DNA of 59,808 nt, the filler included. It is 7 parts of 7 records of this genome, joined end to end, with 100 filler letters (N's around TTAATTAATTAA, not from the genome) between each part and the next. Parts side by side here need not be neighbours in the genome. Positions count along the whole stretch, not along the records: positions 53,839 to 59,808 come from SRR31147125_16116; 6 more parts are not named here. The stretch is one strand, 5' to 3'. Shown piece after piece: positions 1-59,808 of this stretch; the stretch's first letter is position 1, and each line of letters begins with the position of its first letter. A model generated the notes under the pieces. It was not told where the DNA came from. It did no database searches and saw nothing but the letters and a program-made list of their open reading frames with translations. Position numbers and translations under genes: made by a program.

Positions 1-397
1 TTTTTTTCAGATTCCGACAAGACGAGGATTTGTTAATATAACGCAGGATCTTGAAGCTTGCCTTGAGGCCAGTGGTATTCGTGAGGGCCTGCTTCTCTGC
101 AATGCCATGCATATTACGGCATCTGTGTTTATCAATGATGATGAATCTGGACTGCACCATGATTTTGAGCGTTGGTTGGAAGGCCTTGCGCCACACGAGC
201 CGTTGCACCAGTATCGTCATAATAATACTGGTGAGGATAACGGTGATGCACACCTTAAAAGAACGGTGATGGGTCGAGAAGTCGTCGTTGCGATTACAGA
301 AGGGCGGCTGGATTTCGGTCCCTGGGAACAAGTATTTTATGGTGAGTTCGATGGCCGTCGCAGGAAGCGTGTTTTGGTAAAAATTATCGGTGAGTGA
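1..397 (+). CDS. yjbQ: YjbQ/UPF0047 family protein (secondary thiamine-phosphate synthase-like), 5'-truncated
   Basis: Frame is open from position 2 ([46 protein letters not shown]); contains NGDAHLK and [16 protein letters not shown] family motifs. Confidence 0.9.
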
Positions 398-451
398 CTT
401 AAATATAACCTTTGTGATATATATTTATATACAACATGAATTAGAGGATGA

Positions 452-619
452 ATGGTGGAGACAGTTAAGACGGCAAGTTTTGAGTATCTGATCAGTCTGG
501 CTGAAGAGAATCCGGACGGAGGTTACACCTTTGTGCTGGATGGTTCGAGTTATCAGATTCAGGATGTTCTTGAAATATCAAGAATTGCAGATAAGCATGG
601 ATATATCGTCATATATTAA
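452..619 (+). CDS. Small hypothetical protein, 55 aa (MVETVKTASFEYLISLAEENPDGGYTFVLDGSSYQIQDVLEISRIADKHGYIVIY)
   Basis: Translated by hand (below the ORF-track length cutoff); AGAGGA SD at 443-448; fills the gap between yjbQ and the ferritin-like gene. Confidence 0.7.
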   Translation: MVETVKTASFEYLISLAEENPDGGYTFVLDGSSYQIQDVLEISRIADKHGYIVIY

Positions 620-642
620 CGTTGAATGAAGAGGAGTGGAAC

Positions 643-1134
643 ATGGCACAAGTAGATCCGGAAGTCAGAAAAGATGTTTGTTATACCTTTGAAGTTGCGT
701 TGGAAAAAGCGATCATAATGGAAGAACGTGGATTCCGTAATTATCTCCATGCCATTTCTGTTGTTGAAGATCGTCAGGCAAAAGCGATTCTGAGAGATGC
801 CGCCAGGGAAGAGCTTGAGCACAAACAGCGCATTGAGCTGGCCCTGCTTGAAGGTCACGATAAAAATGTTTCTGAGCTTAAAAAAGAGCTGCCGACATTG
901 AATCTCAATTATGTTTACGAACAGAAAGAAATCAGTGCGGATGCCGATGCGAGAACCTCTCTCGCTTATGCGATTCACTTAGAGAAGTGCGCTGTCGACT
1001 TCTACCGCGCTTTGATCCACGGATGTGAAGGTGCACCAATGGCAGACCTGTTCAAAGGCCTCTTGGCTGACGAAACACGTCACCTGAAAAATTTAGAGGA
1101 TTTCTATGAGCGCTATTTCCTCACGGAAAATTAA
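643..1134 (+). CDS. Ferritin/rubrerythrin-like di-iron four-helix protein
   Basis: Paired ExxH motifs (EELEHK, DETRH), MEERG..Y and LEKCAVDFY repeats; GAGGAG SD before ATG 643. Confidence 0.85.
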   Translation: MAQVDPEVRKDVCYTFEVALEKAIIMEERGFRNYLHAISVVEDRQAKAILRDAAREELEHKQRIELALLEGHDKNVSELKKELPTLNLNYVYEQKEISADADARTSLAYAIHLEKCAVDFYRALIHGCEGAPMADLFKGLLADETRHLKNLEDFYERYFLTEN

Positions 1135-1165
1135 ACATTAGTAGATCACTGTTTTATTGAAACTT

Positions 1166-1196
1166 AAAAGAGCACTTTCAAAAGTGCTCTTTTTTT
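1166..1196 (+). terminator. Rho-independent terminator
   Basis: AAAAGAGCACTTT/AAAGTGCTCTTTT inverted repeat followed by a T-run. Confidence 0.8.
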
Positions 1197-1278
1197 AACT
1201 TCCTATTTATCTGTGTAAATCCTCTTGAATATAAAATAGAACATTGTTATTCTAAGCGTGAATTCAATGGAGGGCAAC

Positions 1279-1500
1279 ATGACCCCTGATCTTGCTAAAG
1301 CGTGGTTTGCGTTCTATATCGTTGGCGTCTCTCTCATTCGCCTGTTGGATGACAATGAGCATTTCCGGTTGACGGCGATGAAGAAAATCTGGGGGCGCAG
1401 CCGGGGTCTGTTACTTCATTTCCTAACCAATGTTGTTGCTCCGATTCTCTTTGCTCTGATTTACTTCTGTCGAGGTATTTTGACTTTCTCCGCAATTTAA
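1279..1500 (+). CDS. Small two-TM hypothetical membrane protein
   Basis: GGAGG SD before ATG 1279; two hydrophobic segments; followed by a terminator. Confidence 0.65.
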   Translation: MTPDLAKAWFAFYIVGVSLIRLLDDNEHFRLTAMKKIWGRSRGLLLHFLTNVVAPILFALIYFCRGILTFSAI

Positions 1501-1524
1501 GGTTCTCATTTCCCTTCTTGTTAT

Positions 1525-1556
1525 GACCATCTGACGTGGCAGATGGTCTTTTTTTT
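1525..1556 (+). terminator. Rho-independent terminator
   Basis: GACCATCTG-loop-CAGATGGTC followed by T8. Confidence 0.85.
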
Positions 1557-1577
1557 ATCTAAAGTAGACAACCAGCC

Positions 1578-1606
1578 TTGACAAAACGCGTTCACATTTC
1601 TATCTT
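1578..1606 (+). promoter_or_regulatory. Putative sigma70-type promoter of htpG
   Basis: TTGACA-N17-TATCTT. Confidence 0.5.
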
Positions 1607-1648
1607 TTTTCGTTCGTTAATTATCACTATGAAAGAAGGAGTTAGACA

Positions 1649-3493
1649 ATGACTGAAAAGATGAATCGGGAAGAAGGAAGTATTTCTATCCACACGGAAA
1701 ATATCTTTCCAATCATCAAGAAATGGTTGTACAGCGACAAAGATATCTTCCTGCGTGAACTGGTCTCAAATGCCGTTGATGCGATTCACAAGCTGCAGAA
1801 TGTGAATCTGATGGAGGGTCTGCAGATCTCTGATGACTATCAGGTCGATATCCAGATTGATAAAGAAGCTGGCACGATCAGCGTCAGTGATAACGGTATC
1901 GGCATGACCGCTGATGAGGTGCGTAAGTATATTAATCAGGTTGCTTTTTCATCGGCTGAAGATTTTATCGAAAAGTTCAAAGATCTTGAGGATAAGAACC
2001 AGATTATTGGTCACTTTGGTCTTGGCTTTTATTCAAGTTTCATGGTGGCTGCTAGCGTCGAGATTAATACTCTGTCTTATCAGAAGGATGCGGACGCTGT
2101 TCACTGGCAGTGTGAAGGCACGACCAGTTATTCTCTGGAGTCGTCAGAGAAAGAAGGGCGCGGCACTCAGGTTGTTCTTCATTTGAACGATGAGGAAAAG
2201 GAGTTCCTTGAGGTCGATCAGGTCCGTGAGGTGATCAAGAAATTCTGTAACTTCCTTCCCGTATCGATCACGTTAGAAGGTGAGGAAGTAAACGATAAGA
2301 ATCCTCTCTGGACCAAAAGTGCCAGTGAGATTGAAGAAGAGGAGTACAAGGAATTTTATCGTAAGCTCTACCCGATGTCCGGAGATCCATTGTTCTGGAT
2401 CCATCTGAATATCGATTATCCTTTCAATCTCAAAGGGATTCTCTATTTCCCTCACCTGACCAATGAATTTGATGTCACTAAGAGTCATATCAATCTGTTC
2501 TGCAACCAGGTGTTTGTCTCTGATAACACTCCTGAGTTGATTCCTGAATTCCTGACCCCTCTTCAGGGGTGTCTGGATGCTCCTGACTTGCCACTGAACG
2601 TGTCGCGAAGTTATCTGCAGAATGAACCTCAGGTGCGCAAGATCCGTGAGGTTATCAGTGGCCGTGTCGCGTCCAAAATTGTTGATCTGGCGAAAAAGGA
2701 CCGCGATGCTTTTGAGCCGATCTGGGAAGACATCCACTCGTTTGTTAAGTACGGCATGATGCGTGAGGACAAGTTCTACGAGAAGGTCAAGGATCAGGTG
2801 ATCTACCGCACCACTGAAGAGAGCAATTACACGACCCTTCCAGAATACCTGGAGCGGCCCAAAGAAAAACACGAGAACAAAGTCTATTACGCCAATGATG
2901 AGGGCACTCAGGCGACCTATCTGAAGCTTTTTAAAGGGCAGGGGATGGAAGCGCTGATTCTCGATGCCATGATTGATAATCATTTCATTCAATTTCTTGA
3001 GTCTAAAAATACGGATATTAAATTTGAGCGGGTCGACTCAGATATTACTGAGAACCTGATTGAAAGTGATCCGTCAAAGGAAATTGTGGAAGGTGCGGAT
3101 AACAAAACCAAGGGTGAAAGGATCGAGCAAGTCTTCAAGGATGGTTTGTCCGATATTAAAGGGCTGACCATTCGGATTGAGACCCTCAAGGATGACAGCG
3201 TTCCGGGGATGATTCTTCTGAACGAGCAGTCACGTCGCTTTAAAGAAATGACCAGTATGATGGGTGGCAGTGGCGAAATGCCGGATCTGTTTGCTGACCA
3301 TACGCTGATGGTCAACACGTCAAGCGTAGCTGTCGACAAAGTCTTGAAGCTTCAGGATGACGGAGACAGTGATACCGCAGGGTTACTGATCGAGCAGATC
3401 TACGACCTGGCGATGCTTTCACACCAGGCGATCAGCAAAGATCGTATGGCAGGTTTTCTCGAGCGCAGTGGAAAACTGCTCGGAATGATTTAA
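1649..3493 (+). CDS. htpG: Molecular chaperone HtpG (Hsp90)
   Basis: LYSDKDIFLRELVSNAVDA, DNGIGM, IGHFGLGFYS, LPLNVSRSYLQ Hsp90 motifs. Confidence 0.97.
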   Translation: MTEKMNREEGSISIHTENIFPIIKKWLYSDKDIFLRELVSNAVDAIHKLQNVNLMEGLQISDDYQVDIQIDKEAGTISVSDNGIGMTADEVRKYINQVAFSSAEDFIEKFKDLEDKNQIIGHFGLGFYSSFMVAASVEINTLSYQKDADAVHWQCEGTTSYSLESSEKEGRGTQVVLHLNDEEKEFLEVDQVREVIKKFCNFLPVSITLEGEEVNDKNPLWTKSASEIEEEEYKEFYRKLYPMSGDPLFWIHLNIDYPFNLKGILYFPHLTNEFDVTKSHINLFCNQVFVSDNTPELIPEFLTPLQGCLDAPDLPLNVSRSYLQNEPQVRKIREVISGRVASKIVDLAKKDRDAFEPIWEDIHSFVKYGMMREDKFYEKVKDQVIYRTTEESNYTTLPEYLERPKEKHENKVYYANDEGTQATYLKLFKGQGMEALILDAMIDNHFIQFLESKNTDIKFERVDSDITENLIESDPSKEIVEGADNKTKGERIEQVFKDGLSDIKGLTIRIETLKDDSVPGMILLNEQSRRFKEMTSMMGGSGEMPDLFADHTLMVNTSSVAVDKVLKLQDDGDSDTAGLLIEQIYDLAMLSHQAISKDRMAGFLERSGKLLGMI

Positions 3494-3498
3494 ATGTG

Positions 3499-3541
3499 AA
3501 AAAAAAGGAGGTCGTATCGTTGTCGATGTGACCTCCTTTTT
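3499..3541. terminator. Bidirectional terminator between convergent htpG and trmL
   Basis: A-run-GGAGGTC...GACCTCC-T-run. Confidence 0.85.
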
Positions 3542-4019
3542 ATATCTCGTCCAGTTGTCCCGTTTGCCTCAGCCCCTCGTAAAGTAGAATCGCTGCAGAA
3601 TTAGCAAGATTTAGGCTGCGTACATTCTCAGAGAAAATCGGGATTCTAAGGGCCCGATCTGTGTTGTCTTCGAGAAGGTCCTCAGGCAGTCCAAGGGTTT
3701 CCTTTCCAAAAACAATAAAATCACCTTTATTGAACTCAACTGATGTGTAGGATCGCGTCGCTTTTTTAGATGTATACCAGAACCGTCCTTCCGGATGTTC
3801 TTCTTGAAGTTCTTCAAGGTTGTTCCAGCGAAACAATTTTACTGAAGGCCAATAATCAAGTCCGGCACGACGAACCTGCTTATCATCAATGGAAAATCCG
3901 AGCTTCCCGATAAGGTGCAGATGGCTTCCTGTTGCTGCGCATAGACGGCCGATGTTGCCGGTGTTTGGTGGAATTTCCGGCTCAATCAGGACAATATGAA
4001 ATGGTGGTATTGTGCTCAT
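3540..4019 (-). CDS. trmL: tRNA (cytidine(34)-2'-O)-methyltransferase TrmL (SPOUT)
   Basis: EPEIPPNTGNIGRLC, RRAGLDYW, FGKETLGLP, RSLNLANS motifs. Confidence 0.95.
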   Translation of the reverse strand: MSTIPPFHIVLIEPEIPPNTGNIGRLCAATGSHLHLIGKLGFSIDDKQVRRAGLDYWPSVKLFRWNNLEELQEEHPEGRFWYTSKKATRSYTSVEFNKGDFIVFGKETLGLPEDLLEDNTDRALRIPIFSENVRSLNLANSAAILLYEGLRQTGQLDEI

Positions 4020-4074
4020 GGCGCGAGACAATATCACAACGCTTGTTGATCAGGAAGTTTTTTGATCCTTTGGA

Positions 4075-4299
4075 TCAGAAGATTTCAGACATTTCCGTAG
4101 GCTTTGCTTTTTCAATCTCGCGTCGTTCGGAACCGGAATAAGTCTGGCTTCCGGAACGGCGAACTTTGTCGGTTGTAACATTCACCCAACCATCTTTTCT
4201 TTTGAATTGTGAAATTTCTTGTGTGTCGATCATACGACTGAGCATGAAGTCTTTCACCATGTCATGTCTGCCATTCGGGTAGATCACAGGAATCAGCAT
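4075..4299 (-). CDS. Small Geobacter-type protein (GSU3473-like family)
   Basis: MLIPVIYPNG..DMV....L..MI....I..FKR.DGWV...D..R...Y.G.ERR pattern; GGAGG SD upstream of ATG 4299. Confidence 0.75.
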   Translation of the reverse strand: MLIPVIYPNGRHDMVKDFMLSRMIDTQEISQFKRKDGWVNVTTDKVRRSGSQTYSGSERREIEKAKPTEMSEIF

Positions 4300-4439
4300 C
4301 GTTGCCAGCCTCCAGTCGTGGGTGTCGGAAATGTGACCTGTCAATTTCTTAGCAATTGTTCATGCAAAAAACCGGCCTAATTCTAACGTATCGATCTTTC
4401 AGTTGTTTTTATTGAAGGTGACGGATGTGTCGAAAGAAT

Positions 4440-5891
4440 TTACAGATTTTTTGTGGTTATTGAATAGTTGTCAGATGAATGCTGAAAGAACTCAAGGTGA
4501 TGGGTCATGCAGGGTATCGTGTCTTCTGGATGATGGGTGACGTATAAAATGTGCGTCTGTCCTGTTAGGCCAATTTTGTCAGCAACTTCCAGGACAAGTT
4601 GCCGGCTGTTTTCATCCAGCCCCTGACAGGGCTCATCCAGAATAAGCAGATCGGGTTGTTTGATCATAGCTCGAGCGATCAGAACGAGTCGTTGCTGACC
4701 AAAAGACAGTTGTCTGAAAGAACTTGTTTTTTTGCCTGCAAGCCCGATCAACTTCAGCCATGACAGGGCATCGTCTTTTTGCTGTTGTGAATATCTGTTG
4801 TAGACACCGATGGAGTCGAACAGACCAGACAGAACAACACTTAAGACAGTTCCTCCGACACGGTATTCACGGTGCAGTGACGTTGAGATGTATCCGATCC
4901 GTTTTTTGATGTCCCACAGGCTTTCACCTGTTCCTTTTTTCTGGCCAAAGAGGGAGATATCATTAGCGTAGCCTTGTGGGTTATCTCCTGTGATGAGGTG
5001 TAAGAGGGTTGTTTTGCCGCAACCATTCGGTCCGGTAATCATCCAATGCTCGTTTTTAGAAACAGTCCAGTTGATTCTATCCAGGATGGTTTTTCCTTGG
5101 TAGCTGACAGAAACGTTTTTCATCGCAATGAGCGTGTTGTGCAAATCAGGCGCGCGCTCTTCTTTTTGTTGCACCATGAGGTCGGAAAGATTGCCCTTGG
5201 TATCAATCTGAGGATGTTGCTGTATTTGAGGCAGAATCTTGTTTTTATCTCCTTGTAAGAGGAGGTTTCCGGCATTCATGAAGGCGAGATGGCTTGTTTC
5301 CTTGGGCACTTCATCGAAACGATTCAGAAATATCAAGACCGTGATGCCCTGATCCGCAAGGTTCTTAATCAATGATTCAAGAGAAAGGCATGAGTCTCTG
5401 TCAAGTCCATCAAAGGGCTCGTCGAGGATGAGAAGGGTAGGATTGTCGAGTAGGGCTTTACCGATGACGACTTTGCGCATTTCCCCTGTCGAAAGAAACT
5501 TAACCCCCCGGTCCATCAGCTTGCAAAGCTCGAATGCGTCGAGACTTCTATCCTCTTTTAAGTTGTTTTCTTTTGTACCGAACAAATACTGCTGAACGGT
5601 TATCCCTTGATCGTAGCCACCCGATGAGTTCGAGCTGTCGTGGTAGCGGATCTGGTCCATGATTTCGGTGACTTTTTCAAATGAGACGAGCCGTACGGTC
5701 CCCGTAACTGAAATAAATCCTGATGTTGGTTTGACCTGTTGGCTGAAGATCTGGGCCAGTAAGGTTTTTCCGCACCCGTTAGGACCAAGGATGACCCACC
5801 TCTGCTCCGGGCTAATTGTCAGGTTGATTGTGTCGAGTAGGGGCTTGCGATCGACAACATAGGATATGTTTTGCAGGGTGTATAGGGGCAC
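4440..5891 (-). CDS. modF: Dual-domain ABC ATPase, ModF-like
   Basis: Two Walker A motifs (GPNGCGKT), LSTGE and LSFGQQR signatures, ILDEPFDGLD / ILDEPCQGLD; start GTG 5891 inferred. Confidence 0.85.
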   Translation of the reverse strand: MPLYTLQNISYVVDRKPLLDTINLTISPEQRWVILGPNGCGKTLLAQIFSQQVKPTSGFISVTGTVRLVSFEKVTEIMDQIRYHDSSNSSGGYDQGITVQQYLFGTKENNLKEDRSLDAFELCKLMDRGVKFLSTGEMRKVVIGKALLDNPTLLILDEPFDGLDRDSCLSLESLIKNLADQGITVLIFLNRFDEVPKETSHLAFMNAGNLLLQGDKNKILPQIQQHPQIDTKGNLSDLMVQQKEERAPDLHNTLIAMKNVSVSYQGKTILDRINWTVSKNEHWMITGPNGCGKTTLLHLITGDNPQGYANDISLFGQKKGTGESLWDIKKRIGYISTSLHREYRVGGTVLSVVLSGLFDSIGVYNRYSQQQKDDALSWLKLIGLAGKKTSSFRQLSFGQQRLVLIARAMIKQPDLLILDEPCQGLDENSRQLVLEVADKIGLTGQTHILYVTHHPEDTIPCMTHHLEFFQHSSDNYSITTKNL

Positions 5892-5897
5892 AGTATA

Positions 5898-5933
5898 AAT
5901 AAAATAAAGGCGGGCCGCTAGCCGACCCGCCTT
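5898..5933 (-). terminator. Terminator downstream of metY
   Basis: AAGGCGGG...CCCGCCTT stem followed by a T-rich tail on the minus strand. Confidence 0.7.
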
Positions 5934-5940
5934 GAAATTT

Positions 5941-7227
5941 CTAGAGGGTTTGGCTGGCGGCAAGAGCTTGATCAACGTCCTGAATCAGGTCGTCAATGTT
6001 CTCAATGCCGACCGAAAGGCGGATCAGGTCTGGGGTGACGCCTGAGTTCTTTTGTTCTTCATCGGAAAGCTGCCTGTGCGTGGTGCTAGCCGGGTGAAGG
6101 ACGCAGGAGCGGCGATCGCCAACGTGGACCACCATGGCGATCAGATCGCAGGCTTCCATAAACGCCATCCCCGCTGCGCGGCCTCCTTTGATGCCGAAGG
6201 TCAAGACACCGCTGGCGCCGTAGTCAAGGTGCTTTTGCGTGAGTTCATAGCTTGGATGACTTTCAAGCCCCGGATAGTTGACCCAGGACACAGATGGGTG
6301 CTGTTCGAGGTGATTCGCAAGAGCCAATGCATTATCGCTGTGGCGCTCCATTCGTAAATGGAGGGTTGTCAGGCCGTGATTAAACAAGAAAGAGTTTTGC
6401 GGCGCAGGCGTTGTTCCGAGATCGCGCATGAACTGGGCGCGTGCTTTAATGATGTAGGCCTGTTCCCCAAACTTTTCAGTGTAGATCAGACCGTGGTAAG
6501 AAGAATCGGGAGAACAGAGTTCCGGATACTTCTCTTTAGTCCAGTTGAACTTGCCACTGTCAACGATGACACCGCCAACACTGGTTCCGTGCCCGTCAAT
6601 ATATTTGGTTGCTGAGTGGACAACGATATCAGCACCGTGCTCAATCGGGCGACACAGATAGGGTGACGCTAGGGTGTTGTCGATAATCAGTGGAACGTTC
6701 ATCTCTTGACTGATAGCGCTGAACTTTTCAAAATCGAGAATGTTCAGTCCCGGATTGCCGATCGTCTCTCCGAACAGGCAACGGGTGCTGTCACGAAACG
6801 CCTTTTTGATCTCTTCCGCTGGCGCATCCGGGTCAACGAAGGTGACCTCGATCCCCAGTTTCGGAAAGGTATTTGAGAACAGCGAAAAGGTGCCACCGTA
6901 AAGGGTGCTGGCGGTAACGATATGCTGACCGGAACGGCAGATGTTCAGAATCGACAGGGTCGATGCCGCTTGGCCGGATGAGGTCGCCAGAGCTGCAACA
7001 CCACCTTCCATCAGCGCTATTTTCTCTTCAAAAACGCTTGTTGTTGGGTTGCCGAGGCGGGTATACATAGGATCAGCACAATCCAGATCAAACAGCTGGG
7101 CCATATGCTCGGCACTGTCGTATTTAAATGTTGTGCTTTGATGAATCGGAGCAGTGCGTGGTTCAGCTGCTTTCGGTCGATAGTTTCCTTGGACAGCCTG
7201 GGTTTCAATATGTCGTTTTTCGGACAT
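5941..7227 (-). CDS. metY: O-acetylhomoserine aminocarboxypropyltransferase / cysteine synthase family PLP enzyme
   Basis: YTRLGNPT, HSATKYIDGHG (PLP lysine), HPASTTHRQL, IRLSVGIE; GAGGAG SD before ATG 7227. Confidence 0.93.
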   Translation of the reverse strand: MSEKRHIETQAVQGNYRPKAAEPRTAPIHQSTTFKYDSAEHMAQLFDLDCADPMYTRLGNPTTSVFEEKIALMEGGVAALATSSGQAASTLSILNICRSGQHIVTASTLYGGTFSLFSNTFPKLGIEVTFVDPDAPAEEIKKAFRDSTRCLFGETIGNPGLNILDFEKFSAISQEMNVPLIIDNTLASPYLCRPIEHGADIVVHSATKYIDGHGTSVGGVIVDSGKFNWTKEKYPELCSPDSSYHGLIYTEKFGEQAYIIKARAQFMRDLGTTPAPQNSFLFNHGLTTLHLRMERHSDNALALANHLEQHPSVSWVNYPGLESHPSYELTQKHLDYGASGVLTFGIKGGRAAGMAFMEACDLIAMVVHVGDRRSCVLHPASTTHRQLSDEEQKNSGVTPDLIRLSVGIENIDDLIQDVDQALAASQTL

Positions 7228-7303
7228 CGGATTCTCCTCGTGAATGAAAATTGAATTCTGGATTCTAACAGATTCAATTTTACAGCGATAGAAAAAGGTC
7301 AAA

Positions 7304-8731
7304 ATGCACTACGAACTGCTCGAAAGAGTGATGGACGAACTGATCCCGATCTTGAACGGCGCGAAGGTTAATAAAATTTACCAACCTTCTCCTGATCAAA
7401 TTATTTTCAAGTTCTGGAGTCAGCACGTGACAAGGCGCCTGTTGATCAGTGTTGGCGCAAAGAATTCGCATATTCATCTGACCGATCAGGAATTTCTGAA
7501 CCCTGCCAGGCCACCACGTTTTTGCCAGCTCCTGCGCTCACGCATCTCGCGTATCGATTGTATTGAAATTGTTAATTCTGATCGGCTCGTTCGCCTCACT
7601 TGCTCAGGTTCTAAGGGGGCTTGTGCTCTTTTTGTGGAGCTTTTCGGAACACGCGGCAACATGATCCTGGTTGACCAGAATCTCGCCATTATTGATTGCC
7701 TGAAACGGGTCGAAGGCGAGGATGGGAAACGTGCGTGTCATTCCGGTGTTGACTATCAATTCCCGGGAAAGCACAAGCTGCCTGAAATGAAGGCTTTTGT
7801 CTTGCCTGAATTGGAAGACAATCAAACCTGGAGTGCTCTTGTCGAAAAAGTTAACACAGAGAGAGGTCGTGCAGGGCACAAGTTGGAGCTGAAGGAGCAA
7901 CTTTCAGGAGTTGTTGCAAGGCAACTTAAGAAATGCGCGAAGCGTCTGGGTATGATACAGAGCGAAATGGAGACTCAGAAGCGTTTCGAGTCTTTTAAGC
8001 AGGCAGGAGAGATGATCCTCTCCAACCTTCATTTGATTAAACGTGGCATGAACGCAGTTGAGCTGATGAATTACAACGTAGATCCGCCTGCGGCTGAGAT
8101 GGTCGCTCTGGATACGGTTAAAACCCCTCAAGAGAATGCCGAAGCCTATTTTAAAAAGTATCGTAAGGGTAAGCGAGGAATCGATCATTGTCTGCGGCGC
8201 TTAAGCGAAACAGAAGAAGAGATCGCGTGGTTGGAAGAACTCCAATTTCAATTGGACGATGGTGTAAAGAAAATCGACATTGAGGATATTGCAGAGGAAT
8301 TAAGGCAGGCAGGCCTGCTTAAAGATCAAAATCAGCTTTACCAGAGAAGAACGCAAAAGCCATCACAACCTTATGAAACTGTAAGTCCAAACGGCTTTAA
8401 GGTTATGTGGGGCCGTAACAATAAGCAGAATGATTTTGTTTCTCTCAAAATCTTGAAAAAGGGCGATTTATGGTTTCATGCGCACCAATGTCCCGGGTCT
8501 CATGTGGTTTTGAAGACGGGTGATTTAGGGAATAACACTTTCTCTGAAAAAGATGTTCTCTTCGCCGCCTCAATTGCAGCTGGTTATTCGAAAAAGAGTA
8601 CAGATACGAAAGTAGAGATCGTTCAAGCTGAGTATGGTTCTGTTAAAAAGCCGAAAGGAGCAAAGCCGGGGCTGGTGGCCGTAGAGCGCTACACAACCCT
8701 GATGGTAGCGCCATTCAGGATGCAGGAATAA
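7304..8731 (+). CDS. rqcH: NFACT family ribosome quality control protein RqcH (FbpA-like)
   Basis: N-terminal KIYQP / FCQLLRSRI, ENAEAYFKKYRKGKRG coiled region, GRNNKQND and WFHAHQCPGSHVVL NFACT-R motifs. Confidence 0.9.
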   Translation: MHYELLERVMDELIPILNGAKVNKIYQPSPDQIIFKFWSQHVTRRLLISVGAKNSHIHLTDQEFLNPARPPRFCQLLRSRISRIDCIEIVNSDRLVRLTCSGSKGACALFVELFGTRGNMILVDQNLAIIDCLKRVEGEDGKRACHSGVDYQFPGKHKLPEMKAFVLPELEDNQTWSALVEKVNTERGRAGHKLELKEQLSGVVARQLKKCAKRLGMIQSEMETQKRFESFKQAGEMILSNLHLIKRGMNAVELMNYNVDPPAAEMVALDTVKTPQENAEAYFKKYRKGKRGIDHCLRRLSETEEEIAWLEELQFQLDDGVKKIDIEDIAEELRQAGLLKDQNQLYQRRTQKPSQPYETVSPNGFKVMWGRNNKQNDFVSLKILKKGDLWFHAHQCPGSHVVLKTGDLGNNTFSEKDVLFAASIAAGYSKKSTDTKVEIVQAEYGSVKKPKGAKPGLVAVERYTTLMVAPFRMQE

Positions 8732-8755
8732 ATAGCCGTAGCCCTATCATTTTTG

Positions 8756-8784
8756 TTGCATTGGGAAAATCCATTTGCTATAAA
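8756..8784 (+). promoter_or_regulatory. Sigma70 promoter for the tRNA gene
   Basis: TTGCAT-N17-TATAAA with an extended -10 TG. Confidence 0.6.
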
Positions 8785-8798
8785 TGCGTTCGCTTCAT

Positions 8799-8824
8799 GC
8801 CGAAGTGGTGGAATTGGTAGACAC
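8799..8824 (+). tRNA. 5' end of a tRNA-Leu, truncated by the contig end
   Basis: GCCGAAGTGGTGGAATTGGTAGACAC is the typical acceptor/D-arm start of bacterial tRNA-Leu; anticodon not visible. Confidence 0.8.
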
Positions 8825-8924
8825 NNNNNNNNNNNNNNNNNNNNNNNNNNNNNNNNNNNNNNNNNNNNTTAATTAATTAANNNNNNNNNNNNNNNNNNNN
8901 NNNNNNNNNNNNNNNNNNNNNNNN
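8825..8924. other. Artificial contig linker
   Basis: N44-TTAATTAATTAA-N44 (stops in all six frames). Confidence 0.99.
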
Positions 8925-9378
8925 TGTCCAGCTGACCGATTTTTCCGTGTTCTATTCGCAGGATTCTGAGGGCGCTGACGAAAGCCTGAAGAAAGGCAAA
9001 AGCAAGGTCATCGTTGACAAGGGTCAGGTTGTAAAGATCAATAAGGATAAGAGCGGTATCGTGAAACGCGAAGTCCTGACAAAGAAATGGACTGACTGGA
9101 TAGATTACTGGGCGGTCGATTTCGATTTTGAAAGCAAGCGTGAGATCGTCGAAGTCAAGAACCCGGATACCGGTGAGATGGAATCGGTATGGACCGGCGA
9201 CTATGTATTCGAAAATGAATGGCAATCGTTCAGGACGAAAAAAGACAGGAAACTTGATATGAAGACTGTCTTCAGAGAGTGTCTCCCCGGCAGGCGAAAA
9301 ATTGCAGTGAAGGTCGTTGACATATTCGGAAATGATACGATGAAAACTGTTGAAGTGACGATAGGAGGACGCAAGTAA
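8925..9378 (+). CDS. mod: C-terminal part of type III R-M methyltransferase (Mod), 5'-truncated
   Basis: WTDWIDYWAVDFDF, FENEWQSFR, KIAVKVVDIFGNDT C-terminal motifs; TAATG overlap with res. Confidence 0.85.
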
Positions 9379-12059
9379 TGGCTTTGCATCCTGATTTTCC
9401 GGAATCACCCCACGAGATACTTGACCCGGATGTAAGATGGTTCCCTGCAGATGAAGCTCTCCGGGAATCAAGCTATGAAAAGCTGCTTCCACCCCTTGTC
9501 CATGAACTCCGGAAAAAAGTGACCGAATGGCGCTACAAGGATTATGAGGGCGCTTCCGATACAAGCATCGCACTGCTCAATCACTGGTTCAAGACTGAAC
9601 ATCTTATCCCAAAATCTGACGGCACAGTTGCACCGTTCCAGTATTATTTCGGGCAGCGGGAAGCGGTCGAGACCGTAGTATATCTGTATGATGTCATAAA
9701 GGTCAAAGATAAGTATGATCTGCTCAGGTTTGATTCGTCCGGAGCTGTATCAGCAGGGATGTTTGATGAAACCTGGCGGCGATTCGTAATCAAGATGGCG
9801 ACAGGCACGGGGAAAACCAAGGTGATGAGCCTTATCCTTGCATGGTGCTTTTTCCATAAGCTGTATGAGCCTGATTCAGAGCTTGCCAGGAATTTTCTTG
9901 TGATTGCGCCGAACATAATTGTCCTTGACCGGATCAGGACCGATTTTGACGGGCTGAAGATATTTTTTGAAGATCCCGTCCTCCCTGAGAACGGTTACGA
10001 TGGACAGAACTGGAAAGATGATTTCCAGCTGACACTGCATATCCAGGATGAAGTCAGCATTACGAGAAAGACAGGCAACATTTTCCTGACAAATATCCAT
10101 CGCGTCTATTCAGGGAATGACAGTGAAGCGACAGCTGATGATGATGATACGATGGATTATTTCCTGGGTAAGCGTCCGACAGGGGCGACAACCGACTCAA
10201 AAGTTGACCTCGGCGATATCGTGAGAGACATCGATGAGCTTGTTGTCCTGAATGACGAAGCGCATCATATCCATGACAGCCGTCTTGCATGGTTCAAGTC
10301 AATCGAGGATATCCATAACAGGCTCAAACATAAGGATAAGTTCCTTTCCCTGCAGATAGATGTGACGGCAACGCCAAAGCATAACAACGGGGCAATCTTT
10401 GTCCAGACCATTTCCGATTACCCACTTGTTGAGGCGATTTCGCAGAATGTAGTCAAGCATCCGGTCCTGCCTGATTCTGCGAGCCGGGCAAAACTCAGCG
10501 AGAGGCAAAGCTCGAAATATACAGAGAAATATGCAGATTACCTGAACCTCGGGATTGAGGAATGGCGAAAAGCGTTCGATGAGCACGACAAGCTCGAAAA
10601 GAAAGCCATCCTTTTCGTGATGACCGATGATACCAAGAATTGCGATGACGTAGCCGAATACCTGGAAGCCACATACCCTGAACTTAAAGAATCCGTCCTC
10701 GTGATCCATACGAAAAACAACGGTGAAATCAGCGAAGCCAAATCTTCAAAAGCCAAGGAAGAGCTTGAAAAGCTGCGAAAACAGTCCAATGAAATTGATG
10801 GTTGGGACAGCCCGTTCAAGGCGATCGTATCGGTCCTTATGTTGAAAGAAGGATGGGACGTCAAGAACGTGACGACAATAGTGGGGCTTCGAGCGTATTC
10901 AGCGAAAAGCAATATCCTGCCTGAACAGACACTGGGGCGCGGTCTAAGGAAAATGTATCCCGGAAACGGCGTGGAGGAATATGTCAGCGTTGTCGGAACA
11001 GACGCTTTCATGGATTTCGTCGAATCGATCCAGTCCGAGGGGGTCGAGCTTGAACGGAAGGCTATGGGCGAAGGGACAAAACCGAAAACCCCGATCATTG
11101 TCGAGATCGATAATGAGAACACAAGCAAGGATATAGATGCGCTTGATATTGAGATACCTGTCCTGACACCAAGGGTTTACCGTGAATACAAGAACCTCTC
11201 CGAGCTTGATGTGACAAGTTTCGGTCATGAGAAGGTTGAATACAAGGAATTCACCGAAGAGGAGAAACGGGAGATAGTCTTCAAGGATATAACGACAGGG
11301 GAAATCAATCATACAACTTTCCTGGATTCCGCCGCTGTCACTGATTATAGATCTGTAATTGGATATTTCACGCAATTGATAATGAAGGATCTGAGGCTGG
11401 TCAGCGGGTATGACGTGCTCTACGAAAAAGTGAAATCCTTTATCCGGGATGAGCTGTTTGAAAAGACCGTGGATCTGGATGACCTCAACACCATCCGCAA
11501 CCTGTCTGAACTGAACGCCAGCAAGACCCTGATAGAGTCATTCAAGAAAGAAATCAATGCCCTGACAATCAGGGATAAGGGCGACTCCGAAATCAAGGAT
11601 TCTATCAAGCTGAGGAAAACCAGACCGTTCGTTGTCAAGGAACAAGGATACCTGATACCGAAAAAGAGCGTGTTCAACAAGATCATCGGGGATAGTCATC
11701 TTGAGCTCCAGTTCGCGGCATTTCTTGAAGAGTGCGATGATATTGTTTCCTATGTGAAAAATTACATGGCGGTGCATTTCAAGATCGATTACGTCAATGC
11801 CACCGGTGACATTTCCAACTATTATCCGGACTTCATCGTCAAGCTGAACGAAAAGGATACCTGCATTGTCGAGACCAAAGGGTTGGAGGATCTTGATGTT
11901 CCGCTGAAGATGGATCGCCTGAAACAGTGGTGCGAAGATATCAACAAGGCGCAATCCGATGTCGTGTATGACTATGTTTTCGTCGACCAGGAAAGCTTTG
12001 AGAAGTTCAAGCCGAAGAGCTTCAGCGAGCTGGTGAAGGGATTCACCGAGTACAAATAG
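9378..12059 (+). CDS. res: Type III restriction enzyme Res subunit (SF2 helicase + PD-(D/E)xK nuclease)
   Basis: MATGTGKT Walker A, NDEAHH, TATP, LKEGWDV, EQTLGRGLR, YYPDF...ETKG. Confidence 0.93.
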   Translation: MALHPDFPESPHEILDPDVRWFPADEALRESSYEKLLPPLVHELRKKVTEWRYKDYEGASDTSIALLNHWFKTEHLIPKSDGTVAPFQYYFGQREAVETVVYLYDVIKVKDKYDLLRFDSSGAVSAGMFDETWRRFVIKMATGTGKTKVMSLILAWCFFHKLYEPDSELARNFLVIAPNIIVLDRIRTDFDGLKIFFEDPVLPENGYDGQNWKDDFQLTLHIQDEVSITRKTGNIFLTNIHRVYSGNDSEATADDDDTMDYFLGKRPTGATTDSKVDLGDIVRDIDELVVLNDEAHHIHDSRLAWFKSIEDIHNRLKHKDKFLSLQIDVTATPKHNNGAIFVQTISDYPLVEAISQNVVKHPVLPDSASRAKLSERQSSKYTEKYADYLNLGIEEWRKAFDEHDKLEKKAILFVMTDDTKNCDDVAEYLEATYPELKESVLVIHTKNNGEISEAKSSKAKEELEKLRKQSNEIDGWDSPFKAIVSVLMLKEGWDVKNVTTIVGLRAYSAKSNILPEQTLGRGLRKMYPGNGVEEYVSVVGTDAFMDFVESIQSEGVELERKAMGEGTKPKTPIIVEIDNENTSKDIDALDIEIPVLTPRVYREYKNLSELDVTSFGHEKVEYKEFTEEEKREIVFKDITTGEINHTTFLDSAAVTDYRSVIGYFTQLIMKDLRLVSGYDVLYEKVKSFIRDELFEKTVDLDDLNTIRNLSELNASKTLIESFKKEINALTIRDKGDSEIKDSIKLRKTRPFVVKEQGYLIPKKSVFNKIIGDSHLELQFAAFLEECDDIVSYVKNYMAVHFKIDYVNATGDISNYYPDFIVKLNEKDTCIVETKGLEDLDVPLKMDRLKQWCEDINKAQSDVVYDYVFVDQESFEKFKPKSFSELVKGFTEYK

Positions 12060-12342
12060 CTGTATTTTTTCGATCATGGGTGCAAGCAGCGCCAAATTCA
12101 GCCTCATACGTTTGGCGTGTGGGGCTGTTTTAATTGAATTGATTAAAAGATTTAGGCAGAAGCCCATATTTGCCCAAATTTGGACGATTTTGGGGTTGAT
12201 TGATACAAGGGTGGCTGGAGTCAGGAGAAGTCTTCAAATTGGGGTGATTCTGTGCGTGTCAGGTGTGTTGTGTGGGTGTAATTGATTGCAAATTGGATGA
12301 TGCTGCAGGTAAAGCGAATTCTGAAGCGGGAAGAGGGGGGAT

Positions 12343-12372
12343 AAAAAAAGGCGGACCCGGGCTGAGTCCGCC
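12343..12372 (-). terminator. Rho-independent terminator after the 91-aa gene
   Basis: Minus strand GGCGGACTC-loop-GGGTCCGCC followed by T7. Confidence 0.85.
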
Positions 12373-12401
12373 AATGAGGTTAAAAATTCAGATGTCCGGG
12401 A

Positions 12402-12677
12402 CTAATTGTCGTGATGACGCAGCCATTCCCATACATCTTTTCGCATCCAACCCTGACGAGGTTTACCTGTGGAATCGACAACGAAAAGAAAATCGTTCTG
12501 GTCGATGCAGGTCATCAGCCGGTTGGACCAAGTATCTACTGATTCCTGAGTGTAGATGAACCAGAACGAATCCATCGCATGGCACCAGCTGGGCGCGGAT
12601 TTGATGGTTTTGTAAAGGTCGTCGTACTCGCCATTGGATTTCGGTTTGTTCACGTCGTAACTAATGCTAAGTATCAT
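12402..12677 (-). CDS. Small ferredoxin-like (Cas2/VapD-like, often annotated 'SinR family') protein
   Basis: ISYDV..P....YDDLY..IK....WCH...SFW.I......L...ID.ND..FVV......GW pattern; has its own terminator. Confidence 0.75.
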   Translation of the reverse strand: MILSISYDVNKPKSNGEYDDLYKTIKSAPSWCHAMDSFWFIYTQESVDTWSNRLMTCIDQNDFLFVVDSTGKPRQGWMRKDVWEWLRHHDN

Positions 12678-13082
12678 CGCTAAAATATCCTATATTGTGC
12701 AATGTTCATGTGCTGCATACCATATCCGGACCGTCCGGACACGGTTATGCTATATAGGAAAAAGGGCTGCGATGAGGTCCTCGTATATAAAGGATACGGC
12801 GCAGGCGATTGCAGGCAAGAACTGAATGCCCCAGTAAAGAATCACCTGCAACAATATGGTGGCGGCAACTTCATTTCAACCTCCTGCTTGCTGATGGTTC
12901 ACTGCAAGCCAGGAGCCGGAGAGTCTTTTCAAAGTAACTTTGATATTGACAAAAATGCCAGTTCTGCTACTTTGGAAAGTGTCTATACCCTGCGCGGCTC
13001 CCGAGCTGTGCAGCTGTTTCGAGAAAGCCTCTTGCAGCCCCTTAACCTCAAGGTGTTGTGGGGGCTTTTTCATTTCAATAGC

Positions 13083-13111
13083 AATATACAGTACTTTGTC
13101 TGGTGAGGCAA
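13083..13111 (-). promoter_or_regulatory. Putative sigma70 promoter about 400 nt upstream of the 91-aa gene
   Basis: Minus strand TTGCCT-N17-TATATT. Confidence 0.5.
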
Positions 13112-13313
13112 GCCCTTTTTGGTTTAAACACCGGTTTTTCCTGCCACGGAACCACACAACAACTTCACTGCTTCACCACTCTACCACTCCACCAATCAAA
13201 TATTTACCTGTCAAGTACCCATTGGGTAACATGGCGTTGCGTGTATCGTTGTTTGCGTGCATTACATTCATATCATATACATCATGCATATCATCATCTA
13301 TTGCGTACATTCA

Positions 13314-13682
13314 TCAACCGGCAGGATTATCTAAGTCGATGATGCCAACTTTGTTTTCATCATCGCATTCAACGTCATACGTGCTGGTGTCGTCGTAACT
13401 TATGCCGTAGCAGTCAAGAAACGATACACCGGAGAAATAGTAGTTGCCTTTGCGTTTCACGATCTTGATTGCACCTTCGTCGTCGGCGTCGTTCGTGAAT
13501 TTGAACGCAACCTTCTTCCTGTCCTCCGAAATGTACATCACGACGTAATCGATATTTTCCAACTTGAAACGGTTGATCGTCCCGGAGTTGATTCCGATCT
13601 GCCCTCTCTTCCGTATCGAGATTTTCGGTTTGAATGAGCCACCCGGCGATTTGAACTTTTCAAAACCTTCAAGAATATTCAT
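13314..13682 (-). CDS. Hypothetical beta-rich protein (possible AbrB/MraZ-like swapped-hairpin DNA-binding fold)
   Basis: Strong AAGGAGGT SD; KISIRKRGQIGINSG resembles the AbrB-like N-terminal motif; fold call is inference. Confidence 0.7.
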   Translation of the reverse strand: MNILEGFEKFKSPGGSFKPKISIRKRGQIGINSGTINRFKLENIDYVVMYISEDRKKVAFKFTNDADDEGAIKIVKRKGNYYFSGVSFLDCYGISYDDTSTYDVECDDENKVGIIDLDNPAG

Positions 13683-14077
13683 GCTACCACCTCCTTTTCA
13701 ATTGACCTGAGTCTACCTTATTATATATGCGGACTATGTGCAAGCGGTTATCCGCATATTTGATGTGCTATTTAGCACAAAATTTACAATCAGAAAACAT
13801 TTTGTTCACAAACTGCGCATCATGCGCAGTCATGAAATTATTTACTGTGAAATTATTGCATCCCTGAATATAACTTTTAGTTATATTTTCCACGCATGGA
13901 AAAGCAGTATAAGGATCGTTTCTCCTTGGAGAAGCGTGTATCATATGTTGTAGCGAATCGAAAAAATTGAATTTTACCGGCTTTTCATTCTTGACCAAAA
14001 ACATAGGAAAAACACATGATGTAGCGTTCCATTTTATGGTGTGCACATCCCATTGTGTATTTTTTGATCATATGCAC

Positions 14078-14105
14078 TTGACAACGACGGATTAGGTTTT
14101 ATTAT
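14078..14105 (+). promoter_or_regulatory. Putative sigma70 promoter of the DUF2188-CBASS operon
   Basis: TTGACA-N16-TATTAT upstream of the AAGGAG SD. Confidence 0.55.
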
Positions 14106-14141
14106 TCTGCAAGTTTTATACCTTTTGAAAGGAGAGCCAGG

Positions 14142-14375
14142 ATGGCAAAGCGAACAACCTACCACGTGACAAAAAACCAGGACGGCGGCTGGAACGTCAA
14201 AAAAGAAGGCTCACAGCGGGCATCCGGTAATTTCGGCACCAAGCAGCAGGCCGTCAGCCGTGGCAAGGAACTGGCAAAGGGAGTGCCGCTCGGTCAGATA
14301 AAGATCCATGGCCGTGATGGCAAAATTCAAACCGAACATACCTACGGGAAAGACCCGTATCCTCCGGAGGGCTAA
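14142..14375 (+). CDS. DUF2188 family protein
   Basis: YHV....GGW.VKKEG..RAS..F.TKQ.A...G..LA......IHG.DG.IQ....YG.DP.PP.G is the DUF2188 signature. Confidence 0.9.
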   Translation: MAKRTTYHVTKNQDGGWNVKKEGSQRASGNFGTKQQAVSRGKELAKGVPLGQIKIHGRDGKIQTEHTYGKDPYPPEG

Positions 14376-14384
14376 TACCAACAT

Positions 14385-15599
14385 ATGTCGCAAAATTTAT
14401 CTGTTGAACAGAGCTTTCAAAAATTAATAAGCAACCTGAATCCGACAGAGAAACAACGACAGCGAATCCAGACCACAAGAGCGACCATCGATTCTGTACT
14501 TGCAAATGAAGACCGGATATTCCTCAACACGCAGCAGCAGCCATCCTTTCTAACGGGTTCATACAGTAGAAACACCATCATCAGACCCATCGATGACATA
14601 GATCTCTATGTCAGAATCCATTACAGCAAGCATGCCAAAGATAAATCGCCACTATCTATCCTTCGGCTGATCGCCGCCTCAATTAGGAATAGATACCACA
14701 AGAACACAAGAGTTGATGTAGATTCTCCATGTGTGGTTGTCAGATTTCTGGACTACAAATTTGAAGTGGCTCCCGTTGTTGGTTATTCAGATGACTCTGA
14801 TCTGTATGATATTCCGGCACCTGGTTCCAAAACATGGATGCAGTGCTATCCTAACGTGCCGTCAAAGTGGTTATCTTCATGTAATCATATGAACAACGGG
14901 ATGTTCATCCCTATGATTAAAATTCTTAAGCAGTGGAACAGGACGCAGAAAATCGGCTTGAAATCATTCCATCTGGAGCTTCTGACTGAAAAAGTATTCA
15001 GCACAATCACCGAAATAAAATCATATCCACAGGGTGTTACCGATTGGATGTATTGCGTAAATGAATGGATTCATGAGAACGATTATCCGTTCGTTCCCGA
15101 ACCGGGACAGACATACAAGTATGTCGATGATTACCTATACAAAAATCGGCTTATACTCATACAGAAACGACGCAAGCTTGAAAAATCTTTGAAAAAAGCT
15201 GAAAGGGCTTGGAATTTCTATGTCAAAGGAAGAAATATCGCTGCAAAAAGGATCTATCGCAACCTGTTCGGTTCAATGTTTCCTGCACCTGAACCTTTAC
15301 CGGCAAAACAGGTGCTAACACCGCCAAAAACTGAACCCGCGCCCCCATTGAAGGATTTATTACCCCCACGGCAGCCGATGGAGCTATCTACTGGTTTGCG
15401 GACTTCAGATTATATAAACGCCCTCATGAATCCAAAACCAGCTCTTACCGGCAATGTGTTAGCTGATTTTTTAAGGCGAAATGCGTTGAGTGATCCCTTT
15501 TCCCCAGAACCAGACCCGCAAGATAAACTTTTGGCTGAGGCTCGAAAGAATGCGATCCTGGCCATGCTTTCAAAAACAGATGATCCATTTAAAAAGTGA
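14385..15599 (+). CDS. CD-NTase / SMODS nucleotidyltransferase (CBASS cyclase) with Pro-rich C-terminal extension
   Basis: FLTGSYSRNTIIRPIDDIDL (GS..DxD), FEVAP, IKILKQWN and LKSFHLEL cGAS/DncV-like motifs; directly upstream of a SLATT gene. Confidence 0.9.
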   Translation: MSQNLSVEQSFQKLISNLNPTEKQRQRIQTTRATIDSVLANEDRIFLNTQQQPSFLTGSYSRNTIIRPIDDIDLYVRIHYSKHAKDKSPLSILRLIAASIRNRYHKNTRVDVDSPCVVVRFLDYKFEVAPVVGYSDDSDLYDIPAPGSKTWMQCYPNVPSKWLSSCNHMNNGMFIPMIKILKQWNRTQKIGLKSFHLELLTEKVFSTITEIKSYPQGVTDWMYCVNEWIHENDYPFVPEPGQTYKYVDDYLYKNRLILIQKRRKLEKSLKKAERAWNFYVKGRNIAAKRIYRNLFGSMFPAPEPLPAKQVLTPPKTEPAPPLKDLLPPRQPMELSTGLRTSDYINALMNPKPALTGNVLADFLRRNALSDPFSPEPDPQDKLLAEARKNAILAMLSKTDDPFKK

Positions 15600-15609
15600 T
15601 GAGGTTCCA

Positions 15610-16122
15610 ATGCCGGAAATAGATAGCCAACACCTGATTGATGAATGCCGACGTATCGAAGATGACTGTCTTTATACAGCTGAAGCTCATTATATTGGTG
15701 CAGCTAAAGCAGGTACCGTAGCCTTGTGGGTAAAACTTATTCCTGCCATTGCGGCGGCTGGTAGCGGCGCCGCTCTCCTTAGCGGTTGGCCTGACTGGAT
15801 TGGATGGTTCTCTGTTATCGCCGGTGTAGCGTTCGCCCTTCAGTCAATAATGAATCCGGATAAGAAACAAGACGACCACACTCAGGCCGGGAAATGCTAC
15901 ACAGCCCTGAAACATGAATCCAGATCCTTGTATGAGACGTTTTATAAAGAAATGGATCGTGAATCTTTCCATGTGATGGTGCGAATCCTGAGGGAACGAT
16001 ATAACATGACGGCGAAACTCACACCTCAGACAGCGATAAAGGATTTTGAGGCAGGACGAAAAAGAATAAAGGCAGGCCGTCATACTCCAGATTTCAAAAA
16101 GCAGACAAGCGAGGGTGAGTGA
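15610..16122 (+). CDS. SLATT-domain two-TM effector
   Basis: IEDDCLYTAEAHY helix, two TM helices, then NPDKKQDDHTQAGKCYTALK; GAGG SD before ATG 15610. Confidence 0.85.
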   Translation: MPEIDSQHLIDECRRIEDDCLYTAEAHYIGAAKAGTVALWVKLIPAIAAAGSGAALLSGWPDWIGWFSVIAGVAFALQSIMNPDKKQDDHTQAGKCYTALKHESRSLYETFYKEMDRESFHVMVRILRERYNMTAKLTPQTAIKDFEAGRKRIKAGRHTPDFKKQTSEGE

Positions 16123-16302
16123 GGTAAAAAAATTCCAAAGTCTTGATATTGCTTATGACAGCGCACAGGATAAGCTGAAATTCCAATCTGAGCAGTGGAA
16201 TTCAATTGACCAGAAAAATGCTGTTGTCCTCGCTGTTTACGGCATAATAATGGCTGTAATCTTAACAGGTGATATCGGAGATGCGTTCATTGTTTACAAA
16301 AA
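16115..16302 (+). CDS. Membrane protein resembling Pycsar-type TM effectors, 3'-truncated
   Basis: Start overlaps the SLATT stop; amphipathic helix then IDQKNAVVLAVYGIIMAVIL (D.K followed by a TM helix); only about 62 codons visible. Confidence 0.5.
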
Positions 16303-16402
16303 NNNNNNNNNNNNNNNNNNNNNNNNNNNNNNNNNNNNNNNNNNNNTTAATTAATTAANNNNNNNNNNNNNNNNNNNNNNNNNNNNNNNNNNNNNNNNNN
16401 NN
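16303..16402. other. Artificial contig linker
   Basis: N44-TTAATTAATTAA-N44. Confidence 0.99.
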
Positions 16403-17342
16403 GGAGGTTGACAGCTTTAAGATCAAAGTCATTGAGGACAACGACGCCAAGGTGCTGGCTCTTCGCAACGGAGAGGTCGATGCGATCATCGGTTCAAGTC
16501 GGTTGAGCTATGATGCCTATAGTGAACTAAGTGACGATGGTTCTTTTGGAACTGCCGTTGACGATGAAGGAACATTGACTCGCTACCTCGGGTTTAATCT
16601 TTCCGAAGAGCCCTTTGATGACGTATTGGTTCGTCAAGCTATTGCTTATGCGCTTGACAAGGATACCCTCTGCTCAAGCGTTTTTCAGGGGATAGAGGAT
16701 CCGGCGGAACAATTATTTATGACCAGTAAGTCCTATTGTGATGTAGATCAGACAACTTATTCATATGATCTCGAAAAAGCCAACGCGCTGATGGATGAAG
16801 CAGGATGGGTAGACAGCGACGGCGATGGCATTCGCGAAAAAGACGGTCAAACACTTGAGTTTGAGTTGCCTTATTACCAAGACATAGGCAGTTTAGACGA
16901 TGCTATGCTAGCCATTGCAAGCCAACTGGCTGAGATCGGTTTTAGCTTTACTCCCGTCGGAGCCGACATGATGACATGGTTTAGTACGGTTAGCGCAGGT
17001 GAATATAAAATCACCGCGTATAAGACGTATGGCGGAGCCTATGATCCGAGCACACTTATAACTAATATGAACTCGGATCTCGGTGCAGACCCCGTTGCTA
17101 TGCAGGTTTCCTACTTTCTGGAAGGCGGCAACGATCTGATACTTGAGCTGGACAGTACAAGCGATTTAGATCGTGTACAGGAAATTTATGCCGAAATACT
17201 TGGAACAATTGCCGATCAGGTTCTGATGGTTCCTGTTTCCTATACTCGGGAGTTTGCGGCATGGAACAGCGAAATCATAACGGGATATGATTTCTATTCC
17301 GACAGCCAGCATGTTGTCGTTGCCAATATCCATGTTGAGTAG
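16403..17342 (+). CDS. ABC transporter substrate-binding protein, family 5 (NikA/peptide type), 5'-truncated
   Basis: VRQAIAYALDK, YDLEKANALMDEAGW.D.DGDGIREKDG motifs; frame open from the contig start. Confidence 0.88.
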
Positions 17343-17555
17343 CGCTGCTTAGAAAAACAAGAAATGATTATGTTAGCTGGCTCGGTTGGTGGGGAAACTC
17401 ATTGCCGGGCCGGTTTACATATAAGAACGGCTCCTTAACGCTATAAACTTATATTATTGAATACAGAAGACTTGTGTGCGGAAAGTAGAACAGTATGGGG
17501 CTATACGCCTATCATTTACCCTATAGATAACAATTGGTATTATGGGGAATAACAT

Positions 17556-18815
17556 TCAATACAAGTTGTCATTTAAAATATCTCCGGTTTTGAGCAACAA
17601 AAAATCACATAGAAGTGTTATTATCAGGCTTGAATCATTGAAGTCTACATCAAACAATTCTTTCATTCTGTTAATGCGATACAATACCGTATTATGATGA
17701 ATAAATAGTGTCTTTGCAGCATTTTTTGTGTTAAGTGACGATAGTATATAGGCCTTTAGCGTTGTTAAGTAGTCGGTATTATTCATTTTGTCATATCGAT
17801 CGATGTTTTGAATTAACGGATGTAAAAAAGTATCAAGCGGGTAATTTTCAACCGCTGGTATAAATAAATGCAAAGGGGCAAAATCATCAAATGAATACAG
17901 CATTTTTTCTGGGTTATTGTGGTATCCGAGCTTCAAGGAGAGTTCTGCTTGCTGGTAATAAGCATTTATTTTAAACAAATCATAAAAGGGTGAAGTGATA
18001 CTGCTGATCATCGTGTACTTTGACAGTATCTCCAATATGCCATGGATAGTCTTGTTGTCATTCTGAGAAGATAGAGTCGGATTTGAGATGCCACTGCATA
18101 AAGTTACAACGTGAACCTCGGTATGAACTGATAGAATTCCGGAATACTTCTTCATTAAATTTGCACATGCAAGCTCAAGAATGCGACTGTCATTATTATT
18201 TCCAGAATAGCGCGATACGATCAATACATAGCTTTCTGAAAACTCCTTTTGAAGAGTACAGATATCTTTATGATACGAAGATGAGTTTGGATCACCTTCT
18301 AATACACTCCTCAACCTTAGTAGGCTCCGCCGATTATAGTAACGTTCCATTTCTACAAGTTTGGAAACTTCTGCGCTTAAAGAAGAACATAAAAGACGAA
18401 TGATCTCCATATCCTCATCAGTCACTTCCTGGTCGACAATATGAATCACCACGTTGCCAGCAGGTTTGCCTTTAACAAAAAATGTGCTGATTATTTGTTG
18501 AGTTATACTGAGATAACCATCATTTATTAGTAATGGATAAGCGCGGGTCTTGGGATGGGACAGGTATTTATTGTAAAAATCCATATAATGTTCTGGACGG
18601 GTAGCGTGTTCGTCAAAAAGGGCATCCCAGTCGGGGATACCTATTTTTTTATTTGGTATCTGACAAAGCGAATTGGAAATGTGATCCATAATCGCAATTG
18701 GCCACTGAAGCAATTCATAAGCTGCCATAGCTAATGGCTTAACTCCTCCTTTTAACATTGCTTTGAAAAAAAGACAGTAAGCCCGCTCAATGCGTTTTTC
18801 AGATAAGTCAGGCAT
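17556..18815 (-). CDS. PucR/CdaR family transcriptional regulator
   Basis: C-terminal YLTTLKAYI...N.KNAAKTLFIHHNTVLYRINRMKEL HTH; divergent from the catabolic operon. Confidence 0.9.
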   Translation of the reverse strand: MPDLSEKRIERAYCLFFKAMLKGGVKPLAMAAYELLQWPIAIMDHISNSLCQIPNKKIGIPDWDALFDEHATRPEHYMDFYNKYLSHPKTRAYPLLINDGYLSITQQIISTFFVKGKPAGNVVIHIVDQEVTDEDMEIIRLLCSSLSAEVSKLVEMERYYNRRSLLRLRSVLEGDPNSSSYHKDICTLQKEFSESYVLIVSRYSGNNNDSRILELACANLMKKYSGILSVHTEVHVVTLCSGISNPTLSSQNDNKTIHGILEILSKYTMISSITSPFYDLFKINAYYQQAELSLKLGYHNNPEKMLYSFDDFAPLHLFIPAVENYPLDTFLHPLIQNIDRYDKMNNTDYLTTLKAYILSSLNTKNAAKTLFIHHNTVLYRINRMKELFDVDFNDSSLIITLLCDFLLLKTGDILNDNLY

Positions 18816-19122
18816 TTGTTTTTCCTCCTAAAGGTTTAATACAAACAATAAAACAATTTATAAATTGTATTTAACGCTCTATTCCGAAGAATGCGCAAAT
18901 TGATATTTGTGTGATGAACACAAGTATAGCATAATGTTTGGACTTTTAAAACATGTACATTCAACGGGCAGAAAAATATAATGAATACATCAAAAGAGAT
19001 TTTGAGAATCAGGCTTCACAACTGAAAATCATTAATATCTGTGTGGAGGTTGTGGTTCGCAATCCTTTTCAAAAGAAAGCGAAAAGTTAATATGCGAAAT
19101 AGTTTATTAAAGGAGTGCTGTA

Positions 19123-19902
19123 ATGCAGAATTTGTTTTCGTTGGTAGGTAAGAATGCTGTAGTTATCGGTGGTGGCGGCGGTATTGGGCAGGAAATTGCA
19201 AAAGGGCTTGCTTTTTATGGCGCGGATGTTGCAATTGCTAGTCGTAATGTGGAAAAGCTAAAAACTGTTGCTGGTCAAATTAAGGATGAAACAGGTAAAG
19301 ATGTTCGAGTATATTCCGTTGATATAACAGATGAACAGAGTATTATTGAACTGACCGAGATGTCATTGTCTGACATGGGGAATGTTCAGATTCTTGTTAA
19401 TGCACAGGGGCTAAATAAAAAGCATGTAGCAACAGAATTCCCGACGTCAGATTGGGAGTCAATGTTCAAAGTCAATGTCCAAGGCATGATGGTTGCTTGT
19501 CGTGAGTTCGGGAAGAGAATGATTGAGAACAATTATGGGCGAATTATTAATGTATCTTCGATTCGTGAAATTCGTGGTTTTAATGGCAATGGCTTGAACT
19601 GGGGATATGCCAGTACAAAAGGAGCCGTATCCATGTTAACAAAATCGTTGGCGGGCGAATGGGGGAGATATAACATTACAGTAAACTCAATAGGGCCGAT
19701 TGTTACAAAAACGGAGATGATAATACCGGTCTTAGAAGCGAATCCAGGGCTTGAGGAAGCGCTTCTTTCAAATGTCCCAATGGGAAGATTAGGTTTAGTC
19801 GAGGATAACATCGGTCCGGCAGTGTTCCTCGCGTCAGACGCTGCAGCATTTATAACTGGGCAGACCATTTACACAGACGGCGGAAGTGCTTCGGTAATAT
19901 AA
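19123..19902 (+). CDS. SDR family oxidoreductase (gluconate 5-dehydrogenase-like)
   Basis: GGGGGIG, NAQG, YASTK, NSIGP, ITGQTIYTDGG. Confidence 0.93.
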   Translation: MQNLFSLVGKNAVVIGGGGGIGQEIAKGLAFYGADVAIASRNVEKLKTVAGQIKDETGKDVRVYSVDITDEQSIIELTEMSLSDMGNVQILVNAQGLNKKHVATEFPTSDWESMFKVNVQGMMVACREFGKRMIENNYGRIINVSSIREIRGFNGNGLNWGYASTKGAVSMLTKSLAGEWGRYNITVNSIGPIVTKTEMIIPVLEANPGLEEALLSNVPMGRLGLVEDNIGPAVFLASDAAAFITGQTIYTDGGSASVI

Positions 19903-20562
19903 AAGAATACTTATTATTGATATTGTCGAAGGAGTTGTGCGCGACCATGGGTTTGGTGATATACCGATTGCTTTGGATGGTTGTACATCCGGATTCTTGG
20001 TAGGCGAAGCGTTGGCTCGCAGAGGATTGGAGACGGTCGACGGCAAGCGCTGTATGTTTATGTCGTGCATGGTAAAGGAATGCGGACTTGTTGGTGTCGG
20101 AATGAATCGGCTGTATGGACTTGGCTGCGACGAAACGCAGGGATATGTTTGTGCTTCCGGTTCGCGTACCAATCCTCTCCATATCGACTTTACAGACCCG
20201 ATGATGTGTATGAAAAAGCATGGGCAATTTAAAGCTGGGGCTTCGGCAAACGACCCAATTAAAGGATTTTCGAATTTGCAGAAATACTGGGGTTGCGAAA
20301 ATATCGAAGAGGTTGCTTCCTATACTGTTGGTTACGGGCTCGGCATTTCACTACACGGGTACCCGTTTGTATTCTATCTTATACCACCTCCGGAAGAAGT
20401 ACCAGTATTTGAAGAAGGCATGGTGCTAGCTATGGGAACATGGGGTGGAAACGACGCTGGTACTTTTGGTGCCCGTCTGGAGGGAAACCTAGTTGTAACA
20501 AAAGATGGATATGAATTGCTATCCTTCTGACCGGCTGATAAAGTCACCGAATGCCCATTATA
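19903..20562 (+). pseudogene. Decayed M24 (Xaa-Pro) peptidase
   Basis: VGYGLGISLH (normally GHG.G), EEGMVLAMGTW (normally ET), RLEGNLVVT..GYELL (normally LEE); N-terminus and internal segments missing; no proper start. Confidence 0.7.
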
Positions 20563-20625
20563 AACATGTTACTAGAAGTTATATAGGATTGGTATTAAAA
20601 AACGAAGTATAGGCAGGGGGATGAA

Positions 20626-21536
20626 TTGGTTTACGAAAATTATGATCAAATTGTTGATAAATTGCACAACTTAAAAACTAAACGACGCATCGTTGTTGCC
20701 GGAGCGGATGAAGATCATGTTATTGAAGCGGTCTTCAACGCTCAGCAACAACAAATCATTGATCCGATCTTAATTGGGAATAAACGAAAAATACTTGAGA
20801 TTATCCAGACTCTTGGTTTGCGTGTGTCGGATTGCGATATTGTCGATTGCGTTGATGATGCGAATACCAGCCAACTTGCCTTAGACATAATTAATTCGGG
20901 CGATGGTGACTTTCTGATGAAAGGAAAAATCGAAACTCGTCAGCTTCTCAGGCCGATTGTCGATAAGAAAAACAAAATGTATACAGGGAGGTTGATGACG
21001 CATTTTACGTTATCGAGGATTCCGGATATAGCAAGTTGTTATCGATGACTGATGGAGTGATGCAGATTTATCCGGATCTAAAAGCAAAGGAAGACATGAT
21101 TGTTAACGCTGTTAGCAACCTCAGAAAAATAGGATATGATCGCCCAAAAGTTGCAGTAATATGCGCGATTGAAAAGGTCAATCCAAAAATGAAAGAAACT
21201 GTTGATGCGGATATGCTTGCTCAGATGAATCAAAGAGATGAAATACAAGATTGCGATGTTTTTGGACCGATTTCATACGATTTAGCTATAAGCAGGGAGA
21301 GTGCTGTCATTAAAGGCTTTGATTGTCCGTGGAGCGGGGAGTTTGACGTCATCGTTTTGCCGAATCTTATAGCGGCCAATGTGCTTGGCAAGAGTTGGGT
21401 TTATAATGCCGGAGGTTGTAATGCGGGTATGATTGCCGGTGCTAAGATTCCTATTGCGCTGACATCTAGAAGTGCCAGCTCTGAGGAGAAATTTATGTGT
21501 ATTGCCCTATGCGCACTATGTGCTGATATAAAGTAG
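20626..21536 (+). CDS. Phosphate butyryl/acetyltransferase, split by one frameshift near 21025
   Basis: ORF 20626-21048 (GDFLMKGKIET) and ORF 21036-21536 (AIEKVNPKM, GPISYDLA, LTSRSAS) join if one G is added to CCG-GA-TAT (PGYSKLLSMTDG). Confidence 0.85.
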
Positions 21537-21549
21537 AGGGAGGTTGTTT

Positions 21550-21632
21550 GTGGCTAATACAGTTACAGGAGAGATTTCATCAGACCAGCTTGGAAAAACA
21601 CTGATGCATGAGCATGTGGTGTTTGGATATCC
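21550..21632 (+). CDS. Phosphotriesterase-family protein, N-terminus only
   Basis: MANTVTGEISSDQLGKTLMHEHVVFGY (HEH metal motif); GGAGG SD. Confidence 0.8.
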
Positions 21633-21732
21633 NNNNNNNNNNNNNNNNNNNNNNNNNNNNNNNNNNNNNNNNNNNNTTAATTAATTAANNNNNNNNNNNN
21701 NNNNNNNNNNNNNNNNNNNNNNNNNNNNNNNN
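21633..21732. other. Artificial contig linker
   Basis: N44-TTAATTAATTAA-N44. Confidence 0.99.
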
Positions 21733-22248
21733 GAAACAATGTGCTGGATTTTTAACAGTAAATATAATTTCCCGGTTACCATTGCCCGACCATTTAATAA
21801 TTATGGCCCCGGAATGAGTATTCACGACAAAAGGTTACCCGCAGATTTTGCCAAATGTGTAATGGATGGCCGTGATTTAAATATTCTGTCAGACGGTAAA
21901 CCAACGCGTACTTTCTGCTATATCTCAGATGCGATTACTGGGTATCTCAAGGTCTTGCTGTATGATAAGCTGGAAGCATTTAATATTGGTATTGATAAGC
22001 CTGAAATTTCAGTAAAAGAGTTTGCTGAGTTGTACGTTAAAAGTGCAAAAGAAATATTGGATTACTCGGGTAAAGCCACCTTCGAGAAATCTGATGATGA
22101 GGATTATATGACAGATAATCCCAATAGAAGATGCCCTGATATAACAAAGGCGAGAACGCTATTAAATTATAATCCTACAATTCATGTTGAAGAAGGAATT
22201 GGAAGGTTCTTAGAGTTTCTAAAAATTTATAACGGACAATTATTATGA
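21733..22248 (+). CDS. NAD-dependent epimerase/dehydratase (UDP-glucuronate decarboxylase-like), 5'-truncated
   Basis: RPFNNYGPGM, DGKPTRTFCYISD, NPNRRCPDITKA. Confidence 0.88.
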   Translation, partial: ETMCWIFNSKYNFPVTIARPFNNYGPGMSIHDKRLPADFAKCVMDGRDLNILSDGKPTRTFCYISDAITGYLKVLLYDKLEAFNIGIDKPEISVKEFAELYVKSAKEILDYSGKATFEKSDDEDYMTDNPNRRCPDITKARTLLNYNPTIHVEEGIGRFLEFLKIYNGQLL

Positions 22249-23498
22249 TAACAGTACTTGGTTTAGGTTTCGTAGGCCTTACTACTGGCCTTGGATTTGC
22301 AAAAAAAGGTTTTAATACATATGGTTTTGATGTCGATGAAGAACGTCTCAATTCTCTTAAAAACTATAATATACCTTTTCATGAACCTCATTTGGAAGAT
22401 GTATTAAGAGAAACAAACAACAAAACATTTTCTCTTGAAACTGATTTTGAAACAGCAATTAAAGAAAGTGAAGCAATTTTCTTATGTGTGGGTACACCAA
22501 GCAAAGAAGATGGCAGTGCTGATTTAAAATATATCTATGCTGCAATAGAACAAGTTTTAGCTGTTGACACGGATAAATTTCAGGTTATCATAACAAAATC
22601 TACAGTTCCGCCTTCTACGGTTTCAACAAAGGTAATTCCATTTGTGAAAGAGAAATTATCTCAATTTCCAAATCGAAAGATTGGATTTGCTTCAAATCCG
22701 GAATTTCTTCGAGAAGGCTATTGTTGGGAAGATTTTATTGACCCGGACAGGATTGTAATTGGTGTTGACGATGAAAAGTCAAAAGGTGTTCTTGATAAGA
22801 TTTATCAACCATTTAATGCTCCAATACATTATGTTACATATAATTCTGCAGAGTTTATTAAATACTTATCAAATACTTTATTATCCACAATGATTAGCTA
22901 TTCGAATGAAATGTCGATGATTGCAAATCATATTGGCGATATTGATATTCCAAAAGCGTTTCGCATTTTACATGAAGATAAAAGGTGGTATGGCACGCCT
23001 GCAGGAATGTCAAAATATGTTTATCCTGGATGTGGGTACGGAGGCTATTGTTTGCCAAAAGATACTTCGGCACTGGTTCAAGCTTCAATTGAACATGGTT
23101 ATACGCCGGAAATTCTGCAGGCAAATTTGGTAACCAATTCAACAATAAAAGCATATATTGCCGATACAATTGAAAAAGAGGTTGATAAATCCGACTCAAT
23201 TGGTATTTTAGGTTTATCTTTTAAACCTGATTCTGATGATGTAAGAATAACGCCAACAAAGGAAATAATTGAAATTCTTTTACAAAAAGGATATAAAAAC
23301 ATATATGCATACGATCCAATCTCAAATGCGGAATTTCAAAAATATTATCCTGATTTAGAGATTCAATATTGTGATTCTTTGGGAGATATTTTATCCAAAA
23401 CAAATAATGTTGCTATTCTTACAGGTTGGAAAGAATTTAAAGAAAATAAGGATAAGATTCAATCAAAGAATGTATTTGATTACCGATATATCTATTAA
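22245..23498 (+). CDS. UDP-glucose/GDP-mannose dehydrogenase family protein
   Basis: GLGFVG, CVGTP, KSTVPP, NPEFLREG, GYGGYCLPKD, GLSFKPDSDDVR. Confidence 0.93.
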   Translation: MITVLGLGFVGLTTGLGFAKKGFNTYGFDVDEERLNSLKNYNIPFHEPHLEDVLRETNNKTFSLETDFETAIKESEAIFLCVGTPSKEDGSADLKYIYAAIEQVLAVDTDKFQVIITKSTVPPSTVSTKVIPFVKEKLSQFPNRKIGFASNPEFLREGYCWEDFIDPDRIVIGVDDEKSKGVLDKIYQPFNAPIHYVTYNSAEFIKYLSNTLLSTMISYSNEMSMIANHIGDIDIPKAFRILHEDKRWYGTPAGMSKYVYPGCGYGGYCLPKDTSALVQASIEHGYTPEILQANLVTNSTIKAYIADTIEKEVDKSDSIGILGLSFKPDSDDVRITPTKEIIEILLQKGYKNIYAYDPISNAEFQKYYPDLEIQYCDSLGDILSKTNNVAILTGWKEFKENKDKIQSKNVFDYRYIY

Positions 23499-23509
23499 AC
23501 TAAACTGAT

Positions 23510-24049
23510 ATGTTCGAAAAGATAGAAACAGAAATTTCCGGATGTTATATCATCAAGCCCAGGGTATTTTCAGATAATCGTGGACTCTTTATTAAGTTGT
23601 TTCATAATGAATTGTTTGAAGGTTTAGGACTTCGAAGTGACTTTAAAGAAGAGTATTATTCAACGTCTTCAAAAGGCGTGATTAGAGGTTTACACTTTCA
23701 GGTTCCACCCGAAGAACATGTAAAATGTATTTCATGCCTGTCTGGAGAAATTTTCGATGTTGTTGTTGATTTACGAAAAAATTCACCAACATTTGGCAAG
23801 CATTTAACTTTTACGTTAAAGGCCAACGAACCAACAATTCTTTATATTCCTGAGGGTATGGCTCATGGTTTTATGTCGATTACCGATGATACAATATTTT
23901 TAAATAAAACAACAACCGTGTTTAATGCTGATTGTGATACTGGTATACACTGGGATTCTTGTGGTATTAAATGGCCGGATATTAAGCCTGTTTTATCTGA
24001 AAAAGATATTGAGATGATTCCATTTAGTGAATTTGATAGCCCATTTTAA
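23510..24049 (+). CDS. rfbC: dTDP-4-dehydrorhamnose 3,5-epimerase family
   Basis: DNRGLF, RGLHFQ, DVVVDLRKNSPTFG, AHGF. Confidence 0.9.
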   Translation: MFEKIETEISGCYIIKPRVFSDNRGLFIKLFHNELFEGLGLRSDFKEEYYSTSSKGVIRGLHFQVPPEEHVKCISCLSGEIFDVVVDLRKNSPTFGKHLTFTLKANEPTILYIPEGMAHGFMSITDDTIFLNKTTTVFNADCDTGIHWDSCGIKWPDIKPVLSEKDIEMIPFSEFDSPF

Positions 24050-24061
24050 AAATAGAACAAC

Positions 24062-25351
24062 ATGTATATAATTGACAACAAATTAAAAGAACGAGAGCAA
24101 AATGGAAATCCCATTAAAGTAGGCATTATTGGTGCCGGTGAAATGGGAAAAGGACTTATTAATCAAATCTGTAGATATACCCCGGGAATGGTTGTTGCTG
24201 CGGTGTATAACAGAACAGTTTCAAAAGCAGAGAATACGTTAAAAAGTGCTGGTTGTGAAGATTATATAATATCTGATAATGAAAGTACTTTTTCTAAAGC
24301 AATACAAGAGAATAAGGTTGCTATAACATCACAAATTGATCTATTAATAGAAGATCCAGGACTTGATGTACTGGTAGAATTAACCGGACTCATTTCATTA
24401 GGACTGGAAAATATATTGAAAGCCTTTAAAAAGGGAAAACATGTTGTGTCTTTTAATGCAGAGTTGGAAGCTACATTTGGCCCGTTATTAAAAAAAGAAG
24501 CAAAGGCAAACAATGTCTTATATACATTGGGAGATGGAGATCAACCCGGAGTTACCCAGAATTTATTCAGGCATGTAACAATGATGGGATTTGAGCCATT
24601 GGTATGCGGGAATATAAAAGGTCTTCAGGATCATTATAGAAACCCAACCACCCAGGAAGGATTTGCAAAACAATGGGATATGACCCCAGAAATGGTGACA
24701 AGTTTTGCTGATGGTACAAAGATTTCTTTCGAGCAGGCTTGTACAGCAAATGCTAATGACTTTTGTATTGCACAACGTGCAATGATTGGTCCCGATTTTA
24801 AAGGTCATGTAGATGAAATGACAACTGGTTTTTACCCCGATGTTGATAAGCTTAAGGAACTCGGCGGTATTGTTGATTATGTGGTTGGTGGTAAACCCGG
24901 ACCTGGAGTTTTTATTTTTGCTACAACAAAAGATCCGCAATCCGTTAAATATCTGAGATATGGTAAACTCGGTGAAGGGCCGCTCTATAGTTTTTACGTG
25001 CCATATCATTTATTATTTTTTGAATTAGCATTTTCAATCGCCAGGTTAATCGATTTTGAAGATGTTACCTTAGATGCAGAATTTGGAATGAAGGTAGAGG
25101 TTGTAGCGGTAGCAAAGGAAGATTTAAAAGCAGGCGATACAATAGATGGTCTTGGTGGCTATAAAACATATGGTATCTGTGAGAACTCAAACAGTGCACG
25201 AAAAGAAGATTTACTTCCTATGGGATTAGCAGAAGGGAATGTTCTCAAAAGAGATGTGAAAAAAGATGAATTAATTAGATTTGAAGATGTTGATATAAAG
25301 GATAATAATCTAACTTCGTTATATATTGATCAAATTGAATTAACTAATTAA
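24062..25351 (+). CDS. NAD(P)-dependent oxidoreductase (homoserine dehydrogenase-like) with C-terminal SAF domain
   Basis: GAGEMGKG, GDQPG, SFADGTK, PYHL, AKEDLKAGDTIDGLGG. Confidence 0.88.
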   Translation: MYIIDNKLKEREQNGNPIKVGIIGAGEMGKGLINQICRYTPGMVVAAVYNRTVSKAENTLKSAGCEDYIISDNESTFSKAIQENKVAITSQIDLLIEDPGLDVLVELTGLISLGLENILKAFKKGKHVVSFNAELEATFGPLLKKEAKANNVLYTLGDGDQPGVTQNLFRHVTMMGFEPLVCGNIKGLQDHYRNPTTQEGFAKQWDMTPEMVTSFADGTKISFEQACTANANDFCIAQRAMIGPDFKGHVDEMTTGFYPDVDKLKELGGIVDYVVGGKPGPGVFIFATTKDPQSVKYLRYGKLGEGPLYSFYVPYHLLFFELAFSIARLIDFEDVTLDAEFGMKVEVVAVAKEDLKAGDTIDGLGGYKTYGICENSNSARKEDLLPMGLAEGNVLKRDVKKDELIRFEDVDIKDNNLTSLYIDQIELTN

Positions 25352-25366
25352 AATTCCTTTCTAAAT

Positions 25367-26323
25367 ATGACAGATGTAACGTATCAAATTAACATTTCAC
25401 CATTTGATATTGAAACCACGCAAAAGCTTTTGGAACATCAAGTAAATTATTTTAAAGAACAAGTAGGGGAGGTTTTAATTACTTATAATGTTTCTGAAGA
25501 GTTACTGGGAGACAATAGTTATAAAGAAAAGCATGAAAGGACTTTACAAGTTTTTAATAAAGTTATTGATGACAAAGTAAAGTATGTTTATGTGGATTAT
25601 GATAAAACAACTATTGATGCAGTATATGATTATTATTTTAAGAAAATAAGAAAAAAGAGACTTTACGATTGCAAAGGCACTCCTATTTATGCCTTTTTAT
25701 ACGGATTTTACAAAGCTAAATTCGATTATGTGTTTCATATTGATGGCGATATGTTTTTTGGCGGTAAAAGTAAGATCTGGATGAAGGAAGCTGTTGATAT
25801 GCTTGAGGGCGACGACAATATACTTACCGTGGCACCTCTTCCCGGGCCACCACATCCTGATGAGATTCTGTTTGGGCAAAAATATACAAAGGTGGAAGGT
25901 AAGCCATATCACTTCTATATTAATCACCATGTTGGTACCCGGGTATTGCTATTCAATAGAAAAAATCTTTATAAAAAGTTAAGTTACCAATTGCCTAATT
26001 ATAAGAGAATAGTATATGCCATAGCATTTAAGAAGCCAATTATTGATCTTTTGGAGAATATTATATCAAAGTATGTGAAAAAGAGTGGCTTAAAGAGAGT
26101 AGACTTTTTAGGAGCAGATGGTGGAACTTATACTTTGCATCCTTTGTATCGGAGTCAAGAATTTTTTGATAATATTCCTAAAATTATTAAAGATATTGAG
26201 GATAACAACATAGCAGAAGAACAGCTTGGCAAATACAACATGTGTAGCTTCATAGACTGGACAGAAGCAAGGGAGAAATTCTTAAAATCAAAAAGCCTTA
26301 AACGAAAATTATTGGGAATTTAA
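25367..26323 (+). CDS. Putative glycosyltransferase (GT-A fold)
   Basis: YVFHIDGDMFF DxD motif; polysaccharide-locus context. Confidence 0.7.
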   Translation: MTDVTYQINISPFDIETTQKLLEHQVNYFKEQVGEVLITYNVSEELLGDNSYKEKHERTLQVFNKVIDDKVKYVYVDYDKTTIDAVYDYYFKKIRKKRLYDCKGTPIYAFLYGFYKAKFDYVFHIDGDMFFGGKSKIWMKEAVDMLEGDDNILTVAPLPGPPHPDEILFGQKYTKVEGKPYHFYINHHVGTRVLLFNRKNLYKKLSYQLPNYKRIVYAIAFKKPIIDLLENIISKYVKKSGLKRVDFLGADGGTYTLHPLYRSQEFFDNIPKIIKDIEDNNIAEEQLGKYNMCSFIDWTEAREKFLKSKSLKRKLLGI

Positions 26324-26344
26324 AAAGCTTCAGAGCTAGTTGTA

Positions 26345-27328
26345 TTAATAAAATTGGAGTAATATCCAATAATAAGGCAAAGCAATTAATTCTTTAATTG
26401 AGTTTAAGGTGTTCTCAAACGAATTATAATTCGATTCTTTCTTATCAATTGGTAATGATATAATACCTATATCCAGGTTATCCAATAATTTGCTATAAGT
26501 CATTTTGGTTCTTTGTGCATGAGGTCCAATACTAATAATATTTATACCCGAAATACTGTCGTTATGTTTTTCAAGCCATTGTTCAACACAAATTGCACTG
26601 GATAATGTACGGTTTTTAACAAGTTTCTTTCCCGGTATTGAAAATATCTTAGTAGAGTCCATGCCCAATTCAATTAAATAATTTCTTGCTTTCCCGGCAT
26701 GTGTTTTATAATTGATAGGAATTCTTTTATTCCATCCCCGTGCAACGCGGTTATAAACCGTGTTATTCTGATACGGGATAACCAATGTGTCATTAATAAT
26801 CAATTCTTTTACATATAAGTTGTGGTCTCCAAAATCTCCCATAGCATCATCATCAAAATTGATTGTGATGGAATCTGCTTCAGATAGTTTACCATGCCAC
26901 ATCGTTTCGTATGTATCGCGGGAACGTCCGGCACAAAAATCATCTATAATCGAATCATTAACATATAAATTAAAGTGAGAACAATGTTCACCACTTAATT
27001 CACTATGTGCAGAAACTTCTATTTTATTAATCGTTAAACTATCTAAACCGATGAAAAATTTTTCTGTAAAAAAAATAAAGTAGCCATTCATTGGTATCAT
27101 ATAGTATTCGGAAATACTTAGCCCTGTTGTAATTATATAATCGTAGCTGTTTTCTGTAAATTCTTTGTATGCTTGTTCTATATAACCTTTGGGCATCCAG
27201 CCTTCAATCAACAATATATTTCCATTTACTCTTTTTGTTTCTGATAGAAGGTTTAAAATTTTAGGTTGCAGCATCACCAGCCCAATTACTGTAAATGTGG
27301 TAAATAATATTATTCCTTTTTTTATCAT
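26345..27328 (-). CDS. YdcF/ElyC/SanA-like envelope protein with an inserted carbohydrate-binding-like domain
   Basis: LLIEGW, ITTG, NRTLSSA, HAQRT, KELIA YdcF motifs flanking HFNLYVND...FDDD...DHNLYVKELIIN. Confidence 0.75.
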   Translation of the reverse strand: MIKKGIILFTTFTVIGLVMLQPKILNLLSETKRVNGNILLIEGWMPKGYIEQAYKEFTENSYDYIITTGLSISEYYMIPMNGYFIFFTEKFFIGLDSLTINKIEVSAHSELSGEHCSHFNLYVNDSIIDDFCAGRSRDTYETMWHGKLSEADSITINFDDDAMGDFGDHNLYVKELIINDTLVIPYQNNTVYNRVARGWNKRIPINYKTHAGKARNYLIELGMDSTKIFSIPGKKLVKNRTLSSAICVEQWLEKHNDSISGINIISIGPHAQRTKMTYSKLLDNLDIGIISLPIDKKESNYNSFENTLNSIKELIALPYYWILLQFY

Positions 27329-27361
27329 TTATGTTCGAACATAATTTAGTCATTTTATAAC

Positions 27362-27390
27362 AAAAACACCCGGGATAGATTTACCCGGGT
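27362..27390 (-). terminator. Terminator-like hairpin
   Basis: CACCCGGG...CCCGGGTG with a T-run on the minus strand. Confidence 0.65.
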
Positions 27391-27404
27391 GCAATTGATA
27401 TATA

Positions 27405-27504
27405 NNNNNNNNNNNNNNNNNNNNNNNNNNNNNNNNNNNNNNNNNNNNTTAATTAATTAANNNNNNNNNNNNNNNNNNNNNNNNNNNNNNNNNNNNNNNN
27501 NNNN
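27405..27504. other. Artificial contig linker
   Basis: N44-TTAATTAATTAA-N44. Confidence 0.99.
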
Positions 27505-27523
27505 CTTTTACTGTGCTAACCGT

Positions 27524-27883
27524 TTAAGCGTTTACAAAAATAGCTACGTAGGTACCATAGATAAAGAGGCCTAATCCCACAAAAATAAAGACCCAATTAA
27601 TCACTTTTTCCAGAGACGCGGATAATGTGAATTCAAAAAGAATATTTCTTAAACCATAAAATCCATGATACAAGGCTGTACCAAGCAGGATGATATAAGT
27701 GACCATAAAAAAACCTTGCTGGCTTCGGGCAAATACGGATGCTGATTCGACCGGATGATGACCACCAAGTCCGATAGCAGCCAGAATTGTGTCCATGTGC
27801 ATGATGCCCATGTGAAGACTCAGGAGTATCAGTATAAAGAATCCAGCAAAAATATGTAAAATCCACAAAGTAGATTCGCGCAT
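27524..27883 (-). CDS. sdhD: Succinate dehydrogenase/fumarate reductase membrane anchor (SdhD-like)
   Basis: Three TM helices, heme-ligand His (LH, YHGFYGLRNIL); downstream of sdhC. Confidence 0.8.
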   Translation of the reverse strand: MRESTLWILHIFAGFFILILLSLHMGIMHMDTILAAIGLGGHHPVESASVFARSQQGFFMVTYIILLGTALYHGFYGLRNILFEFTLSASLEKVINWVFIFVGLGLFIYGTYVAIFVNA

Positions 27884-27893
27884 AACTTTCTCC

Positions 27894-28334
27894 TTACTTT
27901 AAAAAGTAAAAGTCTATACCTCCGGCGACCATGAAAATTGCGGCAAAAATCATAACAATAATAAATAACGGTCGCTGACGATGTATGGCTGTTTTGTATG
28001 GAAAAACAGGTCGTTCCGGTTTCCCCAGACCGAATCCCAGCTCGATAATCGCCAATCTTAAACCGTTGAGGGCATGATAAGCAAAAGCCAGAAAAATTAA
28101 AAATTCACCAAATTTGGCAATGGGTGTACTAAATGCCGCCATTGTGCGTTCCCAGCTCTCAGGACCGCCCAGTCTGGATCCGGTGACAAAAATATGCAGA
28201 ATGAAATAAAAAAGTATTCCCAGGCCTGTAATCCGGTGGAGGGTGTAAGCATATCTTTCATAGGTATATTTTCCGCCACTGATCCAGCTCTTCAGGCCAA
28301 GGTTGTTTTTATGAAAATTTTTTCCTTTGTTCAT
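27894..28334 (-). CDS. sdhC: Succinate dehydrogenase cytochrome b subunit
   Basis: LHRITGL, YHALNGLR. Confidence 0.88.
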   Translation of the reverse strand: MNKGKNFHKNNLGLKSWISGGKYTYERYAYTLHRITGLGILFYFILHIFVTGSRLGGPESWERTMAAFSTPIAKFGEFLIFLAFAYHALNGLRLAIIELGFGLGKPERPVFPYKTAIHRQRPLFIIVMIFAAIFMVAGGIDFYFLK

Positions 28335-28408
28335 GAGTTTCTCCCAATTTTACTGAGGGACATAATAAATATCTGACTAAAAAATGAACAACTGATATGC
28401 TCCTGCCG

Positions 28409-30125
28409 CTAGTATTTTCTTTCAACAGGTTTCCATGTTGTAATATTAACTGATTTGTACTCGAGTCGTGGACCATTATCTGTCGAGAAGGCGAGTGTAT
28501 GTTTTAACCAGTCATTGTCATTTCTGACTGTAAAATCCCGTCTGGCATGCGCTCCTCTGGATTCTGTTCTGGTTAAAGCGCCGGTAACCATTACCTCTGC
28601 CACGTTAAGCATATTATCCAGTTCAAGTGCATGCGTGAGATTGGTGTTATAGGCATGGCTTTTATCGTCAATGTGGATATTCTTTATACGTTTTTTTAGT
28701 TGCTTGATTTCATCCAGTGCTTTAGATAAACTTTCACCAGTCCGAAAAACGCCTACGTTGGAATCCATGCACGATCTTAATTCTCTTTTTATATCGTATA
28801 AATTTTCTGATCCGTTTCTTTTTAAGAAATCCTCAGTTATTCGATCCTGTTCTGCTTTGACCCTGTCTTCAGGGACAGCCGCTATGCTATCAGTTGATTT
28901 ACAATAGTGGGCTGTTTGGGCACCCGTTATTTTGCCCCATACCAGACATTCGGCTGTGGAATTCGATCCGAGCCGGTTTGCTCCGTGCAGGCTTACGCAC
29001 GCTGCTTCACCAGCTGCCCAAATGCCTTTTACACGAGTGGCGCCATTAATGTCTGTTTCAATACCACCCATGGAATAATGAGCAACAGGTCTGCATGGAA
29101 TGGGTTCTTTTATGGGATCCAGATCGATGAATTCCATGCACACCTCACGGATAAGAGGCAGACGTTCATTTATTCGATCACCACCAAGGTGGGTGAGATC
29201 TAATTGTATATAATCCAGTCCACCTGGTCCTTTAATGCCTCTGCCTTCTTCAATTTCTTTGATTTCTGAGCGTGAGATTAGGTCCCGCGGAGCCAGTTCT
29301 TTTTTTTCAGGCGCATATTTTTCCATGAAACGTTCACCCTGGCTGTTTGTCAGGTAACCACCCTCACCACGACAGGCTTCGGTAATCAGGATGCCGGAAG
29401 GAATCAGGCCGGTGGGATGAAATTGCAGGAATTCCATATCTTCAAGAGGCAAACCGGCACGATATGCCATACCTAACCCATCCCCGGTTACTGTGTGAGA
29501 ATACGTTGTAAAGCCAAATAATGTACCCGCTCCACCCGCTGCAATGATTAAGGCTTTTCCTCGAATGAATTGAAAATCACCGGTCGTCATATTCATAACA
29601 GCCAGGCCGCAAAATTGATTTTTTTCTACAATGATCGCCGTGACATAGAATTCGTTATAGTGTGTGGTATTCTGGTATTTCAACAGCGTGTCATAAAGTG
29701 TTTGCAGCTCAAAAAATCCGGTTTTATCGGCAGCCAGGACAGCTCTTGGATAACTATGTCCACCAAAAGGGCGTTGGGCAATTTTATTATCTTCTCTTCT
29801 TGTCCGAGATGCCCCAGTGGTCCAGTTGCATGATTTCTGATGGCATGGATTTGACAAACAAATCCACCACATCCTGGTCAGCAAGAAAATCACTGCCTTT
29901 GACCGTATCCCAGGCATGAAGTTCAAAACTGTCACCTTCATCCGGTCTTAACATGGCAGCTGTTCCGCCTTCAGCTGCGACAGAGTGTGCCCGCATCATT
30001 TGCCCTTTTGTTACGACAGCAATGTCAAGTTGCCCCTTTGTAACTCGAGATGCTTCAACGGCAGCGCGTAAACCTGCCAAACCAGCACCAAGAATGATCA
30101 AGTCATGGTTTAACACATCTGGCAT
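28409..30125 (-). CDS. sdhA: Succinate dehydrogenase/fumarate reductase flavoprotein, split by a 2-nt deletion near 29805
   Basis: GAGLAG, RAHSVAAEGG (covalent FAD His), QRPFGG, QFHPTG, HYSMGG, HGANRLG, ESRGAH; two ORFs rejoin at HWGI-x-W-TRRED. Confidence 0.93.
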
Positions 30126-30576
30126 GCATGCCTCCATTAAATGGTTTGTGTTACGTTAAGAAAAATTAGTGGGAAAATTTAATTTTTTGGAATGTTGATG
30201 AGCGACAGAAATGGTTTTTATTTTTTTATCCTATGTCCTTTTTATTAGAGTTTTAGAATCGAACCAGTTATCGTGTTATCTGTTGATAATTAAAAACCTA
30301 ATCTACTGCATAGAACTTTTAAAATTATCATTCATTTCTAATTATGTCAAGGAAAAAGTTCACAAAGACGATATTTGTTTTAATTTTACTTGAAAATTGG
30401 GGTCATGTTTGGTATAATAAGTGTCAATAATTTGTGTATAATGATATTTCATGAGAAAAAAGATATTCTCGTTCAGAGATTGAGGTATCACTGGAAAATG
30501 GCCGGACAAAAAGTGGATTACCGATTTTTGCTGATCAGCTAAATTTTCTGTTTTTCTTAAATTAAGGTGTTTAAGA

Positions 30577-33567
30577 ATGGATATCTATTTTAATAGATTG
30601 AGACAACGTGCCAATGTATTGGGTAATCAATATAAAAAATATATTACTATTATAGATAAATATATGGATCCGTTAATGTCTCGTCTGGAAAATGCCGGTA
30701 TGATCGAACGAGTCCATTTGTGGGCCAGTGCTCATGATTACCAGGAAGAGATGGCAACCATTTCTCAGGTGGGATATACATTGGAGGAAAAATTAAACGA
30801 TCTCAGTTGCTACTTTGCCTACCAATTTCTTCAATTGAATCTGAGTGCGCTTGATGCTTTGATGCTGGAGATTACTACCAATAATAAAAAACTCCCGGTC
30901 TATAAGCAATTTATGCTTCGCGTCGGGCATGATTTTCGTAAATTAAGTGCCGCCTATATGGAACATTTGATGAACCTTTATCTGCCAGCTGAAAAAAAAC
31001 TGGAATTCGTCTTTATGGGTGTTGGAACGCGTTCGGATCAGGATGATATTGATATCGGTGTGATTGACCGGGGTGAAGATGGCAGGGAAGAGTTGAATAG
31101 AGCCATCGGCCGTATGAGCACAGAAATGTTTAAAAAGGCCATCAGTTTACATTTTCATTTATCCGAACACGTGGGAAACGTGGCTTCTTTTACTGCATCT
31201 GTTGATGAATATGTGAAACTGTTGGAATTGGAGATTCATGATTTTGTTATTTTAACGGAAATGCTTGGAGCTGCACGAATACTTGGTAGTAGAAAATTGT
31301 TTTTTGATTTCAGACGTCAGGTTACAGTACGATATTTTTATAATCCCCATGATAACAAAAATTTGAAATTTCATGAAGGTTATCTCAGGGGAATTGTTGG
31401 AGAAACAAGATCTTTTATGTTTCGTGAACTTTACAGGGAACGAATCAGCCCCAAAGCAGATGGTCTGCGTATGATCAAAGGTGCTCTTTTTGCTGCAAAA
31501 ACAATTTTTAATTTTCGTCAGGTGAATGCCTGGGCGATTTTTGAAGAGTTGAAACAAAGAGATAAAAAACGGCATCACTATTATACAAGTTTGGAAGAAT
31601 CTCTTACATTTCTTGAGATATTTAGATATTTATATCAAATGTTGATTTCTCAGGAAGAGGAAATTTATCTAAACGATGAATCAACATTTCAAAATCTGGC
31701 TGGTGTTGCAGAAGCCATGGGCTATGGAAATTTAGGAGCCGCTAATGCAACAGATTTTCTGATTACAGACTATTATACAAATATCCAGAAAGCAAAGTCT
31801 ACTCTCAATGATATGCTGCCTTCATTTGTTGGACATTTATCCTCAGTGACTGTGTTCGGTAAACTACTCCGGCATAAGAAAGTAACAGAAGAGGGGAAAA
31901 AACGGATCGGTAATTTGGCCATTCGATTTTTGCAAGAGTCAACGTTTTATCGTGGTACACGATTTTGGGATGATATAATTGATGTGTTGGCTCGTAAAAA
32001 CGGTCAGGTTCTTAAAAGACTGGTTCATGATCTGTGCCGTTTGAGTCCGGAACGTAAAGAGGTTGTTCTGCATGACTATATTGAGTGGAGTTGGAATTCA
32101 TTTATCGCCACCTTTTCATTTATTTTGTTGCTACATCGATATCGGGCTGAACTGCCAGACTGTAAACTTTTTGAAGAATTTAATCGACTTTTTTTTGAGC
32201 GAATACACAGTAGTGCTGAAATTGCACAGCGGTTGTCAACAGTCTTTAAAAATTATCCCAACCTCATGTACGAATATATTAAACTGCTTACTGAGGATCA
32301 GCAAAAAAGTTTTTACAAACTGCTGGATATCAATGTTTGGGATCAGGAAGTCTTACCCGTTAGAAATAGATTACGTTATTTGATCAAACTGCAATATGGA
32401 ACGAGTAAATATTTTAACAGAGTAATGGATAAAGTGATCGCCAGGCACCCGGAATATTTGCACTTTCTTGATGATTCAAGACGGCTTTTATTAATTGGCA
32501 AGGGGAAATTGGCTGAGGTGGAACGAACTCAGGATATTCAACAAAAATTGGACAAGATTAGATCCTATCATCATTTTGAATTTTTTAGAGCTTGTTTAAA
32601 TGCCTTTTCCGGTACGCCGTTGGAGTCTATTGCATTGGATTTTACTGTATTTTCTGATACATATTTGCGCTTATTGTTTGATCTTTGCAAACAGGATATT
32701 GATGAACGACGAAAAAGTGATTTAAAAACAAAAGATTTGCTTGGCATTTTTGTTACAGGTGGACACGGACAAATGCTGGCCTTTGATGATGATTATGATC
32801 TGATTATCCTGCTAAATTCTGATGATAAAGACATATTAAATTATTGTTCCTCTATCATAAGTCGAATGCATAGAGAAATCGTAAAATGTGGCATCATGCC
32901 CCATTACCGTTTCTCAGAGTACACATGCACTTATGTGTGTACTTTTTCTCAACTCAGCCTTATTTTAGCAGATACTTCAAAAGAGGTCTTTATTGACAAG
33001 TCACAACTTTTAACGGCGAGAATGGTTGTCGGTAGTAGTATTTTACAACGCGCTTTTGAAGATGAAATTATAAAACCCTATATTTATGACAAAAAGCAGG
33101 ACTATATTCAATCCATGTATACTGAGCTTGAAAGGAGGCAACAGGATTTTAAAAGAACAAATCCGGATGTGTTGAACCTTAAAAGATCGCCGGGTGGTCT
33201 ACGAGATATTGAAATGCTGATATTTATCTTCAAGGCGCTATATGAAATATCAGATAATTCTAATTTTAAAATTTTAAAACAGTTGCAGGAAAATGTACAT
33301 TCTCTGGAATCTCAATTTGAAAGATTGTATTCATCCTATACTTTTTTAAGAGTTATTCGTAATCTCAATCGCCTCACCATCGCTGCTGATGATTCTTTTG
33401 ATATTCGATATATCGATAGCCTTGCTGAGAATTTGAATGGTGAAGAAAAATCGGCTGCCACTGCTTCACAAACCTTGTTTCACGATGTTGAGAAAACGAT
33501 GAATCAGGTCACAAAAATCATAAAAAAAATTATCCAGCGTATTGGAGAACAAACATCTAAAGGATAA
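30577..33567 (+). CDS. Divergent GlnE/GlnD-like protein with two nucleotidyltransferase modules
   Basis: GVGTRSDQDDIDIG and VTGGHG...DDDYDL NT-like motifs; LNLKRSPGGLRDIE and YTFLRVIRNL resemble the GlnE C-terminal domain. Confidence 0.7.
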   Translation: MDIYFNRLRQRANVLGNQYKKYITIIDKYMDPLMSRLENAGMIERVHLWASAHDYQEEMATISQVGYTLEEKLNDLSCYFAYQFLQLNLSALDALMLEITTNNKKLPVYKQFMLRVGHDFRKLSAAYMEHLMNLYLPAEKKLEFVFMGVGTRSDQDDIDIGVIDRGEDGREELNRAIGRMSTEMFKKAISLHFHLSEHVGNVASFTASVDEYVKLLELEIHDFVILTEMLGAARILGSRKLFFDFRRQVTVRYFYNPHDNKNLKFHEGYLRGIVGETRSFMFRELYRERISPKADGLRMIKGALFAAKTIFNFRQVNAWAIFEELKQRDKKRHHYYTSLEESLTFLEIFRYLYQMLISQEEEIYLNDESTFQNLAGVAEAMGYGNLGAANATDFLITDYYTNIQKAKSTLNDMLPSFVGHLSSVTVFGKLLRHKKVTEEGKKRIGNLAIRFLQESTFYRGTRFWDDIIDVLARKNGQVLKRLVHDLCRLSPERKEVVLHDYIEWSWNSFIATFSFILLLHRYRAELPDCKLFEEFNRLFFERIHSSAEIAQRLSTVFKNYPNLMYEYIKLLTEDQQKSFYKLLDINVWDQEVLPVRNRLRYLIKLQYGTSKYFNRVMDKVIARHPEYLHFLDDSRRLLLIGKGKLAEVERTQDIQQKLDKIRSYHHFEFFRACLNAFSGTPLESIALDFTVFSDTYLRLLFDLCKQDIDERRKSDLKTKDLLGIFVTGGHGQMLAFDDDYDLIILLNSDDKDILNYCSSIISRMHREIVKCGIMPHYRFSEYTCTYVCTFSQLSLILADTSKEVFIDKSQLLTARMVVGSSILQRAFEDEIIKPYIYDKKQDYIQSMYTELERRQQDFKRTNPDVLNLKRSPGGLRDIEMLIFIFKALYEISDNSNFKILKQLQENVHSLESQFERLYSSYTFLRVIRNLNRLTIAADDSFDIRYIDSLAENLNGEEKSAATASQTLFHDVEKTMNQVTKIIKKIIQRIGEQTSKG

Positions 33568-33788
33568 AGTCTGTTGGTTACCTGTGCTTTGTTGTGTCAA
33601 GGACAGGTGGGACATCTGTGTAACAAACTGTGGTAAAGTTGTCCTTTATAGAAGAAAAAATTATTTACTAAATAATTTATTTAGTAAATATCTTCAATGT
33701 GGCGTAAGTGCAAATAAAACAGTAATTAACATATCAATTTTTAACGATTTTTTCGTGGTTGCTAATAGAAAAATCACCGATATTTTTA

Positions 33789-33804
33789 TGGCATAATCTA
33801 TGCT
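33789..33804 (+). promoter_or_regulatory. Putative sigma54 (-24/-12) promoter
   Basis: TGGCATAATCTATGCT has GG-N10-GC spacing, upstream of the surface/EPS cluster. Confidence 0.55.
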
Positions 33805-34506
33805 TAGAGATTGGATGAAGGTGACATCTATTTAAATAATGTTACCGGGTCAACTCGCCCAGCTCCATCTGACCCGTTAACATTGGGCCATGAAGAGGAC
33901 ATTGAAAATTGGTAAGTTTTGCAGGCAGATAGTCATTCCATTGCAGCTTACCTTAAAAAATCCTCATAAACCTTCACTTATAATAATTAGCAAGATCTGA
34001 CAAAAAGAAAAAATAACGAGGGCATTTCAACTGGTCCTTCACCAATTACTGGTTGATGGGATGAGGTGGATGCTTGTTAGGAGAAATTTTGGGTTGGTAA
34101 CTGGTGGATCCTATTATCAAATTATCCTGTGTAGACTCTGTTTTTCGATTCCATTGTTTTTCGAAAACGGTGACATGGAGCTTCTGATGATAAGATTGCC
34201 CTCGTTTTTAAATGTCATAAAAAAGGGTAGGACTCCAAAAGTGTGGGGATAGATTTATATCTATCCATGTGGTTTTTGTGTGATGTGTATTTGTGAGTTC
34301 TCTCAGATATCTGCCGAGGTATCCGCATCTGCGGATCCTCGGCAGACTAGAAACTGACTTTTTTTGTGGAGGACATGTCTGCTTTGACAGGATCTTTGTT
34401 AATACATCTTGTTGTAATAACTACTTTTTTATAATATAATAAACACGATGAAAAAAGTGTAACGCATCTAGCTTTCGGCAGCACAAGAAGGGCGAAAGGA
34501 GTTTAT

Positions 34507-35805
34507 ATGAAAAGCATCTTTGCCAGGACATCCTTTTTCAGCATGAAATTAACATTGTCAAACGCAACAAAAATTAATCGATGTAAGTGGTATTATATCT
34601 TAATAATCATTTTGAGCCTTGTATCGTCATCTTTTTCAGGAGCATTCATTGTGAGTTGGGATGCAAATACGGAACCGGATCTGGCAGGATACAAGGTGTA
34701 CTTTGGTTCTCAACCTTCCAATTATTCTTATTCTCAATATATAGGTAAAAGTACATATTGGACCCTGACTGAAGAACACGTCGGACATCCTCTCGTAGAA
34801 GGAGAGGTGTACTATTTAGCTGTGGCTGCACTGGATTCAGCTGGTAATGAAAGTTTACCTTCCGATGAGGTCAGTGCCGTGGTCACTGGGCCAAAGGTAT
34901 ATCCGAATGTTCAGGATGACGGGATCCAACTATTATGGAGCCCAACGGATGGTGCCGATTCCTATAATGTCTATCAGGATACTGTCGCTAATTTTAGCCC
35001 CACCGAACCTATCGCGATGGTCTCTGATATAAATACTTTTTTGGATAATTCGTTTCAAAAAAAGTCCAATAAAGGATATTATTATCAGGTAAAAGCCTTA
35101 TCAGGAGGATCAGAGATTTATACCTATGACAAGGTCGGAGTCTATAGTGTATCGGTTAAACCAGGGAAAAACCTGCTGTCCATTCCATTTGTTCCAATGG
35201 ATTCAACATTATGTGGTGTGTTGTCAGATCAGTTGACAGGAGCCACTGACGGATCTTCAGCAGCAAAGGTAGAGGTCTGGAATGGACATGGAACGGATGT
35301 AGCCTGGAAAGTGAATGCCCCGGGATTTCAATTACATAACAAGTGGGTTATAGAATCCGGAGCTGAAGAATCACCCCTTCAAATTAATCCGGATAAGGCT
35401 TTTTGGGTAACCATACGAGATGGGCATCCCGATTCCCTTCTTACTTTTATTGGCAAAATATCTCCGGACTCCAGCAGAGAGATTAATCTTCAAAAAGGAT
35501 GGAATTTTGTCGGATCTTGTTATCCGGTTGAAGTCACTTTGGATTCAACAGATTTGCGGGAGGATGGTGTCGTGCAAGGCAGTAATAATGCGGGGGATGC
35601 GGATAAAGTTATGATCTGGAATGGTATTGGTTTTGACTATGCCTGGCTTGTTGATGGTACAGGTACACAATATGATGGTAAATGGTTCAATCCGGCTGGT
35701 ACAGCAGAATCGACCCTGAAATTGAAACCCGGGCATGGATATGTTATCCATATTAAAAATAATAATGTTAGTACCAAGTGGACTTATCCACGGCCAAGTT
35801 TATGA
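34507..35805 (+). CDS. Secreted fibronectin type III domain protein
   Basis: Signal-like N-terminus; VSWDANTEPDLAGYKVY...YYLAVAALDSAGNES..SDEV FN3; internal repeat ending L.P..A/GFW/YV. Confidence 0.8.
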   Translation: MKSIFARTSFFSMKLTLSNATKINRCKWYYILIIILSLVSSSFSGAFIVSWDANTEPDLAGYKVYFGSQPSNYSYSQYIGKSTYWTLTEEHVGHPLVEGEVYYLAVAALDSAGNESLPSDEVSAVVTGPKVYPNVQDDGIQLLWSPTDGADSYNVYQDTVANFSPTEPIAMVSDINTFLDNSFQKKSNKGYYYQVKALSGGSEIYTYDKVGVYSVSVKPGKNLLSIPFVPMDSTLCGVLSDQLTGATDGSSAAKVEVWNGHGTDVAWKVNAPGFQLHNKWVIESGAEESPLQINPDKAFWVTIRDGHPDSLLTFIGKISPDSSREINLQKGWNFVGSCYPVEVTLDSTDLREDGVVQGSNNAGDADKVMIWNGIGFDYAWLVDGTGTQYDGKWFNPAGTAESTLKLKPGHGYVIHIKNNNVSTKWTYPRPSL

Positions 35806-35851
35806 GTCAAATCTCTGTCTTAATGATCCGATGTTGAATGAGGAGGTAACG

Positions 35852-36925
35852 ATGAAAGACTTTTCCCCGATAAATGTAGCTATTTTATTAATTATGATCA
35901 TTTTTTGTTTCAATTCACCAACAGATGCCGGTACTTTTGAAGCAAGTTGTAGTGCTGGTGTAACAGATGTTGATGGTGTAACCTATCTGTTTGGCAGCGC
36001 TTCAGGTGGCGGCTGTTTTGTCCAACTTATTTATGTTGGCGGAAATGGTGTTATTGATTATCCTGACGCGTTTGGCAGCACCACTCTGGACGATTCTTTG
36101 CTGGGAACCACCTATGTTGGCTATGGTTATCCGTTTAATCCGGATGAAGGTAGATTTGTTAAAACGTTTAGTCATGACTTGTTGAGCTTAAATGCGCAGG
36201 TATATGTACGGGCATGGAATGACAGCATTCCCATAAACTCAGAAGACTATTATGGCGATTCAGATATTTATACATTGCAGAGTGATTTTGATAGTTACAA
36301 TTTTCCGAGTTGGCAGGTCAATAATTTGGTCGTGGTGCCTGTAGAACTGGCTTCTTTTTCCGTGGATCCAAGACCCGGTTATGTCTCCATTGAGTGGACA
36401 ACTCAGTCTGAAACAGATAACCTCGGTTTTCATATTTTTAGAAGTAATATGCGCAATGGCCAGCAGGAACAAGTCACGACCAAAATTATAGAAGGGGCTA
36501 TTAATTCGCAAGTGCGTCACGACTACAAGTGGGAAGATCGAAGTGTGGAAGTGGATAAAAACTATTTTTATTGGCTTGCAGACATTGCTATGGATGGTTC
36601 TGTATATTACCATGGCCCCAAATCCGCTTTTACTGTGGCCACTCCAGAGCTGTATGGGCTTTTGCAGAATTACCCTAATCCCTTTAATCCGTCAACTTCT
36701 CTTAGCTATGTGCTTAAATCTGATGGTGATGTCAATTTGAGAATATATAACATTACCGGTCAGCTCGTTCGAGAGCTGGTAAACTGTACACAACAAACCG
36801 GGGAACATATTGTAGAGTGGGACGGTCGGGATACTTTTGGAAGTTTAGTACCAAGTGGAACCTATTTTTACGTCCTTGATGTCAATGGTTTTACATCAAC
36901 TCGTAAAATGTCCATGATGAAATAA
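35852..36925 (+). CDS. Secreted protein with C-terminal FlgD-Ig / T9SS-type sorting domain
   Basis: VPVELASF, QNYPNPFNPST, WDGRD..G..VPSGTYFY; GAGGAGG SD. Confidence 0.85.
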   Translation: MKDFSPINVAILLIMIIFCFNSPTDAGTFEASCSAGVTDVDGVTYLFGSASGGGCFVQLIYVGGNGVIDYPDAFGSTTLDDSLLGTTYVGYGYPFNPDEGRFVKTFSHDLLSLNAQVYVRAWNDSIPINSEDYYGDSDIYTLQSDFDSYNFPSWQVNNLVVVPVELASFSVDPRPGYVSIEWTTQSETDNLGFHIFRSNMRNGQQEQVTTKIIEGAINSQVRHDYKWEDRSVEVDKNYFYWLADIAMDGSVYYHGPKSAFTVATPELYGLLQNYPNPFNPSTSLSYVLKSDGDVNLRIYNITGQLVRELVNCTQQTGEHIVEWDGRDTFGSLVPSGTYFYVLDVNGFTSTRKMSMMK

Positions 36926-36948
36926 TGAATGAGAACAGGTGTGAGGGT

Positions 36949-37701
36949 ATGATGATGAGGTTGAAGAAACGGTTTATTCCTGCGTTGTTAATGACAGTTA
37001 TTATTTTGATGAACAATGCATGTTCCGTGAAACCGCAAAATTCAAAAAAATCGGCGACTTCCTCCAGAGCCGTGATGAATTTACCGAAGATAAATAGCGA
37101 CAAGGTTGCACAACCATCTGCATACCGATTAGGTTATGGCGATATCGTTGAAATTAAATTCTTTCATAATGGTGAATACAATGAAAGTGTATCTGTCCGA
37201 CCTGATGGATGTATATCACTGCAACGAATTGGTGATGTAAATGTGTTGGGGATGACACCGTCTGAACTTGATGAGATTATTACTGAAAACTATGATGAAA
37301 TACTTGTAGAACCGGATGTGACTGTATTTGTTCGGGAATTTGGTGGTCAGGAAGTTTACGTGATGGGCGAGGTTGGTAAACCAGGATCCTATCCGGTCAC
37401 AAAAGGTATGACCGTATTACGCTCTATCGTTGCAGCTGGCGGGCTTCAAAACAGTGCAAAGTTGAATAGCGTTTTACTAATCCGAGTTGATGAAAGCCAA
37501 CGTGCTGAAGTAACTCGTCTAGATGTTGATGTAAAGAATAATTCGAAAAAAATAAGAAATGACGTACCTATCCAGGCGTTTGATATTGTTTATGTTCCAA
37601 AAACATTTATTGCTGATGTAAATGAGTATACGAGTCAACTGTATGATATTATACTCCAACCACTGGATGTGTGGACAAGATATCTGTATTGGAGTAGGTA
37701 A
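36949..37701 (+). CDS. Polysaccharide export lipoprotein (Wza-like, Poly_export + SLBB)
   Basis: YRLGYGD, VRPDGCISL, VYVMGEVGKPG, DIVYVPK; lipobox-like NNAC; exact start uncertain. Confidence 0.9.
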   Translation: MMMRLKKRFIPALLMTVIILMNNACSVKPQNSKKSATSSRAVMNLPKINSDKVAQPSAYRLGYGDIVEIKFFHNGEYNESVSVRPDGCISLQRIGDVNVLGMTPSELDEIITENYDEILVEPDVTVFVREFGGQEVYVMGEVGKPGSYPVTKGMTVLRSIVAAGGLQNSAKLNSVLLIRVDESQRAEVTRLDVDVKNNSKKIRNDVPIQAFDIVYVPKTFIADVNEYTSQLYDIILQPLDVWTRYLYWSR

Positions 37702-37761
37702 AATGATAACTGTGCTTGTTAACAATAGGTGTGATTTCGGAGAGTTTGAGAGGAGAATATA

Positions 37762-38637
37762 ATGATAGAATATAATCATTTTGATAGCCCAATGTCACCA
37801 CATAGTTTTTTAGGCGTGGTGCATAAAAGAAGGGGTATCATACTATTCTTATTCGCTGTGATAGTTGGATCGATGGTCGCGGCTGCATTCCTCTTGCCAC
37901 CGAGTTTCGAGTCTACTGCTAAAGTGATGGTCAACTTTCAAGCTGATAATGAAAAAGCCTATCTCCTGGGAGTTTATCAGAGAAATGGTCGGACTGAATA
38001 TGATCGTATTGGTTCTGAACTGGTCATTCTCAAAATGCGGAGCATTCTGGAGCCGGTCATTTCAGACCTAAAACTTGATGTGCCAGATGATGTATCTGAG
38101 CACCCGAATATGGCAGAGGCAACAGAATTGCACGAAGAAGCACTTGAAAAGCTTGAGAAAAAATTAAATGTCGCCCGCGAAAAAGATACAAACGTCCTGA
38201 CAATAAGTTATGAAAATAAAAATCCCAGGCTCGCTGCGAGTGTGGTTGATAAAATTGTTACGGAATACATTAAACAACGGCCAGGCCTGGATAAAGACGA
38301 CCGGGCTTATGAATTCTTTAATAAACAGATCCGCTTAATTCAAAAGCAGATTGATGATCTGGAACATAAGGGAATGCAATATAAGAGTAAGCAAATGGTG
38401 CTGTCGCCAGATGAGCAATCTAATATCCTTTTTTCATCCATCTCTGATTTCGATAGGGAATTGACCAAAGTACGTGCGGAACGAATTTCAAAAGAAGCAA
38501 AATTGAAAATTATTAAAGAACAATTGGCTAGGGGGGACGAGTTGGTCATTCCAACCCTGGAGACCAGTGAAAGTTTGAGTCGACGGGATTATCTGAATGA
38601 ATTAAAAAAGACTCTGTTAAACCTCGAACTTAAAAAA
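37762..38637 (+). CDS. Polysaccharide chain-length determinant (Wzc/GumC-like), 3'-truncated
   Basis: N-terminal TM, P.FESTAKVMV, SRSILEPVI-like motif, TNVLTISY...NP..AA, coiled coils. Confidence 0.88.
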
Positions 38638-38737
38638 NNNNNNNNNNNNNNNNNNNNNNNNNNNNNNNNNNNNNNNNNNNNTTAATTAATTAANNNNNNN
38701 NNNNNNNNNNNNNNNNNNNNNNNNNNNNNNNNNNNNN
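38638..38737. other. Artificial contig linker
   Basis: N44-TTAATTAATTAA-N44. Confidence 0.99.
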
Positions 38738-40232
38738 CCCAACTGGTGGATGGCCTAAAGCTTATCCGGTTGTTGGAAATGACTATAAACAGCATAATAC
38801 CTTTAATGATGGAGCTATGCAAAATATAATGCTTCTGTTGAAAGAAATTCTCACAAGCAATCACTATGCATTCTTGGATTCAACGAAGATTTTTAAAGTT
38901 CAGAAAACATATGATAAGGGCTTGGATTGTATCCTCAAATGTCAGATTGTTACCAACGGGAAACTTACAGCTTGGTGTCAGCAGCACGATGAATATAATT
39001 ATTTGCCAAGAGGTGGGCGAACTTTTGAGCCCGCTGCCATTAGTGGATCAGAGAGTATTGGAATTATTAAATTTTTAATGGATATCGATAATCCATCTCC
39101 CAAAATTAAAAAAGCCATTAAAGGAGCTGTTGAGTGGATTACAGCATCACAAATAGAAGGACTCAAAGTAGTTACTATTCCTGATTCCACTTATAAAGCC
39201 AAAGGGATTGATCGTAAAGTTGTTTCTGATCCTGGAAATATACTATGGGCAAGATATTACGAGATTGAAACGAACAAACCAATATTTTTTGGAAGAGATG
39301 GAATTAAAAAATATAGTCTTGCTGAGATCGATCAAGAGAGGCGTACCGGATATGCATGGTATGGCAAGTGGGGTAGGAATATAGAACATGAATATGCTGA
39401 TTGGAATTCAAAATGGGGAATTGACATCTCCGATTTAACAAGGTTGAATAAACCGGAAGATGGGTATTTTATAACTTCAGATAGTGTGAGAATTCATTAT
39501 TTAACAAAAGGGAAAGGAACTCCAGTAATCCTTATTCATGGACTTGCAGGTACTGCTTATGGAAATTGGTTTGCTAATGGAATTGCAGATTCATTAGCCA
39601 ATAATCATTTTGTTATAGCACTCGATTGTCGTAATCATGGAGTTAGCGATAATCCTGCTGGTGAACTTTCATGGGGCTCAGAATATGATGTTATTGAATT
39701 GATGGATCATCTCAATATTAAAAAAGCTCATTTACATGGTTACTCCATGGGAGGAGGCATTGTTTCGCAGATAATGGCTAAGGCTCCTGAGCGAATTATA
39801 ACTGCCAGCATGGGAGGATATGGGATACCAGAAACCGATTCCCTTTGGATTGCCAAAATTCCTGCTGAAAGTAAAGGTTATGATTCACAAGCAAAGGAGG
39901 CATTTTTTAGGATGTTGACGAGCTATGGAAAAAGTAAGGGAATGAGTGAAAAAGATATAGATGAATTAATTAATAAACCTCGATCAAGCCGTACACGAAT
40001 CTCGCCTCCATCAGTGGATATTGACCTGACAAGAGTTGACTATCCGGTAATGACTATTATTGGAGAGTATGACCATGCTGTTGCTAAATCACATCGAATG
40101 AGGCGACAAATAGAAAACATGAAGCACATCGCTTTACCGGGAAAATCACACAATACAGCTATTATGGCAGGTTATATGCCTCAGCTTTATATCGATTCTC
40201 TGGTTGATTTTATTGATAGTAATGATTTATAA
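38738..40232 (+). CDS. PL10 pectate lyase fused to an alpha/beta hydrolase, 5'-truncated
   Basis: GGWP..., TFNDGAM, AWCQQHD, RTFEP, WARYYE, ERRTGYAW (PL10); then LIHGLAG, GYSMGG (alpha/beta hydrolase). Confidence 0.85.
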
Positions 40233-40265
40233 ATACGCTATTGAATTTTTAATAAGAAAAATACC

Positions 40266-41096
40266 ATGAACAAATATGCATTAATAATAATATTTATTGT
40301 TCTATTTACATCATGTAATGTTTATAAAACCCAAGAAGAAAACAATTCTAAAAGAAATACCATTAAGGTATGGCTAATTGGTGATTCTACCATGGCTGAT
40401 TACCGGAAACACCCTAAATACAAAGAAAGTGATAATCCTATTACAGGTTGGGGACAGGTTTTTCAGCCTTTTATGGATAGTAAATATTTGAATGATATAA
40501 AAGACTTTATAGATGCCGACACAGTAGTTGTTGATAACAGAGCTGCTGGAGGTCGAACTACCCGTTCATTTTTTGAAGAAGGGAAATGGCGAGATATTTA
40601 TAATTCAATGTTGCCTGGAGATTTCGTGTTTATTCAATTTGGTCATAATGATGCAGGGATAAAAATACCTGAAAAATATGCCTCAAGAGGTTATCCCGAA
40701 TTTGTTGATCTTGGATATAAAGAATATTTACGATTTTATGTAAGCGAAACTCGCGAAAAAGAAGGAATTCCAATATTACTAACCCCTGTAGCTCGCAATT
40801 ATCCATGGGAAAATGATACCCTTAAAAATGTACATGGAGATTTCCCAAAAAGTGTAAAAGAGGTTGTTGAAGAAATGGATGTGCTGTTTATAGACCTAAA
40901 CCAATTATCCATGGACTTTTTCACATCTAAGGGAATCGAATATGTTACTAATAATTATTTTATGAATATACCAGCAGGGAAATTGAGATCAATTCCTAAT
41001 GGATTAAAAGACAATACTCATTTTCAAACTGAAGGAGGAGACGAAGTTGCCCGGTTGGTTTATTTGGGATTAAAAGATTTAGCAAACAAAAAATAA
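40266..41096 (+). CDS. SGNH rhamnogalacturonan/pectin acetylesterase (CE12-like) lipoprotein
   Basis: GDSTM, GWG, GGRTTRSF, QFGHND, DNTHF. Confidence 0.9.
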   Translation: MNKYALIIIFIVLFTSCNVYKTQEENNSKRNTIKVWLIGDSTMADYRKHPKYKESDNPITGWGQVFQPFMDSKYLNDIKDFIDADTVVVDNRAAGGRTTRSFFEEGKWRDIYNSMLPGDFVFIQFGHNDAGIKIPEKYASRGYPEFVDLGYKEYLRFYVSETREKEGIPILLTPVARNYPWENDTLKNVHGDFPKSVKEVVEEMDVLFIDLNQLSMDFFTSKGIEYVTNNYFMNIPAGKLRSIPNGLKDNTHFQTEGGDEVARLVYLGLKDLANKK

Positions 41097-41102
41097 GAAT
41101 CA

Positions 41103-43618
41103 ATGAAAAGGATAATTTTAATTAGTCTGTCTTTTCTAATGTCGTTACTTGTTTATGCAAAACAAGAAGATAGTTATAAGTCACTTGATGAGAATGATCC
41201 AATCTTTTTTGGAGGGGATTATATCGTTTATCAAGAAGATACAATCATTCTAGGCTCAAATGCATTTTTTATCGACGGACAGTTTACAGATCAGGAGGCT
41301 GATAGCTATCCTTATGTTTTTAATTCAATAAACAAAGCAGCTAAGCATTTGAGTGATGGAACTGAAGAAGTACCGATGGTGCTTTACCTTGCTCCTTTTG
41401 TTTATTGGGTTGATGACCCGGACGATCCGGATGTTCGAATTCCAAAAGTTAAAGGAGGACCATACGGATTGGTTATCGAATGTGAATGGCTGAAGTTTCA
41501 CGGTTTGTCAAAAAATGCAGAAAATGTTGTTCTTGCATGTAATCGCGGTCAAACAATTGGTTCAAGAGGTAACTTTACTCTATTCAAATATATAGGACAG
41601 GGAACAAGTTCTGAAAATATCACATTTGGGAATTACTGCAATGTTGATCTGGAATTTCCTCTTAAGCCTGAGTTAAACAGAAAGAAAAGAGCATCTGCAA
41701 TTGTTCAGGCACAACTTATACATTGCAATGGAGACAAGATTGTAGCAAGAAATACACGATTTATTAGTCGCCTGAATTTGTGTCCCTTTGTTGGAGGAAA
41801 ACGTGTTTTGTTCGATCAGTGTCATTTTGAATCAACTGATGATGCTTTATGTGGAACCGGTATCTATCTTAACAGTACTTTTGATTTTTACAGTTCAAAA
41901 CCCTTTTACTGGACACGTGGAACCGGGTCTGTGTTTCTTAATTGTGATATTACTTCTTATACTAAAGTAAATCAATATTTTACGAAAGCCAAAGGTCAGC
42001 TTGCAGTTGTGGATACTCGGTTCAGATCTGAGAGCCTTGCATATTTGGGGTGGCAAGATACTCCTCCTCTGGAGATGCGTAATTATCAATACAATGTTTC
42101 ATTAAATGAGGAGCCTGTAAGTATAGGAACAAAAAATCCTGCATCAACCGTTGAAATGAATCAAAAGTCAATTCTTAATGCTTATCGATTAAATTACAAA
42201 GGTATAATAGTTTACAATACCTATAATCTTTTATGTGGAGATGATGATTGGGATCCGATGGGGATAAAAGAGATTGTGCTTTTAGCAGAAAAGGAAAATG
42301 AGAAAAAATACACCAATCTTCCTACTCAAATGGTGGTTGAACCAACTGGAGTTGCTATAGAAACAGAGAAAGATGATGTTCTCTTAACGGCGGTAGTAAA
42401 TCGGTTTGGGAATTATGAATTTAAAGGAGAATCTATTGAATGGTCTGTTGATTCAAAATTTAAAAATCTGGTTCGATTAGAAGTGAGTGGAGATAAGTTA
42501 GCATGTAAAGTTATTCCAACAAATACAAATGATGAAACTGTTCAGGTAATTGTTACTGCTTCAAGCTCATCAGGACTGGAAGCTATAAGTGTGTTGAATG
42601 TTGCTCCTTCAAAATTAGTTGCCCCTCAATTTAGTTCAATGCCTAATATTTCCTCTGATGGTAGTGGAAAACTTTTTGTGGATTATGAACTAGATATGCG
42701 GTTTGAAGATCAATCTTTGGTTAGCTGGTATCGTTGTCAGGATGAAATAGGAGCAATCCAATAAAAGTAGCTGTTTCCAGATTTAACAAGCCATTGCTTG
42801 AATATGAACTTACAACTGGAGATATTGGGTATTATTTAATGGCTGCTGTTGAACCAAAACACATTCGTTGTGATAAAGGTGCTGCAGTTTATGCGACCAT
42901 GAAAGAGCCTGTAACTATAAATGATATTAAAGTTGATCATGGGATTTTACTGTCCGATTTTAGCAATTTTCCAACAACTAATCAACCAAAGGTTATTCCC
43001 GGGTTTTGGACTTTGGACAGCTTCGATCCAATGTTTAAAGGAAGAGCAACAAAAATTAGTGGTGATGTAGATGCCTGGTACTATGGTGATGGAAAGAACG
43101 GAGCTAAAGGTATGCGTGGACTGTTACAGGATCGCTATGCACGTTTGTTTTATACACCTGTAAAGGGGCAGTATCATAATATGAAACTTTCAATGGAGGT
43201 TGCTCCATTCAAGACAGCAGGACAGGGATTTAGCATTGCTCCACTATACATGGATGTGCTTGTTGATTTCAATGCAGAAACTTTAACCGGATATGGATTG
43301 AGATTTATTAGAACAACAAAATTTCATAATGCTGTTGATTGTGTATTTGTAAAATATCAAAATGGGGATATCATTGAAATAAGTGACCCAATATCTACTT
43401 CATGTTATCATACTCCTTGTTTTATTACCCTCGAAATTACTGGGAACAAAATAATTGCACACGCAGAAACTGCAGCTCAAATCTCTGAGAGATCGGATGT
43501 TGTAAAAGAAGTTGATATGGAGACGGATATTATTCCTTACAATAATGGCGGATTTGGTATTCAGTATGCTGGAGGAGCTCCGACCATGATTAAGAATATG
43601 AAAGTCTCATGGAAGTAA
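41103..43618 (+). CDS. Large pectin-lyase-fold / pectinesterase-like protein, split by a frameshift near 42752
   Basis: Beta-helix-like N-terminal half; ORFs 41103-42764 and 42794-43618 join as G-S-NPIKVAVSRFNKPLLEY with one extra base. Confidence 0.7.
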
Positions 43619-43645
43619 ATGCAGCGAATTTAAATTTATAGAAAA

Positions 43646-45712
43646 ATGAAAGTATATAAATCATACATACATAGTTGTTATTTTACAGTGAATATAAAAG
43701 CTCTTTTAATATTTTTACTATTGAGTGTTTTATCACTGCTAACCTTATATGTTCAGGCCGAATCCAGTTCATTGGAAGGGATGGAATTATATCCTATAAA
43801 CAATTCAATAAATATTAATCCTGATACCCGTTTGATAATCACTTTTGAATATCCGGTAGTATTGGGTAATAAAGGTAAAATAAGGGTGTATGATGCATCA
43901 ACCGATGAATTGGTCGATAGCCTGGATATGAGTATTGCGCCTGGTCCAAGAAATACTCGAACTCCGTCACCCTATGACACTTTGGTGTATGAAGGAATCC
44001 CTGATAAACTATATACCGTATATGAACCTGATCGAGACACATCTCACGTGTATCAAATAAATAATATTGGAGGAAATGCTAAATACGATGCTTGTCATTT
44101 TTATCCGGTGCTTATCAATGGCAACACTGCGACTATCTGTCTTCACAATAATCAATTGGAGTATAATAAAACATATTATGTAACAATTGATTCAGAAGTA
44201 TTTCCTTTTAAAAATGGAAGTTTTCACGGTATTTCAGGAGATAAAAGTTGGGTATTTTCAACTAAAAAAGATGCACCTTTAATAAATTCATCACAGTTGG
44301 TTGTAGCAGCTGATGGCAGTGGCGATTTCAGTACGGTGCAGGGAGCTTTTGATTTTATTCCTGAAAACAACACAAGTCCCAAAACTATCTTCATAAAAAA
44401 TGGGATTTACGAAGAAATGGTAGTTCTGGCGAACAAGCATAATATTACGGTATTGGGGGAAGATCGGGACAAAACAATTATTCAATATGCCAATAATGGT
44501 GTTTTCAACTATAGGCGATATGAATTTACGGCACATAGATCGAATGATTTGAAGCTGGTTAATTTCACAACAATTTCTCTTGGAGAAGAGCCTGCTCAGG
44601 CAGAGGGACTTTGTATAAAAGGGAAAAGAAATCAAGTGCATAATGTAACCATCATCGGTTCGGGTGATGCCGTACAGGCGGCGGGGACTATTTATATGTC
44701 AGAGTCGAGTATTAAAGGTTATGGTGATAATGTACTTGGGGCTGGAATTTTCTTTAACAAATGTGATTTTATTACGACTTACGGACCCCATTTGTGGGCT
44801 AGGAATAGTAAAGGAAATCCGGGCTATGTTTTGTATGAATGTCGATTGTGGAAAGAAGGGGATGGAGATGCAGTAGTTTCAACATTTGCAAGAGCACCGA
44901 TTAAATCAAACTACAGCTTTCCATATACTGAAACGGTCCTAATCAATTGTGAAACAGATGGAATTCCGCCGAGTGGGTGGAGTGAGTCCTCTTATCCATG
45001 TAGCGATTCACACTGCTGGGAATACAATACAACTAATCTGTATGATGGGAAACCTGCTGATGTTAGTCAAAGAGCTCCTTATTCACGCCAATTAACTATT
45101 GAAGATGATTCACAAATTATTGCCAACTATAGTGATCCTACTTTTTTCCTTAAAGGTTGGACTCCTGAATATGCTCCAGTTATCTTATCAAAAATGGATA
45201 CAATTTCAGCAGATAAAGGTTCTTGTATTGAATTAAAAGTAAGGGTTGCAGCAGCACCTATACCCAATTATCAATGGTTTAAAAATGGAGAATTGCTAAA
45301 TGGTGAAACGAATTCAACTTTAAAACTAGATTCATTGAGTAGTGATAACAGAGGAGATTATAGTGTTAGAATAGAGAATAGCCTTGGCAATGATTCGAGT
45401 TGTGTAATGAAAGTGATTGTAAAGGAAGTGCTTAGTCATTCTGAAATCAATATGAATAACAACAGCAGTTCATTAATTAATTTGTATCCAAATCCGGCAA
45501 GAAATATTTTACATGTTGAATATTTAGAAGAATTGTTGAGTCCAATCTATGGATCAATTATAGATTTTTCAGGTAAGCAAGTCTTCTCGTTTAAAGATGA
45601 AAATTATGTTTATGCTAATAGCAACATCAAGACCGTAGATGTTTCTTCCTTAAGAACAGGGAATTACTTCTTTATAATCAAAAATTCCAAAATAGAATTC
45701 ATAATCAACTAA
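43646..45712 (+). CDS. Pectinesterase (CE8-like) with N-terminal Ig-like domain, Ig domain and T9SS C-terminal domain
   Basis: VVAADGSGDFSTVQGA, IKNGIYEE, QAE; YQWFKNG Ig; LYPNPARN...GNYF CTD. Confidence 0.85.
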   Translation: MKVYKSYIHSCYFTVNIKALLIFLLLSVLSLLTLYVQAESSSLEGMELYPINNSININPDTRLIITFEYPVVLGNKGKIRVYDASTDELVDSLDMSIAPGPRNTRTPSPYDTLVYEGIPDKLYTVYEPDRDTSHVYQINNIGGNAKYDACHFYPVLINGNTATICLHNNQLEYNKTYYVTIDSEVFPFKNGSFHGISGDKSWVFSTKKDAPLINSSQLVVAADGSGDFSTVQGAFDFIPENNTSPKTIFIKNGIYEEMVVLANKHNITVLGEDRDKTIIQYANNGVFNYRRYEFTAHRSNDLKLVNFTTISLGEEPAQAEGLCIKGKRNQVHNVTIIGSGDAVQAAGTIYMSESSIKGYGDNVLGAGIFFNKCDFITTYGPHLWARNSKGNPGYVLYECRLWKEGDGDAVVSTFARAPIKSNYSFPYTETVLINCETDGIPPSGWSESSYPCSDSHCWEYNTTNLYDGKPADVSQRAPYSRQLTIEDDSQIIANYSDPTFFLKGWTPEYAPVILSKMDTISADKGSCIELKVRVAAAPIPNYQWFKNGELLNGETNSTLKLDSLSSDNRGDYSVRIENSLGNDSSCVMKVIVKEVLSHSEINMNNNSSSLINLYPNPARNILHVEYLEELLSPIYGSIIDFSGKQVFSFKDENYVYANSNIKTVDVSSLRTGNYFFIIKNSKIEFIIN

Positions 45713-45742
45713 GCATAGTTAGGTAACTTAAATCTCCAGTAA

Positions 45743-47562
45743 ATGAAAACTCAAAATCTTTTAAAACCTAATAGTAAGATCAAAATTCAAAAATCATATT
45801 TAGGAATATTCTTGATTGGATTATTTCTTGCATGCTTTGCTTGTACTGATTCTAAAGAATCAGTGATCATGTTTCCGCAAAATCAAACTGAAGGTGTAAA
45901 TCCGGATACTCCACTTAAACTTATCTTTCCTAATCTACCTATTTTAGGACAGTCTGGGATGATTCGTATTTACGATTATGCAAATGATGAACTGATTGAT
46001 TCGCTGGATATGAGTATTCCTCCCGGACCAAAAAATACGAGAACACCTGCACCTTATGATAAGATGGTTTACAAGTCTGATCCATGGGATCCTGCAAATG
46101 GATATGAGCGATCAAATCGACCTAAGGTTTTTCCACCACTAGAAGATCAGTATCAGCATAAATATATTGGAGGCACATTAGAATCAGACGTATATCATTT
46201 TTATCCTGTTCTTTTTGATGAAAATGTTGCAACAATAACATTGCATAATACCTTACAATATGACAAGGAGTATTATGTGCTGATTGATGAGGGGTCTTAT
46301 CATATGCTGATAGTAGTTCATTTTCAATAACACAAAAAGATCAGTGGACTTTTTCAACAAAAGAAATACCTCCTTCTTCGGATGCTGAGATGTACACTGT
46401 TTCTGTAGATGGAACTGGCGATTTTAATACAGTTCAGGGAGCACTGGAATTTATCCCGAATAATAATCCAGAACGGAAAACCATTTACATTAAAAATGGA
46501 AAGTACCAAGAGATTGTTTACTTCCGAAACAAAGAGAATATCAGTATTGTGGGCGAAAGTCGGGAAGAAACCGTTATAGCTTATCCAAATAATGGTTTTT
46601 TTAATCCGCGCCCTAATGGAGACCGATTAGAAATGATTAAACGGTTCAGAAATCGAAGATCTATCTTTGCTGTTGATAACTCCAATGATATTCATCTTGT
46701 CAATTTCACAATACTTTCTATAGGAGAAGCACCCGCTCAGAATGAAGGTCTTCTAATTAAAGGAGACAAAAATATTGTTTATAATGTTACTATTGATGCT
46801 TCAGGTGATGCCTTGCAGGCTAACGGTAATATTTATATGGAAAAAAGCAGTATTAAAGGTTTCGGTGATAATGTTCTAGGTCGTGGGGCTGTATTCTTTA
46901 AAAACTGTGATTTTATTTCAACTTATGGCCCACATTTATGGCCACGCAATAGCTCAGATAATCATGGTAATGTGTTAGTCGAATGTAAACTATATACTGT
47001 TGGAGGAGTGAAAGCAACATTTGCAAGAGCACCGGTTAAAAAGCATTATCGTTTCCCTTATTCTGAAGCAGTGTTGATTAATTGTGCTTTGGAAAATGTT
47101 AAGCCAGAGGGATGGGGACAAACCGATTCATTATGTCCTCAAGCTCGTTGTTGGGAGTACAATAGCATAAATATAAGTGATGGAACGCCTGCCGATGTGA
47201 GCCAGCGTGCACATTATTCAAGACAACTTTCAATGGAAAATGATGCTGATATAATTGCTAATTACACTAACCCAGCATATGTGCTTGGAGGCTGGGAACC
47301 AAAACTTATTCCGTATATTTTATTGCAACCTGAAGCAAAATCGGTTGAGCAAACTTCGATAGTTGAGTTTAATGTAGAAGTTGCTGCCATTCCAAAAGCA
47401 CATTATCAATGGTATAAAGATGGTGAAAAAATTGAAGGTGAAACAAACTCTACATTAGAAATAAGTTCTACAAGTTCCAATGATGAAGGCACTTATTCTG
47501 TTGAAGCAATTAATGATTTGGGAAGCGTTATAAGTAAGCCTGTTAATTTAAAAGTTCTTTAA
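45743..47562 (+). CDS. Pectinesterase (CE8-like) lipoprotein paralogue, split by a frameshift in a G-run near 46292
   Basis: ORFs 45743-46330 and 46390-47562 join as DEGVLSYADSSSFSITQKDQWTFSTK, collinear with its two paralogues. Confidence 0.83.
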
Positions 47563-47580
47563 ACATTAAAAAGAAATAAT

Positions 47581-49953
47581 GTGATGAATATTTTCGGTTT
47601 AAGAATACAAGAAAGAATTTTCATGTTAATCCTGATTCTTCTTTTAACGAGCAGTTCCGCTTTATTTTCTCAAAATACTGATGAAAAACAAAACAATGCA
47701 AATAGAGATAAACTAGCAGCAGAAACACGTTTTTCAAGGATAAGGGAAATGCAACGTCTTTTTCGTTGGTGGGACTTGGAGGTAAGTAAGAAACCTTACT
47801 CTTGGTATCGTTCCGAATCTGGGATTAAGGCTGCTGAAAACATCCTTTCATGGCAAGATAATGGTACCGGTTGGCCTTTAATGAATACTGTTCGCAAACC
47901 TTTTACAGGAGATATGAGCAAAGTCGGACCTTGGGGTAAGAAAGCCTCTTTGAATAATGCAACGATTAATGAGATTCGCTTTCTTGCTAGAGGGTATAGG
48001 GCAACGAAAGATGAGCGCTACAAAAAAGCGACTATTGAAGGGTTAGTATATCTGTTGGAAGCACAACACGAATCGGGAGGCTGGCCTCATTCTTATCCAT
48101 ATCGGATGACAGATTATTCACACTACGCAACTTTCAACGATGAGGTAATACCTGTTATAATGACACTCTTTAATGAAGTATTAACCTTGCCTGATTTTAA
48201 GATGATAGGCGATGAAAATCTGGAAAAGATTAAAAAAGCTTATGATAAAGGTCTTGATTTTATTTTGAAAAGTCAGCTAGTTGTTGATGGGAAGCTTACA
48301 GCCTGGGCACAGCAATATGATGAAGTAAGCTATGAGCCAAAACCAGCCAGAAAATTTGAGCCTGTAGCAATTTCTGGTGGTGAGAGTGCAAGTGTTCTAC
48401 TTTTTTTAATGAGTATTCGTAAACCCTCTCAGGAATTAAAAGAAGCAGTTAAAGCTGGAGTTCAATGGTATCATGATGTTCAGATTAATGGATACAAACT
48501 AATTAAGGGAGCAGGTGATCAGTTAATTGAACCGGATTCGATAGCACCTTCTCTTTGGGCAAGATATTATGAAATAGGAACAAACAGACCAATTTTTGCA
48601 GGAAGGGATGGTATTATTAGGTATGATCTTACTGAAGTTGAATTAGAAAGACGCAAGGGCTATTCCTGGTATAATTACAATGGAAATGAGGTTTTTAATC
48701 GATATGAAGAATGGCTTCATGAACGAAAATGGGATGATCAGCCAAAAACAAATATCGATGAATCGAAAGTTGATGAGTATACTCTAATTGATCCGCTTCA
48801 AATGTTGAATGGAAATCTGGTGCGATCTATTGAGCAGTGGGAAACCAAACGACGTGCAGAAATACTAAATCTCTTCGAGCAATATCAGCATGGAAAAACA
48901 CCAGCTTCAAACCAGCTTAACATATCTCATGAAGTTTTGGAACGAAACGTTCCTGGAATGGGAGGGGCTTCAAAGCGTACTCAGGTTAGGATACATTTTC
49001 CTGATTATAAAGATTCGCCTGTTGTTCGTTTGCTCCTGAATGTGCCTGCTAATGTGAAAGGTCCTGTGCCTACATTGCTGCACATTAGTTTTTCACCCAA
49101 TGTGTTACTTTTTAATGAACCTGGAATTGATGAAGGCATGGCTTGGAATGTGAGGATGAAAATACCAATACCGGATAGGGAAGCATTTTTGTTGAAAGAC
49201 ATCAACCCGAAACATTTTATTGAAAAAGGTTATGGTATTGCTACTGTGTATTATGGAGATATTGAACCTGATTTTGATGGTGGTAAAGAATTTGGTGTCC
49301 GCTCTCTTTTTGATGATGATGGTGAAGCAAAATCTGATGAATGGGGAGCTATTGGAGCTTGGGCTTGGGGGCTCAGTCGAATAATGGATTATCTTCAAAC
49401 TGACCCGGCCGTCGATGGAAAGAAAATTGCAGTTTCAGGGGTTTCAAGGCTTGGGAAAACAGTGCTTTGGACTGCAGCACAGGATCAACGCTTTGCTATG
49501 GCAATTCCAATTGTTTCTGGAGAAGGGGGAGCGGCAACAAGTCGTCGTAACTATGGAGAAACTATTGCTGATTTAACCAATCCGTTTCGTTATGATTATT
49601 GGTTTGCACCTCGGTATGCTGAATATGCCTTTAAACCCAATGAACTGCCTGTAGATGGAAACTTGCTGCTAACCTTAATTGCTCCTCGTCCCTTGCTCCA
49701 GATTGTTGGTGTTTCAGATACCTGGTCTGATCCGAAAGGTGAGTGGGTTTCAGCTAAATCGGCAGAATCTGTTTATGTTCTCTATGGATTAAAAGGCATA
49801 GAAACAATAGATTACCCGACACCTGATAGCTCAATTCTAAACGATATGGGATTTTTCATTCATGATGCAGGTCATACTGTTATTCAAAAAGATTTTGAGA
49901 TAATGACCGATTTTATGGATAAACATTTTACAAATCAAACAATTGAAAAATAA
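47581..49953 (+). CDS. PL10 pectate lyase fused to a CE15 (glucuronoyl esterase-like) domain
   Basis: SGGWP, TFND, AWAQQYD, ARKFEP, WARYYE (PL10); then WGAIGAWAWG.SR..DYL, GVSRLGK, SGEGGAA, LIAPRP, WSDP.G (CE15). Confidence 0.85.
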   Translation: MMNIFGLRIQERIFMLILILLLTSSSALFSQNTDEKQNNANRDKLAAETRFSRIREMQRLFRWWDLEVSKKPYSWYRSESGIKAAENILSWQDNGTGWPLMNTVRKPFTGDMSKVGPWGKKASLNNATINEIRFLARGYRATKDERYKKATIEGLVYLLEAQHESGGWPHSYPYRMTDYSHYATFNDEVIPVIMTLFNEVLTLPDFKMIGDENLEKIKKAYDKGLDFILKSQLVVDGKLTAWAQQYDEVSYEPKPARKFEPVAISGGESASVLLFLMSIRKPSQELKEAVKAGVQWYHDVQINGYKLIKGAGDQLIEPDSIAPSLWARYYEIGTNRPIFAGRDGIIRYDLTEVELERRKGYSWYNYNGNEVFNRYEEWLHERKWDDQPKTNIDESKVDEYTLIDPLQMLNGNLVRSIEQWETKRRAEILNLFEQYQHGKTPASNQLNISHEVLERNVPGMGGASKRTQVRIHFPDYKDSPVVRLLLNVPANVKGPVPTLLHISFSPNVLLFNEPGIDEGMAWNVRMKIPIPDREAFLLKDINPKHFIEKGYGIATVYYGDIEPDFDGGKEFGVRSLFDDDGEAKSDEWGAIGAWAWGLSRIMDYLQTDPAVDGKKIAVSGVSRLGKTVLWTAAQDQRFAMAIPIVSGEGGAATSRRNYGETIADLTNPFRYDYWFAPRYAEYAFKPNELPVDGNLLLTLIAPRPLLQIVGVSDTWSDPKGEWVSAKSAESVYVLYGLKGIETIDYPTPDSSILNDMGFFIHDAGHTVIQKDFEIMTDFMDKHFTNQTIEK

Positions 49954-49963
49954 CCTTTTAAAT

Positions 49964-51529
49964 ATGAAATTGATAAAATTATATTTGATGATGTTTGCTT
50001 TGGTCATGGTAGTTGTATCATGTTCGACCCATTCAGTAGATTCTGTTAATAAATTCCCTGCAAATAAGGCAAAAGAGGTAAATCCCGATACGCATTTAGT
50101 ACTAAGCTTTGCCAGCAAACCAACATTAGGTAATTCGGGGATGATTCGTATTTTCGATGCGTCTGACAATCGTTTGGTTGATTCTCTTGATTTAAGTATT
50201 CCTCCAGGGCCAACCGAGAGGAACAACACAAAGGTTCCTTACATTCAATCGCCATACGAATATGTTTCAGGTAATTTTACAAATGCCAATACCAAGCCGG
50301 GTACTCCAACAGGAGGGGCAAAACCAAATTCAGATAAATACCAGCTTACAATTATTGGTGGATTTACAGATGCGTTTCATTTTTATCCGGTCATTATAAA
50401 CGATACTGTAGCAACAATATACCCGCACAACAATTTATTGGAATACGATAAGACTTATTATGTCCAAATTGATTCTGAAGTTTTTTCTTTAGCTGATAGT
50501 AGCTTTGGGGGAATTTCAGGTAAGAAAGCATGGACATTTTCAACGAAACAAATTCCACCTTCTAAAGGATCAAAAGAACTAGTTGTATCCGCAGATGGCA
50601 CTGGAGATTTTAATACGGTGCAGGGAGCAGTTGACTTTATACCGGATAATAATCCTGAACGTGTTACAATTTTTATTAAAAATGGCAGGTATGAAGAGAT
50701 CGTTTACTTCCGAAATAAATCAAATATTACGTTTTTGGGTGAAGATCGGGAAAAGACTAAAGTCTGTTATGCCAACAATGAGAAATTTAATCCGCACCCT
50801 GAAAATATTGCAAATAATGAAATGCCTGGTGCTTTCCCATATCGAAGGGCTGCATTTGCTGCTGATAATTCAAGTGGGATCCATATTATAAACATGACAA
50901 TTGAGTCGATCAATCCAAAGCCAGCTCAGGCAGAGGGATTGCTTATTGTGGGTGAAGAAAATATTGTACGTGCAGTTACCATTATTGGCTCCGGTGATGC
51001 TTTGCAAATAAATGGTTCTGTGTATCTGGAGGATGTTCAGCTCACTGGATTTGGAGATAATGTGCTCGGAAGAGGACCTGCTTTTTTCAAAAATTGTGAA
51101 TTGATTTCATTCTATGGTCCACACATGTGGATTCGAAATACGGATACAAACCATGGGAATGTATTTGTAAACTGTACTTTTCGAATGGTTGGTGATCTGG
51201 AAACAACTATTGCCCGTACTAATGATAATAGAAAAGGTGGTTATCCTTATGCTGAGGCTGTTTTGCTTAACTGCAAGTTACACGGCATTCGACCTGAAGG
51301 TTGGGGAGTGAAAGGGAAAGGCATTTCCAATATCCATTATTGGGAATATAATAGTATAAATTTAGATGATGGAAAACCGATTGATGCTAGTCAACGTCAT
51401 CCAATATCAAGGCAGTTAACAATGGAGAAGGATTCTTCAATTATTTCGAATTATAGTAACCCCTCATTTGTCTTGGGAGGGTGGAAACCGCAGATAGACC
51501 CAACAATTCTTTCTCAACTTAAAAATTAA
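49964..51529 (+). CDS. Pectinesterase (CE8-like) lipoprotein with N-terminal Ig-like domain
   Basis: VVSC lipobox; VNPDTHL, VVSADGTGDFNTVQGA, IKNGRYEE, QAEG. Confidence 0.85.
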   Translation: MKLIKLYLMMFALVMVVVSCSTHSVDSVNKFPANKAKEVNPDTHLVLSFASKPTLGNSGMIRIFDASDNRLVDSLDLSIPPGPTERNNTKVPYIQSPYEYVSGNFTNANTKPGTPTGGAKPNSDKYQLTIIGGFTDAFHFYPVIINDTVATIYPHNNLLEYDKTYYVQIDSEVFSLADSSFGGISGKKAWTFSTKQIPPSKGSKELVVSADGTGDFNTVQGAVDFIPDNNPERVTIFIKNGRYEEIVYFRNKSNITFLGEDREKTKVCYANNEKFNPHPENIANNEMPGAFPYRRAAFAADNSSGIHIINMTIESINPKPAQAEGLLIVGEENIVRAVTIIGSGDALQINGSVYLEDVQLTGFGDNVLGRGPAFFKNCELISFYGPHMWIRNTDTNHGNVFVNCTFRMVGDLETTIARTNDNRKGGYPYAEAVLLNCKLHGIRPEGWGVKGKGISNIHYWEYNSINLDDGKPIDASQRHPISRQLTMEKDSSIISNYSNPSFVLGGWKPQIDPTILSQLKN

Positions 51530-51578
51530 TCCAATCGGAAGTTCGTTGATATATAATAACCAATAAAATTTGACTAAA

Positions 51579-52052
51579 ATGAAAACTCAACTATTTAGAA
51601 AATCAATTAGCGTATTTGTTCTATTGCTTGTAGGTTTATGCGTAATGGCTGGAAATCCTAATTTTTCAGGGAACTGGAAATTAGATAAAGCTAAAAGTAC
51701 GCTCAGTACACAATACAGCTTTGCTCCTTCGTCACTTTCAATTTCACAAACAGACAATAATATTGAGGTAAGCAGAACAATAAATCTTCAGGGATCTGAG
51801 ATGAACATTATTGAAAAAGCTACATTAGATGGAAAAGAATGCAAGAATGAAGGTTACCAGGGAAGTAGTAAACTAACCACAGCAGTTTGGTCAGAAAAAG
51901 GAACTTCACTTACAGTAACGAATAAGATCGGAGGTATGGAAATGACATCTGTTCAAGTTTATTCTTTTGAAGGAGATCTGCTCACCATACAGTCATCATA
52001 TTCTTCGAGCTATGGGGATATGAAAGAAACATGGGTTTTGGCGAAAGAATAA
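51579..52052 (+). CDS. Secreted beta-barrel (lipocalin-like) hypothetical protein
   Basis: Signal peptide followed by NFSGNWKLDKAKS motif. Confidence 0.65.
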   Translation: MKTQLFRKSISVFVLLLVGLCVMAGNPNFSGNWKLDKAKSTLSTQYSFAPSSLSISQTDNNIEVSRTINLQGSEMNIIEKATLDGKECKNEGYQGSSKLTTAVWSEKGTSLTVTNKIGGMEMTSVQVYSFEGDLLTIQSSYSSSYGDMKETWVLAKE

Positions 52053-52162
52053 TCTACATTATTAAAGTGCTTTAGTAGTACTGAAGATGAAATAAGCAAT
52101 AAAATTTAAGTTGTTGAATTACAGGGTTAATGTAGTCCGTTTTGACTGCAAATGGAGAAAGT

Positions 52163-52830
52163 ATGCTTAAGAAAATGATGAAAATATTGATAGTTATTTT
52201 TGTTTCAACTGGATTTCTAACAATACAAAATAGTTACAGTCAAACGTTTTCTTCTGGTTTGGCATTGTTAGACAGTAAATGGACTGCAAATGGTTCTTTT
52301 CGTACGATTGTTGATAAACCTAAAAGATTCAGTTTGTCTGGTGTTGTTCAGTTTGATAAGCCTTATGATGGTGGAGAAGTAAAAAGTTTAATTATTGGGA
52401 GTGTGGGATATTCAGTCCTCCCTGCTGTAAATCTATTAGTTGGAACTTTTTATTCTTCATCAATAAAACTGAATCCGGCTATTTCTACTCAGTATGTATG
52501 GTCAAAAAATAAATTCAAAGGATTAGTTTATCCTATCTGGATTCTTCATGATCCAACTGTTCTTCTAACTTTTTTAGGTTTGAATATGCAAACGCAATTA
52601 ATTCTAAACTGGATTATTTCATAAGGTTTCAGCCATACATTGTTAGTGGATTTTGGAAACATCATTACACCAGGGCTGCTACTCGTGCTGGAATTAGAAT
52701 TAGAAGCTGGGAGATGGGTTTTGCAACGGATACTGATTTTGTAGGGAAAGAATTAGAGAGTACCAGTCGGTTTGGAATTTTTTTTCAAAAGAAGTTTAAA
52801 CGGAAATCGAAAAAGGAGATTTTAATATAA
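52163..52830 (+). CDS. Putative outer-membrane beta-barrel protein, frameshifted in a T-run near 52572
   Basis: Signal peptide; the shifted frame continues RFEYANAINSKLDYFIRFQ...RAGIRIRSWEMGF...RFGIFFQKKF with alternating beta-strand pattern. Confidence 0.55.
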
Positions 52831-52846
52831 ATTAAACAACATAGTT

Positions 52847-53738
52847 ATGAAAAAAGTAAATTTTTTATTGCTGTTAGCATTGTTCTCAATTGTGGTTGTT
52901 TCCAATGCGCAAATTAGACCAGCGCCTCTAAAAATGGTTCAATTTTTATTGACTCCGGATAATGACGACTGGAAGTACGATATTAATGAAGAAGCAACAA
53001 TAAAAATACAACTTACAAAATTTGGAGTTCCAGTTACCGATGCTGATATTTCGTATGAGTTTGGATCTGAAATGATGTTGCCTGAAAAGAAAGATGTCAT
53101 TGAATTGAAAAATGGAGTTGGAGAGATTAATATTGGAACTTTGGAAAAGCCTGGGTTTAAACAGTTGGTTGTAAAAGTAAATGATGATGGTGAGTTCTAC
53201 AGAGATGTAATAAAAGTTGCTTTTGCACCATCAAAAATTCAGCCAACCGTAAAACTTCCCAATGATTTTGATAGTTTCTGGAAAAAAGCACTGGAAGCAA
53301 ATTCCAAAATCCCCATGAATCCAATAGTTACTCATAAACCAGAGTATTCAACATCAACTGTTGATGTTTATTTGGTTAGTCTTCAGAATTATAATAAAGG
53401 AAAACGCTTGTATGGTTATCTGTGTAAACCTAAAGCTGAGGGAAAATATCCGGTTTTATTTCATCCACCGGGAGCTGGAATTAAAAAGGTGACCCCAAGT
53501 ACTTTTTATGCTGAGCAAGGTTTTATAAGCCTATCCATTGAAATTCATGGAATATCACCTGAAATATCTGATGAAGCATATACTGATATCCGAAATGCAT
53601 TTGGAGACTATTGGCTTGATAAGCTTGATGACAAAGATCATTACTATTATAAGAGTGTATATGTTGGCTGTGTTCGTTCTATCGATTTTTTGACAAGCTT
53701 ACCTGAGTATGATGGTGAAAATGTAGTTGTAAAAGGGG
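52847..53738 (+). CDS. Acetylxylan esterase / cephalosporin deacetylase (CE7-like), 3'-truncated
   Basis: PNDFDSFW, GKYPVLFHPPGAG, YYKSVYVGCVRSIDFL..LPEYDG. Confidence 0.85.
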
Positions 53739-53838
53739 NNNNNNNNNNNNNNNNNNNNNNNNNNNNNNNNNNNNNNNNNNNNTTAATTAATTAANNNNNN
53801 NNNNNNNNNNNNNNNNNNNNNNNNNNNNNNNNNNNNNN
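53739..53838. other. Artificial contig linker
   Basis: N44-TTAATTAATTAA-N44. Confidence 0.99.
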
Positions 53839-54265
53839 TTTGACTTAGATCTAAAAAATATTCTATATGATTTTTAAGTCAAAAATATTTAAGAATACTC
53901 TAAATAAAAACTCACTATCAAATTTATTTTTGACTTAACATTATTAATCTCAAAATCAAGTAAACTATTCATAATTATATCATTTAGAAATTTTTTTTCA
54001 ATCATTTTGAATATCTTTTCAGCATACTTATATCGCCTTTTAACTTACGATAAAACATTATAATGCTCATATTTTTTAATAACTTATCTCTTTTATTCTA
54101 GTTTTAGCTAAATAATCATTGAATCCCTATGAATGTTCATTAGGAACAATACCATGCCAACTTCTTGCAATCATAATTCTCTATTCGGTGTATTCATTTA
54201 TACATCTATTGTCTCCATTTTTTTAGTTATTACGGATATTTACTAATTTTAACCGATTTTAAAAT

Positions 54266-54327
54266 TAGTAACAAAACCTTGTAAGAGATGTAATACATAC
54301 GAAGTCCAGGTTGGCATGCTGTTAAAC
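54266..54327 (-). repeat. attC-like site downstream of the YqfO-like gene
   Basis: Minus strand GTTTAAC (overlapping the stop codon) ... GTTACTA; internal AACCT/AGGTT and ATGTA/TACAT pairing. Confidence 0.5.
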
Positions 54328-54656
54328 TAATTCAAGTTATAAATGTGGTTATGAAGTTGTATAACATTCATCAACACTTCTTCATAAGGATGGATTTCCT
54401 TAACTTTCTCAATTACAGATTCGATAAATTCTTCTGCACAACGTATCTCTAGTTTATACTCTGTTCCATAATTTACTTTGTTTTTTTCACCTGTGACAGG
54501 CTGCGCGTTATCATTTGGACACCAACTGCCTTTGATTGGATAGTATGACGCAACATGTGTATAATCCCCAACTTGACAGGCTCCTAACTTTGTTACTTCT
54601 TCAACTATTGAATCTATAAATTCTTCTGGTAAGTATATTTCTATTTTATATTGCAC
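54327..54656 (-). CDS. YqfO/NIF3-insert (PII/CutA-like) small protein
   Basis: YKIEIYLP, GACQVGDY, EYKLEI, HPYEE motif; AGGAGG SD before GTG 54656. Confidence 0.85.
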   Translation of the reverse strand: MQYKIEIYLPEEFIDSIVEEVTKLGACQVGDYTHVASYYPIKGSWCPNDNAQPVTGEKNKVNYGTEYKLEIRCAEEFIESVIEKVKEIHPYEEVLMNVIQLHNHIYNLN

Positions 54657-54727
54657 TGATTCCTCCTGTATGTACTGTTTAGAACTCACATTCCCCCGTC
54701 AAACTGTCATGTGAAGATCATGTTATT

Positions 54728-55417
54728 TTACTGAAACAAGATCTTTTCTATTTCTCCAAAATCTTCAATATAATAATCTGCAAATTCTTTTAGTATGCGA
54801 TGTTGTTCCTTATCCCTTTTTAAGAAGTGCCCTGCTAATATTGTTTTCATTCCTATTTTCTTTGCACCTTTCAACTCATCAGAGCCACCATCTCCAACAA
54901 AAATACAATTTTCTGGATTAGTACTCATTTTCTCTAATGCAATTTTATAAATTTCACTTTTGGGTTTTAAATATCCTGCTTCACATGAAAATATTGTTTC
55001 ATCAAATAAATTGCTTAGAGGAGATTCATTCCAATACATTATATCAATCACATCTGCATTGCTAATCAAACATATCTTTTTTCCTTTTTTCTTTATATCT
55101 AAAAGAACACTAAGAATTATAGGATCAATATTAATTAACGACTTTTTAAATCGTGCTTCTCTTAATTTTAATATCTCTAATTTTTCACTCTCACCAACAC
55201 TCACATTTAATTTATTAATAATATCTTGAATTATTTTTTTAGGATTTTTTTCTTGTCCACTTGCTCTTTTTATATAAAGCTCATTATCTTCTGCGTATTT
55301 TTCCCATTCGTCTTTTGTTATTTTTAATACATCATATTCATTTCTTAAATCACTATATTTTGGCACTACCAATGTAAAAAATAAATCAAAAAATACAACA
55401 TTTATATCCTTATTCAT
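54728..55417 (-). CDS. HAD family hydrolase
   Basis: FFDLFFTL motif I, ISN, KP, FVGDGGSDELKGA. Confidence 0.9.
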   Translation of the reverse strand: MNKDINVVFFDLFFTLVVPKYSDLRNEYDVLKITKDEWEKYAEDNELYIKRASGQEKNPKKIIQDIINKLNVSVGESEKLEILKLREARFKKSLINIDPIILSVLLDIKKKGKKICLISNADVIDIMYWNESPLSNLFDETIFSCEAGYLKPKSEIYKIALEKMSTNPENCIFVGDGGSDELKGAKKIGMKTILAGHFLKRDKEQHRILKEFADYYIEDFGEIEKILFQ

Positions 55418-55447
55418 ATTTAAATTCGCCCCTTTTCATCTTTATTA

Positions 55448-55538
55448 GAGTAACTATATAGTGTAGTCACTATTACCATAAAACATTCAAAAAGTATGAC
55501 TTTACCATGGTGAGTGGCGGGACACAGATGTGTTACAT
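55448..55538 (-). repeat. attC-like site between GNAT and HAD genes
   Basis: Minus ATGTAAC ... GTTACTC; plus-strand stem GTGT/ACAC, GTCACT/AGTGGC, TACCAT/ATGGTG with G-T pairs and bulges. Confidence 0.6.
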
Positions 55539-55592
55539 GTATGACTAGGCGATGTTTTGTACACAGCTATTCGGTCTAAATCTAACTTTGTA

Positions 55593-56006
55593 TCAAAGTT
55601 CCTTTTTCAAAACTATGTCTTCACCATTTGCATTCAATACAGACCAACCATTATTGACATACAACTCCGGTACATTGGTTTGAGCATAAAGAAATTTGTA
55701 TCCATATTCTTTTGATATTTTCTCTGCAGAATTTATAAGTTTAGAGCCTACGCCAAGACCTCTCATAGATGAATGAACATAAAGTGCGTTAATCCAAAGC
55801 GTTGCGTCATCTTTTTCAGGATTTTGATATGCCGTAAAAGCCAAACCACCTATTAATTTTTCGTTATTAATCGCTAAGATTGGACTAGGTAACCTAATGC
55901 CTAGCTTAATCTCCGTAAATTCTCCGTACTCTCCCCATATTTCTTCATACCAGTTTCGCAGTTGAATCAAATGAGGAGAAGTAAAATTAGAATTTGTAAT
56001 AATCAT
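55593..56006 (-). CDS. GNAT family N-acetyltransferase
   Basis: WINALYVHSSMRGLGVGSKLI motif A, LYVNNGW; AAGGAGG SD before ATG 56006. Confidence 0.88.
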   Translation of the reverse strand: MIITNSNFTSPHLIQLRNWYEEIWGEYGEFTEIKLGIRLPSPILAINNEKLIGGLAFTAYQNPEKDDATLWINALYVHSSMRGLGVGSKLINSAEKISKEYGYKFLYAQTNVPELYVNNGWSVLNANGEDIVLKKEL

Positions 56007-56033
56007 TTTTTCCTCCTTAGTAATTAAATTAAA

Positions 56034-56157
56034 CTGTGTCATTGAAATTTTAATGTCATTACTATCCTGTAAAATTTCAACTGGCAATATTCCAGCTTTG
56101 GTTTTTTGTTTATAATAAATGCTGTTTCAGAGAGGTTCAGCTCTCTTGCGATTTCTT
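56034..56157 (-). pseudogene. Deleted remnant of a PhzF-family (diaminopimelate epimerase-like) gene
   Basis: EIARELNLSETAFII fused out of frame to QKTKAGILPVEI...ISMTQ; both are PhzF segments normally far apart. Confidence 0.7.
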
Positions 56158-56211
56158 ACGCATGTTGTGGACAATCTGTTAGGAGGTGCATAATATCTCC
56201 CATTAAAAAAC

Positions 56212-56991
56212 CTATAACCTCAACGAAACCAATCTTCTCGCTTTTTCCACTGCTACCTTCAAATATTCTTCAGCAGATAGTTCAGCGTAATCCCACTTCA
56301 TTGCTTCCAAAGATATATTACCTGTATAGCCTGTATTAGCAATACCCTTCATAACGGAAGCCCAATCGATGCTCCCATCAAAAGGTAGTCCGTGCATTCC
56401 ATGGCTTCCATTATCATCATGTAAATGTAGTGCCATTAATTTCGATCCAAATTCTGAAAGCATATCAAAATCAGGGTAATAGTGATAGTGATGACCTGAG
56501 TCATAACAGAATCCAACTCTATCTGAATCTATCTCGCTTAACACATATCTAATGTTCGATAGATTACGTAGATTCTCTAAAGCTATATTGATTTCCTTCT
56601 GTTCTGCTAATTCTGCAATCTTTTTAAAGCGTTTTAATCCAAATTCCGTGCATAAATGATCTTCGTTTGGTAAGTGTATTACCATAGTGGGAATTTCAAA
56701 TGATTGACAATCTCGTATACATTGCAGATAACAGTCATACATTTCTCTGCCAGCCAAACTATCATCCCAAAGAGTATTCGCATACTCTACTGGTGTGTGA
56801 ATATTCTCAATTAATAATCCTGATTCCCGTGCCATTCGGGGGGAATTAAGATAATCATCAACTCCAAACTTATCTCGTCCAAATTCATTACTCCACCACA
56901 TCAATACACCATCAAAACCGACTTCCTTCATCAATCTATAACGTTCCAGCATTGGTGTATCTCCATCAAACCAATCCCACATTGATATCAT
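56212..56991 (-). CDS. Sugar phosphate isomerase/epimerase (AP endonuclease 2 TIM barrel)
   Basis: IALENL, FCYDSGH, LHLHDDNG, HGLPFDGSIDW, SLE. Confidence 0.9.
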   Translation of the reverse strand: MISMWDWFDGDTPMLERYRLMKEVGFDGVLMWWSNEFGRDKFGVDDYLNSPRMARESGLLIENIHTPVEYANTLWDDSLAGREMYDCYLQCIRDCQSFEIPTMVIHLPNEDHLCTEFGLKRFKKIAELAEQKEINIALENLRNLSNIRYVLSEIDSDRVGFCYDSGHHYHYYPDFDMLSEFGSKLMALHLHDDNGSHGMHGLPFDGSIDWASVMKGIANTGYTGNISLEAMKWDYAELSAEEYLKVAVEKARRLVSLRL

Positions 56992-57046
56992 AATAATCTC
57001 CTATCTCAAAATAGTATTCAGATGCTACATGTCTTCTAATATGAGT

Positions 57047-57094
57047 CTCTAACTATGTAACGAAAGGCGTATTTTGGAAACAGACGTGTTAGCT
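57047..57094 (-). repeat. Internally deleted attC-like site
   Basis: Minus AGCTAAC ... GTTAGAG; both ends (TAACTAT..., ...ACAGAYGTGTTA) match the 55448-55538 site. Confidence 0.55.
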
Positions 57095-57125
57095 AAAGTT
57101 CATTTTCTTTCTTAAAAACCAAGTT

Positions 57126-57962
57126 CTAGTCATACTCTAGCGTCATACCGACACCAACTTCTTGTATATCAACAGCTCGAGACAATTCTATTTTCGATTT
57201 CAAATCTGTACAATGGCATGCGTGTACTTTTTTGATGTTCAAACGTCGGAAGTAGTCTACTGTTTTTTCTAGTATATCACGTTCAGGATTTAGTAGATGG
57301 AAACCTCCGATTATATCTACTATTCGTTCCTCTCCGCAAACCTTTTTTGCATAATCAACAATATTACAAATACCTGCATGTGAACAGCCAGTAATAATGA
57401 CTAAGCCTTCTGATGATTTGTACACCAAAGCCGAATCATCAAGCACATAGTCATTTTTCTCTACTCCGTTTTCTTCATAAGTGCCTATTGCAACTTTTCC
57501 TTCAAAATCGTTTTTTCGCTCAATTTCACCTAGAAATACGATGTTATCTGTTAACCAATGTGGTTTCTTCGTTAAGTTCGTTTCATAGTGTTTTTCTAGT
57601 TTGGCTTTGCTTATGATGCTACCTATATCTTCCTTGCCAATACACTTATACTCTAGTGCATCTGGATGAGATATAAACTTAGGTTGTTTATACTCTAAGC
57701 CTTCAATAATTGCTTCTGTTTGTAACCTCATTAAGGGAACAAGTCCCCATGTATGATCGATATGTCCATGCGATATTACTATGTAGTCAATATTGTATAA
57801 ATTCAACTGCTTTTTCATAGCATTCCTAATGAAAATGTCGGAATATCCTGCATCAAATAATATATTTGTATTTTCATCTTCGATGTAAAATGATACACTG
57901 GGTTCTGCTTGGAAATATCTATCGATTAATGTGTTGTTATCTACTAGTACATGTATTTTCAT
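57126..57962 (-). CDS. MBL-fold metallo-hydrolase (7,8-dihydropterin-6-yl-methyl...synthase-like group)
   Basis: ILFDAG, SHGHIDH, TGCSHAGI, IGGFHL, CHCT. Confidence 0.9.
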   Translation of the reverse strand: MKIHVLVDNNTLIDRYFQAEPSVSFYIEDENTNILFDAGYSDIFIRNAMKKQLNLYNIDYIVISHGHIDHTWGLVPLMRLQTEAIIEGLEYKQPKFISHPDALEYKCIGKEDIGSIISKAKLEKHYETNLTKKPHWLTDNIVFLGEIERKNDFEGKVAIGTYEENGVEKNDYVLDDSALVYKSSEGLVIITGCSHAGICNIVDYAKKVCGEERIVDIIGGFHLLNPERDILEKTVDYFRRLNIKKVHACHCTDLKSKIELSRAVDIQEVGVGMTLEYD

Positions 57963-58025
57963 ATTTCCATACCTTTCTAATTCGATTATTTTTACTTTCA
58001 TCACAAAAACTTGAAAATGAATTTT

Positions 58026-58101
58026 AGCTAACGTTTAGCTTATTTCTGACGCAACAATACACCCACTGTTATTCTGTTGTGTTGGAAATACACTGTTAGG
58101 C
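58026..58101 (-). repeat. attC-like site (best preserved)
   Basis: Minus GCCTAAC (RYYYAAC) 12 nt after the stop ... GTTAGCT; plus-strand 16-bp stem TATTTCTGACGCAACA/TGTTGTGTTGGAAATA with three G-T pairs. Confidence 0.75.
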
Positions 58102-58113
58102 GGAGTTCTCCGT

Positions 58114-58809
58114 TTACTTAATCATTTCTTTTACTATGCTCTCTACATGGATTTCTACTGTGTTCAAAAATTTTATATCTATTTCATCTTCCTTCTTTAA
58201 CAACAGTGGTAGTTCAGTACACCCAAGAATTAAGCCATCAATATGATCTTCTATTCTCATTCTTTCTATGATTTTTAAGAATTCATTTTTTGTTTCCCTT
58301 TTGATAACACCGATCTCTAATTCAGAGACTATCTTCTCATGAATATAATCTCGTTCTATACTTTTGGGAATAATTGGTTCTATGTTATGTTCTAAAATTT
58401 CTTTTTTGAAAAATTCTTCTTCCATTGTGAATTTTGTTCCGATTAAACCAATACGTTTTAGACCCAATTCTTTAGCTTTCTTCGATGTTGCGACTAATAT
58501 GCTGATTAATGGAACAGGTGATAATTCATTGAGGTGATTAAAAACAATATGTGGAGTGTTTGCACCTATTGCACAAATTTCTGCTCCCGCTTGATATCCT
58601 TCTTTTATAGCAGATAGCAAATAATCAGTTACTTTTTCATACTCCTTTTTTCCAACCATTTCGAGCAACTTATGTACATTCAAAGAATTAATTAGGAATT
58701 CTGGTATTTCCTCACTACTCATCATATCTTGATAACTTTTTATAATCAATTGATAATAATCTAAAGTTGCTTCTGGACCTAGTCCACCAATTAAACAGAA
58801 TTTTTTCAT
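58114..58809 (-). CDS. Aspartate/glutamate racemase family protein
   Basis: IGGLGPEATLDYY, GANTPH, LIGTKFTM, LGCTELP. Confidence 0.92.
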   Translation of the reverse strand: MKKFCLIGGLGPEATLDYYQLIIKSYQDMMSSEEIPEFLINSLNVHKLLEMVGKKEYEKVTDYLLSAIKEGYQAGAEICAIGANTPHIVFNHLNELSPVPLISILVATSKKAKELGLKRIGLIGTKFTMEEEFFKKEILEHNIEPIIPKSIERDYIHEKIVSELEIGVIKRETKNEFLKIIERMRIEDHIDGLILGCTELPLLLKKEDEIDIKFLNTVEIHVESIVKEMIK

Positions 58810-58857
58810 TTTTATCTTCCTTTCATTCTTTGTTTTAAGATTTTAATAGGGGATTTT

Positions 58858-58918
58858 ACCTAACGTTGAATGTCATAAGTGAAGAGTGCTTTTTATTTCA
58901 TCAGTAGAAGTGTTAAGT
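58858..58918 (-). repeat. attC-like site
   Basis: Minus ACTTAAC (perfect RYYYAAC containing the TAA stop of the upstream gene) ... GTTAGGT (perfect GTTRRRY); weak internal pairing. Confidence 0.65.
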
Positions 58919-59602
58919 GATATCCAAATACACTTCGATAAGACCTCTTGCTAATGATTTTGACGAATCAATGTACTCGATTTCTTCCCTTGATTCAAGT
59001 ACTACGTTTAAGTCAGTACATGCAACAATAATTTTCTGGACACCTTTTTCTATTGCCCGTGAAATTAATTGATTCCAAATCATTTTTGTTTTTTCAATTT
59101 CTTCATTGTTCTTTATACGAAGAATTACTTGATTTATTGTTTCCTGCCATTTTTCTTCAAATATATATTCACATTTCTTTAATTCAACACCTTTTTGATA
59201 CAATCCTGACTTCATTGTCATTTCAGTAGCGAATATACTAACCTTTGCGCCCTCCTCAATATCCTTCACAGTTTCATTCACGATGTTTAATACAGGTAAT
59301 TCTATATTCTTTGTAATATAATCAAAATGAGCATGGGCACTATTACATGGAATTCCAATTACATCAACGTCACATTTTTGAAGCTTCTCAATGCCTTCTT
59401 TTATAGATGTTTTTAATTGTTCTTCATTGGTTTCTCTATCAATATAGAAAGGAGTTGGTAAGGAATAAACTATTATATGAGGATAATCAATGTCATATTT
59501 TGCACCATACTGTTCTTGACATTGATCAAGCAGTAATTCTAGAAATGGACTTGTTGATCTCGGACCCATTCCAGCTAAAATTCCTATTGTTGTTTTTTTC
59601 AT
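58913..59602 (-). CDS. Aspartate/glutamate racemase family protein
   Basis: IGILAGMGPRST, IPCNSAH, VACTDL; AGGAG SD before ATG 59602. Confidence 0.92.
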   Translation of the reverse strand: MKKTTIGILAGMGPRSTSPFLELLLDQCQEQYGAKYDIDYPHIIVYSLPTPFYIDRETNEEQLKTSIKEGIEKLQKCDVDVIGIPCNSAHAHFDYITKNIELPVLNIVNETVKDIEEGAKVSIFATEMTMKSGLYQKGVELKKCEYIFEEKWQETINQVILRIKNNEEIEKTKMIWNQLISRAIEKGVQKIIVACTDLNVVLESREEIEYIDSSKSLARGLIEVYLDIT

Positions 59603-59610
59603 GTTATTTC

Positions 59611-59669
59611 TCCTAACTTCGTTCAATAGTTGCCGACGCCATCCTTTTGATTAAAACGGCATGGGCGTC
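59611..59669 (-). repeat. Partial attC-like site upstream of the last racemase
   Basis: Minus GTTAGGA core directly before the SD; adjacent bulged hairpin GACGCC-AT-CC-TTTT/AAAA-c-GG-c-AT-g-GGCGTC; far core not recognisable. Confidence 0.45.
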
Positions 59670-59808
59670 AGCTCACAATTTATTTCTTCAAGTATTGCTG
59701 TGTATATGGACAAACAACAATACACTTCCCACATAGGGTGATTTCTTTATTTATATTCTCTGCTGAAAGCCTTCTTGCTTCTCTTCTACATTCAATGGGA
59801 TTAAAAAA

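What the first reader, a model, noticed from the sequence alone, without database searches (positions are those of the whole stretch)
54266..59669. Integron-like gene-cassette array with divergent attC-like sites in a low-GC, Bacillota-like contig
Seen: seven functionally unrelated genes (two racemases, MBL hydrolase, sugar isomerase, GNAT, HAD, YqfO) all lie on the minus strand. Each is followed within 0-55 nt of its stop by an nnnTAAC core: ACTTAAC 58912-18, GCCTAAC 58095-101, AGCTAAC 57088-94, TCCTAAC 56178-84, ATGTAAC 55532-38, AAATAAC 54722-28, GTTTAAC 54321-27. Three cores overlap the stop codon. Five close 48-91 bp later with a GTTA core (GTTAGGT, GTTAGCT, GTTAGAG, GTTACTC, GTTACTA). 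Established: RYYYAAC...GTTRRRY imperfect palindromes after single promoterless ORFs define integron attC sites, and characterised integrons come mainly from Gram-negative phyla. Inference: strong SD motifs, low GC and gene families suggest a clostridial host, so this may be a poorly described Bacillota cassette-capture system with an integrase outside the contig.
Basis: partly seen in the sequence, partly recalled or inferred. Interest (0 to 1): 0.88.

Follow-up and report, generated by a model that had tools for sequence, protein, structure and literature searches.

The report
Worn integron-like gene cassette array
A 6-kb metagenome fragment from a Clostridia-like bacterium carries a row of unrelated small genes whose junctions look like worn-down integron recombination sites, so it is probably an old gene-cassette array without its integrase, not a proven new capture system.

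Summary
However, the "59.8-kb contig" is seven unrelated contigs joined by N-linkers, and the array lies on its own 5,970-nt piece (53839-59808).

- **Real signal:** TAACA follows all 7 genes. No 5-mer did so in 3000 shuffles, and it follows 6 of 48 control genes.
- **Junctions 0-2** share an integron-type closing core. Two read AACGTTAG, the only two copies in the window.
- **The MBL gene** is bracketed by the best inverted repeat of the piece (20 nt, 19 matched). It starts exactly at GTTA and ends at TAAC, as expected for a cassette once closed at G|TT.
- **Gene strand:** no terminator-like site on it, and no promoter-like site in the six intergenic gaps. No synteny in the relatives examined.
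- **Weak point:** the defining attC hairpin is missing. The rest have free energies near zero, against -12 to -33 kcal/mol for real attC controls.
- **Covariance model:** my model built from real attC sites ranks junctions 1-3 first, but at noise-level scores.
- **Host and integrase:** homologues are Bacillota. No integrase can be seen.

Verdict: a partly decayed, CALIN-like cassette array (about 50%). An ordinary gene cluster (about 28%) and an active non-classical system (about 12%) remain open. Moderate interest.

The parts
59683..59808 (-). 3' end of a gene cut by the contig end (42 codons, weak 4Fe-4S match). This is the upstream-most cassette, number 0.
59608..59690 (-). Junction 0. Imperfect bulged hairpin followed by the R'-like core AAGTTAGGAGAAAT (GTTA at 59617-59614). 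It has no TAAC core.
   Evidence: gene strand -11.9 kcal/mol, z -3.5, 0 of 200 shuffles as good
58913..59602 (-). Cassette 1: amino-acid racemase (TIGR00035, above cut-off).
58858..58918 (-). Junction 1. R'' ACTTAAC overlaps the stop. R' is AACGTTAGGT (58867-58858). It does not fold.
   Evidence: (11.1 bits, E 0.25, R boxes only)
58114..58809 (-). Cassette 2: second amino-acid racemase, 22% identical to the first.
58026..58101 (-). Junction 2. R'' GCCTAAC, a 16-nt imperfect inverted repeat (58041-58056 / 58075-58090), and R' AACGTTAGCT. This is the only site with both cores and a hairpin.
   Evidence: bottom strand -11.7, z -3.1; 9.5 bits, E 0.6
58013..58032 (-). 5' end-repeat of the MBL unit, GTTAGCTAAAATTCATTTTC. 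It starts at the R' core of junction 2.
   Evidence: I1: 20 nt, 95% complementary, 905 nt between the arms; highest-ranked pair for the piece
57126..57962 (-). Cassette 3: MBL-fold hydrolase.
57088..57107 (-). 3' end-repeat of the MBL unit, GAAAATGAACTTTAGCTAAC. It ends at the R'' core of junction 3. The single mismatch is C.A on the gene strand, which is G.T on the + strand.
57047..57094 (-). Junction 3. R'' AGCTAAC, then a weak R' (GTTAGAG). Only 48 nt and no fold.
   Evidence: 6.5 bits, E 2.8
56212..56991 (-). Cassette 4: AP_endonuc_2 TIM-barrel protein (sugar phosphate isomerase/epimerase family).
56178..56184 (-). Junction 4 core TCCTAAC. It has no closing core. The 206-nt spacer holds an 11-bp perfect inverted repeat (56042-56052 / 56070-56080).
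55593..56006 (-). Cassette 5: GNAT acetyltransferase.
55448..55538 (-). Junction 5. Core ATGTAAC and a chance-level GTTACTC. No significant fold.
   Evidence: -6.6 kcal/mol, z -0.75
54728..55417 (-). Cassette 6: HAD-IA hydrolase, the lowest GC3 of the array (0.17).
54722..54728 (-). Junction 6 core AAATAAC. It has no closing core.
54327..54653 (-). Cassette 7: small protein with only a sub-threshold CutA1-like match.
54240..54327 (-). Junction 7. Core GTTTAAC, then GTTACTA, which opens a perfect 13-bp hairpin (54240-54252 / 54259-54271).
53839..54239 (.). Tail of the piece with no ORF of 50 aa or more. It holds a short frame broken by stops (from about 54174 downwards) and a high-copy segment at the contig end (depth 245.8 against 28.1).

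Best explanation
The 5,970-nt piece is most likely an integrase-less, partly decayed integron-type gene-cassette array (CALIN-like) from an uncultured Clostridia-type bacterium. It holds seven whole single-gene cassettes, plus one cut by the contig end and a gene remnant. All are read on the minus strand, probably from a promoter beyond 59808.

Each cassette ends in a YTAACA inverse core. The three upstream junctions still carry the matching closing core (A-M-S-GTTAG-S-W-R-AAAT).

The MBL cassette still shows what a cassette once closed into a circle at G|TT should show. Its first 20 bases pair with its last 20, starting exactly at GTTA and ending at TAAC.

Most junctions have lost the inner hairpin (L boxes), so the array is probably no longer able to recombine.

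Shown here: the motifs, their statistics, the end-repeat, the lack of folding, and the Bacillota affinity of the genes. Inferred: the origin by site-specific recombination, the decay, and co-transcription.
For: 1. TAACA follows 7 of 7 genes. In 0 of 3000 shuffles did any 5-mer reach 7 of 7. Controls: 6 of 40 and 0 of 8 genes.
2. Junctions 0, 1 and 2 share a 14-column R' block. AACGTTAG occurs only twice in 59.8 kb, both times on the gene strand, 56 and 71 nt (pattern span) downstream of a TAACA core. All 14 real attC sites that I aligned have C before GTT.
3. The highest-ranked inverted repeat in the piece (20 nt, 95%) brackets the MBL gene and begins and ends at the GTTA and TAAC cores. In 57.9 kb of control Clostridia DNA, no pair more than 100 nt apart reached 90% among those shown.
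4. A covariance model built from 22 attC sites of five integrons (7 picked by me, 15 added from model hits) ranks junctions 1, 2 and 3, on the gene strand, as its three best hits in the piece (11.1, 9.5 and 6.5 bits). The control Clostridia DNA, about 129 kb once the locus searched in both calls is counted once, gave 3 hits of 9.5 bits or more in its first 68 kb. The second search, which listed only E 5 or below, added none.
5. There is no terminator-like site on the gene strand anywhere in the piece, and no promoter-like site in the six gaps between the seven genes. Each gene has its own Shine-Dalgarno sequence.
6. None of the other array genes lies within about 8 kb of the TIM homologue in five Clostridia loci.
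7. The best TIM-barrel hit among the sampled Clostridia genomes (57%, genome G049) is itself one unit of a long same-strand array of unrelated small genes. Its junctions carry TAAC...AACGTTAG cores and a 15-bp outer stem, and that genome has no IntI.
Against: 1. The defining attC fold is absent. The best forced R''/R' closures give +0.6 to -7.4 kcal/mol and z +0.4 to -1.7. Real attC sites from five integrons give -12 to -33 kcal/mol and z -1.6 to -6.4.
2. The covariance model matches only the R boxes. Its scores overlap the noise: up to 11.8 to 12.1 bits in control loci.
3. Only 1 of 7 cassettes has long end-pairing.
4. Four of the seven junctions that follow whole genes (3, 5, 6, 7) have no R' beyond a chance-level GTTA or none at all, and junction 4 has none.
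5. GC3 is fairly even across the genes (0.17-0.30), and all tested genes look native to Bacillota. So nothing points to recent capture.
6. No integrase or attI is in view. No integron integrase was found in 381 sampled Clostridia genomes, though at most 5 candidates were scored per genome and no control matched in that call.
7. A model of the G049 junction block does not hit the window's junctions.
8. The motifs were chosen after looking at the sequence, so all P values are optimistic.
Confidence: 0.5

Rival explanations
1. This is an ordinary, co-transcribed cluster of accessory enzyme genes in a low-GC Clostridia genome. The TAACA and GTTAG motifs and the one long inverted repeat have no recombination meaning. 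They are chance, a stop-context bias, or an unknown regulatory or RNA-processing signal.
For: - Most junctions do not fold.
- The genes have 52-77% Bacillota relatives, and 6 inspected MBL homologues in other Clostridia are stand-alone genes without such repeats.
- GC3 is fairly even.
- Covariance-model scores are at noise level.
- The window-wide count of AACGTTAG is not unusual.
Against: - TAACA in 7 of 7 windows against 0 of 3000 shuffles and 6 of 48 control genes.
- Both AACGTTAG copies lie at consecutive junctions on the gene strand.
- A 20-nt, 95% end-repeat is anchored on the two cores.
- Spacers of 77-206 nt carry no terminator-like or promoter-like sites.
- No synteny was found.
Confidence: 0.28
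2. This is an active, non-classical cassette system of Clostridia. Its sites need only the YTAACA/GTTAG cores plus pairing of a cassette's own ends (an 'extended R box'). They are recombined by a recombinase other than a canonical IntI, for example a Xer-like one encoded elsewhere.
For: - The MBL unit has 20-nt paired ends with one G.T position on the + strand.
- The integrase-less array in Clostridia genome G049 has a 15-bp outer stem running outward from TAAC/GTTA, at least 10 junction copies, and only Xer-type recombinase matches.
- Earlier unchecked notes of this scan describe TAAC-cored arrays with paired cassette ends. These are a lead only.
Against: - Only 1 of 7 cassettes shows end-pairing.
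- The junctions differ greatly in length and content.
- No homology to the G049 junction block.
- The composite site pattern is absent from 401 sampled Clostridia genomes.
- No recombinase is in view and there is no population evidence of movement.
Confidence: 0.12
3. Only the MBL unit is special. It is either a small mobile insertion bounded by terminal inverted repeats (a passenger gene in a MITE-like element), or its flanking repeats form a long-range RNA stem that lets the cistron be cut out of a polycistronic transcript. The rest of the row is ordinary.
For: - The 945-nt unit has 20-nt terminal inverted repeats.
- Read by eye, the flanks share 'ACG' next to 19-nt arms, and the sequence left of the unit (AGCTAAAC) resembles the unit's own right end (AGCTAAC).
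Against: - It does not explain TAACA after the other six genes, or the shared R' block of junctions 0-2.
- No transposase is present.
- The repeat was not found in viral contigs.
- A 2-3-nt flank match is weak evidence.
Confidence: 0.07

Closest known systems
CALIN elements (clusters of attC sites lacking an integron integrase) and sedentary chromosomal integron arrays, as defined with IntegronFinder (Cury et al. 2016, PMC4889954; passages read)
   Same: A row of same-strand, single-gene units with unrelated functions. Each is followed by an ...AAC inverse core. GTTAG closing cores occur at three junctions. One unit has ends that pair from the cores. No integrase is nearby. CALIN have been reported in Firmicutes.
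   Different: Most junctions lack the R/L-box hairpin that defines attC. Sites are 48-91 nt with free energies near zero. My stand-in covariance model scores them at noise level. IntegronFinder itself was not run.
Classical attC sites of class 1 and class 3 mobile integrons and of the Thiodictyon, Kovacikia and Gemmatirosa integrons, used here as positive controls
   Same: R'' nnnTAAC(A) close to or overlapping the stop. R' preceded by AAC/C (AACGTTAGGT, AACGTTAGCT). The spacing of junctions 1 and 2 (61 and 76 nt) lies within the range of real sites (60-114 nt in my set).
   Different: Real sites fold at -12 to -33 kcal/mol with z down to -6.4, and score 12-79 bits with my models. The window's sites fold at +0.6 to -7.4 kcal/mol and score 6.5-11.1 bits.
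Same-strand array of small unrelated genes in Clostridia-class genome G049
   Same: Clostridia-class host. Same-strand small unrelated genes (methyltransferase, NUDIX, HIT, deaminase, metallophosphoesterase, and a TIM-barrel homologue 57% identical to the window's). TAAC...AACGTTAG cores. A stem running outward from the cores. No IntI in the genome.
   Different: The G049 junctions are GC-rich, 190-460 nt long, and are copies of one repeat family. The window's junctions are AT-rich, short, unlike each other, and not hit by a model of the G049 block.
pdif modules of Acinetobacter plasmids (recalled from memory; not tested with any call)
   Same: Single-gene modules bracketed by inverted recombination sites, with no dedicated integrase nearby.
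   Different: pdif sites are 28-bp XerC/XerD sites that alternate in orientation. Here all cores point the same way, and by eye the sequences next to TAACA do not continue like a XerD arm.

Membership tests
integron attC site | Inverse core (R'', ...AAC) on the gene strand within tens of bases after each single ORF | tested here: met
   TAAC(A) follows 7 of 7 genes, 0-54 nt after the stop. Strict RYYYAAC is met by 3 of 7 (by eye).
integron attC site | Core site (R', GTTRRRY, preceded by C as in 14 of 14 real sites aligned here) closing the site 50-150 nt later | tested here: inconclusive
   Met at junctions 1 and 2 (AACGTTAGGT, AACGTTAGCT) and nearly at junction 0. Junctions 3, 5 and 7 have only GTTA. 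Junctions 4 and 6 have none.
integron attC site | Single strand folds into an imperfect hairpin with paired R and L boxes | tested here: not met
The best forced R''/R' closures give +0.6 to -7.4 kcal/mol, z +0.4 to -1.7. Real controls give -12 to -33 kcal/mol, z -1.6 to -6.4.
integron attC site | Detected by an attC covariance model | tested here: inconclusive
   With my own model R2 (22 attC sites from five integrons), junctions 1-3 are the top three hits of the piece, but at 11.1, 9.5 and 6.5 bits and with only the R boxes aligned. Held-out real sites score 12-28 bits, and only 3 of 6 Thiodictyon sites were found. Noise reaches about 12 bits. IntegronFinder's own model could not be run.
integron gene cassette | The first bases of a cassette (TTRRRY after the G|TT cut) pair with its own R'' | tested here: inconclusive
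   MBL cassette: 19 of 20. Racemase-2 cassette: 6 of 7, others 5 of 7, by eye. No other long end-repeats were found.
complete integron | IntI-type tyrosine recombinase with the IntI-specific insertion, with attI and Pc next to the first cassette | not testable with these tools
   The piece ends at 59808. A 9,247-nt contig of the source run goes on for 3,276 nt at one end, but its letters are not given. No genome is held for the window.
CALIN | Two or more attC sites within 4 kb and no integrase | tested here: inconclusive
   This depends on whether junctions 1 and 2 count as attC. They pass E<1 only because the search space is 12 kb.

The most novel reading that the evidence does not exclude
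Clostridia may carry a working gene-cassette system of their own, in which a unit needs only a YTAACA/GTTAG core pair and pairing of its own two ends (as in the MBL unit here and in the long integrase-less array of genome G049). A recombinase that is not a canonical integron integrase would move the units. The window would then be an AT-rich, minimal-site member of that system.
Probability: 0.12. Interest if true: 0.8.

Novelty: new variant of a known kind. Interest (0 to 1): 0.4.

Why it matters
Integrons are almost unknown in Gram-positive bacteria. Only a few integrase-less attC clusters and one complete integron have been reported there.

If arrays like this one are relics of cassette capture, then Clostridia have used integron-type recombination in the past or still do. 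That bears on how accessory genes, including defence and resistance genes, move in that group.

On its own, this fragment is too short and its sites too worn to settle the question. Its main value is as a pointer: to the unseen 3.3 kb upstream, and to the much clearer array in genome G049.

Tried and rejected
- **Own genome.** None is held for the window.
- **Rfam.** No attC family exists there. A real Thiodictyon array gives nothing either, so the blank on the window means nothing.
- **Neighbouring pieces for taxonomy.** Rejected once the N-linkers were seen. My one genome-contig scan went on HtpG of piece 1, which is Desulfuromusa-like and irrelevant to the array.
- **Positive controls from Desulfuromusa.** The IntI fragments of Desulfuromusa kysingii were not next to usable arrays.
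- **Metagenome scan with racemase 1.** Two loci, both ordinary contexts.
- **Viral contigs.** No MBL relative and no copy of the end-repeat.
- **Read laying.** The two 'joints' (skips of 2406 and 2687 nt) have sides of 20 and 25 letters, below the tool's own caution line of 30. I do not count them as cassette loss.
- **Second run.** Run X2 holds next to none of the words.
- **Synteny test.** My GNAT query was out of frame in that script, so 7 of 8 queries were valid.
- **Order of G049.** It has only two genomes, with no racemase match.
- **Composite pattern.** TAACAN{40,70}AACGTTAGSWRAAAT gave 0 of 401 Clostridia genomes. The pattern was derived after the fact from the two window sites.
- **Model R3 of the G049 junction block.** It gave no hit at the window's junctions. 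One + strand hit inside the last gene (11.1 bits) was taken as chance.
- **MAFFT plus RNAalifold on 14 real attC sites.** This gave no consensus structure, so I set the structure by hand from constrained folds.
- **My regex and fold script.** It mis-delimited 2 of the 6 class 1/3 control sites that it returned from 9 intergenic stretches.
- **Generic AAC...GTT fold scanner.** It was not specific in GC-rich DNA.
- **Systematic scoring of cassette-end pairing.** Lost when the script machine failed. The repeat finder was used instead.
- **dif/XerD half-site and cre-box readings of TAACA.** Considered by eye and dropped, because the flanks do not fit.
- **Not used.** Structure prediction and complex prediction.
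- **Closed.** Supplements of the two IntegronFinder papers. Their lists of Firmicutes CALIN could bear on the novelty claim.

Full report
**What the window is.** The 59,808-base window is not one contig. It holds 528 N, arranged as six linkers of N44 + TTAATTAATTAA + N44. These split it into seven pieces with GC from 0.32 to 0.46.
- Piece 1 encodes an HtpG that is 87% identical to that of Desulfuromusa.
- The piece just before the array (38738-53738) is a pectin-degradation locus. Its proteins carry T9SS sorting tails, and its genes lack Shine-Dalgarno sequences.
- The finding lies wholly on the last piece, 53839-59808 (5,970 nt, GC 0.32).

So everything about host and context has to come from those 6 kb. 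No genome is held for the window.

**The observation.** The gene families are right, apart from 'YqfO', which is only a sub-threshold CutA1-like match.

The core is really TAACA.
- It occurs in all seven 68-nt windows that begin at a stop codon. No other 5-mer is in more than four.
- In 3000 shuffles that kept the stop codons in place, no 5-mer ever reached seven of seven.
- The same motif follows 6 of 40 other ORFs of the window and 0 of 8 genes of a related low-GC contig.

The closing side is weaker. I did not test bare GTTA, and by my own estimate it is about as frequent as chance would give. However, AACGTTAG occurs only twice in the whole window, both times on the gene strand, at junctions 1 and 2. 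Junctions 0, 1 and 2 share a longer block, A-M-S-GTTAG-S-W-R-AAAT.

**Do the sites fold like attC?** Mostly not.
- With DNA parameters, the unconstrained folds of sites 1, 3, 6 and 7 are -0.3 to -3.2 kcal/mol.
- With R'' and R' forced to pair, the best closure at each of the seven cores gives +0.6, -7.4, -0.8, -6.0, -6.6, -1.5 and -2.5 kcal/mol. The z-scores lie between +0.4 and -1.7.
- As positive controls I took real arrays next to annotated integron integrases in plasmids of Thiodictyon and Kovacikia, and in class 1 and class 3 integrons. Their attC sites give -12 to -33 kcal/mol and z -1.6 to -6.4.
- Only site 2 is comparable (bottom strand -11.7, z -3.1). So is the spacer upstream of the first racemase, 'junction 0' (-11.9, z -3.5). 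Site 1 is not (-1.1, z +1.2).

**A stand-in for IntegronFinder.** Rfam has no attC family, so I built covariance models from real sites.
- R1 was built from 7 sites. It recovered 15 further sites, among them 11 in an unannotated Gemmatirosa array, and found nothing in the window.
- R2 was built from those 22 sites. With filters off on the 5,970-nt piece, its three best hits are junctions 1, 2 and 3 on the gene strand: 11.1 bits (E 0.25), 9.5 bits (E 0.6) and 6.5 bits (E 2.8). Only the R boxes align, and the whole interior is skipped.
- Held-out real sites score 12-28 bits, and only 3 of 6 Thiodictyon sites were found, so the model is not very sensitive.
- Likely noise reaches 11.8 bits there. 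About 129 kb of control Clostridia DNA was searched. Its first 68 kb gave three hits of 9.5 bits or more, the best of which turned out to lie in an array. The second search listed only E 5 or below and added none.

The result is borderline. The order and placement of the hits fit an array, but their scores do not prove one.

**The ends of each cassette.** Earlier notes of this scan (leads only) prompted me to compare each unit's own two ends, rather than the two ends of each spacer.

The highest-ranked inverted repeat that the repeat finder returns for the piece has arms at 57088-57107 and 58013-58032. It is 20 nt long, 95% complementary, with 905 nt between the arms.
- It brackets the MBL gene exactly.
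- On the gene strand it starts with the GTTAGCT of junction 2 and ends with the AGCTAAC of junction 3.
- This is what the integron model predicts for a unit cut at G|TT, but it is much longer than the usual 7 bases.
- Its one mismatch is a G.T pair on the + strand.
- No other cassette has such ends.
- By eye, the racemase-2 cassette's ends match 6 of 7, and the others 5 of 7.
- In 57.9 kb of control Clostridia DNA, no distant repeat of 17 nt or more reached 90% among the pairs shown.
- Six MBL homologues in other Clostridia are not bracketed in this way.

**Context that fits a cassette row.**
- There is no terminator-like site on the gene strand anywhere in the piece, and no promoter-like site in the six gaps between the seven genes.
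- Spacers are 77-206 nt, and each gene has its own ribosome-binding site.
- The two racemases are only 22% identical.
- None of the other array genes lies near the TIM-barrel homologue in five Clostridia loci, nor near the racemase homologues of two metagenome contigs. Seven of the eight queries were valid.

**Host.**
- Every source name among the 120 listed TIM-barrel homologues that gives a taxon gives a Bacillota one. Identity is 54-62%, with an unnamed best hit at 77%.
- TIM and MBL relatives of up to 57% and 59% occur in 35 and 27 of 399 sampled Clostridia genomes.
- GC3 of the genes is 0.17-0.30.

**A relative that is clearer.** The best TIM-barrel hit among the sampled genomes lies in genome G049. 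There it is one unit of a row of at least 11 same-strand small unrelated genes: DUF2442, a methyltransferase, a metallophosphoesterase, NUDIX, HIT, a deaminase and others.
- The row is separated by GC-rich repeats that carry CTAACAATGCATCTTCAC-type and AACGTTAGATGACAT-type blocks.
- One junction folds with a 15-bp outer stem that runs outward from TAAC/GTTA.
- A model of the left block finds five further copies in the next 17 kb.
- That genome has only Xer-type matches to the integron-integrase family, the best at 80.6 bits against a cut-off of 265.
- No match at E 1e-65 or better was found in 381 sampled Clostridia genomes. At most five candidates per genome were scored, and no control matched in that call.
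- The window's junctions are not hit by the G049 model. The two arrays therefore share only the generic cores.

**What is known.**
- Cury et al. 2016 found no complete integron in Firmicutes, but did find CALIN there (passages read).
- Néron et al. 2022 report one complete integron in Firmicutes (Limnochorda pilosa) and 'a few CALIN' (passages read).
- My two full-text searches listed nothing that describes integron-like arrays in Clostridia. I judged this from titles and abstract starts only.
- Supplements were closed.

**What could not be seen.** Only one public run holds the DNA (0.99 of its sampled words) and it is probably the source.
- In that run, a 9,247-nt contig contains the piece as its positions 3277-9247.
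- So 3,276 more bases exist at one end.
- I infer that this is the 59808 (upstream) end, because the other end is a high-copy segment (depth 245.8 against 28.1) where assemblies tend to break.
- Those bases are the obvious place to look for an integrase.

**Verdict.** The motif observation is real for the TAACA cores and for three closing cores. It is not real for the 'palindromes'.
- The best reading is a partly decayed, integrase-less cassette array of integron type in a Clostridia-like bacterium (0.5).
- An ordinary accessory gene cluster remains a serious rival (0.28).
- A working non-classical cassette system is the boldest reading that the data allow (0.12).
- Because a defining feature of attC, the fold, was tested and not met, I do not file the sites as attC. 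I call the thing a variant of a known kind.

Noticed in passing
window 8825-8924, 16303-16402, 21633-21732, 27405-27504, 38638-38737, 53739-53838: Six N44+TTAATTAATTAA+N44 linkers. The window is seven separate contigs of different composition (GC 0.32-0.46) laid end to end, so no inference may cross them.
   Followed up: yes
L121 1-10366 and L143 (genome G049, contig C34, 14000-41365): Long same-strand array of small unrelated genes in a Clostridia-class genome. GC-rich junction repeats carry TAAC...AACGTTAG cores and a 15-bp outer stem. There are at least 10 junction copies and no integron integrase in the genome. It looks like a much better candidate for a Clostridia cassette system than the window itself.
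   Followed up: partly
window 14385-15599 and 9378-12059: A SMODS-domain (CBASS-type) nucleotidyltransferase gene and a ResIII helicase/endonuclease gene on piece 2. This may be a defence island.
   Followed up: no
window 34507-53794: Pectin-degradation locus (pectate lyases, pectinesterases, GDSL and glucuronyl esterases). Several proteins carry T9SS C-terminal sorting domains, next to Wza/Wzz-type genes. Starts lack Shine-Dalgarno sequences, which suggests a Bacteroidota/FCB-type organism.
   Followed up: no
window 53839-54037: The end of the array piece is a high-copy segment in the source run (summed depth 245.8 against 28.1), with several small inverted repeats. It may be the edge of an insertion sequence or a MITE, and it is the probable cause of the assembly break.
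   Followed up: no
window about 54080-54174, minus strand: A short frame starting MIARSWHG... and broken by in-frame stops. From memory it resembles the start of small ABM/Dabb-type proteins. No tool was run on it. It may be a decayed last cassette.
   Followed up: no
window 56042-56080 and 54240-54271: Two perfect small inverted repeats in spacers: 11 bp (TTGAAATTTTA/TAAAATTTCAA) upstream of the GNAT gene, and 13 bp (TTACTAATTTTAA/TTAAAATTAGTAA) just after the last core. The second begins at the GTTA and could be an empty 'mini-cassette' or an operator.
   Followed up: no
G001 (Desulfuromusa kysingii) contigs C25, C9, C26, C23, C15, C1: Several fragments matching the integron-integrase family (up to 207 bits over 125 residues), mostly at contig ends and some with stop codons. 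They may be remains of integron integrase genes (integrons or their remnants) that are broken in the assembly.
   Followed up: partly
L097 10037-17306 (Gemmatirosa kalamazoonensis plasmid 1, record without annotation): Eleven evenly spaced attC-model hits on one strand beside an integron-integrase match. This looks like a sedentary integron in an unannotated record.
   Followed up: no

What the first reader, a model, noticed from the sequence alone, without database searches (positions are those of the whole stretch)
58026..58101. Hairpin whose mismatches are G-T pairs only on the bottom strand
Seen: on the plus strand (bottom strand relative to the genes) TATTTCTGACGCAACA pairs with TGTTGTGTTGGAAATA over 16 bp, with all three non-Watson-Crick positions being G-T. 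On the mRNA strand these are C-A mismatches, so it is a poor RNA terminator. The 55448-55538 site shows the same bias. Established: IntI recombines the folded bottom strand of attC as ssDNA. Inference: selection acts on a bottom-strand ssDNA hairpin. The core-to-stem spacers (8 nt and 4 nt) and lack of obvious canonical extrahelical bases suggest a distinct site architecture and possibly a distinct recombinase.
Basis: partly seen in the sequence, partly recalled or inferred. Interest (0 to 1): 0.75.

Follow-up and report, generated by a model that had tools for sequence, protein, structure and literature searches.

The report
Likely integron-type cassette recombination hairpin
The hairpin is real and is most likely the folded recombination site at the end of a mobile gene cassette; its one-sided G-T pairs are a feature already published for such sites, so this is a modest find with an unusual site layout rather than a new principle.

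Summary
The hairpin exists as described. It has a 16-bp stem (58041-58056 / 58075-58090) with three G·T pairs on the + strand only. As DNA the + strand folds at -11.7 kcal/mol (z -2.8) and the - strand at -8.7 (z -1.5).

The hairpin lies in a 6-kb contig of co-oriented, unrelated small genes. GTTAG core-like motifs sit in 5 of 7 spacers (0 of 5000 shuffles match this). One gene module (MBL) recurs in a metagenome contig, and the homology ends exactly at the GTT of the next site. My best reading (about 0.55) is an integron-type attC site of the racemase cassette, recombined as the folded bottom (+) strand.

The G:T strand bias is already published for attC sites (Nivina 2016, PMC5027507: 1.24 vs 0.39 G:T, 2.12 kcal/mol).

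The layout is non-canonical, with spacers of 4 and 8 nt and no bulged bases. Proxy attC covariance models built from real class-1 sites do not recognise the site. No recombinase is visible, because 3.3 kb upstream lies outside the window. With only three wobbles, the bias at this site alone has a chance probability of 0.25.

The parts
58026..58101 (-). Whole attC-like site. The top strand is the coding (-) strand and the folding bottom strand is the window + strand.
58095..58101 (-). R''-like inverse core GCCTAAC (fits RYYYAAC 7 of 7), 12 nt after the racemase stop codon
   Evidence: consensus as quoted in PMC5027507
58091..58094 (.). 4-nt unpaired spacer on the R''/L'' arm
58075..58090 (.). 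Stem arm on the R'' side, carrying G58084, T58083 and T58080 of the three G·T pairs
58057..58074 (.). 18-nt terminal loop (variable terminal structure), partly self-paired in the fold
58041..58056 (.). Stem arm on the R' side
58033..58040 (.). 8-nt spacer on the R'/L' arm. Together with 58026-58032 it forms a competing mini-palindrome, AGCTAA-CGT-TTAGCT.
58026..58032 (-). R'-like core GTTAGCT (fits GTTRRRY 6 of 7); inferred crossover G|TT; start of the MBL module
58013..58032 (+). 20-nt inverted repeat, right copy (5' end of the MBL module)
   Evidence: 19 of 20 match, E 0.001 in the window
57088..57107 (-). 20-nt inverted repeat, left copy. It ends in the R''-like AGCTAAC of the site after the MBL gene.
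57047..57094 (-). Site 3: AGCTAAC-N34-GTTAGAG after the MBL gene. It folds weakly. Homology with L010 stops at its GTT (57051).
58858..58918 (-). Site 1: ACTTAAC-N47-GTTAGGT after the first racemase gene. R'' overlaps the stop codon. It scores 14.7 bits with proxy attC model R2 (E 0.024 in the 6-kb contig) but shows no stable fold.
59611..59617 (-). GTTAGGA core-like motif 9 nt before the first racemase start codon. It overlaps the ribosome-binding site.
59631..59680 (-). Bulged hairpin after the partial upstream gene. It is more stable on the - strand, the opposite bias to the focal hairpin.
55580..55586 (-). GTTAGAT core-like motif at the end of a 7-bp mini-palindrome just after the GNAT stop codon
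58114..58809 (-). Asp/Glu racemase-family gene, the cassette that the focal site would belong to
57126..57962 (-). MBL-fold hydrolase gene. This module recurs in metagenome contig L010.
54327..59808 (-). Array of eight co-oriented genes: a partial Fe-S-like C-terminus, two racemases, MBL, a TIM-barrel gene, GNAT, HAD and a small ORF.

Best explanation
The element is an integron-type (attC-like) recombination site that closes a gene cassette carrying an Asp/Glu-racemase-family gene. It lies in a small array of promoter-less, co-oriented cassettes on a low-GC contig whose genes look Firmicutes-like.

Inferred mechanism, by analogy with integrons: when the DNA is single-stranded, the bottom strand (window + strand) folds into the hairpin. 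A tyrosine recombinase cuts in the 5' box of that strand (AA|C, which is G|TT on the coding strand). Cassettes are excised or inserted at that point.

The three G·T wobbles stabilise only the bottom-strand hairpin by about 3 kcal/mol. On the coding strand they are C·A mismatches, so the top strand and the mRNA fold worse. This helps the recombinase choose the strand and keeps cassettes in the expressed orientation.

Shown here: the hairpin, its asymmetry, the junction motifs, and one module boundary at GTT. Inferred: single-strand folding in vivo, the recombinase, and selection on the wobbles.
For: (1) Motifs. GCCTAAC and GTTAGCT bracket the hairpin on the coding strand, and the site is 76 nt long, within the published 57-141 range.

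(2) Array. There are eight co-oriented genes of unrelated families. GTTAG on the coding strand occurs 5 times in 884 nt of spacers, in 5 of 7 spacers. Mononucleotide shuffles give a mean of 0.84; at least 5 copies occurred in 7 of 5000 shuffles, and 5 spacers hit in 0 of 5000. The 4469 coding nt hold only 2 copies. CTAAC precedes GTTAG in three consecutive junctions. One R'' overlaps a stop codon and one R' overlaps a ribosome-binding site, as in known cassettes.

(3) Modularity. Metagenome contig L010 (91% nt identity) matches window 58027 to 57051 and then diverges exactly after the GTT of the next site.

(4) The 5' end of the MBL module is the inverse complement of its own downstream R'' region (19 of 20 nt). 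A cassette that was once a circle closed by one hairpin would look like this.

(5) Strand asymmetry matches published attC behaviour. The bottom strand is 3.0 kcal/mol more stable with 3 against 0 G·T. The computed circular-junction forms of two cassettes favour the bottom strand by 2.3 and 2.4 kcal/mol. The published mean is 2.12 kcal/mol with 1.24 against 0.39 G:T (PMC5027507). The one IR mismatch in the window, and the second one in L010, are also A·C on the coding strand, hence G·T on the bottom strand.

(6) Site 1 scores 14.7 bits (E 0.024 in the contig) in the expected orientation with a proxy attC model that found held-out real attC sites.
Against: No integrase or attI is visible. None of the 40 ORFs that I scanned with Pfam matches an integrase family, and shorter ORFs were not scanned. 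No genome is held for the window.

The focal site lacks extrahelical bases, and its spacers are 4 and 8 nt instead of 5-6. In the in-situ minimum-energy fold, R' pairs with its own spacer and not with R''.

Proxy attC models built from class-1 sites do not align the focal site as a whole. The best partial match is 6.4 bits.

The neighbouring sites 1 and 3 do not fold above chance (z +1.0 to +1.4 and +0.2 to +0.3). The hairpin at 59631-59680 has the opposite strand bias.

Counting every wobble I saw in candidate pairings gives 5 favouring the + strand and 2 favouring the - strand, which is not significant.

Integrons are reported as extremely rare in Firmicutes (IntegronFinder 2.0 preprint, passages read), and the genes here have Bacillales-like relatives. 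Only one module boundary could be mapped, and L010 does not reach the hairpin, so no covariation test was possible.
Confidence: 0.55

Rival explanations
1. This is an ordinary intergenic hairpin inside an operon, for example an mRNA 3'-end protector, a processing site or a weak attenuator between the racemase and MBL genes. The G·T orientation and the core-like motifs are coincidental.
For: Three wobbles on one strand has a chance probability of 0.25. Stems of similar quality occur elsewhere in the window, even inside a coding region (56771-56807). The neighbouring 'sites' do not fold. The proxy attC models do not recognise the hairpin. The genes look like those of a phylum in which integrons are reported as extremely rare.
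Against: On the mRNA strand the hairpin is the weaker version (RNA -17.0, z -1.55), and no U tract follows it. Rfam finds nothing, even at E up to 1. This reading does not explain GTTAG in 5 of 7 spacers (0 of 5000 shuffles). It also does not explain the end of L010 homology exactly at GTT or the 20-nt inverted repeat ending at AAC|GTT.
Confidence: 0.2
2. This is a cassette or module system that is not a true integron. One option is sites used by a Xer-like or other tyrosine recombinase without the IntI-specific domain. Another is that the MBL gene sits in a small element bounded by 20-bp terminal inverted repeats and moved in trans by a transposase, with the hairpin lying just outside it.
For: The architecture is non-canonical, with no extrahelical bases and 4/8-nt spacers, and the class-1-derived attC models fail on it. 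A 19-of-20 inverted repeat flanks the MBL gene. Pairing that extends 13 bp beyond the 7-bp R box is not seen in the real attC sites I extracted. Earlier notes of this scan report integron-like arrays beside Xer-like recombinases in other genomes; these are leads only.
Against: The core motifs are exactly the integron consensus (GCCTAAC, GTTAGGT, GTTAGAT). Homology with L010 runs 37 nt past the inverted repeat to the GTT of the next site, which does not fit an element that ends at its inverted repeats. I saw no target-site duplication next to the repeats. No transposase or recombinase is in view.
Confidence: 0.17
3. This is a terminator or structured element of an antisense (+ strand) transcript.
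For: The + strand RNA fold is strong (-26.4 kcal/mol, z -3.32). A second small hairpin, CGGAG..CTCCG followed by TTTACTT, lies just downstream on the + strand.
Against: No T tract directly follows the 16-bp stem. The terminator scan reports nothing here. No + strand gene ends nearby. There is no Rfam match.
Confidence: 0.03

Closest known systems
Integron attC sites (59-base elements) of mobile class-1 integrons, e.g. the aadA1 site of plasmid R100 and the other sites extracted
   Same: The outer RYYYAAC / GTTRRRY boxes are shared, and so is the imperfect hairpin between them. The position is right after a cassette ORF, the length is in range, and the module boundary is at G|TT. The bottom strand is more stable, with G:T pairs on that strand only (PMC5027507).
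   Different: Real sites have 5- and 6-nt unpaired spacers and two bulged bases 6 bp apart on the L'' arm, as seen in alignment A1. Here the spacers are 4 and 8 nt and the 16-bp stem has no bulge. Real sites score 20-85 bits with the proxy models, and the focal site scores under 7 bits. GC content is 40% against 50-70%. No IntI or attI is seen.
CALIN (clusters of attC sites lacking an integron integrase; Cury et al. 2016, PMC4889954, passages read)
   Same: It is a short array of co-oriented cassettes with attC-like junctions and no integrase within reach. A few CALINs are reported in Firmicutes.
   Different: A CALIN is defined by at least 2 attC hits of the IntegronFinder model within 4 kb. 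I could not run that model because it is in a supplement. My proxy gives one marginal hit (site 1) and misses the focal site.
Integron-like cassette arrays beside Xer-like recombinases, as noted by earlier agents of this scan (e1-2376784, e1-2499879; unchecked AI notes)
   Same: Both have cassette arrays with hairpin sites whose wobbles are G·T on one strand, a non-canonical site layout, and no IntI-specific domain reported.
   Different: Those arrays are reported from Flavobacteriaceae. Here each gene has a strong Shine-Dalgarno sequence and Bacillales-like relatives. No sequence similarity to earlier windows was found.
Mobile insertion cassettes bounded by IS-derived inverted repeats in the Bacillus cereus group (recalled, not checked in any call)
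   Same: A single passenger gene is flanked by roughly 20-bp inverted repeats in a Bacillales-like context.
   Different: Homology with L010 continues 37 nt beyond the repeat. No target duplication was seen, and the repeat ends coincide with integron core motifs.

Membership tests
Integron attC site | Inverse core RYYYAAC (R'') and core GTTRRRY (R') at the two ends | tested here: met
   GCCTAAC fits 7 of 7 and GTTAGCT fits 6 of 7 on the coding strand. The consensus is as quoted in PMC5027507.
Integron attC site | R'' and R' pair to form the R box in the folded bottom strand | tested here: inconclusive
   Five Watson-Crick pairs plus one G·T are possible. In the in-situ minimum-energy fold, R' instead pairs with its own 8-nt spacer. 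In the computed circular-junction form of the cassette, a 6-bp R box does form.
Integron attC site | Unpaired central spacer of about 5-6 nt on each arm | tested here: not met
   The spacers are 4 nt and 8 nt. The real sites in alignment A1 have 5 and 6 nt, and the paper says the length is usually five to six.
Integron attC site | Two or three extrahelical bases on the L'' arm of the bottom strand (G at position 16, T at 23/24, 6 bp apart) | tested here: not met
   The 16-bp stem is uninterrupted. Positions 18, 19 and 22 from the 3' end are G·T wobbles, not bulges.
Integron attC site | Length 57-141 nt | tested here: met
   76 nt; range from PMC5027507.
Integron attC site | Bottom strand folds better than the top strand and carries more G:T mispairs | tested here: met
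   -11.6 against -8.6 kcal/mol, with 3 against 0 G·T. The published means are 2.12 kcal/mol and 1.24 against 0.39 G:T.
Integron attC site | Recognised by an attC covariance model | tested here: not met
   Proxy models R1 (8 seeds) and R2 (16 rows) were built from class-1 sites. The focal site is not aligned as a whole, and its best partial match is 6.4 bits. R2 found the held-out arr-3 and dfrA1 sites at 23-28 bits. The IntegronFinder model itself was not run.
Integron cassette array / CALIN | At least 2 attC sites within 4 kb, one after each cassette ORF | tested here: inconclusive
   GTTAG is present in 5 of 7 spacers. Only site 1 reaches a marginal model score (14.7 bits, E 0.024 in the contig, which is roughly 0.2-0.4 window-wide). 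Sites 1 and 3 do not fold.
Integron cassette array / CALIN | Cassettes are independent modules with boundaries at G|TT of the core site | tested here: met
   The MBL module in L010 matches window 58027 to 57051, and the sequence is unrelated after GTT. This is one boundary in one other contig.
Complete integron | An intI gene (tyrosine recombinase with the IntI-specific insertion) and attI next to the array | not testable with these tools
   No genome is held. The source contig runs 3276 nt beyond the window end, and I could not read that part.
Intrinsic transcription terminator | GC-rich stem directly followed by a U tract on the transcribed strand | tested here: not met
   There is no T tract after the stem on either strand, and the scan does not list it.
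Element bounded by terminal inverted repeats (MITE-like) | Inverted repeats at the very ends, a target-site duplication, and homology that stops at the repeats | tested here: not met
   The inverted repeat is present. However, homology with L010 runs 37 nt beyond it, and I saw no flanking duplication.

The most novel reading that the evidence does not exclude
A Firmicutes-like, low-GC organism keeps a working gene-cassette array whose recombination sites lack bulged bases. Strand choice would instead be encoded by one-sided G·T wobbles in a continuous stem plus a long (8-nt) spacer on the R' arm. The sites would be read by a divergent or non-IntI tyrosine recombinase encoded in the unseen upstream 3.3 kb.
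Probability: 0.15. Interest if true: 0.65.

Novelty: new variant of a known kind. Interest (0 to 1): 0.35.

Why it matters
If the array is a genuine integron-type platform, it would add a rare case of cassette capture in a lineage whose genes look like those of Bacillales, where integrons are reported as nearly absent. It would also offer a natural attC-like site without extrahelical bases. Such a site could be used to test how much strand choice depends on thermodynamic asymmetry (G:T wobbles) and how much on bulged bases. The general principle, bottom-strand folding favoured by G:T pairs, is already in print, so the finding does not open a new question by itself.

Tried and rejected
- Rfam found no match, either at gathering thresholds over the whole window or at E up to 1 around the site.
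- There are no tRNA genes in the window.
- The terminator scan reports nothing at the site.
- Own-genome search for IntI could not be run because no genome is held.
- The genome-contig scan with the racemase found only distant relatives (51% at best), none with the hairpin.
- Plasmid blastn of the contig matched only the MBL and racemase coding parts, at 65-71% identity. The Priestia and Bacillus contexts are unrelated.
- The metagenome scan with the MBL protein gave 14 loci, of which only L010 shares the flanks.
- A viral-contig scan for the 20-nt repeat found 0 matches.
- For sequencing runs, one holder is listed, which may be the source of this DNA. No RNA holder is listed.
- The two joints in the laid contigs (55393>57800 and 56111>58799) have sides under 30 nt and do not fall at core motifs, so I ignored them.
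- The look-up of earlier findings returned nothing for this place or this sequence.
- I tried reading the three wobble positions (18, 19 and 22 from the 3' end) as stand-ins for the canonical bulges. The positions do not line up convincingly, so I dropped the idea.
- I considered that the - strand is the recombined strand, since its spacer asymmetry looked canonical at first. I rejected this for two reasons. Real sites also have the longer spacer next to R' on the top strand, and the L010 boundary lies at the 3' box of the coding strand.
- The IntegronFinder attC model and the INTEGRALL site lists are in supplements that I could not open. This is why I built proxy models.

Full report
WHAT IS THERE

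The window is not one molecule. It is seven contigs joined by spacers of N44 + TTAATTAATTAA + N44. The finding lies in the last contig (53839-59808). This contig has 31-35% GC, and all of its genes are on the - strand.

- Stem arms at 58041-58056 and 58075-58090 form 16 uninterrupted pairs.
- Three pairs are G·T on the + strand: 58047·58084, 58048·58083 and 58051·58080.
- The loop is 18 nt.
- AGCTAAC lies 8 nt before the stem and GTTAGGC lies 4 nt after it.

Fold energies:

| Stretch, molecule | + strand | - strand |
|---|---|---|
| 58020-58110, DNA | -11.7 kcal/mol, z -2.80, 1 of 200 shuffles as good | -8.7, z -1.46, 15 of 200 |
| 58020-58110, RNA | -26.4, z -3.32 | -17.0, z -1.55 |
| Stem-loop alone (58041-58090), DNA | -8.1 | -4.6 |

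No T tract follows the stem on either strand, and the terminator scan lists nothing there. Rfam gives no match, even at E up to 1.

HOW UNUSUAL IT IS

It is only moderately unusual. Uninterrupted stems of at least 14 pairs (Watson-Crick plus G·T) occur at 7 places on the + strand and 2 on the - strand of the window. One of them is a 16-bp stem with four G·T inside a coding region (56771-56807). Twenty block shuffles gave 0-7 such rows. Three transition-type mismatches all falling on the same strand has a chance probability of 0.25.

As DNA it folds at -8.1 (z 0.03) on + and -7.8 (z -0.39) on -, with 1 against 0 G·T. A third hairpin in the array, 59631-59680, is more stable on the - strand (-11.1 against -8.7), which is the opposite bias.

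CONTEXT: A CASSETTE-LIKE ARRAY

The contig carries eight co-oriented genes of unrelated families:

| Coordinates | Gene |
|---|---|
| 59680-59808 | partial C-terminus with a Cys-rich motif |
| 58913-59602 | Asp/Glu-racemase family |
| 58114-58809 | Asp/Glu-racemase family |
| 57126-57962 | MBL-fold hydrolase |
| 56212-56991 | xylose-isomerase-like TIM barrel |
| 55593-56006 | GNAT acetyltransferase |
| 54728-55417 | HAD hydrolase |
| 54327-54689 | small ORF |

Read on the coding strand, the focal site is GCCTAAC-4 nt-stem-loop-stem-8 nt-GTTAGCT. These end motifs are the integron inverse core (RYYYAAC) and core (GTTRRRY).

The same core recurs at the other junctions:
- GTTAGGA at 59617, overlapping the ribosome-binding site of the first racemase.
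- ACTTAAC...GTTAGGT at 58918-58858, with R'' overlapping the stop codon.
- AGCTAAC...GTTAGAG at 57094-57047.
- GTTAGAT at 55586.

GTTAG on the coding strand occurs 5 times in the 884 nt of spacers, in 5 of 7 spacers. Mononucleotide shuffles of the spacers give a mean of 0.84. At least 5 copies occurred in 7 of 5000 shuffles, and five spacers hit in 0 of 5000. The 4469 coding nt hold only 2 copies.

MODULARITY

The metagenome scan with the MBL protein returned 14 loci. Only one of them, the 1056-nt contig L010, shares non-coding flanks with the window.
- L010 aligns at 91% to window 58027 down to 57051.
- It starts, at its contig end, 5 nt inside the R' of the focal site.
- It loses all similarity directly after the GTT of the next site. 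The window continues AGAGACTC..., whereas L010 continues TTGAATTG....
- The two closest full-length relatives (L007 and L008, 81% aa) have the gene in unrelated surroundings without these motifs.

So the MBL gene plus its downstream site behaves as a module whose 3' boundary is G|TT on the coding strand. That is the integron rule, and it fixes the polarity: the coding (-) strand is the top strand and the window + strand is the bottom strand.

In addition, the first 20 nt of the MBL module (58013-58032) are the inverse complement of the 20 nt that end in its own downstream R'' (57088-57107). The match is 19 of 20, with E 0.001 in the window. The single mismatch, and a second one in L010, are A·C on the coding strand and therefore G·T on the bottom strand.

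STRAND ASYMMETRY IS A KNOWN ATTC PROPERTY

Nivina et al. 2016 (PMC5027507; I read passages) analysed 263 attC sites. They report that the bottom strand folds on average 2.12 kcal/mol better. [quoted passage not shown] They interpret this as favouring bottom-strand folding and recombination.

The focal site fits this pattern, with 3 against 0 G·T and a 3.0 kcal/mol difference. The computed circular-junction forms favour the bottom strand by 2.4 kcal/mol for the MBL cassette and 2.3 kcal/mol for the racemase cassette. In the racemase form a 6-bp R box also pairs.

Counted honestly over every candidate pairing I examined, 5 wobbles favour the + strand: three in the stem and two in the inverted repeat across the window and L010. 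Two favour the - strand: one in the 59631-59680 hairpin and one in the chimeric R box of site 1. By itself this is not significant.

MEMBERSHIP TESTS

The same paper gives the canonical layout: spacers of usually 5-6 nt per arm, and two or three extrahelical bases on the L'' arm (G at position 16, T at 23/24, 6 bp apart).

To test membership I extracted real attC sites from class-1 integrons on public plasmids: R100 and twelve other records. Alignment A1 of eight of them shows this layout: 7-nt boxes, spacers of 5 and 6 nt, and two bulges 6 bp apart. I built two proxy covariance models, R1 from 8 seeds and R2 from 16 rows.

Controls:
- R2 finds held-out real sites: arr-3 at 28.3 and 23.4 bits, and dfrA1 at 23.3 bits.
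- R2 gives 0 hits in 26 unrelated loci totalling 151 kb, with default filters.

Results in the last contig, with filters off:
- Site 1 scores 14.7 bits in the expected orientation. E is 0.024 for the contig. This is marginal, because R1 gave an unrelated 13.6-bit match elsewhere in the window.
- Site 3 scores 5.8 bits.
- The focal site is not aligned as a whole. Only its mini-palindrome, 58026-58040, scores 6.4 bits.

The focal site has spacers of 4 and 8 nt and no bulge. In the in-situ fold its R' pairs with its own spacer (AGCTAA-CGT-TTAGCT) instead of with R''. Sites 1 and 3 do not fold above chance.

The features met are the boxes, the length, the boundary rule and the strand asymmetry. 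The features not met are the spacer length, the extrahelical bases and model recognition. For that reason I describe the site as working like an attC, but I do not file it as a canonical member. The real IntegronFinder model is in a supplement that I could not open.

RECOMBINASE AND HOST

None of the 40 ORFs that I scanned with Pfam matches an integrase family; I did not scan the shorter ORFs. No genome is held for the window. The laid contigs show that the source contig continues 3276 nt beyond 59808, on the upstream side of the array. I could not read that part.

The contig's genes have their best relatives in Bacillales:
- Planococcus, 51% aa for the racemase.
- Priestia, Bacillus and Peribacillus plasmids, 65-69% nt for the MBL gene.

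Each gene is preceded by a strong Shine-Dalgarno sequence. Other contigs of the window carry type-IX-secretion sorting domains, so the bin may be mixed.

Integrons are reported as extremely rare in Firmicutes: one complete integron and a few CALINs (IntegronFinder 2.0 preprint, 10.1101/2022.02.28.482270, passages read). This lowers the prior for a classical integron. It raises the interest somewhat if the array proves real.

VERDICT

- Best explanation (about 0.55): an integron-type cassette recombination site, folded and cut on the window + strand, whose G·T wobbles make the bottom-strand hairpin the more stable one.
- Rival (0.2): an ordinary operon hairpin with coincidental motifs.
- Rival (0.17): a cassette system with a non-IntI recombinase, or an element bounded by inverted repeats.
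- Rival (0.03): an antisense terminator.

The non-canonical layout is the only part that might be new, and it rests on a single site with no homologues and no recombinase in view.

Noticed in passing
window 8825-8924, 16303-16402, 21633-21732, 27405-27504, 38638-38737, 53739-53838: The window is seven contigs joined by N44 + TTAATTAATTAA + N44 spacers. GC content ranges from 31% to 50% between contigs. T9SS sorting domains occur in contigs 5-6, while the last contig has Shine-Dalgarno-rich, Bacillales-like genes. The bin may therefore mix organisms.
   Followed up: partly
window 53839-54037: The end of the last contig is a multi-copy repeat. Summed contig depth is 246 against about 28 elsewhere, with many loose ends. 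A perfect 14-bp inverted repeat lies at 53874-53887 / 53925-53938. It may be the end of an IS or a MITE.
   Followed up: no
window 57088-57107 and 58013-58032: A 20-nt inverted repeat (19 of 20) flanks the MBL gene and ends exactly at the AAC|GTT core motifs. Pairing beyond the 7-bp R box is not seen in the real attC sites that I extracted.
   Followed up: partly
L010 1-1056: The MBL gene in this metagenome contig appears frameshifted. Only a 151-aa ORF (447-902) remains open. This is either a pseudogene or an assembly error.
   Followed up: no
L014 1-123: In this metagenome contig the first 113 or so codons of the MBL homologue are replaced by unrelated, structured-looking sequence. This suggests an insertion into the gene.
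   Followed up: no
window 52215-52273: TTCTAACAATAC...GCATTGTTAGAC lies inside or near the ORF 52142-52624 on another contig. It scores about 13 bits with proxy attC model R1 on both strands. It is probably chance.
   Followed up: no
window 56771-56807: A 16-bp uninterrupted stem with four G·T pairs on the + strand lies inside the TIM-barrel gene. It shows that such one-sided wobble hairpins arise without any site function.
   Followed up: no
window 9378-12059 and 14385-15599: A ResIII-type helicase/restriction subunit and a SMODS (CBASS-type nucleotidyltransferase) gene lie on two of the short contigs. They may be fragments of a defence island.
   Followed up: no
L021/L023 (G001:C604:1746-2546): A 362-aa ORF in the Cloacimonadota MAG behind L004 matches the integron-integrase model in two pieces (134.8 + 101.4 bits; model positions 7-179 and 237-315). 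That is below the 265-bit cut-off, and the match lacks the middle region. R2 found no attC in these loci.
   Followed up: partly
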